A stretch of DNA of 32,000 nucleotides from an archaeon (GCA_041657425.1 JBBABY010000003.1:60001-92000), one strand, 5' to 3'; numbered from the stretch's first letter, positions 1 to 32,000 are shown. Notes: a model not told the origin generated them from the sequence alone. Program-made: numbers and translations.

Positions 1-110
1 ATTGCACACATATGTGGTAAATCATCAATTTTATGTGTTTTAAAAATACATTCTCTTAATGATCCACAACTATTACACTTCCAAATATATGTGTATCTCA
101 TATCTTCCAT
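1..110 (-). CDS. hypothetical small Cys-containing protein (partial, C-terminus beyond left edge)
   Basis: ATG at 110 on the minus strand with GAGGT 6 nt upstream. Reads MEDMRYTYIWKCNSCGSLRECIFKTHKIDDLPHMCA and is still open at position 1. Confidence 0.4.
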   Translation of the reverse strand, partial: MEDMRYTYIWKCNSCGSLRECIFKTHKIDDLPHMCA

Positions 111-119
111 ATTATAACC

Positions 120-782
120 TCAATTTTTAATCCTTACTCGAAATCCATCAAAGATTTCGATCATCCTTATATCATATAAGAAATCTTCAAATGGTTTGGG
201 GTCTGTTTCATCTGGCAACATAGATTTTTCTTTTGCAATATCTAGATATCTAAACCACTTTCCAATATTCTCATTTGTTACTTCATCTTCCGGTGGTTCA
301 AATTCAATTTTGTGGTTCATCAACATTGTAACACCAAATTGAAGCGTTCGCATGGTTGCTGCTTTGCTTTTCATAGGGTCTTTTACTGTTGCGTGTTTTA
401 TTGCGTCGTTAAGTTGTGAATGTGCCATTCCATTGATTGACGCATAAGATGATTTGGAAAGATTGTTAATTGCAATTTCGCGGAGTTTTACTAGCCATTC
501 GCTATTCTTATGAACGATTGGTGAACAAACACTCCATATTGCATTCACATTGCCTTTCTTAAGCAGATAAACAAGATGCCCAATTTCCATATATTGTGCA
601 TCAATTTCTTTACCTTCGTAAATGTAAGATTTTGCTGCGCGTGTCTTTTCAAATGTGCTGGTTCGTAAATACTCCAATGATGGTTGCTGAAATACATGAA
701 ACAAATCATAATCCGAATCTGGTTTATTCATCCCCCACATGCGGGAACCTACTTCGGTGGTGAAAAGGTAATAGACGGTCAT
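120..782 (-). CDS. Pol-beta superfamily nucleotidyltransferase (PF10127/RlaP-like predicted nucleotidyltransferase)
   Basis: 220-aa ORF. N-terminal GSRMWGMNKPDSDYDL fits the hG[GS]x9-13Dh[DE]h signature. Family assignment is from memory of the motif layout. Confidence 0.6.
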   Translation of the reverse strand: MTVYYLFTTEVGSRMWGMNKPDSDYDLFHVFQQPSLEYLRTSTFEKTRAAKSYIYEGKEIDAQYMEIGHLVYLLKKGNVNAIWSVCSPIVHKNSEWLVKLREIAINNLSKSSYASINGMAHSQLNDAIKHATVKDPMKSKAATMRTLQFGVTMLMNHKIEFEPPEDEVTNENIGKWFRYLDIAKEKSMLPDETDPKPFEDFLYDIRMIEIFDGFRVRIKN

Positions 783-785
783 GGT

Positions 786-1301
786 TTAATCCCAATAATG
801 ACTTGGTTTCCCATTCACCCACTCGTGTCTATGCGCTTCATCCCATGTTACTTCAACGGTCACGCGATTATCATCTCGATAATATCTGTCGTTGTAGTAA
901 TAATATCGGGTGTTACTCCAATAGTGCGAGATTATGTTTACATAATCTGTTTTATACACAATGGATGAAAACGGTGTGTAAGTTGAAACAACGTGAAACT
1001 GCACACGATCTCCTACATTTAATTCATCATAATACGAATATGGAACATTGAAAGTGCGATCATCTTCTCTTATATTTATCTGGCAAAATCCGCCGCTGGT
1101 TGTCATGGAATCTACGGTTACAACATTTGTAAGATATGAAGTGGGTTCTGGTGTTGGAGTGGGTGTAACTGTTACAACTATTGGAGTAGTTGTGGTATTC
1201 ACATGCCCATAATTGTATCCTGCATATGCGACAGATGCCGCTAAAAGCAGGATTGCAATGACCAAGATTGGTGTTGTACATTTTGATGTGTCGATTAACA
1301 T
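786..1301 (-). CDS. membrane-anchored protein with Thr/Pro linker and Tyr/Asp-rich ectodomain
   Basis: N-terminal TM helix ILVIAILLLAASVAYA, linker TTTTPIVVTVTPTPTPEP. GGTGA SD 7 nt upstream. TATAAATA-type box at about 1344-1351 (minus). Confidence 0.6.
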   Translation of the reverse strand: MLIDTSKCTTPILVIAILLLAASVAYAGYNYGHVNTTTTPIVVTVTPTPTPEPTSYLTNVVTVDSMTTSGGFCQINIREDDRTFNVPYSYYDELNVGDRVQFHVVSTYTPFSSIVYKTDYVNIISHYWSNTRYYYYNDRYYRDDNRVTVEVTWDEAHRHEWVNGKPSHYWD

Positions 1302-1356
1302 TTCTTTTTCACCACTTTGTTATTCTTATATACGTTATATTACTATTTATACCTTT

Positions 1357-1770
1357 TTACACTTCAATATACTTCCCATGATTATGGTCATCGTTTGGAG
1401 CAATATACGCCACTTCTAATTCTGGATATCCTTTAACAATATTTCCATGTTCTACTTCTGCCGTATAAGTACATCTTTTAACTTGCTTTCCCCATGCACC
1501 GCGACTTTCGAAATACAAAATATTGCCAGATGTTGTAATAACTTCGAGATTTGTCAAATCCACAGACCTTACAGTATATGTAATCATGTTGGGTAAAGAA
1601 TATGGATAAATTGTGGGTGTTGGTGTAGGAGTAGCAACAGTTTGATAAATAACCACGGGCTGCTGGGGATTCATCCGATCCATCACAATACCAGCCCCAC
1701 ACGCCAATATGAACCCCGCTATTAGGGTTATAGCAATAATGTATAAGGCTTTCAGAAGTTCTTCTTGCAT
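1357..1770 (-). CDS. membrane-anchored protein with TPTPTPT linker (paralogous architecture to 786..1301)
   Basis: Track ORF 1357..1866 would overlap the ThyA-like gene by 65 nt. The internal ATG at 1770 (MQEELLKALYIIAITLIAGF) lies exactly 20 nt downstream of TATAAATACA (1791-1800, minus). TM helix, TP linker and TTSG-containing beta-rich domain follow. Confidence 0.6.
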   Translation of the reverse strand: MQEELLKALYIIAITLIAGFILACGAGIVMDRMNPQQPVVIYQTVATPTPTPTIYPYSLPNMITYTVRSVDLTNLEVITTSGNILYFESRGAWGKQVKRCTYTAEVEHGNIVKGYPELEVAYIAPNDDHNHGKYIEV

Positions 1771-1790
1771 AAAAGAGTATTGTGGGTAAT

Positions 1791-1800
1791 TGTATTTATA
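1791..1800 (-). promoter_or_regulatory. TATA-like box (TATAAATACA) for leaderless start at 1770
   Basis: Matches the window-wide box consensus and sits 20 nt from the ATG. It lies between the 1770 start and the ThyA-like stop codon at 1802. Confidence 0.5.
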
Positions 1801-1801
1801 A

Positions 1802-2545
1802 TTAATGCCACAATTTTTTAAATTCGTTGATTTGTGATTGATCTCTCTTGAAATAAATATGCGCACTCAAACTTGTAATTTCCATCCACCCAAATTCGAC
1901 ACCACCCAATTTATCAACTACCATTTTCTGTAAGATCATTAAAGCATATGCATTGCTCCCCCACGCGCTTAACATATCATTAGACCTAAATAACGCGTGC
2001 ATGTTGAGTTTATTATTTCTAATAAAAAACAACAAATGATTTAAACACGGGGGATCTTCTGCCATTTCGAATCCCGCCGGTTCAAACAAACTTACAACTG
2101 CGCGCCTTGTTGTAGGTGTTTCGGTGAGTTTCCTTACAACATATTCAATCTGGTCGGTTCCATCTCCTTTCCCGTTTCCATAAGGCCAGTCTATACGTAT
2201 CAATTTGTTATTTTTATCATATACTTTAAATGGAGTCCCTTCTGGGTAATCAAAGATAAGATTTGAGTATAAATAAGAAAAATCTGGTTTTCCTTCTTTA
2301 TCCACAAATGGGCGAGGTGTCATAACTTGCCGCGCATACATCTCTAATGCTTTTGCACCAAACTTAAATGCGGGAGAAGAAAAAGGAGGAATATTGGGTT
2401 TGTTTATGTGGATATTTACAGGCTCGGGGTATTCAAATATAGATTCTCCATCTTCCGTAACAATATCGTTATAATCGCCGGTCATAATTAACTTAACAAC
2501 TGCTTCGTGCGCGTCAGCAATATTATCAGTAATTATCGTGTGCAT
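1802..2545 (-). CDS. thyA: thymidylate synthase ThyA-family enzyme (archaeal-type; dUMP methylase or dUMP hydroxymethylase)
   Basis: TTRRAVVSLFEP (Arg-Arg phosphate clamp), PPCLNHLLFF (catalytic Cys), and RSNDMLSAWGSNAYAL with Asn 11 residues after the Arg, as in E. coli R166/N177. Confidence 0.85.
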   Translation of the reverse strand: MHTIITDNIADAHEAVVKLIMTGDYNDIVTEDGESIFEYPEPVNIHINKPNIPPFSSPAFKFGAKALEMYARQVMTPRPFVDKEGKPDFSYLYSNLIFDYPEGTPFKVYDKNNKLIRIDWPYGNGKGDGTDQIEYVVRKLTETPTTRRAVVSLFEPAGFEMAEDPPCLNHLLFFIRNNKLNMHALFRSNDMLSAWGSNAYALMILQKMVVDKLGGVEFGWMEITSLSAHIYFKRDQSQINEFKKLWH

Positions 2546-2735
2546 TTCTCACCATTTTAATAAGTTCTCTATCTAATTCATCTGCTCCCATATTATTAAT
2601 GCCACCAATAGTATGAAGTGCATCTATTTCATCCATCATACACGAAATGAATTTGGCGCATCGTGGGCCGTCACAAAAATAAGCGGAATTGCGGGATGGG
2701 CAATTCTTTTTTTCGTAGAGTGTCGTGAGTTTCAT
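2526..2735 (-). CDS. hypothetical Cys-rich protein
   Basis: 69-aa ORF, co-directional, overlaps the next gene by 20 nt. ATGA overlap with the upstream ORF at 2732-2735. Confidence 0.5.
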   Translation of the reverse strand: MKLTTLYEKKNCPSRNSAYFCDGPRCAKFISCMMDEIDALHTIGGINNMGADELDRELIKMVRNAHDNY

Positions 2736-2950
2736 ATTTCCTCATTCCTTTTATTTACTTTCTCGATAATTCTATAATCATTAGCATAAACCCTTCTGGG
2801 TTTCTCATCACCAAATTGCACTATAATCTTTTGGTGGTGATTACCTACTTGGTTTACAATACCACGGACTGTTCCTATAGGGTGAAGCACGGAGGGATTG
2901 CCGGAAGCGTATTGTATGCGGTCACCGGGTTCAAAAGTTTGTTCTTCCAT
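2732..2950 (-). CDS. hypothetical protein
   Basis: 72-aa ORF with a TAATG 1-nt overlap to the upstream ORF at 2950. Confidence 0.5.
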   Translation of the reverse strand: MEEQTFEPGDRIQYASGNPSVLHPIGTVRGIVNQVGNHHQKIIVQFGDEKPRRVYANDYRIIEKVNKRNEEI

Positions 2951-3165
2951 TACAGACCCCTACAATTTATATCAATTTCATACACTATCCATCCAAATAT
3001 ATATGAAAGAACCCCCATACCTATCGTAAGTGGATGTGAATTTGCTATACCAAAAACCAATCCAATTCCCGATGTAACAAAAAATAATGTTGCTGCAAAT
3101 TTAAGTGCATTATTATCTAAAAATCTTAATACTTGCTCGTGTGGATATAAAGTTTCATCAATCAT
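2950..3165 (-). CDS. hypothetical membrane protein
   Basis: The track start at 3168 is TTG; the first ATG is at 3165. Two hydrophobic helices (FAATLFFVTSGIGLVFGIA, MGVLSYIFGWIVY). Confidence 0.5.
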   Translation of the reverse strand: MIDETLYPHEQVLRFLDNNALKFAATLFFVTSGIGLVFGIANSHPLTIGMGVLSYIFGWIVYEIDINCRGL

Positions 3166-3248
3166 CAAATCATCACCAATAACATAAATGTCATAATGCC
3201 AACCATGATACCGTTAAACATTATAAATCGTTTATCACTCTCGATCAT
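3165..3248 (-). CDS. 27-aa hydrophobic micropeptide (below track cutoff)
   Basis: MIESDKRFIMFNGIMVGIMTFMLLVMI. The ATG overlaps the upstream stop (ATGA at 3245-3248) and its stop overlaps the next ATG by 1 nt. Confidence 0.3.
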   Translation of the reverse strand: MIESDKRFIMFNGIMVGIMTFMLLVMI

Positions 3249-3520
3249 TTAAACACCTCCGGATTATCTTTCAACACTTGAAATAATTGTGTCGCTAATG
3301 TTTGTATTGCACGGTGTTCTAATTTGAGTTCATTCTCTTCATTAATAACTTCAATAACTTCATGCAAAAGAGTTGCAAGAGACATATCTTGTGATAATGT
3401 ATCATCTATATGAATAGATGCAGATTCAAAAACAGTTTTGCCATAAGATTCGGAAATTTTGTAATCCACGGGTGTTATTTTATATCTCACTCCACCAATT
3501 TTAATGTCGTCTGGCATCAT
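3245..3520 (-). CDS. hypothetical protein with degenerate HExxH-like motif (HEVIE)
   Basis: 91-aa ORF, ATGA-coupled to the Pth2 gene. LLHEVIEVI lacks the second His, so no peptidase call is made. Confidence 0.5.
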   Translation of the reverse strand: MMPDDIKIGGVRYKITPVDYKISESYGKTVFESASIHIDDTLSQDMSLATLLHEVIEVINEENELKLEHRAIQTLATQLFQVLKDNPEVFK

Positions 3521-3870
3521 AGAAGTTTCAACCCTCCGACAACCTTGTTAATCTTTTCATCTTCGTCCGGGCCTATTGCAATGCAAGTAAGGGTATTTGG
3601 TTCTATCTGGGTGAAACCCAAATCAATAACTTCATGAACTTGGAGATTATTTAAAACAGCAGTTTCTTTAATACGTTCCAACGTTGGCAGATCGGGCACT
3701 TTAAGAATAATTTTTTTCTGCCCATCATTCCACCATTTATATGTGGTTTCGGTATTATTCAATCCCGATCTATACGCCATTACAGAAGCATGACCAACTT
3801 GCCCTGCGATTTTACCACAAGACATATCTAAATCTTTACGAACAATAATAGCAAGTTTCATAAAAAGCAT
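3517..3870 (-). CDS. pth2: peptidyl-tRNA hydrolase, archaeal/eukaryotic type (Pth2)
   Basis: End-to-end Pth2 pattern: KLAIIVRKDLDMSCGKIAGQVGHAS ... GQKKIILKV ... DLGFTQIEPNTLTCIAIGP ... VGGLKLL. Confidence 0.85.
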   Translation of the reverse strand: MLFMKLAIIVRKDLDMSCGKIAGQVGHASVMAYRSGLNNTETTYKWWNDGQKKIILKVPDLPTLERIKETAVLNNLQVHEVIDLGFTQIEPNTLTCIAIGPDEDEKINKVVGGLKLL

Positions 3871-3887
3871 TATAGTATATATTCTAA

Positions 3888-3897
3888 AAGTATTTAA
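3888..3897 (-). promoter_or_regulatory. TATA-like box (TTAAATACTT) upstream of pth2
   Basis: 18 nt upstream of the ATG at 3870. Overlaps the stop codon of the upstream gene. Confidence 0.4.
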
Positions 3898-4259
3898 TGG
3901 TTTGGTTGGATGTAAGAATTATATCCCCCACCAATAACTAGATTTCCATTATAATCTACGGGTCGCCCAGTATATGTTTGATTCAGCATCTTCTTCAATA
4001 GATTATTCTGCTCATTAATAAGTTCGTTCTGCTTCTCCATAAGAATAGTCTGACGGCGAAGTTCTAAAAATGCAAGATACTGAGACGATGGATTATCTTT
4101 CCCAAATCCAGAATATGAGCCAGCGATATGTGTCCAATCAATAGATGTTTGAATTCCAAGATTATAATACTCCTGTGGATATGTCACATTCTCCGCACAT
4201 ACATGCGGAATAAAAACAGCAATCATCAATGCGATAATCAAAATAGGTAAAGATCTCAT
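3894..4259 (-). CDS. secreted/exported hypothetical protein
   Basis: Signal-peptide-like N-terminus MRSLPILIIALMIAVFIPHVCAEN. Confidence 0.6.
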   Translation of the reverse strand: MRSLPILIIALMIAVFIPHVCAENVTYPQEYYNLGIQTSIDWTHIAGSYSGFGKDNPSSQYLAFLELRRQTILMEKQNELINEQNNLLKKMLNQTYTGRPVDYNGNLVIGGGYNSYIQPNH

Positions 4260-4396
4260 TTCAACAACTCCGGTTTATTCTTCCTCATCCAGTTTATAAA
4301 ATAAGTTTGTTCCTCTTCCGTCATTGGTGAAACATGACCGTTAAGTGTGATCATCACACATCCTTTATTATTCACACATCTTTCTATTACGATCAT
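4256..4396 (-). CDS. 46-aa hypothetical protein (below track cutoff)
   Basis: MIVIERCVNNKGCVMITLNGHVSPMTEEEQTYFINWMRKNKPELLK, with ATGA overlaps at both ends (4393-4396 and 4256-4259). Confidence 0.4.
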   Translation of the reverse strand: MIVIERCVNNKGCVMITLNGHVSPMTEEEQTYFINWMRKNKPELLK

Positions 4397-4611
4397 GCCA
4401 TTCTCCGGTATTTACCGAGTCCAATTCTTTCAAGGTTCAATTCTTCCATGTATGGATTAATGTAACGTCCCGCAGAAAAAGGACTTGAAAGATTACATCT
4501 ATTTGCTACATCCTGTGAAGTAAATTCATCTCCCATACCATAGGTTTCGAGAAATGCGAGAACTCGCTTTCTACGACCAGCACGTTTTTGGGTACTTGTT
4601 TGTTTTGACAT
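4393..4611 (-). CDS. putative winged-helix DNA-binding protein
   Basis: Track ORF starts at 4668 with no SD. The ATG at 4611 (MSKQTSTQKRAGRRKR) has an AGGAAG SD and a TAATG overlap with an upstream 53-aa ORF. Basic N-terminus followed by a helix-turn-helix-like core. Confidence 0.45.
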   Translation of the reverse strand: MSKQTSTQKRAGRRKRVLAFLETYGMGDEFTSQDVANRCNLSSPFSAGRYINPYMEELNLERIGLGKYRRMA

Positions 4612-4772
4612 TACTTCTTCCTTTCCCATTCCTTCGGTGTAATAATTTTCTTCATCCACACGCTGCATCGCGTAGTTCCAACTTGTTTATAATTTGTCGA
4701 AGCTGGGTTGTTGCAAATTCCATTACTCTTCCGCGCACCACAGTTGTGGCAGCCGTCATTTTCTGTCATCAT
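4611..4772 (-). CDS. 53-aa zinc-ribbon-like protein (below track cutoff)
   Basis: MMTENDGCHNCGARKSNGICNNPAST. GGAG SD 8-9 nt upstream; ATGA overlap with the upstream micro-ORF. Confidence 0.35.
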   Translation of the reverse strand: MMTENDGCHNCGARKSNGICNNPASTNYKQVGTTRCSVWMKKIITPKEWERKK

Positions 4773-4918
4773 TTATGTAGTCTCCTATAACCTCTGCATC
4801 CAAATATCATTTTTACAAATCTTCCCCATTTCCCAGTGTATCCATACATATGAAAACACCCTTCGGGGTCTAGAGATTCTTGCCGCTCTGCACAATCATC
4901 GTCACATGGGGAGATCAT
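4769..4918 (-). CDS. 49-aa Cys-rich protein (below track cutoff)
   Basis: MISPCDDDCAERQESLDPEGCFHMYGYTGKWGRFVKMIFGCRGYRRLHK. Starts 2 nt after the stop of 4921..5154. Confidence 0.35.
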   Translation of the reverse strand: MISPCDDDCAERQESLDPEGCFHMYGYTGKWGRFVKMIFGCRGYRRLHK

Positions 4919-4920
4919 TT

Positions 4921-5154
4921 TTAATTCACCGGATCCCACTTACTATCAAAATGCCCGATTCTTACCATTGTGGGCAATCCACCAATAGTCACAATACCTC
5001 CGATATCTGTGGATTTGATTTCTTTCCCATCCAATGCAAGAACACGCTTGTTATTTTCATCGATTACATATCCTTCTTCATCAACATCCTTACTAAAAAG
5101 GTAGAGAAGTTCGTTTGTTGATTCTTTGTCAACTGTTGTTACTGGGTCAATCAT
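4921..5154 (-). CDS. hypothetical protein
   Basis: 77-aa ORF, co-directional in a tightly packed operon. Confidence 0.5.
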   Translation of the reverse strand: MIDPVTTVDKESTNELLYLFSKDVDEEGYVIDENNKRVLALDGKEIKSTDIGGIVTIGGLPTMVRIGHFDSKWDPVN

Positions 5155-5176
5155 TTTATCATATCCGTATATGCGT

Positions 5177-5467
5177 TTATACTATAAATAAACATAGTAT
5201 TGATGCTCCCAAACATGCTAATGCGCCAATTACCGAGTTACCAGTAAAGATAAATGCCGCAAGTCCTGCTACTTGACCAACAATTATACATTTTATAATA
5301 GTTGGCATCGCGTCGGTTTTTTGTTCACCACTACAATCTTCCCCTTCACAAACATACCCTTTAAGAAGTTCATAAGAACCGCCTTTTTTACACTTGTATT
5401 TAATAACTTGCGGATTTTGTGCACATTCGGTGCAGTTGCCACAATTTGTGTGAATTGGTGTGGTCAT
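5177..5467 (-). CDS. Cys-rich protein with C-terminal membrane anchor
   Basis: The ATG at 5467 gives an ATGA overlap with the upstream stop (5464-5467). Sequence CGNCTECAQ ... CEGEDC, followed by VGQVAGLAAFIFTGNSVIGALACLGASILCLFIV. Confidence 0.55.
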   Translation of the reverse strand: MTTPIHTNCGNCTECAQNPQVIKYKCKKGGSYELLKGYVCEGEDCSGEQKTDAMPTIIKCIIVGQVAGLAAFIFTGNSVIGALACLGASILCLFIV

Positions 5468-5694
5468 GGGATCACTTGGATACATGGCAGTATTGGAATA
5501 TATGGAATGATGCCAAATATAAACATCGAAAATCCAACAATGGCGAAGATGATAGACACAGTAAACAAAACAACATTAGAAATATTGCATTCGGGAACAT
5601 CGGTAAATATGTATTTTGCAAAATAAAATGACGGGATAAATACAATCGCCCCAACAACCACCAACATCCACGAGGCAATGGTGATGCAGGTCAT
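5464..5694 (-). CDS. hypothetical membrane protein
   Basis: 76-aa ORF with 2-3 hydrophobic helices. Confidence 0.5.
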   Translation of the reverse strand: MTCITIASWMLVVVGAIVFIPSFYFAKYIFTDVPECNISNVVLFTVSIIFAIVGFSMFIFGIIPYIPILPCIQVIP

Positions 5695-5696
5695 AA

Positions 5697-5903
5697 TTAC
5701 GCACTCCCGTGTAATGAAACAACAGAAGGTGTTTCATAGATTGCTGGTTCTTTCCCGAGAGTTTCTTTATAAATGTAAAGCGAATCTTTCTTTAATACCT
5801 CATCTGCTTCTTCGCGGTTGTGCGCCAATACAACAATTATTCCGTCGCCGTAATCAGTTAATACGTCTTCGTCCCGCACGAACATTTTTAGTTGTTCTAC
5901 CAT
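5697..5903 (-). CDS. hypothetical protein
   Basis: 68-aa ORF, co-directional, with 2-3 nt gaps to its neighbours. Confidence 0.5.
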   Translation of the reverse strand: MVEQLKMFVRDEDVLTDYGDGIIVVLAHNREEADEVLKKDSLYIYKETLGKEPAIYETPSVVSLHGSA

Positions 5904-5906
5904 TTT

Positions 5907-6320
5907 TCAACACTCCTTTGTTACACTACTATTGTCTCCAAAGTATTTATACTTTATTAATCGCGTTCTACATTCCGGGCATCGGAACGCAAGAATATGG
6001 ATGTTCATCTCGGTCATTTCAGCATGTCTTTCATCAGATATGTCGCCGTATCTTTCCAAGTATGAATTGAGAAGAATGATGTCATCTCCAGTAGGGTTCG
6101 CGTATTTCCAATCAAGATCACGTCTCGTATATTCTTCCACACATTCACAAATTCTTTTGTTGGTTAGTAATAGATCTATACAACCATGATCCAAATATCC
6201 CTTTATAGAATTACCTTTTCGCATGGAAGGTAACAAGAGATTATTAAATTCGGCGAGCACAGAATTGAGGTGTTTATTACAAAGACATTGTGGGTTGATA
6301 CCCGGGAATAAATTAACCAT
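5907..6320 (-). CDS. possible pyrimidine-dimer DNA glycosylase (T4 endonuclease V / Pyr_excise-like)
   Basis: N-terminal INPQCLCNKHLNSVLAEFNNLL resembles the L..qHL..E.rEl start of the family, and KGYLDHG resembles the GY.nHP block. This is the first gene of the block, 20 nt from its TATA box. Confidence 0.45.
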   Translation of the reverse strand: MVNLFPGINPQCLCNKHLNSVLAEFNNLLLPSMRKGNSIKGYLDHGCIDLLLTNKRICECVEEYTRRDLDWKYANPTGDDIILLNSYLERYGDISDERHAEMTEMNIHILAFRCPECRTRLIKYKYFGDNSSVTKEC

Positions 6321-6340
6321 AATATCAGATGGGTTATGCT

Positions 6341-6385
6341 AGTATTTATAGATTTTTACACGCGTCCTAGAAAACTATAAATACT
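6341..6385. promoter_or_regulatory. palindromic divergent promoter
   Basis: AGTATTTATAG (6341-6351) and its perfect reverse complement CTATAAATACT (6375-6385) flank a 23-nt spacer containing ACGCGT (6360-6365). The left box is 20 nt from the minus-strand ATG at 6320. The right box drives the plus block through an SD-containing leader. Confidence 0.6.
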
Positions 6386-6436
6386 TTTGAGTTTCATATA
6401 GTAGTGTAGCAAAAATTACAGGGGTGAAAAGAAAAC

Positions 6437-6646
6437 ATGACCGAACTTTATGTATGCAAAGAATGCACGATGAATTGCCACTTGCGACAAGACAGTGAAA
6501 TGGAGAAACAGTTTCCAACAGTTTGCCCGCATGGGATGCTAGCACATTATGTAAAACCACCTTGGAAATTGGTTGTTAAGAAAGAAAAGTCTCAATCTGC
6601 ATCATATCTCAAAATGCAGGGTGTTGAGATTATTGGGAGGAAATAA
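6437..6646 (+). CDS. hypothetical Cys-rich protein
   Basis: 69 aa. GGGGTGA SD about 10 nt upstream. CKEC ... C ... C ... H pattern. Confidence 0.55.
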   Translation: MTELYVCKECTMNCHLRQDSEMEKQFPTVCPHGMLAHYVKPPWKLVVKKEKSQSASYLKMQGVEIIGRK

Positions 6647-6647
6647 G

Positions 6648-6797
6648 ATGACATTGCATAGTTATATGGTTCATGTTCCAGTTAACACATCCGGAAACGA
6701 AACTATGATTGAAGGTGTGAGAAGAAGGTTGAAAGAAATGAGCGAAGCAGATGATGTTCAACTTGTGAATACTCTTGATATATTTAAGAAGGTATGA
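6648..6797 (+). CDS. hypothetical 49-aa protein
   Basis: ATG at 6648 with a GGGAGG SD 7 nt upstream. The track ORF starts earlier, at 6573, and would overlap the previous gene. Confidence 0.45.
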   Translation: MTLHSYMVHVPVNTSGNETMIEGVRRRLKEMSEADDVQLVNTLDIFKKV

Positions 6798-6800
6798 ATT

Positions 6801-6932
6801 ATGGACTACGGAGACTTATGTGGTAACGAATTCCGCGATGACGAGCCAGAACTGAATAACCAGCTCGTCTTTGTGGAAGATGCAGAAGAATCGTCAGGTG
6901 AACTTATGGAACTGCTGGATAGGTATGAGTGA
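6801..6932 (+). CDS. 43-aa acidic protein (below track cutoff)
   Basis: MDYGDLCGNEFRDDEPELNNQLVFVEDAEESSGELMELLDRYE. Its stop overlaps the next ATG. Confidence 0.35.
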   Translation: MDYGDLCGNEFRDDEPELNNQLVFVEDAEESSGELMELLDRYE

Positions 6933-7102
6933 TGAAAATAAATATGGTATCAATTTGCAAACACACGGGATTTGAAAGACTTCCTTCCGGAAATGGTCTT
7001 ACTCTTTCATCGTGTTGTCATAAAGATTCTGGTTCTTCTCTCCCGGTAATCTGCGAAATTGAGAACCAAAGTAAATGCAAATGTTATGAAAAGGAGTATT
7101 AA
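6932..7102 (+). CDS. 56-aa Cys-rich protein (below track cutoff)
   Basis: MKINMVSICKHTGFERLPSGNGLTLSSCCHKDSGSSLPVICEIENQSKCKCYEKEY, with a TGATG overlap to the upstream ORF. Confidence 0.4.
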   Translation: MKINMVSICKHTGFERLPSGNGLTLSSCCHKDSGSSLPVICEIENQSKCKCYEKEY

Positions 7103-7104
7103 CC

Positions 7105-7281
7105 ATGAAACTCAAAATCCATTTCGAATTTAGTAAAATCGACTTCACCAAAGAAGAAATCGTACAAGTGCTTGAATGTGCGGCTGCGCATGTTCTACAT
7201 AATGAAAATGCAGGCACTATCATGATTGGTGGAAAAGATTGTGTGCATTGGGAATTGATGCCAAAGTTGTTTGAGGAGTAA
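7105..7281 (+). CDS. 58-aa hypothetical protein (below track cutoff)
   Basis: AAGGAG SD 8 nt upstream. Reads MKLKIHFEFSKIDFTKEEIVQVLECAAAHVLHNENAGTIMIGGKDCVHWELMPKLFEE. Confidence 0.5.
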   Translation: MKLKIHFEFSKIDFTKEEIVQVLECAAAHVLHNENAGTIMIGGKDCVHWELMPKLFEE

Positions 7282-7286
7282 GATTT

Positions 7287-7541
7287 ATGACTGAAAACCC
7301 ACAAACATTTATAATTAATCTAACAGTTGAAGCGGAGAATGAAATTTATCCTGATGAAATTGTTAAAGATCTTAAAATGTATTATATGCGGTATAAACTT
7401 GATGGATTCACAATAAATGCCACAGATGTAAAACCCGTATCTTGCGACATTAAAAAACGCGCAAAATTACGGGAACCGCCATCTGACTACATTGACCCAG
7501 ATGTATATCCGGGTTGTGATGAACCACCGTATCCGGATTAA
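7287..7541 (+). CDS. hypothetical protein
   Basis: 84 aa with a GAGGAG SD upstream. Confidence 0.55.
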   Translation: MTENPQTFIINLTVEAENEIYPDEIVKDLKMYYMRYKLDGFTINATDVKPVSCDIKKRAKLREPPSDYIDPDVYPGCDEPPYPD

Positions 7542-7544
7542 GTG

Positions 7545-7805
7545 ATGATAATGACCCAAAAATACGAAATCATAATCAAAAAACACGACAAAGAATACCA
7601 TTGCTACATCAAAGGATACTCAGAACTTTCCGCAGATGGCAATACGCGCGCGAGTGCGCTGGGGAATCTTTTACTTTTAAATCAAGACAAATTTAACATT
7701 GAAAGGATCACTACTATAGAAGAGAATAAACCAGAACCGAAGAAAAAGTCTGTTGGAAAGTTACCGAATACTGGTTTGGGGTCTTCGCTACCGGGAAGGT
7801 GGTAA
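7545..7805 (+). CDS. hypothetical protein
   Basis: First ATG is at 7545; the track begins at a GTG at 7542, immediately after the upstream stop. Confidence 0.55.
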   Translation: MIMTQKYEIIIKKHDKEYHCYIKGYSELSADGNTRASALGNLLLLNQDKFNIERITTIEENKPEPKKKSVGKLPNTGLGSSLPGRW

Positions 7806-7808
7806 AAG

Positions 7809-8078
7809 ATGACATTAAGCGTCAAATCCAGACTTGAAGCGAGAATAAAATATAGACATCATATGCCGTTCTCTAAATTAATAAATATTATCAAATCTAT
7901 CGATTGGTATACCACGTATATTCAAAATAAAAATAGCGTGACGCTCGTAAATTATTTAAATCCACAAAAATATCCAAAAGAAATTGTGGTTATTAAAATT
8001 ACAGAAAAAGATAATCAAATTTGGAATTGGGTTAAAGGTAACATCACAGCAACAATTGTAGAAATCGAGGAATTTTAA
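7809..8078 (+). CDS. hypothetical protein
   Basis: 89 aa with a GGAAGGTGG SD upstream. Confidence 0.55.
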   Translation: MTLSVKSRLEARIKYRHHMPFSKLINIIKSIDWYTTYIQNKNSVTLVNYLNPQKYPKEIVVIKITEKDNQIWNWVKGNITATIVEIEEF

Positions 8079-8079
8079 A

Positions 8080-8316
8080 ATGGACACCATAACAGAATTC
8101 CCACAACGATGCGACCACCCACTTGAATTCGTAGAATTGCTATATGCAACACAAACACAATCTTCTGGTGGTGCATGGAGCGCGCAGGCTATTGTAAAAT
8201 GTCACAAATGCGGAGCACAATTTCATATGGGTTCTGATTATAATGGTGGATATTTCAGACATAATAATGAAATTGTTGCGTTCCCGCAAATAACAAGATT
8301 GCCAAGACCTATTTAA
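8080..8316 (+). CDS. hypothetical protein, possible zinc-binding
   Basis: 78 aa with a GAGGAA SD. Contains CDH ... CHKCG. Confidence 0.5.
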   Translation: MDTITEFPQRCDHPLEFVELLYATQTQSSGGAWSAQAIVKCHKCGAQFHMGSDYNGGYFRHNNEIVAFPQITRLPRPI

Positions 8317-8355
8317 TCCGATACATTATTAACCTTTTAAAACAAACACACTATT

Positions 8356-8577
8356 ATGAAAACACCTGAAAAAGACGAATCTAAAAAATGTTTACAGATT
8401 CGCAAAAGATGTAAGTGTGGCGAATATGTTTCTTCTGAGGATATTCGTTTTTGTGAAAAGATGGTATCAAAATATCCAGAATGGTATACAAAAAGCGAAG
8501 ATGAAGTGTTTAATGATACCATTCCGTTTGGTTCTAATGTGAGAATGAAAGACGGGAAACTTGTGTATTTAAAATGA
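8356..8577 (+). CDS. hypothetical protein
   Basis: 73 aa, ATGA-coupled to the phosphatase gene. Confidence 0.5.
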   Translation: MKTPEKDESKKCLQIRKRCKCGEYVSSEDIRFCEKMVSKYPEWYTKSEDEVFNDTIPFGSNVRMKDGKLVYLK

Positions 8578-9284
8578 CTCAATTTTGCATCGCTGATATC
8601 CACGGCCGCGCACCTGCTCTCATCGACGTATTAGACAAATCCAACTTCGATTTCAATAATGACCAACTTATTGTTCTCGGAGACATTGTTGACGGATACC
8701 CGTGGACGCGCGAGTGTTTTGATATTTTAAATAGTATAAAAAACAAAATAGTCTGCGCCGCGAATCACGATGCGTGGGCACTTAATTGGTTCCAAACCGG
8801 CCAAGAACTTCCCATTTGGGTTCACCAAGGGGGGTATGCAACCATGCGGTCGTATGATTTCGATCACCGCAATGTTCCACAAGAGCATATTGACCTTATC
8901 AAGAACGCGCATACTTACTATATTGATCCACGAAATAACATCTACTGCCACGGAGGTTTTAACCCGAAAGTAGATATTTCTAATCAAACCCAAGAATTTA
9001 TTACATGGGATCGCACCCTGTGTAAATACGCGCATGACAGGTGGATTCAAAAGAATCCCGCTACTATCAAACCTTATAATCACATATTTCTAGGGCATAC
9101 AAGCACAATGATGTTTCATTCCACGCGCCCATTAATTATGGGCAATGTGATTATGATGGATACTGGAGGAGGAGATATTGGAAAATTGAGTATAATGAAC
9201 ACGGAGACGTTAGAATGGTGGCAAAGTGATAAAAAATCCTCTGTGAAAAGTGACTATCTTGCGTGGGAAAAAGGAAAGTATTAA
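8574..9284 (+). CDS. PPP-family metallophosphoesterase (lambda-PP / ApaH-like Ser/Thr phosphatase)
   Basis: Ordered motifs IADIHGR, VLGDIVDGY, AANHDAW and FLGHTS match DxHG / GDxxDRG / GNHE / GH. Confidence 0.8.
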   Translation: MTQFCIADIHGRAPALIDVLDKSNFDFNNDQLIVLGDIVDGYPWTRECFDILNSIKNKIVCAANHDAWALNWFQTGQELPIWVHQGGYATMRSYDFDHRNVPQEHIDLIKNAHTYYIDPRNNIYCHGGFNPKVDISNQTQEFITWDRTLCKYAHDRWIQKNPATIKPYNHIFLGHTSTMMFHSTRPLIMGNVIMMDTGGGDIGKLSIMNTETLEWWQSDKKSSVKSDYLAWEKGKY

Positions 9285-9309
9285 GTGTAAATAAAACAAA
9301 GGAGTAGTT

Positions 9310-9612
9310 ATGAAAGTTTTTGGAGAAATTGATTTATCCGGTATCAAGAAAATCGTGATCAACCGGACTGTTGTTTGGGAACGTAAAGAAGAAAATGGGG
9401 TTCTTGTTTGGGTTAAAACTGCTGGTGGTAAAGGTTACGATGCCACGTGCCCGCTTATCTATCATCCACATGAAATGATGATGGTTGTAAACGAACTTCT
9501 CGCGCGCCCGAAGAAGAAAATGCTTCCGTGTGGTGATGTAATTGTTGTTGGCACAGCATATCACGCGTGGCCTGCGGGCGAGGCGTTGAATGTGTGTAGG
9601 AAGGAGGATTGA
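9310..9612 (+). CDS. hypothetical protein
   Basis: 100 aa with an AAGGAG SD 6 nt upstream. Confidence 0.55.
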   Translation: MKVFGEIDLSGIKKIVINRTVVWERKEENGVLVWVKTAGGKGYDATCPLIYHPHEMMMVVNELLARPKKKMLPCGDVIVVGTAYHAWPAGEALNVCRKED

Positions 9613-9615
9613 ATT

Positions 9616-9807
9616 ATGGATCTGACCGAAGCAACTACAAAAGATCTCGTAGATGAACTTGTTAAAAGAAAATCGTCGGTGAAATGTGTATCTATAAACG
9701 AAATGCAATCAGCATTTTGTTCCGTGTATAGTAAACAATTTGGATCTTTGATGGATTATATTGATGTTCCCACCGGCCCTGCTAGTATTCTGGTGGTTAA
9801 AGAATGA
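9616..9807 (+). CDS. hypothetical protein
   Basis: 63 aa with an AGGAGGA SD upstream. Confidence 0.5.
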   Translation: MDLTEATTKDLVDELVKRKSSVKCVSINEMQSAFCSVYSKQFGSLMDYIDVPTGPASILVVKE

Positions 9808-9944
9808 CTGACGATCAATATATCGAAGTAAATCTTGAAGATTACAACAACAAGACAAAACTTATTAAAGAACAGCGTGTTGAAATTGAAGATCTTAAGA
9901 AAAAGATCGCGCATCTTGAAAAAAGAGATTCACCAAGATTTTAA
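9804..9944 (+). CDS. 46-aa coiled-coil protein (below track cutoff)
   Basis: ATGA overlap at 9804-9807. Reads MTDDQYIEVNLEDYNNKTKLIKEQRVEIEDLKKKIAHLEKRDSPRF. Last gene of the plus block. Confidence 0.4.
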   Translation: MTDDQYIEVNLEDYNNKTKLIKEQRVEIEDLKKKIAHLEKRDSPRF

Positions 9945-9945
9945 C

Positions 9946-9952
9946 TTTTTTT
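9946..9952 (+). terminator. oligo-T tract (T7) directly after the block-terminal stop codon
   Basis: TAACTTTTTTTAC. Archaeal-style oligo-T termination signal. Confidence 0.4.
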
Positions 9953-9958
9953 ACTTTG

Positions 9959-10056
9959 CCTACGCGCATATTGTGGGTTTTAGAACGGGTGATAAAAACT
10001 AATTTTGAATGTTTAATTCTACCTACGCGCGTATTAGGATTTCATTCTACGCGTAT
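9959..10056 (+). repeat. three direct copies of a CTACGCG(CG)(A/G)TAT motif with palindromic cores
   Basis: CCTACGCGCATATT (9959-9972); CCTACGCGCGTATT (10022-10035, core TACGCGCGTA palindromic); CTACGCGTAT (10047-10056, core TACGCGTA palindromic). All lie in the intergenic region upstream of the recombinase. Confidence 0.6.
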
Positions 10057-10067
10057 AATAATAAAGA

Positions 10068-10157
10068 ATACCCTACTCTTTTTAGTTGTTGATTTTTCCA
10101 TAAATAAAACTGACCGACCGAAATATTTTTATACTTATATATCTAATAGTAGGGTAT
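10068..10157 (+). promoter_or_regulatory. recombinase promoter bracketed by a perfect 10-bp inverted repeat
   Basis: ATACCCTACT (10068-10077) and AGTAGGGTAT (10148-10157, overlapping the ATG at 10156). TTTTTATACT (10126-10135) lies exactly 20 nt upstream of the ATG. Confidence 0.55.
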
Positions 10158-10806
10158 GAAGAATATTTATGGTTATGTCAGGGTTTCAACCAGATCCCAA
10201 AATTATGATTTGCAAGTTGAAGGTATACAAGCATTTTGTAAAATGCGAGAATACAATCTTGTAAAAGTTTTTGCAGACAAGGCAACTGGAAAAGATATGG
10301 ATCGTGAACAATATCAAAAAATGATTGAAATGCTCATCGATTTAAAAAATCCACAGTCTATAGATGCAGTTGTTGTTACCAAACTCGACCGTGTTGGGAG
10401 AAATGTTAATGATTTGGTTGGGTTTGTAAAAAAACTTGAAACCAATCATATTGATTTTGCTACAACATTGGAAAGCGTAGATACGACAACCTCACAGGGG
10501 AGATTATTTTTTCATTTTATAGCTGCTATTGCAGAATATGAAAGAGAATTGATTAACGAGAGAACTGAAGCCGGATTAAAAAAATATATGGCGAATGGGG
10601 GAAGAATGGGGAAACCTAAAATTAAAATCAATATGGATGAAGTAAATGAACTATTAAGACTTGAAATCCCCAAAACCGTTATAGCAAGAAAACTTAAAAT
10701 CAGCTTGCCCACACTATATGACAGAATAAATGAGGAGAAGGCGGAAGCGTTGAATGCACAAAGGAAGAAGGATATCGAAACATCGGAATCAGTAAAGGGC
10801 AATTGA
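10156..10806 (+). CDS. small serine recombinase (resolvase/invertase family, C-terminal HTH)
   Basis: YGYVRVSTRSQNYDLQ (catalytic Ser), VVVTKLDRVGRN, GRLFFHFIAAIAEYERELINERT, and the C-terminal HTH IARKLKISLPTLYDRI. Confidence 0.9.
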   Translation: MKNIYGYVRVSTRSQNYDLQVEGIQAFCKMREYNLVKVFADKATGKDMDREQYQKMIEMLIDLKNPQSIDAVVVTKLDRVGRNVNDLVGFVKKLETNHIDFATTLESVDTTTSQGRLFFHFIAAIAEYERELINERTEAGLKKYMANGGRMGKPKIKINMDEVNELLRLEIPKTVIARKLKISLPTLYDRINEEKAEALNAQRKKDIETSESVKGN

Positions 10807-10811
10807 ATATA

Positions 10812-11225
10812 ATGGACGACGGCACCGGATTCATTTATATTGTAGAATTAACCGAAAGATCAAATATTTATAAAGTTGGTTCTACAAATAATATGTATAA
10901 CAGATTACAAACATTGAGGCGAACACATACTTTGGGTGATGAAAACACTAAAAACGGGGGAATATATTTAAAATTCCTATCATTTGCTAGGGATAAATCA
11001 AAAATTGAACGTCTTGTACATAGTGTGTTTCATGAATATTCATATTGTGAACAATTAAAAACAGACGTGTGGAGTTTGAGAGGAGATGAATTATATGAAC
11101 TTGCGGGTGATAAAGAATATGAAGATTTGAAACGCTTTATTATTGAAAATGGCGGAGATGACACCCATAAGTTGGTCTACGAACAATTGAATCAAATACC
11201 CAAAAAATATGGTGGGTTAAAATAA
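10812..11225 (+). CDS. T5orf172 / MUG113-type (GIY-YIG-like) domain protein
   Basis: GFIYIVELTERSNIYKVGSTNNMYNRLQTL ... IERLVHSVFHEY matches the T5orf172 pattern. First ATG is at 10812; the track begins at a TTG at 10803. Confidence 0.55.
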   Translation: MDDGTGFIYIVELTERSNIYKVGSTNNMYNRLQTLRRTHTLGDENTKNGGIYLKFLSFARDKSKIERLVHSVFHEYSYCEQLKTDVWSLRGDELYELAGDKEYEDLKRFIIENGGDDTHKLVYEQLNQIPKKYGGLK

Positions 11226-11540
11226 TACATAAACTCTCCCATTTTATAATAATATGAATACTCTAACCAAAGGCACGGAATCCATCACATTCCAACACAA
11301 TTTTTCAAAAATAGTGTATCTCGCCCATCTCTTCGGTTGCGGAAAGAGGAGTTATTTCTTAACCCCACGTTCAATCTAAAACCAATTAAGATTACAATGC
11401 AAATAACACATTATAAACATAATTATTAAAATTGAATTGGGGATGACTACCCACATCAATTCATCAACCTTATTTGTTTCAGGGTATAAGAAATCTCCTT
11501 CACATGGCACATCCATTTATAAACGCCTCTATGAATCTAT

Positions 11541-12557
11541 TTATTTGCTTCTCTCCAACTCCAAAAACCACTTCGGGCAACAATCCGGATATGGAATCTT
11601 TGGTCTCCGTTTAATACAGAATGCTTTGAAATCATTATATTTGAATATACCCGGCTGATTACACCATGCCGAAAAATCCATATATGTTTTTGTGTTTTCT
11701 GATTGCCAGCAGGTCAAATCGCGCATAAAATATGGCAAAACCTTATGTTCCTTGCACCACAGAATACGATAATACACGTCGTTAATTATATCCATATCTG
11801 GATGACAATAGAGGAAGAACTTTATTTTCCAAGGTTGCGGGATATATTTTTTAACTATTGCTAATTTCTCTTCTATCAACTTTTGATCTTTAATATTATC
11901 GAAGGCGAATATATATTCTCCGATGTAATTAAGTTCCGATAACAATTTTGCATTTTCTTCATTGATAAGTCTTATATCCAACCCTTGATTAAACTGGCAT
12001 GGAAACTGCAAATTTACAAGTTCTCGCAAGAATTTCTTATGATCTATTAGACCCAAGAAGTTATTATCCAAAAACTTCATTTTCTTATAATTATAGTCAG
12101 GATCAATCAATGAAACAACAGTTTGTATCTCACGATGAACATCCCCCTCTTTTTGCGGAACTACGCAGAAATAGCAATTTCTAAAGCATCCACGCGATAT
12201 GAATCCATAAAACGTGTCGTTGTCTGGATAAATTGAATAATCCGGTTTGCATTTATCCACTTCTCGTGGAAGTTTTTTCTTTATATCAAATCCAGTTCCA
12301 CCGCAATCAACTTTACAATCACCATTAATAATTTTTAAATGCTTCGGCGTTGTATCAAAAATAGAACTTATAAATGCCTTATCATACCCATTACAATCAA
12401 CTTGCTTTTCTTTTGGTTTCCCGTAGACGGGTATTCCAAGTTTCGCCAATGTTACAGAATCACCATTCTTTTGAAAATATGTAGATAACCGCATTAACGC
12501 AAGGTTTGGAATATTGCTATCGCAATCAACTAATAATATTTTACTCAAACGATTCAC
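11541..12557 (-). CDS. radical SAM enzyme with N-terminal Rossmann/B12-binding-like region
   Basis: SRGCFRNCYFCVVP is a CxxxCxxC cluster motif at about residue 123. N-terminus ILLVDCDSNIPNLALMRLSTYFQKNGDSV. GTG start 22 nt downstream of its own TATA-like box. Confidence 0.8.
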   Translation of the reverse strand: MNRLSKILLVDCDSNIPNLALMRLSTYFQKNGDSVTLAKLGIPVYGKPKEKQVDCNGYDKAFISSIFDTTPKHLKIINGDCKVDCGGTGFDIKKKLPREVDKCKPDYSIYPDNDTFYGFISRGCFRNCYFCVVPQKEGDVHREIQTVVSLIDPDYNYKKMKFLDNNFLGLIDHKKFLRELVNLQFPCQFNQGLDIRLINEENAKLLSELNYIGEYIFAFDNIKDQKLIEEKLAIVKKYIPQPWKIKFFLYCHPDMDIINDVYYRILWCKEHKVLPYFMRDLTCWQSENTKTYMDFSAWCNQPGIFKYNDFKAFCIKRRPKIPYPDCCPKWFLELERSK

Positions 12558-12579
12558 CTAGTTATGTATATGCTGTCAT

Positions 12580-12590
12580 AGTATTTAAAG
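12580..12590 (-). promoter_or_regulatory. TATA-like box (CTTTAAATACT) for the radical SAM gene
   Basis: 22 nt upstream of the GTG at 12557, in the 40-nt gap after the upstream stop codon. Confidence 0.45.
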
Positions 12591-12597
12591 ATCGCGA

Positions 12598-12831
12598 TCA
12601 CTTTTTCTTCCTCATCTTCCTTACCATCTTTCCAGTAAACATCTGGGCTGAATATACCGAAAACCCGATTCTACACACAAGACATTCGCGCATATCATCC
12701 TCTTTCGGTCGGAACAAAATGATATTCGCCGCTCCACAAGTAGGACATTTTACTACTAGTCCGTCACACTTTGAAACATCCTTGTGTTCTGAATTCTGTT
12801 TTGGGCATCGACATTCATATTCGTATTCCAT
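12598..12831 (-). CDS. zinc-ribbon protein with basic tail
   Basis: CRCP ... CPTCG ... CLVC, followed by the KMVRKMRKKK tail. 77 aa. Confidence 0.55.
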   Translation of the reverse strand: MEYEYECRCPKQNSEHKDVSKCDGLVVKCPTCGAANIILFRPKEDDMRECLVCRIGFSVYSAQMFTGKMVRKMRKKK

Positions 12832-12981
12832 CTACTCCACCCCGAAATCTAACAACTGCTCATGGAGTTGCTGGTTTTCTCCTTCTAATTCCTGAATACG
12901 TGCAAGAAATTTCTTCTTCTCATCGCGCAGATTTTGAAGTTCCATCATCGCTTCATGAATTGCTTGTGCATTTGATACCAT
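12832..12981 (-). CDS. 49-aa coiled-coil protein (below track cutoff)
   Basis: MVSNAQAIHEAMMELQNLRDEKKKFLARIQELEGENQQLHEQLLDFGVE. AGGAG SD upstream; its stop abuts the next ATG. Confidence 0.4.
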   Translation of the reverse strand: MVSNAQAIHEAMMELQNLRDEKKKFLARIQELEGENQQLHEQLLDFGVE

Positions 12982-13019
12982 CTTTCACATTCACTCCTTG
13001 TATAATACTACTACGCGTT

Positions 13020-13556
13020 CTATCTATTTATACTTATCTCATCCCCCCACGAATCATACCCATTTCTCTTCTCCCTTGCAAAAAGTTCTATCTTTGGGTT
13101 TAAATTTGCAACGGCGGGTTCAATCAATTGAAAAAATTCTTCCGGCTTTTGAGAATGATTTCTCACTTTAGATTGAATGAAGTTTGGTTTTTGTAGACGA
13201 AATGCTTTAACATTTCCTCTTACACCCACGAGACATTCTTCAACTTGACCACGGAACCAATATCCCATTCCGAGAGACATTATCTTACGCCAATAAATTT
13301 TTGTCTTATACTTAAATCCCCACGCTTTCATAACTTCAAATGTATAATCAGCAAGTGGTGTGGTTCCCCATAAGAATAAAACACAATTCTTTTCACAAAT
13401 TGTGGATATAGGAAGTGAACAAATTTCTTCCAATGACATCGTAGGATATTTCGCACTAGAACCGGATTTCATAGATCTGCCCGTGTTTTTATTACGATAT
13501 TGCCAAGGTGGATCTGCAACAATCACACTATACTTTTTATCTGGAAATGGTATCAT
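13020..13556 (-). CDS. MT-A70 family N6-adenine methyltransferase
   Basis: VIVADPPWQY (DPPW catalytic motif) and NHSQKPEE. The ATG at 13556 (MIPFPDKKY) forms an ATGA overlap with the upstream 50-aa ORF; the track start at 13595 has no such support. Confidence 0.85.
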   Translation of the reverse strand: MIPFPDKKYSVIVADPPWQYRNKNTGRSMKSGSSAKYPTMSLEEICSLPISTICEKNCVLFLWGTTPLADYTFEVMKAWGFKYKTKIYWRKIMSLGMGYWFRGQVEECLVGVRGNVKAFRLQKPNFIQSKVRNHSQKPEEFFQLIEPAVANLNPKIELFAREKRNGYDSWGDEISINR

Positions 13557-13705
13557 TTCTTCCCCTTTCTCGCTTTCCGTGCCTCGTCTGCACACTTATG
13601 CTTACAATAAATCGCCCCATCCTTATTCTGTGCCCTTCGGCGTTTTGCGTCGCTTGCTTGTATCTTAAACCTCTTGTGGCAGTGTGAACAGAAGATCCAG
13701 ATCAT
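13553..13705 (-). CDS. 50-aa FCS/TRASH-like zinc-finger protein with basic tail (below track cutoff)
   Basis: MIWIFCSHCHKRFKIQASDAKRRRAQNKDGAIYCKHKCADEARKARKGKK. CxxC-x-K-x-F ... YCxxxC is the same module repeated in 19480..20589. ATGA overlaps at both ends. Confidence 0.45.
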   Translation of the reverse strand: MIWIFCSHCHKRFKIQASDAKRRRAQNKDGAIYCKHKCADEARKARKGKK

Positions 13706-13890
13706 AACTCCTCCCACACAACCAACTCAAATTTCCGTCTCGCACTTCTCAAATTCTCTTTCATACTTTCCGGTGTCTCTGGCGAATTAAGATATTTATC
13801 AATAATTTTAATCACGTTTGCAGAACCAGATGCCGATAGTATTTCATTACTAAATTTTAATATAAAAATCTCTTCGTCCATGCTATTCAT
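13702..13890 (-). CDS. hypothetical protein (first gene of the methyltransferase operon)
   Basis: 62 aa. ATG lies 21 nt downstream of CTATAAATAG (leaderless geometry). Confidence 0.5.
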   Translation of the reverse strand: MNSMDEEIFILKFSNEILSASGSANVIKIIDKYLNSPETPESMKENLRSARRKFELVVWEEL

Positions 13891-13911
13891 TATTATACAA
13901 TAGACTCAAAA

Positions 13912-13921
13912 CTATTTATAG
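13912..13921 (-). promoter_or_regulatory. TATA-like box (CTATAAATAG, self-complementary)
   Basis: 21 nt upstream of the ATG at 13890. Flank resembles the 6341 box (CTATTTATAGATTT). Confidence 0.5.
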
Positions 13922-13945
13922 ATTTCTAAAACGTGTTTAAAAAAA

Positions 13946-14512
13946 TTATTGATAGTTGAAAACTTCCATCCACACAATCCTGCTACGATCAGTGTCAATT
14001 TCGACATCAACAAGACCATTTGCATGAGCTGGAGCTATAACAGTCAGTTCCGTGGGACTAACGATGGTAAATATTGTTGGAACGCCACCAAATGATGCAT
14101 TTGTAATGGCGTCAAGATCTGTGCCCGTAATACTTACTGATGAACCAGCATTACCATATTTCGGTGTAATATTGGTAACGCGCGGAATAATCATCTTGTA
14201 GTAAGTGAATGAATTGTCCAATTTGACAATATTGTTATCGTTATTAATAGTAACATTAATAACACCATCTGATTGTGGGGGTGGAATCGGTGCAGTCATA
14301 TAAGTGGAATTCACAAATGTTGCAACGACTTCGGTGTTGTTAAACGTTACATTATTCACGCTGGAATTTACAAATCCATCGCCGTTGATTTTCATAAGAC
14401 CTCCAAAACGTGAAGGGCAACTTGACGGTACGATACTGGTAACATTCATTGCTAATGAAGCAGGAATTACCAGAAGAATAGCTAAAAGAATAAATAGGAT
14501 TTTGCTTTTCAT
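13946..14512 (-). CDS. secreted IPT/TIG-domain protein, N-glycosylation sequon-rich
   Basis: Signal peptide MKSKILFILLAILLVIPASLA. Second half PRVTNITPKYGNAGSSVSITGTDL ... FGGVPTIFTIVSPTELTVIAP fits the IPT/TIG pattern. Eight N-x-S/T sequons in 188 aa. Confidence 0.6.
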   Translation of the reverse strand: MKSKILFILLAILLVIPASLAMNVTSIVPSSCPSRFGGLMKINGDGFVNSSVNNVTFNNTEVVATFVNSTYMTAPIPPPQSDGVINVTINNDNNIVKLDNSFTYYKMIIPRVTNITPKYGNAGSSVSITGTDLDAITNASFGGVPTIFTIVSPTELTVIAPAHANGLVDVEIDTDRSRIVWMEVFNYQ

Positions 14513-14532
14513 ATAAATGTATAGGGGTTTAA

Positions 14533-14542
14533 TGTATTTAAA
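14533..14542 (-). promoter_or_regulatory. TATA-like box (TTTAAATACA)
   Basis: Exactly 20 nt upstream of the ATG at 14512. Confidence 0.5.
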
Positions 14543-14551
14543 GGTTTTGGT

Positions 14552-14815
14552 TTATAACATATTCCCGGCCCAAATAGCGTAAAACCCGGATACTGTAAAT
14601 ACCAAATACATAATAATCAATGCCGCATAGCTCAATCCTCCATCCCACCACTTATTATGACCGCCAATAGCCCATACAAGCAGTATAGGGTTTGATATCA
14701 TCCACACGAGAATAGCAAGGTTATGATTGAGCCAAATTGAGTTTATTAAAGTTCCGGTAATACCTATTGCAGAACCTATAATAGATAATACAGAACCGAT
14801 AGTCTTTTCATTCAT
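14552..14815 (-). CDS. small three-helix membrane protein
   Basis: 87 aa with three hydrophobic segments. ATGA-coupled to the MazG-like gene. Confidence 0.5.
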   Translation of the reverse strand: MNEKTIGSVLSIIGSAIGITGTLINSIWLNHNLAILVWMISNPILLVWAIGGHNKWWDGGLSYAALIIMYLVFTVSGFYAIWAGNML

Positions 14816-15117
14816 TTTATACCAAGTAATATATTTCGGATACGCTGTTCTTTTCTTAACATTTCACAATTAACCTTTTTAGTGTATTCGGGATCATGTT
14901 TAAGCATCATGATATCAATCTGCTCTAACATAATACGCACATCTGCTTCTTCTTCTGCGATGGAGGCGATACGAGACTTCAGATTTTCTTTGTCGGTTTC
15001 TCTCTTGTACTTTGAAATCGCCTTGATCAATTCCGAACATTCTTCAATAGCAATATCAAGTTGTTTCGATTCACCATATTTTTGTATCATTTGTTCTAGG
15101 AGTTTTTGGGAGATCAT
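14812..15117 (-). CDS. MazG-like all-alpha nucleoside triphosphate pyrophosphohydrolase
   Basis: IEECSELIKAISKY ... IAEEEADVRIMLEQI matches the paired EExxE / EExxD metal-binding helices of the MazG family. 101 aa. Confidence 0.65.
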   Translation of the reverse strand: MISQKLLEQMIQKYGESKQLDIAIEECSELIKAISKYKRETDKENLKSRIASIAEEEADVRIMLEQIDIMMLKHDPEYTKKVNCEMLRKEQRIRNILLGIK

Positions 15118-15392
15118 TAAAAATCCTCCACTCTGAAGTAACAGCGCAGGAATGGGAGGGCGACAGTAAATGCATAAATGATATTAATTATTACAGAAAT
15201 TAACATGCTCGTTAATCCCAAAAAAATATTGGCGCCAAATTCTTTTTGAGTGCTCGCCAATGGTAATGTGAACAGCCAAATCGCCCAAATGATGGTGGGA
15301 AGAAGTATAATTACCCCCTCTATAAAAATATTAAATGCAGTGCAAGTATTCGCCTTCACTTGTTTCTTAAAACATTCACTTGGTGTGGTCAT
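15117..15392 (-). CDS. hypothetical membrane protein
   Basis: 91 aa with 2-3 TM helices, coupled at both ends. Confidence 0.5.
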   Translation of the reverse strand: MTTPSECFKKQVKANTCTAFNIFIEGVIILLPTIIWAIWLFTLPLASTQKEFGANIFLGLTSMLISVIINIIYAFTVALPFLRCYFRVEDF

Positions 15393-15625
15393 AAGAAATT
15401 CTCCAAAACATCTATTGATTCTGTTAGTTCTTTAACCCTTTTATCCTGACACGTATTCATATAATCAAACAACTTAACTTCACTATCTTCCATATCATCA
15501 GTCTTAAATTTTATCCGTGCGCGTTCTAAATAACATTTGAGAATGCGAATTGCATATTTTCCATCTGGCGTTGCGTCTACGTGAAAATCTCGTGTATTCG
15601 TTGTTAATTCTGGTATTGTGGACAT
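15389..15625 (-). CDS. hypothetical protein
   Basis: The ATG at 15625 (MSTIPELTT) has a GGGTGA SD 7 nt upstream. The track start at 15685 would overlap the upstream gene by 53 nt. Confidence 0.5.
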   Translation of the reverse strand: MSTIPELTTNTRDFHVDATPDGKYAIRILKCYLERARIKFKTDDMEDSEVKLFDYMNTCQDKRVKELTESIDVLENFL

Positions 15626-15632
15626 TTTGAAA

Positions 15633-15902
15633 TCACCCATACTTAAAAATATAATCTTTCTTCTTCGGAACCAATGAAGGAGCACTTCTTTCTAATTTCC
15701 TCTTCTTACTAATGATAAAAAGTCGTATTGGGAACAAGATAATACGCACGATAAGCATACTAACCGGAATATAAACATTAATTATTCCGAATATACATGC
15801 TACAAATCCCACAATTGTTCCAATAGTCAATCCAATTTCGGGGAACTTTAATCCCCAAAGTATCCAATTTACAATGTCGTATTGTTTTTTGGTTGTTAAC
15901 AT
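15633..15902 (-). CDS. hypothetical membrane protein
   Basis: 89 aa with two long hydrophobic helices. Confidence 0.5.
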   Translation of the reverse strand: MLTTKKQYDIVNWILWGLKFPEIGLTIGTIVGFVACIFGIINVYIPVSMLIVRIILFPIRLFIISKKRKLERSAPSLVPKKKDYIFKYG

Positions 15903-16088
15903 TTAATCACATTCCTCTAAATAATCATCATCTGTTGTTGAATAACCAACCTTTTCGAGATTCAATACAGATTCTTTACCACAATCTGGACATGATAATA
16001 CGATATCAATATTAGCATCAGAAAAACTAAAACTCTCCTCACGATCCACTTCTTTTGCTTTGTATTTTCCACAGTATGGGCACTTCAT
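15903..16088 (-). CDS. zinc-ribbon protein
   Basis: CPYCG ... CPDCG, 61 aa, ATGA overlap upstream. Confidence 0.55.
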   Translation of the reverse strand: MKCPYCGKYKAKEVDREESFSFSDANIDIVLSCPDCGKESVLNLEKVGYSTTDDDYLEECD

Positions 16089-16636
16089 TTCTCCATTTCC
16101 CCCTTTACAATCTCCCCAATAACCCCCAACCCGGCGTCAAGTTCCTGCGCATCGTGCATATCACATTCTTTTTTCTTCTCGCGTATTGCATCTTGTACAT
16201 ATTTTGACTCAAACAATGCTTCACCCAAGACATCACCATAAGTCACCCATCTTTCATCTTTATTGAGTGTCTTCATCTCATCTTCGAATTTCACTATCAT
16301 ATCATCAAAATCCTTTACAGATTCCGGACAATCATTTTTGAACTGGCACTCCCAATATTGTTCCTGCACATCATATCCAAACTTTGTTGCCAAATCCTGT
16401 TCATTAATATCAAAAAGATGATACCACTTGTTACTTTCATTCATCACTAATACAAAACCCGAAATTTCAAACCACTTACTGGCATCTTTCATTGAATCTA
16501 CCATCTCGCGGTCTGCAATTAATTCTATCATATCCTTCATATTGTCGGACACTAATATAACAGTGTATTCATCTCTTTCTCCGCACTTGTACCTTATAGT
16601 ATACTTATACAATTTGATTATTTCCGCTTCAACCAT
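16085..16636 (-). CDS. hypothetical protein
   Basis: First ATG is at 16636 with a GAGGGG SD 5 nt upstream. The track start at 16663 is TTG. Confidence 0.55.
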   Translation of the reverse strand: MVEAEIIKLYKYTIRYKCGERDEYTVILVSDNMKDMIELIADREMVDSMKDASKWFEISGFVLVMNESNKWYHLFDINEQDLATKFGYDVQEQYWECQFKNDCPESVKDFDDMIVKFEDEMKTLNKDERWVTYGDVLGEALFESKYVQDAIREKKKECDMHDAQELDAGLGVIGEIVKGEMEK

Positions 16637-16838
16637 TGTAACCCCTCGCGCGGATCGTTTCAATTGGCACTACATAAGATTCTTCTTTCCGTGATTCGTT
16701 CCATACAATGATCATAGCAAATTCTCCATCAATATCTTTAATTTCCCCAGCCTGTTCGAGCCGGTTTTTAGGAATCCAGCAGGGGCGGTTAGGCCCGACC
16801 CGCCACCATATTGGCTGCTTTTTGTGAAAATCAACCAT
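16629..16838 (-). CDS. hypothetical protein (first gene of the block)
   Basis: 69 aa. ATG lies 23 nt downstream of TTAAATACA. Confidence 0.5.
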   Translation of the reverse strand: MVDFHKKQPIWWRVGPNRPCWIPKNRLEQAGEIKDIDGEFAMIIVWNESRKEESYVVPIETIRARGYNG

Positions 16839-16861
16839 GCGTATAGTAGATAGGTGCGCAT

Positions 16862-16974
16862 TGTATTTAATGGTTTTCCTTCGGTCTTCCTTTTCGCGCG
16901 CGGGTCAAAGATAAGTCGCATGAGTATATTAAAATTGATATATAATGTATGTGTATACACAAACTTTAAATACT
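16862..16974. promoter_or_regulatory. divergent promoter pair
   Basis: Minus-strand TTAAATACA (16862-16870) is 23 nt from the ATG at 16838. Plus-strand CTTTAAATACT (16964-16974) is exactly 20 nt from the ATG at 16995. Confidence 0.55.
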
Positions 16975-16994
16975 AAAAGTGACGATAGATTTAT

Positions 16995-17342
16995 ATGTTA
17001 GTAGATAAAATTAAAACTGACTTCGAAGTGAGCAATAGTCTCAATGCCGAATCTTCTCCAAAAACCACCTATACATTTTTGTTATTTGGGTTAGAAAGAG
17101 AGTTCTTTGGTCAGATAATCAGCGGTGCATCAACAGATATACAAATATCAGATGGGTTTGCTTGTATAGTTGCCTTTTGTCCAGATAAGCCTATTAGAGA
17201 AAAGATATGGGCAGATTTTACAGGCATGAAAAAGGGGGGAACACCCACAAGGGAGGCTGCTATCCTTTCACTTGGTTCACTTACTGATTACCTAGCAGAA
17301 TGCTTAGACCTTACAGAGAGCTCTATGGGAGGGTTCTTGTGA
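16995..17342 (+). CDS. hypothetical protein (leaderless first gene of the ATPase operon)
   Basis: 115-aa ORF with promoter geometry as described for 16964-16974. Confidence 0.55.
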   Translation: MLVDKIKTDFEVSNSLNAESSPKTTYTFLLFGLEREFFGQIISGASTDIQISDGFACIVAFCPDKPIREKIWADFTGMKKGGTPTREAAILSLGSLTDYLAECLDLTESSMGGFL

Positions 17343-18358
17343 GGATAGACAAAGCTGAATATAACTTCCTTCCACTCGGGCCGGCCAATGGTAGTGCTGT
17401 AAAGCGATTTGCCATAGAAGTTCAAAACTACATTGAGAGTGAGAAACCAATACCCCCGAGCGCACTTGGTAGATATATTGCAGAAAGAATTACTGATGAG
17501 AAAGACAGGCAGGATTTTATCGGCGCGGTAGCTGGTGATAGAGGTTCGGGTAAGAGCTACACTTGCTTGTGGATACTCTGGCGCACATCAGTAGAAATAT
17601 CAAAACTCCTTGGTGGCGACCCATTAGATTACTTTGACCCACGTGAGAATGTTCTTTCATTAGATGATGCCCAATCAGTATCAGAACTACTTGCAAGGAA
17701 GTCAAAGAATAAATTCCAATGCCTGCTTATAGATGATAACACAGCACTTGGCGCACATGATTGGAATACAAAAACCAGTAAGAATGCAGTAAAGATATTT
17801 ACAACTATGAGAACAATGCGCAATTGTATTTTTCTAAACGCGCCGCAAATTAAAGGAATCGATAATTCTATTCGTGATTATGTTCAAATATCTTTTTGGG
17901 TTACAAAATCATGCCATGCAGCAGGATTTAATATCATACGTGGTAACTCCAAACAAATGAGTGCGAGCGGGAAATCTTATCTTCACAGATTAAATTTCAA
18001 CAATAATGTTCTTGACTTGTGGGCATCATTTAAACCCCCGGAACATATTCTCGAATATTATGATCAGGCTCGGGAAGAATCTGCAAAACGCCTCGCAGAG
18101 TTAATTTCTGAAACCGGAGAAAGTGTGAGAAAGAGGGATTATACAGACGGAAAATCTCTTGTAGAAAGACGCACGGAAAAACTTATAGAAGAAAAAGGAA
18201 GAGATATTCAAGAAATTATAGATAGGAATCCCAAAATATCACAACGCGAATTTGCTTCGGAACTTTGTATTCATCCGGATATTTTAGGACGGATTCTAGG
18301 AAAAATGAATATACGACGCATTGAAGGTAAATATGAGGTGGTAGAAAATGTCAGGTGA
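17339..18358 (+). CDS. P-loop NTPase with C-terminal winged-helix-like domain
   Basis: Walker A AGDRGSGKSY and Walker B CLLIDDN. C-terminus ISQREFASELCIHPDILGRILGKM is HTH-like. The GTG at 17339 has a GGGAGG SD 6 nt upstream and a GTGA overlap; the alternative ATG at 17300 has no SD. Confidence 0.6.
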   Translation: MRIDKAEYNFLPLGPANGSAVKRFAIEVQNYIESEKPIPPSALGRYIAERITDEKDRQDFIGAVAGDRGSGKSYTCLWILWRTSVEISKLLGGDPLDYFDPRENVLSLDDAQSVSELLARKSKNKFQCLLIDDNTALGAHDWNTKTSKNAVKIFTTMRTMRNCIFLNAPQIKGIDNSIRDYVQISFWVTKSCHAAGFNIIRGNSKQMSASGKSYLHRLNFNNNVLDLWASFKPPEHILEYYDQAREESAKRLAELISETGESVRKRDYTDGKSLVERRTEKLIEEKGRDIQEIIDRNPKISQREFASELCIHPDILGRILGKMNIRRIEGKYEVVENVR

Positions 18359-18842
18359 AAAAATTGATAAGGAATCAGAATTATTAAAATATAGTGAAAA
18401 ATTGGTAGAAATCCAAAAGGACGGAGAAGAACATTCATATAAAGAATTTTTTGAAATTCTGGATAAAATCAAAAAATTGATAGATCCAAATTTTACGGCA
18501 ATACCACCGGATTTGAAAAAAAGTATAGGTATGGCTACTGTTACAGCAGTTGCAGCACCGGATCCAGAGCAAAGGGTTGATATATGCCGGGCAGGATTGA
18601 CACTTTTAAGAACAGCGGTTATTTTAGCAGGGGGGCCACAAAAGAAGGAATACTTGGATAAAATATTGGATCACGAAAAAGCAATTTCTGCTGAATTAAA
18701 AAGAATTTCCCCGGATCCGGAGTCAGAGCACGTTACACTTTTTGACGTTGTGTGGCGCGCAACTTCGTTCTTGGTGTTGATGTCCTTTACTGGATATGGT
18801 GAGATAAATTCTGCTGGGTTTTCATGGGATGGGGGGAAGTGA
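18348..18842 (+). CDS. hypothetical protein
   Basis: 164 aa with a GAGGTGG SD 6 nt upstream. Confidence 0.55.
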   Translation: MSGEKIDKESELLKYSEKLVEIQKDGEEHSYKEFFEILDKIKKLIDPNFTAIPPDLKKSIGMATVTAVAAPDPEQRVDICRAGLTLLRTAVILAGGPQKKEYLDKILDHEKAISAELKRISPDPESEHVTLFDVVWRATSFLVLMSFTGYGEINSAGFSWDGGK

Positions 18843-18848
18843 TACAAC

Positions 18849-19418
18849 ATGACTATGCGCGACCTGTTTAAAGATGATGACGAAATACAAGATGACTATA
18901 ATGCAGACCCGGAACAACCACAGATAACGGATGGTGGTGAGGAAGAGCAACCACAAGATAATGGTATGTATGACGATGGCACGGGCACCATTCCAAACAA
19001 CGATATATCCATGATATCCAAGGATTTTAAATATATTGATAGATTCGTGACTGTAAAGGGAATGCCCGGACCAGCCCGTAATACTAATGAAGAAAGCAAT
19101 TTTATCTTAAATGACTCGTTTGCCGAACAATTGGTGATAAATTTTTTATCAGATGCAGACCAGCGAAAGATCTGGAGGAACCTATGCGATATAATCGATG
19201 AGAGCGAGGGAAGTGGTAATGCTAAAGTTGCACAATCCGATGCGAAACTATTGGCTTCGCGTATATTAATGAAACGCAGTTCTACAGAAAACGCATTGTC
19301 ACTCAATGAAAGAGCCGCGCATATTACACAGGTAAATAAATCTAATATAACTACTAAAACGAATCAAATTCGGCCTGCTAGTAGTGGCGGGTGGCTCTCG
19401 CGGTTATTTGGTCATTAA
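18849..19418 (+). CDS. hypothetical protein with acidic N-terminus
   Basis: 189 aa with a purine-rich SD upstream. Confidence 0.55.
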   Translation: MTMRDLFKDDDEIQDDYNADPEQPQITDGGEEEQPQDNGMYDDGTGTIPNNDISMISKDFKYIDRFVTVKGMPGPARNTNEESNFILNDSFAEQLVINFLSDADQRKIWRNLCDIIDESEGSGNAKVAQSDAKLLASRILMKRSSTENALSLNERAAHITQVNKSNITTKTNQIRPASSGGWLSRLFGH

Positions 19419-19479
19419 AATTTTTGCAAATATTTATAAACTATAAACACCAATACATATATAGAAAGCGTATATAAAA

Positions 19480-20589
19480 ATGCCTAAAGTTACTCGTATT
19501 TGTTTGATTTGCGGAAAGGAATTTCAAATAACTAATAGTATCGCATCTAAAGGAGGGGGTAAATATTGTTCTCGCGAATGTAATGATAAATCAAAAATAA
19601 AAGAAAAAATTGAAAAGGTATGCCCTATATGTGGGAAAAAATTTGATGTTCGTGCAAGTGAAATATCTAGAGGTGGGGGCAAATATTGTTCTATAGACTG
19701 CTATAATAAATCACGAGCAATGAAACGAATTAAAAAAATATGCCCGATTTGTGGAAAAGAATTTGAAACGTTTCTTTCATATGTAGAAAATGATAAAGGC
19801 AAATATTGTTCATTAAAATGTAGTATCGAATCTAAAAAACAAAGAATAAAAAGAATATGCCCAACTTGTGGCAATGAATTTGAAACCACCGAATCTTCAA
19901 TCTTAAATGGGAGGGGGAAATATTGTTCTCGGAAATGTGTAAATAATATACCAACTACAAAAGTGAATAAGATTTGTATTGTTTGTGGTAATAAATTTGA
20001 AGTGTATCCTTATAGATCCGAATCGGCACTTTATTGTTCGTATGATTGTTATCACAAAGATTCATCAATACGTTTTATCGGAGAAAACAATCCAAATTGG
20101 ACGGGTGGAACCAAAGAATATTGTGAAAAATTTAACAATCCTTTTAAAAGAAGGGTCTTGGCATTCTGGTATGAAAATAATCAAAATATATGTCCCGTAT
20201 GCGAAGAACCAATAATAGAGGAAACTCCGCATTGCCATCACTCATATTATGATAAAAAATCGTGTTGTTTGACGACTTCCGATGGAAAATATTTTTGCAA
20301 TCTTGGGATAAAAAATAATGAAAAAACATTTGAAATAATTGGAGATCCAAACAAATTTGTCCCTCTTCATTGTAGTTGTCATGGTAAAACAAACAACAAA
20401 AAAGAACGTAAATATTATGCGCGCAAATTTGAAACGATTATAAATGAAAAATTTGGGGGAAAATCTTATTTTACAGAAGAAGAATATAAAGAATTTTTAA
20501 TCTATCATCCAGAATGGAAAATACCATATAAACATAATAAAAAAATTATTTCACCGGCGTGTGCGCCAGTATTTTCATCACAAACATGA
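19480..20589 (+). CDS. protein with five tandem FCS/TRASH-like zinc-ribbon modules and a C-terminal HNH-like endonuclease motif
   Basis: Five copies of [IV]CxxCG[KN]xF-x(11-14)-YCSxxC, then CPVCEEPIIEETPHCHH ... PLHCSCHGKTN (HNH-like). The last 44 nt overlap the convergent gene 20546..21499. Confidence 0.6.
   Translation: MPKVTRICLICGKEFQITNSIASKGGGKYCSRECNDKSKIKEKIEKVCPICGKKFDVRASEISRGGGKYCSIDCYNKSRAMKRIKKICPICGKEFETFLSYVENDKGKYCSLKCSIESKKQRIKRICPTCGNEFETTESSILNGRGKYCSRKCVNNIPTTKVNKICIVCGNKFEVYPYRSESALYCSYDCYHKDSSIRFIGENNPNWTGGTKEYCEKFNNPFKRRVLAFWYENNQNICPVCEEPIIEETPHCHHSYYDKKSCCLTTSDGKYFCNLGIKNNEKTFEIIGDPNKFVPLHCSCHGKTNNKKERKYYARKFETIINEKFGGKSYFTEEEYKEFLIYHPEWKIPYKHNKKIISPACAPVFSSQT
19498..20080 (+). 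repeat. intragenic tandem repeat, about 117-120 nt unit, five copies
   Basis: Units start at 19498, 19618, 19738, 19855 and 19972 (the last degenerate). DNA-level conservation is visible around ATATGCCC..TGTGG.AA.GAATTTGAAAC and GGCAAATATTGTTC. Confidence 0.7.
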
Positions 20590-21499
20590 GTGCACTTATA
20601 CCTATACACGCTACAAAAACAATAATTCCAGCCCACGTCATGTTTAGTCCTCCCGATGCCGCTCTAGCCGCTAGGGTTTCAGCCAACTGGCGTAAAAAAC
20701 CTCCCCATGCAGCCGGATTGCGTGAACTAGAATAAGAATTGTCAATTCGCACCCACGGAACATCGACGTAAAGTTTTACATTGACTGGCGTAGGTATCTT
20801 TCCTTCGTCCATATACTTCCACGCTTTCGCCAACGAGTGAATTTGATCATCGGGAGACAAATCGTTATGTATATCACATTCCTTCGCTATAGCAGCCCTT
20901 TCCGGTGATACGTCTTTCGTCCAACCGTTAGCATCCAACAAAATGGACGAAGGAACAGACCCGATATTAACAACGGGCTTTGTTTCCCACGATCCCTGCA
21001 AAAATTTAGCAAAATCCGTAGATTGATCTACCGGTTTCAATTTTTTACTTATACCAGTCAAAAATTTGTATTTATGTTCAACAAGAGCATTATAACGGTC
21101 TTTTTCAAAAACAAGACATGCACCAGCCTCGGATTTCAAAATAAAATTTAAATTTAAATCCGTCTTAAATATCACATCGCTGTGACTTGTCATAGCAACA
21201 TATAATCCGTGGAAAGGAGCCATCATATCCCATCGAAGATGCGCCCAATACGCCCACGCAACAAAATACATTAAGAGAGCAACCGGAATAAAAAATACAT
21301 ATAATGGCGTACCCCAAAATGCTGTATTAAATATTCCACCAAAAAATGGCTGATCTACTAATGACCATTTCATTAATGAAATTATTCCGAAAATTACAAG
21401 TATACCAATTACTCCGACTATCAGAATAATCTTTTCCGGCGTCAAAAATTTCTCAACCGGTTTTTCTTTTTCGGAAATTTGATCTGTATCTTCAGTCAT
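20546..21499 (-). CDS. membrane protein (N-terminal TM pair, globular domain, C-terminal TM anchor)
   Basis: 317 aa. Shares architecture and local motifs with 21505..22479. Confidence 0.6.
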   Translation of the reverse strand: MTEDTDQISEKEKPVEKFLTPEKIILIVGVIGILVIFGIISLMKWSLVDQPFFGGIFNTAFWGTPLYVFFIPVALLMYFVAWAYWAHLRWDMMAPFHGLYVAMTSHSDVIFKTDLNLNFILKSEAGACLVFEKDRYNALVEHKYKFLTGISKKLKPVDQSTDFAKFLQGSWETKPVVNIGSVPSSILLDANGWTKDVSPERAAIAKECDIHNDLSPDDQIHSLAKAWKYMDEGKIPTPVNVKLYVDVPWVRIDNSYSSSRNPAAWGGFLRQLAETLAARAASGGLNMTWAGIIVFVACIGISALMFVMKILAHTPVK

Positions 21500-21504
21500 T
21501 CATA

Positions 21505-22479
21505 TCACCTACTCGCCAAATACGATGCACCCAAAATGATCAGCCCACCCAATACCAAAATCATCGCCACACCATTTCTATCCCAGAACGACAAATCCGG
21601 TATGTTATCTGCTGCCAAATCCCGTGCCTTTTTCAAAAGCAACCCACCGAATAATGAGGGGGAACGATTTTTTGGCATAAACTTATCAGAATCATATGGA
21701 TCATAGAAACAATAACATGGTATTTTTATTCCATCTGGCCATATTCTTTCTAATATAGGACGGAGTTTAACATAATCGTCAAAATCCCGTATTGTATCTG
21801 GTATCAACCCTTCGCGCGCTGCCGTAATGAAATCACATTCGCTGCCATCGGGTCTATTAAATGTAAGCAGTTTCGTTTCCTGCGACGCGCGTTTCATATT
21901 CTGCTGATCGCCAAATCGTCCATGAATAAAGTCGTCACAGACTTTGCATAGTGCAATATCGGAAACGGGATCTACAACTTCGTCGATAGAATCTTTTGTA
22001 ATCGCTGCTGGCAAACCCCCCAATTTACCCACTGCTGAAGATGAGCCCATGTGCCACATATCGGTTCTTAACAAATCATTGAAATATAATATCCCTTCTG
22101 AATGATAAGTAAGTAAACGAATAAACCATTTCCGTGACTTGGTAAACACAATTGTCTGTTGAACATTAGACCCGGAAGCCATCAAAGCGTCTTTATATCC
22201 ATAACAAGGTGCAAGCGCACCGCATTTCCTCCACCACCCGAGATTATACCAAACCCAATATGCGCCAATAATAAACGCCAATATTGCCCACAGTGGAATG
22301 GTATTTAACCAAAATAACTGTATGCTGTGAAACGGCGCAATATCAAGCACCGGATTTAACACCGGGGCCACCGTGGGTATAGGTGTCGCTGTTGCAACAG
22401 GTGTAACAACTACAACTTGGGGTGCCTGTGTGATGTTTGTAACAATTATATTAGTAAGAGGACCAGTTGCCACGCTCAT
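21505..22479 (-). CDS. membrane protein, paralogue of 20546..21499
   Basis: 324 aa. T/P/V-rich N-terminus, TM region LFWLNTIPLWAILAFIIGAYWVWYNLGWW, and C-terminal FGGLLLKKARDLAA plus a TM anchor. Confidence 0.6.
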   Translation of the reverse strand: MSVATGPLTNIIVTNITQAPQVVVVTPVATATPIPTVAPVLNPVLDIAPFHSIQLFWLNTIPLWAILAFIIGAYWVWYNLGWWRKCGALAPCYGYKDALMASGSNVQQTIVFTKSRKWFIRLLTYHSEGILYFNDLLRTDMWHMGSSSAVGKLGGLPAAITKDSIDEVVDPVSDIALCKVCDDFIHGRFGDQQNMKRASQETKLLTFNRPDGSECDFITAAREGLIPDTIRDFDDYVKLRPILERIWPDGIKIPCYCFYDPYDSDKFMPKNRSPSLFGGLLLKKARDLAADNIPDLSFWDRNGVAMILVLGGLIILGASYLASR

Positions 22480-22652
22480 TGATTGCCTCCTTTCGAAGTA
22501 ATATCATAAATTATCTTTTGACCATCCAACAAGACTTTCGCTTCCTGTTGTGGTTTAATATTTAATCTTTTTACAATTCTGTGAGGAATAGACACCATAA
22601 AACTAGAATCTTTTTGGTGTTGAATCGAAATAGTGCTTATAAACTCTTCCAT
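22476..22652 (-). CDS. AbrB/SpoVT (MazE)-like DNA-binding protein, 58 aa (below track cutoff)
   Basis: MEEFISTISIQHQKDSSFMVSIPHRIVKRLNIKPQQEAKVLLDGQKIIYDITSKGGNQ, where vsIP..i.k.L.ik.g..v.l is the swapped-hairpin pattern. ATGA overlap downstream; ATG 22 nt from the TATA box. Confidence 0.5.
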   Translation of the reverse strand: MEEFISTISIQHQKDSSFMVSIPHRIVKRLNIKPQQEAKVLLDGQKIIYDITSKGGNQ

Positions 22653-22674
22653 TATGTATTTGTAGATATTTAAA

Positions 22675-22715
22675 AGTATTTATATCTTTGTGTTAGTTTC
22701 CGAAAAGTTTATAAA
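22675..22715. promoter_or_regulatory. divergent promoter pair
   Basis: Minus-strand ATATAAATACT (22675-22685) is 22 nt from the ATG at 22652. Plus-strand TTTATAAA (22708-22715) lies upstream of the SD-led gene at 22754. Confidence 0.5.
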
Positions 22716-22753
22716 CAATGAGAGAATATATTTGAATATAAGAGGTGTTAAAA

Positions 22754-22936
22754 ATGTATAAACATTCACACGAAGCGATTAAAGAAGAGTATAATGAACT
22801 TAATAAGTGCGCAAAAGCCCGCTCTGGTATTTACACAATAAAGGGTAAGGAATTGCTTAAAGAAGACCCGCATATTGTGCGTATCGACGGGATTAAAGCA
22901 AAAGAAACTACTACAATTATGGGACTGGAGATATAA
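22754..22936 (+). CDS. hypothetical 60-aa protein
   Basis: ATG at 22754 with an AAGAGGTG SD. The track begins at a GTG at 22745. Confidence 0.5.
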   Translation: MYKHSHEAIKEEYNELNKCAKARSGIYTIKGKELLKEDPHIVRIDGIKAKETTTIMGLEI

Positions 22937-22939
22937 AAT

Positions 22940-23095
22940 ATGAAATCTGTATGTTACAAAGAAACAAAAGAAGAAGTGAATAAGATTTTTGCTGGTATAA
23001 ACGAACATGCAAAAAAACATACTGGAAGAAAACTCTTTAAATCAATTAATGAAGCAGCAGAAGACGCAAAAGGAATTAATAAAATCGAGGATTAA
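22940..23095 (+). CDS. hypothetical 51-aa protein (below track cutoff)
   Basis: MKSVCYKETKEEVNKIFAGINEHAKKHTGRKLFKSINEAAEDAKGINKIED. Its N-terminus resembles that of the preceding ORF (HEAIKEEYNEL vs YKETKEEVNKI). Confidence 0.4.
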   Translation: MKSVCYKETKEEVNKIFAGINEHAKKHTGRKLFKSINEAAEDAKGINKIED

Positions 23096-23116
23096 TTTTT
23101 AATTATCTTTTTTTTT
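23096..23116 (+). terminator. oligo-T tracts (T5 and T9)
   Basis: TAATTTTTAATTATCTTTTTTTTTC immediately after the stop at 23095. Confidence 0.4.
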
Positions 23117-23183
23117 CTCTTTTAATAGAAACCTTTATTAACAATGACTTATAACACCTATATAATAATATGGTGACTAAAAT

Positions 23184-24509
23184 ATGGTAAAAGCACGTAT
23201 AAGCGCGGAAGAGTGGGATAAAATTAAGAAGGATACTGGCATCGTTGAAAGTGATGGAGAAGCACATCATGTGCATGATGAAGAACCGGAACCCGTTGCC
23301 ACTCCAACAAAACAATATTCACAAGTGGGGCAGATGCAAGCAGCAAAGGGCGGGAAACCGGCTGGTGCAGTGACAGAATGGAAGTCACACGAAGGTTATG
23401 ACGCACAAGCAGAATCTTTTGCTGGAAAACACCCAACGCTTGCAAAGGCCGTGGATATTGGGAAGAAAGTCGCCGGTAAAGTGGGTGAATTTGTTGAAGA
23501 AGAAATGATTCATCACGGTGCCGCAGAACGAAAAAAACCAACTAAAGAAGAACAGGAAGAAAAGAAAAAGAAAAAACAAAAAGAATTATCATCCATTGAA
23601 AAGAAATTACAAGAAGGATTAACGGGAGATGGTGAAGAGGATAAAGACAAGGATGAAGAATCAGATAAAAAATCAAAAAAATCTAAAGTATTAGCAGGAA
23701 GTTACAAATCTGCATATGAAAGCCAAAGTGGTATCTTTGGTTCTCGTGGTTATGAACCGGCGTTTAAATCTCAATTGAGAATGGGTTCATATCAACCCGC
23801 ATATAAAGCACAAATGCGAAAACCTTCTGAAGAAGCAGAATCGGAAATTACACAACTACCTACTACTAAAAAGCGCACAAAATCCGCTGTAGAAGAATTA
23901 ATGCCAAATGCACCCGCAGTTCCTTCACAACCTCAACGCTCGCCGGAACCAGAACCAGATCGATTTAACACACAAAACTGGCAATCTCTCGGTTTCCCCA
24001 ACACACTTCCACAAAGCGCGCGCGGTTCTTTATTCCGACCGGCACAACAGCAACCTGTAGTGCCTATGGTACGGCAACCGTATCAGCCGCACCCGACCGT
24101 TCAAACACTAATACCACAGAAACGCGCGCCAATGTCCGGCCCGATGCCAAGAATTGGTTTAAATATAAATGCCACGCCACAAATAATGAAACCAAAGACA
24201 ACGATTACACCTCCGCGCGCGCCATCGCGTGTCGTACAGAAAACAGCACCGTCACCCGCTCCAATGACATTTATGGGTGTTACATTGGGTGAGAAAAAGA
24301 AACAAGAACCCAATAAACCAATCACCAGAATGGGAGAAGGTTATAAACACGTCCCGTTGGTTGTCATGAATGGTATTTACCCGGCTGCGAGTTATAATCC
24401 CAATAAAGATTCTATAACAAAGAAATCTGTCATTCCAAAAATCCGCGCTACGGTTTCACCGAATGATTTTACGATGTTTGGAATGCGCGTTAAAAATAAG
24501 AAGAATTAA
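23184..24509 (+). CDS. low-complexity Lys/Glu-rich and Pro/Gln-rich basic protein
   Basis: 441-aa ORF. KKPTKEEQEEKKKKKQKE tract, three GxYxxA[YF][KE]xQ repeats, and a P/Q/R/K-rich C-terminal half. GGTGA SD 8 nt upstream. Confidence 0.65.
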   Translation: MVKARISAEEWDKIKKDTGIVESDGEAHHVHDEEPEPVATPTKQYSQVGQMQAAKGGKPAGAVTEWKSHEGYDAQAESFAGKHPTLAKAVDIGKKVAGKVGEFVEEEMIHHGAAERKKPTKEEQEEKKKKKQKELSSIEKKLQEGLTGDGEEDKDKDEESDKKSKKSKVLAGSYKSAYESQSGIFGSRGYEPAFKSQLRMGSYQPAYKAQMRKPSEEAESEITQLPTTKKRTKSAVEELMPNAPAVPSQPQRSPEPEPDRFNTQNWQSLGFPNTLPQSARGSLFRPAQQQPVVPMVRQPYQPHPTVQTLIPQKRAPMSGPMPRIGLNINATPQIMKPKTTITPPRAPSRVVQKTAPSPAPMTFMGVTLGEKKKQEPNKPITRMGEGYKHVPLVVMNGIYPAASYNPNKDSITKKSVIPKIRATVSPNDFTMFGMRVKNKKN

Positions 24510-24511
24510 TA

Positions 24512-24518
24512 TTTTTTT
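24512..24518 (+). terminator. oligo-T tract (T7)
   Basis: TAATATTTTTTTAA after the stop at 24509. Confidence 0.4.
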
Positions 24519-24703
24519 AAAGTTCTGGGTAAACCATCCGAACTTTGTTCATTTTATCCGTATACTCACGGAAGATGCTGGATGTCTTCTTTGCGTGGTT
24601 ATTCAGAGTTCCATACACATCATTCATTGATTCGGTTGCTTTCTTGTACATCTTTTTCACTTTCCTTGAGGCGTCTTGCCTCTACATACTACAATGCTTC
24701 GAT

Positions 24704-24747
24704 AGTATTTATAACTTTTCTATACGCGTATTATTATAGAAAGATTT
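24704..24747 (+). promoter_or_regulatory. TATA-like box plus conserved 33-nt palindromic box (copy A)
   Basis: AGTATTTATAA (24704-24714), then CTTTTCTATACGCGTATTATTATAGAAAGATTT (24715-24747). The box contains the perfect palindrome ATACGCGTAT (24722-31) and arms CTTTTCTATA / TATAGAAAG. It matches 26026-26058 at 30 of 33 positions. Confidence 0.6.
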
Positions 24748-24786
24748 GTAAGTAATAAACCAATAGTTATAAATAGGAGAATAATA

Positions 24787-25584
24787 ATGAGAATTTTGAA
24801 GACGTATACAGGAATGGTGATTCCAGATACTATAAGCAAAAAAATTGATTCTAAAAAGGCGCGCCCTTTAATACAAGACGGTGGCACTACACAAGGAACC
24901 ACAAAATCCGGGACAACCATATTCGTAGAAGGAGAAAACGAAGCAAGGAGAAGGCGCGCACTACAATACTTTTTGAAAGTTTATAATAATGATTTTTCAA
25001 CAAATGAACAGAAGAAGAATGGGAATTTGGTATATAGATTGACAAGTAAAATTGTGAAGAGAGGGTTCGCTTCTGCATCTTATGCTATTCCGAATCAAAA
25101 AGAAATAAAAAAATATCATATCGTCGGAAGAAAGATTTTTATTTTGAGTTTTACGGATCAAAGTTCTAAAATGGAATCTGTGATTACTCACGAATTAGTG
25201 CATACACGAAAATATGCAAACAACAAATTTGGTAATATTAGTCATAACGAACGAAAAATTGACTTCGAAACAGTGGGAAGAATTTCTAAAGAAGGATTAA
25301 AGCAAGATATAAATACTAAAACTCCGTGGACTGGTACATATTATAATGTAAACAATGCTACTCATAAGAAAACACATTACGGAAATCCAAGTTTGGTAAA
25401 ATTAAAATTACCATTTGAACAGAAAGTTAAAATAGCAGCCGAAGGAAAAATACGTGACCGTAAACTTCTAACGGGTTCAATCAATACAAATATTGTTGGT
25501 AAAGTAGCATCAACGCGCGCAGAGAAGTTATTTCCAAAATCATTCTTTAATATCAAATATGTGCTTGATAAAAAGAAGAAATAA
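24787..25584 (+). CDS. putative HExxH zinc metallopeptidase
   Basis: VITHELVHTRKY (HExxH) with a downstream HNE. 265 aa. AGGAGA SD upstream. Confidence 0.5.
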   Translation: MRILKTYTGMVIPDTISKKIDSKKARPLIQDGGTTQGTTKSGTTIFVEGENEARRRRALQYFLKVYNNDFSTNEQKKNGNLVYRLTSKIVKRGFASASYAIPNQKEIKKYHIVGRKIFILSFTDQSSKMESVITHELVHTRKYANNKFGNISHNERKIDFETVGRISKEGLKQDINTKTPWTGTYYNVNNATHKKTHYGNPSLVKLKLPFEQKVKIAAEGKIRDRKLLTGSINTNIVGKVASTRAEKLFPKSFFNIKYVLDKKKK

Positions 25585-25785
25585 TTATTTTTTAATCTCC
25601 TTATCAACTTCATCGTTTCCAATTATGAAATATTCGATAATTACTGAAATACAAATACAGACTCCAACAAAAAGTATTGGCACCCATGTTATGCATTCAC
25701 AGAGATAGTAAAATGAAATCACATTAGATACTAACATTCCTATAAGAACAAATATAAAATTGGTTGTTATTTTCATTGCAATCAA
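25585..25785 (-). CDS. small membrane protein
   Basis: 66 aa with two TM helices. Confidence 0.45.
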   Translation of the reverse strand: MIAMKITTNFIFVLIGMLVSNVISFYYLCECITWVPILFVGVCICISVIIEYFIIGNDEVDKEIKK

Positions 25786-25957
25786 CTCCTATAATATTTT
25801 GAATCAATTCTGTAGTCAATCTTTGTGGATCATTTTTCAATTTTTCATGATGGTTGTGTATAATAGAACATGTCAAACCAGTTTTATTATATTTCCGATT
25901 GTGTCTACTATATCTGTTTTGTGATATATAATCAGTCAAACGCATTCTTTTATTCAT
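25724..25957 (-). CDS. hypothetical basic protein
   Basis: 77-aa ORF overlapping the next gene by 62 nt. GGAGG directly abuts the ATG, so the start is uncertain. A 15-aa leaderless micro-ORF (25950-25997) precedes it. Confidence 0.35.
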   Translation of the reverse strand: MNKRMRLTDYISQNRYSRHNRKYNKTGLTCSIIHNHHEKLKNDPQRLTTELIQNIIGVDCNENNNQFYICSYRNVSI

Positions 25958-26016
25958 CCTCCATTATCAGAATCTTCATTAGATTATTGAGATCCATATA
26001 TATTATAGACTCGTAA

Positions 26017-26058
26017 CTATAAATACTTTTCTATACTCGTATTATAGTAGAAAGATTT
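26017..26058. promoter_or_regulatory. TATA-like box plus conserved 33-nt box (copy B)
   Basis: CTATAAATACT (26017-26027, identical to 6375-6385) overlapping CTTTTCTATACTCGTATTATAGTAGAAAGATTT (26026-26058). A second TTTAAATACTTT follows at about 26055-26066. Confidence 0.6.
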
Positions 26059-26106
26059 AAATACTTTCAACATTTAAGATCGTATTATATTTATTAGGTG
26101 AATAAT

Positions 26107-26355
26107 ATGTCTACAGAAAACGGCGTTTGGTTCTCAAGGGAAAAAATACTTATGATGTTTCGTACAGCTGAAAAAGAAAAAGGTCTGAATGTAAATAACA
26201 GATCTGTTGTTTTTAAGAAAATTGACGGTAAGATATTTGTATGGGTTGGAAGCCCGACAAAACAGAGCCAAGTAAAAAGTGGGATAATGTCTTTAAAAAA
26301 GATGGGATTTAAATATATTAGACTTATTAATGGAGACTTCTTTGTATCCAATTAA
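26107..26355 (+). CDS. hypothetical protein
   Basis: ATG at 26107 with an AGGTGA SD 5 nt upstream. The leader TTAGGTGAATAATATG parallels ATAGGAGAATAATAATG at 24787. Confidence 0.5.
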   Translation: MSTENGVWFSREKILMMFRTAEKEKGLNVNNRSVVFKKIDGKIFVWVGSPTKQSQVKSGIMSLKKMGFKYIRLINGDFFVSN

Positions 26356-26360
26356 CTTTT

Positions 26361-26891
26361 TTACACCCTCTCAAAACTAGGCATCTTTGGAACAACCATA
26401 GAATCAAACATTTTGTTTTTTATTAATAGTTTCAAAATATCTGAATACCATATCGTTTCTTCTTTTAAAAGTTCTTTCGCCAATAGTTGTATCTGGTCGC
26501 GGTTATTATTTACAATCTCTTTTGATGTATCTAAAACCGATATATACAATTTTCTTTTACAGGAAGTTTCTTTAAGCACATTATGAATCCAGTTTAATTC
26601 CACACACGCATTATTAAAATCTGCTCCACCACCACAATTTAAATAATAATCATCCCCACAAAACATTATATCTTGATTCAGTATCTTTGATTGTGCAAGT
26701 GGGCCAGTAAGATAAACAATAGCGCGCGCAAGTGGAGAACCATGTTTATAACCTTCCAATCTACCCCACGAATGTTTGCGCTGTTTTATAGTTACGCCAC
26801 GAAAATCCTGTTGTAATATTAATGCGGCTATAGTGTGTCCCGATTCGTGGTATGCGGCGCTTCGGGTTTCGTAGAGGGTGCGTTTGATCAT
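26361..26891 (-). CDS. stand-alone FtsH-like (M41-type) zinc metallopeptidase domain
   Basis: AAYHESGHTIAALIL matches the vAyHEaGHAl motif of the FtsH protease domain. 176 aa with no AAA+ module. Leaderless geometry, 21 nt from TTTATATGTA. Confidence 0.55.
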   Translation of the reverse strand: MIKRTLYETRSAAYHESGHTIAALILQQDFRGVTIKQRKHSWGRLEGYKHGSPLARAIVYLTGPLAQSKILNQDIMFCGDDYYLNCGGGADFNNACVELNWIHNVLKETSCKRKLYISVLDTSKEIVNNNRDQIQLLAKELLKEETIWYSDILKLLIKNKMFDSMVVPKMPSFERV

Positions 26892-26912
26892 GGGGTAATA
26901 TAGGTATTGATT

Positions 26913-26946
26913 ACATATAAATTATTAACCAAAACCTTTATATCCT
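26913..26946. promoter_or_regulatory. divergent promoter pair
   Basis: Minus-strand TTTATATGTA (26913-26922) is 21 nt from the ATG at 26891. Plus-strand TTTATATCCT (26937-26946) is exactly 20 nt from the ATG at 26967. Confidence 0.55.
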
Positions 26947-26966
26947 ACTATTCTCTATTATTAATT

Positions 26967-27371
26967 ATGGGCCTATTAGACAGAATTTCATACACAATGA
27001 GCGAAGTTAAAAAACAACGCGAAAAACAAGAACTAAAGCGCGCGCTTGAACTTAAAGCATTGCGCGACAGAGTAATCCCGATGTTCCGAAAAGTTATTGA
27101 GAAATATGATGCAGAAGTTAAATTCCTCGATACCGACGCTTATGTATCTGTAGGGGGGCGTGGTATATATATTCCTTATACCACAGATGAAATCCACTTG
27201 GATCTTAAACTTGATAATTTTGTTCACGACTACGGGTCTGCATCTAAACATAAAATGCGCGCGAAGTTAGAACAAAGTCTTGATGGATTGGATAATAAGA
27301 AGAGTGGTGGGTTTTGGAACGCAGATGTGGATATTAAAAGTTTCGATACGAGTTTGAATCGGAGGCATTGA
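26967..27371 (+). CDS. hypothetical protein
   Basis: ATG at 26967 (MGLLDRISY) is supported by promoter spacing. The track start at 26907 is a TTG inside the promoter region. Confidence 0.55.
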   Translation: MGLLDRISYTMSEVKKQREKQELKRALELKALRDRVIPMFRKVIEKYDAEVKFLDTDAYVSVGGRGIYIPYTTDEIHLDLKLDNFVHDYGSASKHKMRAKLEQSLDGLDNKKSGGFWNADVDIKSFDTSLNRRH

Positions 27372-27372
27372 A

Positions 27373-27639
27373 ATGACAGACTACGGCAAAACATCAAAAG
27401 AACTAGAAGAAGAATTTGAAAAGGAAGAAGAACCGACTGAAAAGGAATATATTAAAACATTCCCAAAGAAATTCAGCAGTTCTTTACCGCGCGCACGTCT
27501 GGGTGTGAAGATTCCCGACAGCATGAGTTATATGAATAGTATAGATTCTTTAAGTATAAAAATTCCACATTCGGATATTTATAATAAGGAATGGAGAAAC
27601 TTTGAGGCTCCGTTGTTTGGGAAGAAAAGAAAAAATTGA
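27373..27639 (+). CDS. hypothetical protein
   Basis: 88 aa with a GGAGG SD upstream. Acidic N-terminus, basic C-terminus. Confidence 0.5.
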   Translation: MTDYGKTSKELEEEFEKEEEPTEKEYIKTFPKKFSSSLPRARLGVKIPDSMSYMNSIDSLSIKIPHSDIYNKEWRNFEAPLFGKKRKN

Positions 27640-27645
27640 TTTTTA

Positions 27646-27858
27646 TTAAATATCAATAGAATATTTCATTCTAGCAAGTTCCAATGGGATTCTACCAATC
27701 TTTGGACTATATTCTTTTGATCTATGATTATTTCCACAAGAAATATCTTTAATCTCAATCATTGTTGTTGGTTTTAACTTTTTTACTTCTAGAGTTTCGA
27801 GGCCGATCCATGTTTTTGCTCCACTGATGCGACATAAAAATTTGCTACTGTTTACCAT
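27646..27858 (-). CDS. hypothetical protein
   Basis: 70 aa with a GGAG SD about 10 nt upstream. Confidence 0.5.
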   Translation of the reverse strand: MVNSSKFLCRISGAKTWIGLETLEVKKLKPTTMIEIKDISCGNNHRSKEYSPKIGRIPLELARMKYSIDI

Positions 27859-27953
27859 ATAGCATTTACTCCTATAAACGAAATCATAATATATGTGTAG
27901 TCTTTCATATTAATAAACCTTTCTGTTGTTCTCATTTCACACCACAAAATATT

Positions 27954-28199
27954 TTATAAATGTTCCCATGTAACTGCATAACCCTCATTATTGATGTAAC
28001 CATTTTTACAAGATAAAATTTCTTCACTAGCAATATGCCTTTTACCAGTTCTGTTATTTTGCATAGGTTCAGCCCATATTTTCCCATTTTTTATAAAATA
28101 TAAAAAACCGGGTTCTTTCACGACTTTCTGTTTCCCTACGACTTGACATTTACCAAGTTTCGTGCCATATATTCCACGTGGGATTTGTGTATCTGACAT
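27954..28199 (-). CDS. hypothetical protein
   Basis: 81 aa with an AAGGAGA SD 6-7 nt upstream. Confidence 0.5.
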   Translation of the reverse strand: MSDTQIPRGIYGTKLGKCQVVGKQKVVKEPGFLYFIKNGKIWAEPMQNNRTGKRHIASEEILSCKNGYINNEGYAVTWEHL

Positions 28200-28265
28200 C
28201 GTATTTCTCCTTTCGCAACATTTCGATTTTTACATCAAACTTCATTTGATAATATGTGTTTTGAA

Positions 28266-28283
28266 TATAAATACTTATTTATA
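28266..28283. promoter_or_regulatory. back-to-back TATA boxes TATAAATA-CT-TATTTATA
   Basis: Inverted pair in the 92-nt gap between the giant ORF stop and the gene at 28199. Probably the promoter of the 28199 operon, which has an SD-containing leader. Confidence 0.4.
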
Positions 28284-28291
28284 CATTATTC

Positions 28292-31200
28292 TTATTTCTT
28301 CCCCTTCCCTTTCTTCTTCAGCGGCAACGAAGAAGGTAATGATATTGATTTGAGTCCCGTATTTGAAGTAGACTTGTGTGTTAACCCTGCGGGCATTTTA
28401 AACTGTGCGAACTGTGGTGTTGATACTTTTATAGCCACACGCGGGGCCGCTTTAGCGGGTCTCTGTTGCGTAGACATATTGAACTTTGGCAATGACACTT
28501 TTGGTGCTGCGCGTGGTGCAGTGGGCTTCTGTGGCACTTTGGCGGGTCTTTGTGTAGATTGTTTAACAGCAACCTTTGGTTTCGGTGATGCGATTCCAAA
28601 TGTAGGCAATGATGATTTCTGACCAAATACAATGTTTGAACCGGCTTTCAAGGCTTTTGCTGTAGCTGTTGCTGCTTCATAAGGGGTAAAGGGATAAGTA
28701 AATACTTGTTTGTGCTTCCTAAATCTTCTATCAAATCCTCCGCCACCCGCTCCACTAGATAACGCGCCTCCAAACAATAATGCCGATGGTATTTTACCGG
28801 ATTCTGGAGATTCTATAGGTGGTGAATATGGCGGGGGAAATCCATATCTAGGGGAGACGGTGGAAGGAGGTATAGATGCAGGAGAAGCCGGTATAACAGA
28901 TAAAGATCCAAACGCCGGTAAAGATATAGATGGTATTAAAGAAATTGATGGACTGGGTTCTGATGGTGTAGAAGGACTCGGTTTGGAAGGGGGTGTAGAC
29001 TCTGATGGGGTAGTGGCAGAAGGCATCGATACCATTTTTGACACTTCCGACGATACAGAAATTGATTTGGATGGTATCGATAATGATTTTACTTCAAGTT
29101 TAGACTCCGAGGCAGATAAGTAAGATAATGATTTTGGTGTGGGTTTAATTTGTGAAAATTTTGATAATGATGCAGCAGATACGCGCCCGCTCGTAGTACT
29201 CATTTTGCCAACTGACAGACTTGTGATTTTTTGTGATGGTGTTTCGACAGATTTTATTTTTTGTACCCCTACACTATATGACGGTATCAAATTTAATGCG
29301 GGGGATGGTGTTAAAATACTACCCAACCCCATACTCCTTAAAATAGGTGAAGGTGTGGGTTGGTATTCCCCCAAATTGATAGAAATTGGAGAAGTGCCTT
29401 CAAAGCGTGTTTGGTATGCAGCACGAACACTTTTAGATGTTTCCGGCCCCCACGTCTCTAACCATGCGTTTAGCTTGTTTTCAGCTACATTTGCCTTATT
29501 ACGTGTGCTAGCACTTTCTGATTTTTTTAGTGTTTCAATATTAGCACGCTCTCCGAAGTAATAATCAGGAATATCTTTTACCCTTCCCTCAAATCGTGGG
29601 ACAAGTCTCCCCGAAACAGTAAACGGTTGGATATCAGAACCAGCATACGCCTTACTTGTCACGCTTTTTACATCTGGTGTATATTCAATCGGACCTACAA
29701 GTTTTCTACCTACTTGTTCCGAAAAAGATATAACCGGCACCCCTTCTTTCGTCATGACCGAAGGTTCTATCCTCATTCCAAGCCCGGTATATTTCGTGGA
29801 TATTGGGGAAGCAATATTAGCACCCTGCGCCATCAATTCTTCCGGTGAAGGATTTTCGTTGTGAATATCAAAAAGTTTTGAATTTCCAATTTTAACAGTG
29901 GCAAGATTTCCATTTATATCCACGGAGGCAACATTTTTACCGGCGGCACGATTAATTGAATTTGTTACATCTTTTGCAAAATCCACAGATTGTAATTTTC
30001 CTTTCTCTCCTGATGGAAGCATAATATCTAAATCGTTTGCCGGTCTTCCCAGAGTTGGATACCCTATTTCTTTTCCAACCCCACGCTGAACCGATGAACC
30101 GTATAACCGCGCTTTGTAGTCTTTCAAAGTGGCAACTATACTATTGGCAACTTTTCCAGAATTTGGAATATTATAAGTTTCCACAACATCACGGACGGCA
30201 GGAGTAACTTCATGAAGTTGAAGTTTTGAACCACTGGTTGTCGCACGAATATCAAGCCCCAATTCTATTTTGGGCTTTTCGATGCCAGCAAGACTAGAAA
30301 CCATATAGGTTTCAAGTGGGGTTTTTGGTGCAAATGTTGAAATCTTGCCGAATGTATCTGGCGCAAATCTAAATTCCTCTGATGACACTTTAGGAGAACC
30401 TAAAAATAACCTCGTCCCTTCAGGAGATGTTTTCAATCCCCCAAATATTGTAGATACTCTTTCTATCTGACCAGAAGCACCAGATGTTTTCGATATCCCA
30501 AGTGTGGTATATTTTGATACTGGAAGCACATCACCGGAAGATGGAACGATAGTAGCTCGTCCTATTGATACTTTATAGGGGAAAATTTCTGTGGGGGTTT
30601 TTGCAAGAAGTCCTTCGCCTTTGTAATAACTTTCTGTCTGTATTGGGGTAATACCACCATATCCCAACCCAAACCCTCCTAACATTGTACTAGTTTTTGC
30701 AATCTCCCCACCTCTTGCAAATGCGGTAGGTTGGTTGTAAATATTTAATGCGGATTCTCCCAATATAGCTGTACCAACACCCACTTTTGCAATATTTCCT
30801 ATACCACTAATTAACGGAGCACTAGAATATTCACCCAGTTTTGCAATGGCAGGAATACCACTTTCCGCTGCTTTTGTTACACCCATTCTTAAAAGATTTT
30901 CACCATATCCCAATGCGGCACCAGTAAGATATGATTCCGATGCTATTTTTGCAATGTCTAGCGGATGCTGTTGCAATTCTGAATATACCCCAAGTGATGT
31001 ATCAGAAATTTGACTTAAAACATCAGTCTTTTTCCCGATATCCATCTGTGTTTCTGATGATAAAGATGGAAGTAAATTTGATATGTTTTTTTGTACAGAT
31101 TCATAAACGCTAGGTTCAATTGTTGTTCTTTCAGATGATAATGTATAAGTTTGAGGTGTGGGTTTATAACCCGTTGGTGCTTGTGAAACATATGGAGATG

Positions 31201-32000
31201 GTAGATTAATGGCATAACTTTCTTTAGTTGTAGTTGAACCAAACCCTGCCGTTCCCTTCGGTGCAAGCCCCACTTCTGCAAGTAAATTTGTACCAATATT
31301 TGATAAGAAATTTATATCAGATGGTTCAGATTTTGTCGTAACACTTTCAAGTTTATACGAACCCGGAACGGCTGCTAATCCATTGCCTTGACTTATTATT
31401 GATGCACTACCCGGTACAACATACAACCCACCAAGCGTGCCCGGACCAGTTACGCCTTTTGGTGTAATCGTAGGAACCACAGAAGTAGAAATCTGCGTCG
31501 CGGGAGTCACAGTCTGTGCTATCGGAACCGCCGCCCCGGATGGTGAAATAACCACGGGGGTATATGCCGCGCCGCCTTCCTGTTTAAACCCACTAGGAGT
31601 AAGCGTACCCATCCCCAACTGCACCCCCGGCATTTCCGCAGCCATAGCACCAAATCCACCACCAACACGGGAAATATTAACACTGTGTAGACCACTAGTG
31701 GGGGTAACAGTCGGCGTTTCTACCATTCTTGCCGAACCCGGCACAACATATAACCCGCCAAGCATCGAAGTATCGGGTTTCGCAGAACTAACCTTTGCCG
31801 ATTCCGGAATATTAATCGCACCCGTTATCCCACTCGGCCCCATCGTCATTATTGCCGGTGATTCCGCAGATACTTTATACGGTGCGTTTGCAAGCGGCAT
31901 TTCGGATTTAGGTAAGTTTACTCCTTGCGGATTTACATAATTAGCAAGATTTAACGGATTTGCATATGTGCTTAATCTTGCTCCGGTGGATTCAACCGTC
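28292..32000 (-). CDS. giant Pro/Ser/Thr-rich protein (partial, N-terminus beyond right edge)
   Basis: The 1,202-aa track ORF starts at Met 31900, but the frame has no stop through 32000, so the protein exceeds 1,235 aa. Internal repeat GGLYVVPGSA occurs twice. PS-rich linker (SKPSPSTPSEPSPS). Basic tail ending KKKGKGKK. Confidence 0.8.
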   Translation of the reverse strand, partial: TVESTGARLSTYANPLNLANYVNPQGVNLPKSEMPLANAPYKVSAESPAIMTMGPSGITGAINIPESAKVSSAKPDTSMLGGLYVVPGSARMVETPTVTPTSGLHSVNISRVGGGFGAMAAEMPGVQLGMGTLTPSGFKQEGGAAYTPVVISPSGAAVPIAQTVTPATQISTSVVPTITPKGVTGPGTLGGLYVVPGSASIISQGNGLAAVPGSYKLESVTTKSEPSDINFLSNIGTNLLAEVGLAPKGTAGFGSTTTKESYAINLPSPYVSQAPTGYKPTPQTYTLSSERTTIEPSVYESVQKNISNLLPSLSSETQMDIGKKTDVLSQISDTSLGVYSELQQHPLDIAKIASESYLTGAALGYGENLLRMGVTKAAESGIPAIAKLGEYSSAPLISGIGNIAKVGVGTAILGESALNIYNQPTAFARGGEIAKTSTMLGGFGLGYGGITPIQTESYYKGEGLLAKTPTEIFPYKVSIGRATIVPSSGDVLPVSKYTTLGISKTSGASGQIERVSTIFGGLKTSPEGTRLFLGSPKVSSEEFRFAPDTFGKISTFAPKTPLETYMVSSLAGIEKPKIELGLDIRATTSGSKLQLHEVTPAVRDVVETYNIPNSGKVANSIVATLKDYKARLYGSSVQRGVGKEIGYPTLGRPANDLDIMLPSGEKGKLQSVDFAKDVTNSINRAAGKNVASVDINGNLATVKIGNSKLFDIHNENPSPEELMAQGANIASPISTKYTGLGMRIEPSVMTKEGVPVISFSEQVGRKLVGPIEYTPDVKSVTSKAYAGSDIQPFTVSGRLVPRFEGRVKDIPDYYFGERANIETLKKSESASTRNKANVAENKLNAWLETWGPETSKSVRAAYQTRFEGTSPISINLGEYQPTPSPILRSMGLGSILTPSPALNLIPSYSVGVQKIKSVETPSQKITSLSVGKMSTTSGRVSAASLSKFSQIKPTPKSLSYLSASESKLEVKSLSIPSKSISVSSEVSKMVSMPSATTPSESTPPSKPSPSTPSEPSPSISLIPSISLPAFGSLSVIPASPASIPPSTVSPRYGFPPPYSPPIESPESGKIPSALLFGGALSSGAGGGGFDRRFRKHKQVFTYPFTPYEAATATAKALKAGSNIVFGQKSSLPTFGIASPKPKVAVKQSTQRPAKVPQKPTAPRAAPKVSLPKFNMSTQQRPAKAAPRVAIKVSTPQFAQFKMPAGLTHKSTSNTGLKSISLPSSLPLKKKGKGKK

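Follow-up and report, generated by a model that had tools for sequence, protein, structure and literature searches.

The six co-directional genes between positions 13890 and 11541 of the window, as we call the whole 32,000-nucleotide stretch of DNA analysed here, are probably not a dedicated six-gene system but a mosaic accessory slot with independent cargo, in which a stand-alone radical SAM enzyme may modify DNA or nucleotides. Such a slot would be located at the point where a conserved leftward block of genes ends on its 3′ side, on a virus-like or extrachromosomal element of ~139 kb with archaeal-type TATA promoters. The backbone of this block would end with a small zinc-finger gene (Zn50), and the cargo found downstream of it would be interchangeable, consisting of an MT-A70 methyltransferase, an N6_N4 DNA methylase or a radical SAM cassette. 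The window could then be seen as a case where the MT-A70 gene, two ORFans (cc49 and Zn77) and the radical SAM cassette are stacked in series.

Gene layout, coding evidence and promoters

All six minus-strand ORFs of the preliminary description were recovered, together with the component identities given there: an MT-A70 protein (PF05063), a radical SAM protein with an N-terminal Rossmann/B12-binding-like region, and small zinc-finger and coiled-coil ORFs. The run begins with orf62 (13702-13890), a lineage-specific ORF of 62 aa. It is followed by Zn50 (13553-13705), a conserved backbone gene for a 50-aa C2-(C/H)-C zinc finger with a basic tail, and by the MT-A70 gene (13020-13556), which encodes a beta-class orphan N6-adenine methyltransferase of 178 aa. 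Both ATGA couplings claimed earlier, orf62/Zn50 and Zn50/MT-A70, can be read directly from the sequence as overlaps. Next come cc49 (12832-12981), a coiled-coil ORFan of 49 aa, and Zn77 (12598-12831), a Cys-rich ORFan of 77 aa (CxC, CxxC, CxxC) whose basic tail ends in KMVRKMRKKK, both as described before. The last gene is the radical SAM ORF (11541-12557), a member of PHROG 9298. Counted from GTG 12557 it encodes 338 aa, and its CFRNCYFC motif, formerly placed at about residue 123, occupies residues 124-131. The ORF itself is real, but its length of 338 aa probably has to be corrected to 335 aa: TTG 12548, preceded by AGGTGA, is the likelier start because GTG 12557 is out of frame in the related locus L088, TTG is also the start in L243, and the NCBI annotation has the form of 335 aa.

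According to the codon usage score, the small ORFs other than Zn50 are coding-like in frame (orf62 +0.28, cc49 +0.24, Zn77 +0.10) and non-coding out of frame, where Zn77 scores negative. The Lys/Arg-rich Zn50 was the sole small ORF not scored as coding-like, and its coding status is supported instead by the signature of strong purifying selection. The five homologues share 72-77% identity and evolve under purifying selection; in L088 compared to L243, for example, 18 codons differ synonymously and 1 non-synonymously. The open frame spans 54 aa (13553-13717); its real start is ATG 13705, matching the five homologues, so the 50-aa zinc finger with a basic tail stands as first proposed. The third ligand is Cys in the window and His in the homologues.

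The promoter architecture is of the archaeal type. The window contains 33 copies of TWTAAATA where 11.9 would be expected, a number as high as 33 being reached in 0 of 100 shuffles, and the motif stands 22-24 nt ahead of several start codons, which bears out the earlier promoter call; a scan for sigma-70-like promoters and intrinsic terminators showed no enrichment. This architecture is the only ground on which an archaeal host is suggested; in NCBI bins the contig is labelled both 'archaeon' and 'Candidatus Paceibacterota bacterium'. A TATA-like box, TATAAATA (13913-13920, minus strand), lies 22 nt upstream of the orf62 ATG, in a leaderless layout. The same box TATAAATA recurs at 13025-13032 (minus strand), within the 3′ end of the MT-A70 gene and 41 nt upstream of the cc49 ATG, with a Shine-Dalgarno-like GGAGTG downstream of it and ahead of cc49; judging from its sequence, it is a possible separate promoter of cc49-Zn77. 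The TATA-like box of the radical SAM gene, claimed before at 12580-12590, was located as TTTAAATA at 12582-12589 (minus strand). Because of the additional TWTAAATA boxes ahead of orf62 and cc49, the gene run probably does not form the one operon it was taken for.

Directly upstream of the TTTAAATA box, at the cassette junction, lies the perfect palindrome GATCGCGATC (12590-12599). It is identical in L088, where it stands after the Zn50 stop codon, while L243 keeps its GATC only. DNA homology with L088 restarts exactly at the Zn77 stop codon (12600) and takes in both the palindrome and the TATA box. In L088 the box and the next 25 nt are almost unchanged and in L243 they are conserved, to a greater extent than the coding sequence (about 80%). 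Palindrome, TATA box, Shine-Dalgarno sequence and gene would make up a self-contained radical SAM cassette.

Separate occurrence of the two enzymes in syntenic relatives

Five syntenic relatives share the flanking backbone with the window, including for example the Metallophos gene, and differ in what follows Zn50. MT-A70 alone is present in two of them (L090 and L238), radical SAM alone in another two (L088 and L243), and an N6_N4 methylase alone in the fifth (L239), whose 436-aa N6_N4_Mtase is unrelated to MT-A70. L088 and L243 pass from Zn50 to the radical SAM gene without MT-A70, cc49 or Zn77, and L090 carries an MT-A70 89% identical to that of the window without the radical SAM enzyme. 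Among these six genomes, both enzymes occur together in the window only, and in just 1 of 152 loci of the radical SAM family, the window itself, is MT-A70 found within two genes. The neighbourhood of radical SAM, MT-A70 and small zinc proteins is therefore not conserved in related loci, and the idea that the six genes build one multi-component modification system fails on this linkage. A resolvase and a T5orf172 gene have also landed in the slot. Megablast of the window against GenBank phages gave no match, and a tRNA scan found no tRNA. Similar organization is known from phage 'moron' or accessory hot spots, where cassettes with their own promoters likewise occupy sites flanked by convergent, conserved blocks, and closely related genomes differ in whether they carry them; the slot described here differs in its archaeal TATA-type promoters and in having a SAM-dependent enzyme directly after Zn50 in all six genomes.

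Three of the small proteins grouped earlier with the enzymes have hardly any homologues. An exhaustive HMMER search of 1.84e9 representative proteins returned orf62 itself only, and the sole match beyond itself is a weak homologue at the same position in the syntenic L238 (E 1.8e-5). No homologue of cc49 was found among 237 related loci; its protein cluster has one member and its profile matches are to generic coiled coils only. Zn77 is its own only match among 5.8e9 proteins. These three are essentially ORFans, and a conserved small zinc-finger ORF upstream of MT-A70, looked for in 80 relatives, was seen in the syntenic L090 only.

The identification of the DPPW MT-A70 adenine methyltransferase held in full. 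The protein carries the catalytic DPPW within 'VIVADPPWQY' ('ADPPWQY'), matches PF05063 over profile positions 1-172 of 172 (E 1.5e-33) and PHROG 359 'DNA methyltransferase' with E 1.3e-62, and has the ciliate MT-A70 and METTL3 as its nearest solved structures. In its DPPW motif, full-length PF05063 domain and length of 178 aa it resembles the orphan phage MT-A70/beta-class N6-adenine DNA methyltransferases of PHROG 359, from which it shows no notable difference. Members of this family are often met with on viral contigs, and the search recovered 236 relatives. By analogy to this family, the enzyme would most likely methylate the DNA of the element itself and in that way enable escape from host restriction.

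The radical SAM protein and its family

The assignment of the last gene as a radical SAM enzyme rests on PHROG 9298, the invariant CX3CX2C and the predicted fold. Residues 6-315 align with profile positions 2-293 of 305 of PHROG 9298 (E 5.3e-60). The Pfam Radical_SAM model PF04055 reaches 17 bits in the window protein, below its cut-off of 29.5 bits, and matches 41 of 42 homologues weakly (best E 6.8e-6). Across 139 family sequences, C124, C128 and C131 are the only invariant residues (100%), and F130, the aromatic residue ahead of the last Cys, is conserved at 98%; the three cysteines make up a single [4Fe-4S] motif, C124-x3-C128-x2-C131, located behind an N-terminal Rossmann-like domain (approximately residues 6-100). 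The AlphaFold model (pLDDT 94.9) has the partial TIM-barrel fold, with weak similarity to solved structures: SuiB is the best PDB match in Foldseek (probability 1.0, E 8e-3, ~190 columns), and no PDB match reached E≤1e-3. Foldseek against viral models matched many radical SAM entries, though only generic radical SAM, MtaB-like and COG1032-like ones. A PDB sequence search with the protein alone returned nothing, and one with the 42-sequence profile matched in the cluster loop only (E>0.07), so the protein is one with no close solved structure. By reductive cleavage of SAM, one [4Fe-4S] cluster bound by CX3CX2C would generate a 5′-deoxyadenosyl radical, and the Rossmann-like domain, akin to the B12-binding/MiaB branch, would serve to bind the substrate or a cofactor.

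The preliminary description had set the enzyme apart from QueE, viperin, the RNR activase and Cfr/RlmN, and we concur: no curated family reaches its threshold, and the QueE, NrdG, viperin and Cfr/RlmN models have no match to the window protein at E≤1. Stray matches among 42 family members were limited to QueE (2/42) and NrdG (1/42). An NrdG-like RNR activase was considered, because in one relative the gene has an NrdD fragment in its vicinity, and was rejected on the grounds of the cluster position at residue 124, behind a Rossmann domain, and the lack of an NrdG profile match.

As regards known branches, the sequences suggest weak kinship of the family to B12-binding/radical SAM enzymes and to the MiaB/RimO branch. 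Class B enzymes (TIGR04013, TIGR04014 MCR glutamine C-methyltransferase, BzaD, HpnJ, PhpK) have the same order of a Rossmann-like N-domain followed by the radical SAM core, and their N-terminal 'ILLVD...IPNLALMKLS' pattern is similar in the window protein, which is, however, 100-300 aa shorter. TIGR04013 is matched by 25 of 42 members (best E 5e-7), at scores of ~19 bits versus cut-offs of at least 250, and no solved class B enzyme is among the top Foldseek matches. Since the Pfam B12-binding model PF02310 was detected in only 1 of 42 members (E 0.007), the use of cobalamin would be a guess. In the MiaB/RimO/MtaB direction, the loop GC-x3-C-xFC-xxP-xx-G aligns with RimO and MiaB structures, TIGR00089 (MiaB/RimO) gives weak matches in 37 of 42 members, and the best fold matches include an MtaB-like model from a virus (TM 0.55); E-values are no better than 0.03-0.3. 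The three conserved N-domain Cys that the UPF0004 auxiliary cluster requires have no counterpart, no Cys there being conserved above 12% in the 139 sequences, and TRAM has no match, so the protein is not a methylthiotransferase. For phage M6 gp53, an SPL-like isomerase of thymidine hypermodification, it has been stated that no radical SAM enzyme had been shown before it to introduce a modification into DNA (PMC8989533). It is likewise encoded by a virus, and its cluster motif starts at about residue 125 (PMC8989533), compared to 124 in the window protein. However, gp53 models on spore photoproduct lyase, and no SPL structure is among the top 50 Foldseek PDB matches of the window protein; TIGR03886 was matched in 1 of 42 members (E 0.044) and M6 was not retrieved by tblastn. 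Moreover, gp53 works within a cluster of 5-hmdU kinase, amino-acid transferase and PLP enzyme, which is absent around the window gene.

PHROG 9298, a large catalogued family, is carried by viruses and proviruses whose hosts are anaerobic bacteria and archaea. At least 2337 homologues were found in protein clusters and at least 578 matches in viral contigs, with carriers among phages of Bacteroides, Clostridium and Oscillospiraceae, Methanomassiliicoccales viruses and a Marinitoga virus; MAG hosts of the family are mostly anaerobes. A literature search found no characterisation of the family. A Thermus-phage rSAM/DUF483 module and a citation in an anaerobic-digester paper proved unrelated to it. 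LoVEphage QVQ57207.1, Clostridium phage phiCT453B gp19 and Methanomassiliicoccales virus vir335_00053 are 27-36% identical to the window protein (tblastn), and share with it a length of ~300-340 aa, the invariant loop GC-x3-C-xF-C-xVP-x2-KEG, and the motifs FNQGLDIR and FAFD. Compared to the rest of the family, the window copy belongs to a divergent subclade on elements of 110-175 kb with archaeal-type promoters and is the sole copy seen beside MT-A70. The family is compact and without informative domain fusions, the extensions of the few 436-469-aa forms having no Pfam domain; distant long forms adjoin ThyX, an SbcC-like ATPase and an ORC/Cdc6-like protein.

A DNA methylase is present within four genes on either side in 34 of 152 radical SAM loci. 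Within one to two genes the methylase density is 4.4%, and more than 12 genes away it is down to 0.4% (Fisher p 2.7e-4), a statistic partly biased because the methylase seeds were drawn from near neighbours. Thirteen loci have a C5 methylase next to the radical SAM gene, and the radical SAM proteins of these loci share an identity of only ~36%. In phage NatCom_21982 the order is MetK-like, ParB/N6_N4 methylase, radical SAM and C5 methylase, and in LoVEphage a Dam methylase lies two genes from the radical SAM gene. As 118 of the 152 loci have no methylase within four genes, and phiCT453B, a complete phage, encodes the enzyme but lacks any annotated methylase, the link to methylases is thematic rather than obligatory.

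Alternative explanations and implications

The tight packing of the co-directional genes, their two ATGA overlaps, the use of SAM by both enzymes and the frequent position of the radical SAM family near DNA methylases could be taken to mean that MT-A70, the radical SAM enzyme and the small zinc and coiled-coil proteins form one multi-subunit DNA or RNA modification system, performing for instance radical chemistry on m6A. We consider this highly improbable: in the closest relatives the enzymes are found apart in the same slot, MT-A70 adjoins the family in a single locus of 152, three of the small proteins are ORFans, the radical SAM gene is preceded by a conserved promoter of its own, and phiCT453B lacks an annotated methylase. 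Furthermore, the methylases found nearby are of unrelated classes (C5, N4/N6, Dam, MT-A70) and differ in the atom they target. A smaller unit, in which Zn50 would be a DNA-targeting or regulatory partner of whichever SAM enzyme follows, is doubtful as well. The position directly after Zn50 is held by a SAM-dependent enzyme in six of six genomes (MT-A70 in three, N6_N4 in one, radical SAM in two), Zn50 is translationally coupled to or abuts the enzyme in the methylase cases, and it combines strong purifying selection with a basic tail. Its sequence, however, is nearly identical whatever type of enzyme stands downstream, which argues against enzyme-specific contacts, and it is restricted to three protein clusters of one virus lineage, being absent from the other ~150 radical SAM loci and from 79 MT-A70 loci. 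Zn50 is probably no more than the final backbone gene ahead of an insertion hot spot.

The radical SAM enzyme might act on RNA (tRNA/rRNA, as does the distantly related MiaB/RimO branch), protein, or the nucleotide or small-molecule pool instead of element DNA, serving as an auxiliary metabolic or anti-defence gene, which we judge somewhat unlikely. Profile matches to RNA and protein modifiers are weak and consistent (MiaB/RimO in 37/42 members, MtaB-like in 18/42, MCR glutamine C-methyltransferase in 16/42), an MtaB-like protein is among the best viral fold matches, most loci have no methylase nearby, and neighbours include ThyX and thymidylate-synthase-type nucleotide enzymes, as well as RtcB in LoVEphage. 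All these matches, however, are far under the family cut-offs and mostly confined to the cluster loop, the missing auxiliary-cluster Cys and TRAM domain argue against a methylthiotransferase, and the enzyme is consistently found in DNA replication, recombination and methylase neighbourhoods. That the enzyme counters restriction by depleting SAM is also unlikely, as its gene is often located near SAM-dependent methylases and a MetK-like gene.

A role in modifying DNA or nucleotides is favoured because the enzyme occupies the methylase slot, occurs in replication modules and is enriched beside several unrelated classes of methylases. Most likely it would provide a second, independent DNA or nucleotide modification protecting the element, possibly a C-methylation. 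For PHROG 9298, a stand-alone nucleic-acid-modifying role is plausible but unproven, and sharing of the slot could also reflect a mere insertion hot spot between convergent gene blocks. The more specific proposal that the family consists of stand-alone radical SAM DNA modifiers, such as a cobalamin-type C-methylase or an enzyme for another C-H functionalisation of a base, swapped with or added atop DNA methyltransferases against restriction in viruses of anaerobic bacteria and archaea, is speculative and in our estimate rather unlikely.

The six genes do not point to a novel pathway with several components; the region is probably an ordinary mosaic one of accessory genes that includes a single orphan enzyme family. 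If the specific proposal were true, radical SAM enzymes that install a DNA modification would be known of two kinds, PHROG 9298 being the second and the first to act alone. If DNA is indeed modified, this would mean new chemistry for viral anti-restriction and a new base to seek in gut, rumen and sediment viromes, for which the natural swap series of syntenic genomes, with MT-A70 only, radical SAM only or both, offers ready comparators. What stays in any case is a pointer to a very large virus-borne family that spans bacteria and archaea and keeps company with methylases and replication genes.

Gene content and promoters of the run

All six minus-strand ORFs reported between 13890 and 11541, namely orf62, the zinc finger Zn50, the MT-A70 methyltransferase, the coiled coil cc49, the Cys-rich Zn77 and the radical SAM gene, were found in the sequence. 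Zn50 holds 50 aa from an ATG at 13705, a start kept in 5/5 homologues, and the proposed ATGA overlaps, with orf62 on one side and MT-A70 on the other, could be verified. The MT-A70 protein is an ordinary one, full-length, with the motif 'ADPPWQY' and matches to Pfam PF05063 (E 1.5e-33) and PHROG 359 (E 1.3e-62). A codon-usage score trained on the window's long genes was above zero in frame and below zero out of frame for orf62, MT-A70, cc49, Zn77 and the radical SAM gene. The Lys/Arg-rich Zn50 scored poorly, and it is clearly under purifying selection (e.g., 18 synonymous vs 1 non-synonymous codon differences in one pair of relatives). The last ORF carries the cluster motif C124-FRN-C128-YF-C131 and is present as the preliminary description had it, except that its 338-aa start gives way to a TTG at 12548 (335 aa), preceded by AGGTGA. 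This is probably the true start because the related locus L088 has the GTG of 12557 in another frame, the relative L243 uses a TTG, there behind AGGAGG, and NCBI annotates 335 aa.

A spacing of 22-24 nt between box and start is typical of archaeal TATA-box promoters with leaderless or short-leader mRNAs, and since the spacing matches, the TATA-like box proposed ahead of the radical SAM gene (TTTAAATA, 12582-12589) is well founded. The motif TWTAAATA occurs 33 times in the window vs 11.9 expected, a count reached in 0/100 shuffles, and for several genes that open a block it stands 22-24 nt ahead of the start codon (examples at 5944-5951, 6343-6350, 12582-12589, 13913-13920, 14535-14542 and 16965-16972), while a window scan gave no enrichment of sigma-70-like promoters. 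Judged by these motifs, promoters in the window are of archaeal type and are predicted to give leaderless or short-leader mRNAs. The run seems to be divided into several transcription units, since a further TATA-like box precedes orf62 (13913-13920) and, 41 nt ahead of cc49, the 3' end of MT-A70 contains another (13025-13032).

The slot behind Zn50 and its element

The flanking backbone is common to the window and its closest relatives, and what differs is the content of the slot directly after Zn50. There, the window holds MT-A70, cc49, Zn77 and the radical SAM gene. Radical SAM alone follows Zn50 in L088 (83% identical to the window copy) and in L243 (same 90%-identity cluster), and MT-A70 alone in L090 (89% identical) and L238 (phmmer E 1.8e-112), while in L239, whose Zn50 is 72% identical to that of the window, the slot is occupied by an unrelated 436-aa N6_N4 DNA methylase. 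MT-A70 and the radical SAM enzyme are thus evolutionarily separable. DNA homology between the window and L088 ends inside Zn50 and restarts exactly at the Zn77 stop codon (12600), spanning the perfect 10-bp palindrome GATCGCGATC (12590-12599, between that stop codon and the TATA box), the box itself and the radical SAM gene, the promoter segment being more conserved than the coding sequence. Such a restart marks the radical SAM gene as a self-contained, autonomous cassette, and the overall pattern means that MT-A70, cc49 and Zn77 were inserted independently, or that their absence in L088 is an independent loss. The palindrome, identical in L088 and reduced to GATC in L243, may serve as a regulator site or mark a cassette junction.

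Further indels are specific to the window's lineage. A gene at 13946-14512 (-), which has its own TTTAAATA box and a 188-aa product with two IPT/TIG domains and, by prediction, a signal peptide, is present in this lineage only, inserted together with orf62 between a conserved 87-aa gene and Zn50. Convergent with the radical SAM gene lie a serine resolvase (216 aa) and an overlapping T5orf172/GIY-YIG-like gene (140 aa) at 10156-11225 (+); both are missing at the corresponding position of L088, L090 and L243, and therefore represent a separate insertion into the same hot spot.

A metagenomic contig of 138,947 bp matches the window, and contigs from other assemblies (138,929 and 138,951 bp) carry identical proteins, so that the same roughly 139-kb contig occurs in at least three assemblies. 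NCBI submitters assigned one copy to a 'Candidatus Paceibacterota bacterium' bin and a second to an 'archaeon' bin. As the lengths hardly differ and the binning disagrees, the contig is probably a complete genome, viral or extrachromosomal, that was mis-binned. Provided that window and ENA contig are collinear, the first ~119 window bases map past the contig end, which hints at circular permutation. Syntenic relatives include L090, a 112.5-kb IMG/VR viral contig, L239 (127.9 kb) and L243 (134 kb), and the IMG/VR contigs that carry more distant MT-A70 relatives reach 176 kb. Besides the resolvase and the T5orf172 protein, the window codes for a Metallophos phosphoesterase, a thymidylate-synthase-like protein, an RlaP-family nucleotidyltransferase (120-782, -) and many ORFans. 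A 1202-aa ORF at 28292-31900 (-) has no Pfam or PHROG match. In the thymidylate-synthase-like protein (1802-2545, -) the Pfam model is matched in the C-terminal half only, and its activity may be that of a thymidylate synthase or of a pyrimidine hydroxymethylase; near these genes, a PTH2 peptidyl-tRNA hydrolase was called on the parent contig (L084). A 369-aa protein at 19480-20589 (+) combines several zinc-finger repeats with an HNH endonuclease family match (PHROG 1271, E 6e-36), and its fingers match the small PHROG 9706, also a weak match of Zn50.

The viral radical SAM family PHROG 9298

The radical SAM protein gives a full-length match to PHROG 9298 (E 5e-60), a catalogued family labelled 'radical SAM domain protein', of which it is a new, divergent member. 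PHROG 9298 is a large uncharacterised viral family with a single-cluster motif, comprising 2337 clusters in a word-seeded search and at least 578 viral-contig matches. Among phages that are cultured or curated, it occurs in those infecting Bacteroides (LoVEphage and relatives), Clostridium tetani (phiCT453B) and Oscillospiraceae; Methanomassiliicoccales viruses and Marinitoga camini virus 1 have it too, as do MAG contigs, overwhelmingly of anaerobes from both domains. Members are compact (about 300-340 aa), with no informative fusions. The three cluster cysteines are the only invariant residues across 139 sequences (24-83% identity to the window protein), so a second Fe-S cluster is no general trait of the family.

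The AlphaFold model, a confident one (pLDDT 94.9), places a Rossmann-like domain N-terminal to the radical SAM core. A PDB sequence search gave no match and no close solved structure was found, the best PDB match being the SuiB core (E 8e-3); viral structure models matched were generic radical SAM, MtaB-like and COG1032-like. When 42 members were compared with curated profiles, every match fell far below the family cut-off. The matches, weak but consistent, point to sister branches built on this two-domain layout, namely MiaB/RimO (37/42) and B12-binding/radical SAM families such as TIGR04013 (25/42, best E 5e-7) and the MCR glutamine C-methyltransferase (16/42). Methylthiotransferase identity was rejected, the protein having neither auxiliary-cluster cysteines nor a TRAM domain, and so was an SPL-like identity; the earlier view that the enzyme is not QueE, NrdG, viperin or Cfr/RlmN was borne out.

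In 152 non-redundant loci the neighbours are variable, all in DNA replication/recombination modules, and the commonest recognisable ones are DNA methylases (ParB-fused N6_N4 and C5), with PAPS-reductase-like proteins, SSB and an endonuclease-I-like protein also found; distant long forms adjoin ThyX, an SbcC-like ATPase and an ORC/Cdc6-like protein. A methylase lies within four genes at 34/152 loci, and methylase density falls from 4.4% of genes at positions ±1-2 to 0.4% beyond 12 genes (41/1086 vs 33/2065, Fisher p 2.7e-4), with the caveat that the methylase seeds were drawn from near neighbours. The 13 C5-methylase-adjacent loci have a median pairwise radical SAM identity of 36%, so this adjacency is not one inherited event. 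In the Oscillospiraceae phage NatCom_21982 (L001, 1997-6905), four overlapping genes follow one another in the order MetK-like, ParB/N6_N4 methylase, radical SAM, C5 methylase. In this compact SAM-centred island the first protein (260 aa) has the N-terminal domain of S-adenosylmethionine synthetase, and the C5 methylase has 605 aa. In LoVEphage, a Dam methylase lies two genes downstream of the radical SAM gene. The family is thus thematically tied to DNA methylases and replication genes, in a link that is not obligatory, because most loci are without a nearby methylase and the complete genome of phiCT453B has no annotated one.

Function and competing explanations

The preliminary description had read the six genes as one multi-component nucleic-acid modification or counter-defence module. 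This does not hold, since slot contents differ among relatives and the supposed partners lack wider conservation. Zn77 has no homologue among 5.8 billion proteins, cc49 is a single-member cluster absent from 237 loci, and for orf62 an exhaustive search of 1.84 billion representatives found only the protein itself, a weak positional homologue in L238 aside. Among 152 loci MT-A70 adjoins the radical SAM family only in the window, and a conserved small Zn ORF ahead of the methylase was not found in 80 MT-A70 relatives except L090. The expected linkage of radical SAM, MT-A70 and small Zn genes is hence refuted, the six-gene module is not a real unit, and an integrated system is quite unlikely. A role of Zn50 common to whichever enzyme follows is possible but disfavoured, given that its sequence is unchanged whichever enzyme lies downstream and that it is limited to the window's lineage (three clusters).

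We consider independent cargo in a variable slot the probable explanation, with reasonable confidence; within it, the independence of the genes is well supported, and a DNA-modifying role of the radical SAM enzyme is about evenly balanced. As independent cargo, MT-A70 would protect the element's DNA via m6A, while the radical SAM enzyme would make a 5'-deoxyadenosyl radical and most likely modify DNA or nucleotides independently. Cobalamin-type C-methylation is a possible reaction because of the superfamily branch, the anaerobic corrinoid-rich hosts and the slot common with N-methylases. The main functional rival, in which the substrate is RNA, protein or the nucleotide pool, is a tentative reading with a smaller though appreciable probability.

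Phage M6 gp53 was the only radical SAM enzyme then shown to install a DNA modification (PMC8989533), and a second, stand-alone kind would be notable, if demonstrated. The interest of the locus lies solely in an orphan radical SAM family and in a natural swap series through which the family's function could be tested.

What the first reader, a model, noticed from the sequence alone, without database searches (positions are those of the whole stretch)
24016..27494. More than 10-fold excess of the palindrome GCGCGC, embedded in Ala-Arg/Arg-Ala codon pairs and clustered at 24.0-27.5 kb
I count GCGCGC at 17 loci (22 overlapping hits): 2100, 7646, 8180, 9502, 16896, 18755, 20419, 21814, 24016(x2), 24124, 24215(x2), 24859, 24954, 25515, 26722(x2), 27038(x2), 27257 and 27489. 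At about 38% GC, roughly 1-2 would be expected in 32 kb. Ten loci fall within 3.5 kb, where about 0.5 would be expected even at 45% GC. Fifteen of the 17 loci are Arg-Ala or Ala-Arg dipeptides written as CGC-GCG, GCG-CGC or xxG-CGC-GCx, on both strands. Examples are KRAP, PRAP, KARP, TRAE, LARA, KRAL, MRAK, PRAR, TRRA, LARP, WRAT and YARK. Elsewhere the same genes mostly use AGA/AGG and GCA. That pattern points to DNA-level selection or a context-specific mutational or modification process, not amino-acid composition. Possible roles include a protein recognition site, a modification or restriction-related target, a (CG)3 Z-DNA-prone element, or a host genome signature.
Basis: seen in the sequence. 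Interest (0 to 1): 0.62.

Follow-up and report, generated by a model that had tools for sequence, protein, structure and literature searches.

The report
Selected alternating-CG tracts in archaeal virus
A roughly 139-kb virus, probably of methane-producing archaea, and all its known relatives carry short runs of alternating C and G far more often than their protein-coding needs explain. Evolution keeps the cores of these runs intact, yet what reads them is unknown.

Summary
The count is real: 22 GCGCGC hits in the window against 1.4 expected. There are 18 loci, not 17. The 24.0-27.5 kb cluster is only a modest, conserved local peak of a genome-wide signal.

The window lies on a 139-kb, 37% GC virus-like contig mis-binned into a 29% GC DPANN genome that lacks the signal. 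Contig-wide there are 83 GCGCGC, 79 CGCGCG and 93 alternating tracts of at least 6 nt.

- Synonymous-codon shuffles give 14 GCGCGC against 79 seen in genes. A strict dinucleotide-preserving shuffle still gives only 39.
- All three reading frames are used equally.
- The enriched unit is any alternating C/G run of at least 5 nt, not the hexamer. Enrichment rises from 1.8x at 5 nt to about 20x at 9 nt. Isolated GCGC and CGCG are not enriched.
- Every relative fetched shows the same excess. Candidate methanogen hosts show a deficit (0.25x).
- Tracts sit at the same places in relatives. Silent sites inside tract cores are 89% conserved against 47% elsewhere.

This is DNA-level maintenance, most likely selection, with an unidentified reader. 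No C5 methylase, Vsr or Z-alpha domain was found. The same scan noted similar excesses earlier in unrelated AT-rich gut and rumen phages.

The parts
24016..27494 (.). Local peak of alternating-CG tracts: 10 tracts in 3.5 kb, in the 441-aa, 265-aa, 176-aa, 154-aa and 88-aa genes
   Evidence: P = 0.002 / 0.03. The homologous region of relative G001 also holds that genome's maximum, 10 tracts in 3.5 kb.
2100..2105 (.). Tract GCGCGC, in ORF 1802-2545(-)
7645..7652 (.). Tract CGCGCGCG (8 nt), in ORF 7542-7805(+)
8180..8185 (.). Tract GCGCGC. The only window locus that does not encode RA or AR (frame 1, peptide WSAQA)
8707..8712 (.). Tract CGCGCG
9501..9507 (.). Tract CGCGCGC (7 nt)
10026..10031 (.). 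Tract CGCGCG in the gap upstream of the serine recombinase gene (TACGCGCGTA palindrome)
14179..14184 (.). Tract CGCGCG
16647..16652 (.). Tract CGCGCG
16895..16902 (.). Tract CGCGCGCG (8 nt)
18755..18760 (.). Tract GCGCGC in the 164-aa gene. Kept in 8 of 12 aligned relatives; the others read GGCGTGC or GGAGAGC
20419..20424 (.). Tract GCGCGC in the zinc-ribbon-HNH gene. Lineage-specific: 0 of 6 relatives have it
21813..21819 (.). Tract in the highly conserved 324-aa two-transmembrane protein gene. Kept in 7 of 15 relatives
21886..21891 (.). Tract CGCGCG in the same 324-aa gene. Kept in 6 of 16 relatives
24016..24024 (.). 9-nt tract GCGCGCGCG in the 441-aa gene. Kept in 9 of 10 relatives at only 42-65% protein identity
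24123..24129 (.). 7-nt tract in the 441-aa gene. Present in 4 of 10 relatives, with shifted position and diverged flanks
24214..24222 (.). 9-nt tract in the 441-aa gene. Kept in 6 of 10 relatives
24859..24864 (.). Tract in the 265-aa HExxH gene. Kept in L001 although the flanks differ
24954..24959 (.). Tract GCGCGC in the 265-aa gene. L001 has CGCGCG one base out of phase
25514..25520 (.). 7-nt tract in the 265-aa gene. Kept in L001 and in L005 (36% protein identity)
26722..26729 (.). 8-nt tract in the 176-aa M41-like peptidase gene (minus strand)
27029..27054 (.). 26-nt block AGAACTAAAGCGCGCGCTTGAACTTA around the 8-nt tract at 27038-27045 in the 154-aa gene. Identical or nearly identical (at most four changes, tract intact) in 9 of 11 relatives
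27257..27263 (.). 7-nt tract in the 154-aa gene. Kept in 8 of 11 relatives
27488..27494 (.). 7-nt tract in the 88-aa gene. Kept in 3 of 9 relatives

Best explanation
Short alternating C/G runs of 5 to 10 nt are a highly iterated feature of double-stranded DNA in a whole lineage of large archaeal viruses, probably viruses of methanogens. GCGCGC is only their most visible word.

The runs are written into genes in every reading frame, mostly through silent codon choices. They occur about once per 1.5 kb at 6 nt or longer, and once per 0.65 kb at 5 nt or longer. Purifying selection holds them in place: a change in the middle of a run, which would break it, is rarely fixed, while the ends drift almost neutrally.

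I infer, without showing it, that a factor specific to the virus-infected cell reads the runs in a length-graded way. One plausible role is a mark that sets the AT-rich viral DNA apart from host DNA, where such runs are suppressed. That mark could serve replication, repair, packaging or protection.

The 24.0-27.5 kb cluster is a conserved local peak of this genome-wide feature, not a separate element.
For: Shown:
1. The excess survives codon-aware nulls: 79 against 14.0 +/- 3.7, and 79 against 39 under a strict dinucleotide-preserving null.
2. The three frames are used about equally (23/25/31). On the sense strand, GCGCG and CGCGC are equally enriched, as are the 7-mers.
3. The signal is specific to alternating C/G. 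Other G/C-only hexamers average 1.3x, and other dinucleotide repeats 0.4-1.4x.
4. Enrichment is graded by length and starts at 5 nt. Ratios for maximal runs of 2 to 9 nt are 0.99, 0.96, 0.85, 1.84, 3.0, 4.9, 9.8 and 20.6. The independent relative G001 gives the same curve. Isolated GCGC and CGCG are at expectation.
5. The signal is clade-wide. Every relative of useful length shows a 7-48x excess. G001 has 81 GCGCGC and 74 CGCGCG in 112.5 kb.
6. It is not a host signature. The rest of the bin shows none. Flanks of the nearest TnpB relatives in methanogen genomes show 0.25x. A published survey finds alternating GC runs of at least 6 nt generally suppressed in prokaryotes (PMC4060949).
7. Tracts are conserved in position. 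In C3 against G001, 21 of 34 tracts are shared. Tract hexamers are 48% identical, against 19% for other hexamers and 12% for other G/C-rich hexamers. Four-fold sites in tracts are 72% identical against 47% outside (p = 2e-4). Interior four-fold sites are 24/27 identical (p = 8.6e-6), while tract ends are 17/30, not significant.
8. Tracts are often retained one base out of phase, or while their flanks diverge.

Inferred: that a reader exists, and what it does.
Against: - No reader was identified. A six-frame search found no Z-alpha domain.
- The zinc-ribbon-HNH protein in the window has no ortholog in G001, which keeps the full signal.
- Flanking bases show no extended motif and no palindromic extension.
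- A repair system that restores tracts would also conserve interior positions, so selection on function is not formally separated from biased repair.
- Only about 23% of positions where the protein sequence would allow a (CG)3 word carry one. Use is uneven between genes: 60% in PolB, but 0-8% in the giant surface-protein genes.
- The host is not identified.
- Gene calls are my own longest-ORF calls.
- The comparisons against many relatives are not phylogenetically independent. Only the comparison with G001 is a single clean contrast.
Confidence: 0.5

Rival explanations
1. Non-adaptive maintenance by biased repair. This is the HIP-type or very-short-patch-type model. A methyltransferase marks alternating C/G runs, and a mismatch-correcting activity repairs mismatches inside them back to the run sequence. 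Runs are then created and preserved without serving any function.
For: One-base deviations concentrate at the first and last positions, as reported for HIP1 (PMC4390886). Density near one per kb matches the HIP argument. A conserved N4/N6-type methyltransferase of unknown specificity is present in C3 and in G001 at 69% identity. Conservation of interior positions is also what such repair would give. Runs of 3-4 nt are slightly depleted (0.85-0.96), as if converted into longer runs.
Against: Neither C3 nor G001 encodes a C5-cytosine methyltransferase or a Vsr homologue. Neighbours that differ by a transition are not depleted relative to transversion neighbours; several are enriched, such as CACGCG at 1.9x and GTGCGC at 1.85x. 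A methylase site of fixed length does not predict enrichment that keeps rising from 5 to 9 nt.
Confidence: 0.22
2. Structural role. The runs act as sites prone to the B-to-Z transition, or as sinks for torsional stress, in an AT-rich genome. Benefit grows with run length, possibly with help from a Z-DNA-binding protein.
For: Enrichment rises log-linearly with length. The order CG much greater than CA/TG, which exceeds TA, matches Z-forming propensity. One-off variants that keep purine-pyrimidine alternation (GTGCGC, CACGCG) are more enriched than transversion variants.
Against: Most runs are only 5-7 bp. From established knowledge of the B-Z transition, that is too short to flip under physiological supercoiling without a dedicated binding protein. 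No Z-alpha domain was found. Alternating purine-pyrimidine hexamers as a class are not enriched: 1.02x overall, and 0.9-1.0x for those with four or fewer G/C.
Confidence: 0.12
3. RNA-level function. Because the runs are self-complementary, every transcript from either strand carries them. Any two copies can pair, shaping mRNA structure or stability.
For: About 91% of the hexamer hits (148 of 162) lie in ORFs. The motif class reads the same from either strand. Copies in the 441-aa gene lie about 100 nt apart.
Against: Tract density outside ORFs is similar to that inside: 14 of 162 hits fall in the 12% of the contig that is non-coding. Position within genes is uniform. No Rfam family matches the window. 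A 6-bp helix closing a long loop is only marginally stable.
Confidence: 0.05
4. By-product of codon context or of purging other words. Heavy avoidance of restriction sites leaves alternating C/G as the residual way to place G and C.
For: The genome has purged most G/C-containing palindromes. Eleven six-base palindromes are absent, and CCWGG is absent across the clade.
Against: A null that keeps protein sequence, codon families and every dinucleotide still falls two-fold short. Compensation for purged words would be diffuse, but only alternating runs of at least 5 nt stand out. A by-product would not be conserved at silent sites.
Confidence: 0.03

Closest known systems
HIP1 (GCGATCGC) and alternate highly iterated palindromes of cyanobacteria (Elhai 2015, PMC4390886)
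   Same: A short G/C-rich palindromic word at roughly one per kb, far above expectation, placed inside genes. One-base deviations are biased to the outer positions. The function is unresolved. Density and deviation pattern were checked here.
   Different: Here the feature has no fixed length: enrichment rises from 5 to 9 nt. It belongs to a virus lineage and not to a cellular phylum. No cognate C5 methyltransferase is encoded.
The same kind of excess noted earlier in this scan in AT-rich gut and rumen phages (e1-2909118, e1-3759908, e1-3502181, e1-3416720)
   Same: Frame-independent over-representation of (CG)n words by 6-25x in AT-rich viral genomes. One earlier case also purges nearly all other palindromes, and one earlier follow-up also inferred maintenance against decay.
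   Different: Those are bacteriophage lineages. This contig's PolB and zinc-ribbon-HNH proteins matched none of those windows, and its relatives point to archaea.
Z-DNA-forming (CG)n tracts read by Z-alpha domains (ADAR1, ZBP1, poxvirus E3; from my own knowledge)
   Same: Alternating CG, with (CG)3 as the minimal Z-alpha substrate. The effect is graded by length.
   Different: No Z-alpha domain was found. General purine-pyrimidine alternation is not enriched. Nothing of this kind has been described in archaeal viruses.
Over-represented recognition words such as Chi and DNA uptake sequences (Chi enrichment in lambdoid phages: PMC12315714, title and abstract only)
   Same: A short word enriched by selection throughout a genome so that a protein machine meets it often. 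It can distinguish self DNA from foreign DNA.
   Different: Chi and uptake sequences have fixed length and an orientation. The runs here are self-complementary and of variable length, and no reader is known.
CCWGG excess in E. coli through very-short-patch repair (Dcm plus Vsr; from my own knowledge)
   Same: Enrichment of a word by repair bias and not by function.
   Different: The hallmark depletion of T:G-derived neighbours is absent. Neither Dcm-type methylase nor Vsr is encoded.
Site-specific nicks of phage T5 at R/GCGCRGG (as cited in PMC3517423)
   Same: A GCGC-containing word recognised on phage DNA by a nicking system.
   Different: T5 nicks are few, strand-specific and sit in a longer asymmetric site. 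No nicking could be tested here, and the HNH candidate is not conserved.

Membership tests
Highly iterated palindromes (HIP type) | Short G/C-rich palindromic word far above a codon-aware expectation, about one per kb, inside genes | tested here: met
   79 against 14. There are 93 tracts of at least 6 nt in 139 kb, and about 91% of the hexamer hits lie in ORFs.
Highly iterated palindromes (HIP type) | One fixed word of defined length | tested here: not met
   Enrichment rises continuously from 5 to 9 nt. GCGCGC and CGCGCG are equivalent, and copies shifted by one base replace each other.
Highly iterated palindromes (HIP type) | A methyltransferase specific for the word (or its core) encoded in the same genome | tested here: inconclusive
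   No C5 methylase in C3 or G001. One conserved N4/N6-type methylase of unknown target is present.
Highly iterated palindromes (HIP type) | One-base deviations biased to the outer positions | tested here: met
   End variants 1.7-3.2x, second position 1.1-1.9x, central 0.7-1.4x.
Z-DNA element with Z-alpha reader | Alternating CG preferred over other sequences | tested here: met
Z-DNA element with Z-alpha reader | Alternating purine-pyrimidine tracts enriched in general | tested here: not met
   All alternating RY hexamers are at 1.02x. Only those with 5-6 G/C are enriched.
Z-DNA element with Z-alpha reader | A Z-alpha domain protein encoded by the virus or the cell | tested here: not met
   PF02295 found nothing in the bin at E <= 0.1. 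Divergent winged-helix proteins are not excluded.
Z-DNA element with Z-alpha reader | The tract adopts the left-handed form in vivo | not testable with these tools
   Needs chemical or antibody probing.
Very-short-patch repair signature | Depletion of the T:G-derived neighbours of the enriched word | tested here: not met
   Transition neighbours are not depleted relative to transversion neighbours.
Very-short-patch repair signature | C5 methylase plus Vsr endonuclease | tested here: not met
   PF00145 and PF03852 are absent from C3 and G001. Host genes are unknown.
Restriction-site avoidance (BssHII-type GCGCGC target) | The word is depleted relative to a codon-aware expectation | tested here: not met
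   5.6x enriched, while 24 of 64 six-base palindromes are below 0.5x and 11 are absent.
Dinucleotide microsatellite (slippage) | Length change by repeat units, with other dinucleotide repeats also expanded | tested here: not met
   Tracts lie in frame inside ORFs in all three phases and include odd lengths. AT, AC and AG repeats are not enriched.
Oriented recognition words (Chi, KOPS type) | Strand or orientation skew | tested here: not met
   The runs are self-complementary. Odd-length words are equally frequent in both orientations on the sense strand.
Host genome signature (amelioration) | The same excess in the host chromosome | tested here: not met
   Rest of the bin at or near expectation. 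20 methanogen and other archaeal loci pooled give 28 against 110 expected. The true host is unknown, so this is not exhaustive.

The most novel reading that the evidence does not exclude
Alternating C/G runs are a self-marking code of AT-rich viruses. Host genomes suppress these runs, so a run density of about one per kb lets a virus-encoded or virus-controlled machine tell viral from host DNA. That machine could be a replication primer-placing enzyme, a packaging enzyme, a repair strand-discrimination nickase, or a nuclease that spares marked DNA. On this reading the code has arisen independently in archaeal viruses (this clade) and in several gut and rumen phage lineages seen earlier in this scan.
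Probability: 0.2. Interest if true: 0.85.

Novelty: new variant of a known kind. Interest (0 to 1): 0.62.

Why it matters
Surveys of prokaryotic genomes report that alternating GC runs are suppressed (PMC4060949). Here a whole lineage of large archaeal viruses does the opposite. It does so while purging nearly every other G/C-containing palindrome, and it keeps the cores of the runs under constraint at silent sites.

That makes the runs a cis-acting feature with a fitness effect and no known reader. The nearest comparison is the still unexplained HIP1 of cyanobacteria, but these runs are length-graded and viral.

The earlier notes of this scan describe the same pattern in unrelated AT-rich phages. 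If they hold, the pattern is convergent and points to a general, undescribed requirement of AT-rich viral DNA. It is directly testable with methylation maps, protein-binding screens and recoded genomes.

Practically, the length-graded excess of alternating C/G runs, together with palindrome purging, is a strong compositional flag. It exposes mis-binned viral contigs such as this one inside a DPANN genome bin.

Tried and rejected
- Codon or amino-acid artefact: rejected. The AR and RA dipeptides are 1.45x and 1.33x over within-protein shuffles. A control set of DPANN ORFs gives 1.32x for AR and 1.05x for RA, so any effect on protein sequence is weak or inconclusive.
- General G/C clustering: only 1.3x for non-alternating G/C hexamers.
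- An extended motif or longer palindrome around the tracts: none found.
- Periodicity: spacing is close to Poisson, CV 1.08.
- Position within genes: uniform.
- Core against accessory genes: realised fractions 0.28, 0.26 and 0.23, no clear difference.
- Replication-origin link: cumulative GC skew follows gene strand and gives no clear origin.
- Z-alpha, C5 methylase and Vsr: none found.
- Known RNA families: none in the window.
- Relatives through the AAA protein at 17300-18358 in IMG/VR: none.
- Proviruses in GTDB genomes through the 324-aa protein: none, so no host was obtained that way.
- Literature searches for GCGCGC or CGCGCG enrichment in phages or archaeal viruses found no description.

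Full report
**Observation.** GCGCGC occurs 22 times in the 32-kb window at exactly the positions listed. Dinucleotide-preserving shuffles give 1.42 +/- 1.23. The list makes 18 loci, not 17. All 18 lie in ORFs, and 17 encode Arg-Ala or Ala-Arg. The genetic code nearly forces this, because frames 0 and 2 of GCGCGC read Ala-Arg and x-Arg-Ala. Ten loci lie in 24016-27494.

**Where the window lies.** The window is bases 60001-92000 of contig C3 of a 1.1-Mb genome bin.
- C3 is 138,951 bp and 37.3% GC. Sixteen of the other 19 contigs are 25-30% GC; three (C9, C15, C16) are 47-62% GC and also look foreign.
- C3 holds 83 GCGCGC and 79 CGCGCG. All 19 other contigs together (about 960 kb) hold 22 and 12, or 12 and 7 without C9, C15 and C16.
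- The 16 low-GC contigs have CpG o/e of 0.44, against 1.08 on C3, and no (CG)3 excess.
- Earlier notes of this scan call the bin a DPANN archaeon and C3 a virus.
- My own evidence for a virus: C3 encodes a family B DNA polymerase with an intein, a ribonucleotide reductase piece, helicase and primase-like proteins, methyltransferases, glycosyltransferases and giant PKD-repeat surface proteins.
- The polymerase is closest, among cultured viruses, to haloarchaeal tailed viruses at 32-36% identity.
- The contig's TnpB has 57-69% relatives almost only in Methanotrichaceae, Methanoculleus, Methanococcoides and Methanoperedens.
- A 112.5-kb relative is an IMG/VR viral genome.

C3 is therefore a mis-binned large archaeal virus, probably of a methanogen. 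The host is not identified.

**Is the excess explained by coding?** No.
- Shuffling synonymous codons within each gene gives 14.0 +/- 3.7 GCGCGC against 79, and 15.1 against 69 for CGCGCG.
- The three frames are used 23, 25 and 31 times.
- A far stricter null permutes only third bases among codons with the same first two bases and the same following base. It keeps every dinucleotide and the CGN/AGR choice, yet still gives 39 against 79 (z = 8.2). For the window's genes alone it gives 14.1 +/- 2.5 against 22.
- About 23% of all positions where the protein sequence would allow a (CG)3 word carry one, against 1-4% for other G/C-only hexamers.

**What exactly is enriched.**
- Among the 36 strand-merged G/C-only hexamers, the two alternating ones lead at 5.5x and 4.7x. 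Next come words holding an alternating pentamer, at 2.7-3.2x. The rest average 1.3x.
- Other dinucleotide repeats are not enriched.
- GCGC and CGCG flanked on both sides by non-alternating bases are at expectation (0.8-1.15x, or purged when the hexamer is a palindrome). They are enriched only when the alternation continues.
- Counting maximal runs, the ratio to the synonymous null is 0.99, 0.96, 0.85, 1.84, 3.0, 4.9, 9.8 and 20.6 for lengths 2 to 9. The independent relative G001 gives 1.0, 0.91, 0.89, 1.65, 3.1, 4.6, 9.7 and 12.
- The unit is therefore any alternating C/G run of at least 5 nt, with a benefit or bias that grows with length. It is not the hexamer palindrome.
- Flanking bases show no further motif and no palindromic extension.
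- Odd-length words are equally frequent in both orientations on the sense strand.

**Distribution.** C3 has 93 tracts of at least 6 nt. Spacing is near Poisson (CV 1.08) and position within genes is uniform. Two features stand out.
- The cluster at C3 84.0-87.5 kb, which is window 24.0-27.5 kb, has scan-statistic P = 0.03 for all tracts and P = 0.002 for GCGCGC loci.
- An 11.4-kb stretch across the giant surface-protein genes has no tract.

Use of the available opportunities differs between genes. It is 12/20 in PolB, 10/15 in the 441-aa gene and 5/5 in the 154-aa gene. It is 3/37 and 0/12 in the 1554-aa and 1900-aa genes. Overlapping hits inflate those significance values. Genes with and without an ortholog in G001 differ little. 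G001 has its own maximum of 10 tracts in 3.5 kb in the homologous region, so the local peak is conserved.

**Relatives.** Homologues of the 265-aa and 324-aa window proteins led to syntenic contigs from digester, peat and other metagenomes.
- Every relative of useful length has 7-48 times the expected number of (CG)3 words.
- CCWGG is absent from 21 of the 22 relatives' loci; one 4.9-kb locus, L021, has a single copy.
- G001 has 81 GCGCGC and 74 CGCGCG in 112.5 kb.
- In contrast, 20 loci around TnpB relatives in methanogen and other archaeal genomes hold 28 (CG)3 words against 110 expected.
- This agrees with a published survey in which alternating GC runs of at least 6 nt are suppressed across prokaryotic phyla (PMC4060949).

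The signal belongs to the virus lineage and not to any host tested.

**Conservation.** I aligned 85 orthologous gene pairs between C3 and G001, with a median protein identity of 69%.
- Of 34 C3 tracts in aligned regions, 21 are overlapped by a tract in G001.
- Tract hexamers are fully identical in 48% of cases. Other hexamers reach 19%, and other hexamers with at least 5 G/C reach 12%.
- Where the amino acids are conserved, the figures are 64%, 37% and 23%.
- Four-fold degenerate third positions inside tracts are identical in 72% of cases, against 47% outside (p = 2e-4).
- Splitting by position, interior sites are 24/27 identical (p = 8.6e-6). Sites at or next to a tract end are 17/30, not different from background.
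- Comparisons with 19 relatives' loci give the same picture, but they are not independent of each other.

Individual cases are telling.
- The 9-nt tract at window 24016 is kept in 9 of 10 relatives at 42-65% protein identity.
- The 8-nt tract at 27038 sits in a 26-nt block that is identical or nearly identical (at most four changes, tract intact) in 9 of 11 relatives.
- Several tracts are kept one base out of phase, GCGCGC against CGCGCG, or kept while their flanks have diverged.

Other G/C-rich words decay faster than average in these AT-rich genomes. The tracts therefore persist against the prevailing mutational drift.

**Mechanism.** What is shown is a feature of double-stranded DNA, specific to the lineage, graded by length and under constraint that is strongest in the tract core. 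Selection for run integrity explains this pattern best: an interior change breaks a run, while an end change only shortens it.

A bias that merely extends runs at their ends would predict the opposite pattern. A repair system that restores recognised runs cannot be excluded. Against it, three points stand:
- neither virus encodes a C5 methylase or a Vsr homologue;
- transition-derived neighbours are not depleted;
- a fixed methylase site does not predict the rising length curve.

A Z-DNA reading fits the length dependence and the order CG above CA/TG above TA. However, the runs are short, general purine-pyrimidine alternation is not enriched, and no Z-alpha domain was found.

The zinc-ribbon-HNH gene in the window was an attractive candidate site-specific nickase, given PMC3592412 (abstract) and the T5 nick site R/GCGCRGG (PMC3517423). 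It has no ortholog in G001. A conserved N4/N6-type methyltransferase of unknown target remains the only candidate writer.

I therefore commit to a selected recognition or self-marking element with an unidentified reader at about 0.5. Biased repair is at about 0.2 and a structural role at about 0.1.

**Context noticed.** The genome has purged most six-base palindromes. Eleven are absent from coding DNA with 5-22 expected each, and 24 of 64 are below half of expectation. Only GCGCGC and CGCGCG are strongly enriched, with CCCGGG at 1.85x the only other above 1.5x. GTAC, AGCT, CTNAG, CCWGG and GGWCC are also strongly avoided. The same set is purged in G001.

**Novelty.** My literature searches found no description of alternating C/G enrichment in phage or archaeal virus genomes. 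Earlier notes of this scan report similar excesses in AT-rich gut and rumen phages. This contig's PolB and HNH proteins matched none of those windows, so this is probably an independent lineage. The nearest described phenomenon is the highly iterated palindrome HIP1 of cyanobacteria (PMC4390886). The present feature differs from it in being viral, variable in length and without a cognate C5 methylase.

**Limits.**
- Gene calls are my own greedy longest-ORF calls.
- The host is unknown.

Noticed in passing
whole contig (G000:C3, window = C3:60001-92000): C3 (139 kb, 37% GC, CpG o/e 1.08) is a virus-like contig binned into a 29% GC, CpG-depleted (0.44) DPANN-type genome. Contigs C9, C15 and C16 (47-62% GC) also look foreign to the bin.
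   Followed up: partly
whole contig C3 and relative G001: Extreme palindrome purging. Eleven six-base palindromes are absent from coding DNA with 5-22 expected each: AAGCTT, AGCGCT, AGGCCT, CCATGG, CCGCGG, CGATCG, CGTACG, CTCGAG, CTGCAG, GACGTC and GTCGAC. CCWGG is absent from C3 and from 21 of 22 relatives' loci. CTNAG, GTAC, AGCT and GGWCC are strongly depleted.
   Followed up: partly
whole contig C3: CCGG is a second enriched word: 1.48x against the synonymous null (z about 10), and only 1.07x under the strict dinucleotide-preserving null. Enrichment is 1.2-2.0x with non-palindromic flanks.
   Followed up: partly
window 27029-27054: The 26-nt block AGAACTAAAGCGCGCGCTTGAACTTA lies inside the 154-aa gene and contains the 12-bp palindrome AAGCGCGCGCTT. 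It is identical or nearly identical (at most four changes, tract intact) in 9 of 11 relatives whose protein is only about 70% identical. It may be a specific cis element beyond the general tract signal.
   Followed up: partly
window 21505-22479 (minus strand): A 324-aa protein with N- and C-terminal membrane spans. It is the most conserved gene of the region (84-94% identity in near relatives) and has no Pfam or PHROG match.
   Followed up: no
C3:108439-109542 (outside the window): An IS200/IS605-type TnpB on the viral contig. Its closest genomic relatives (57-69%) are almost all in Methanotrichaceae, Methanoculleus, Methanococcoides and Methanoperedens, which hints at the host range.
   Followed up: partly
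C3:96245-107613 (outside the window): An 11.4-kb stretch without any alternating tract of at least 6 nt. It covers the 1900-aa PKD-repeat and 539-aa surface-protein genes. The 1554-aa gene that enters the window at 28292 also uses few opportunities (3 of 37).
   Followed up: partly
window 19480-20589: A protein with five tandem zinc-ribbon modules fused to an HNH nuclease (PHROG 1271, E = 6e-36). It has orthologs in L003, L005, L012, L014, L021 and L022 but none in G001 (IMG/VR relative; L007 is part of it), so it behaves as mobile cargo.
   Followed up: partly
C3:13306-15798 and C3:32759-36130 (outside the window): Both a radical SAM enzyme and the family B DNA polymerase appear to be interrupted by intein-like (Hint/homing endonuclease) inserts.
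   Followed up: no
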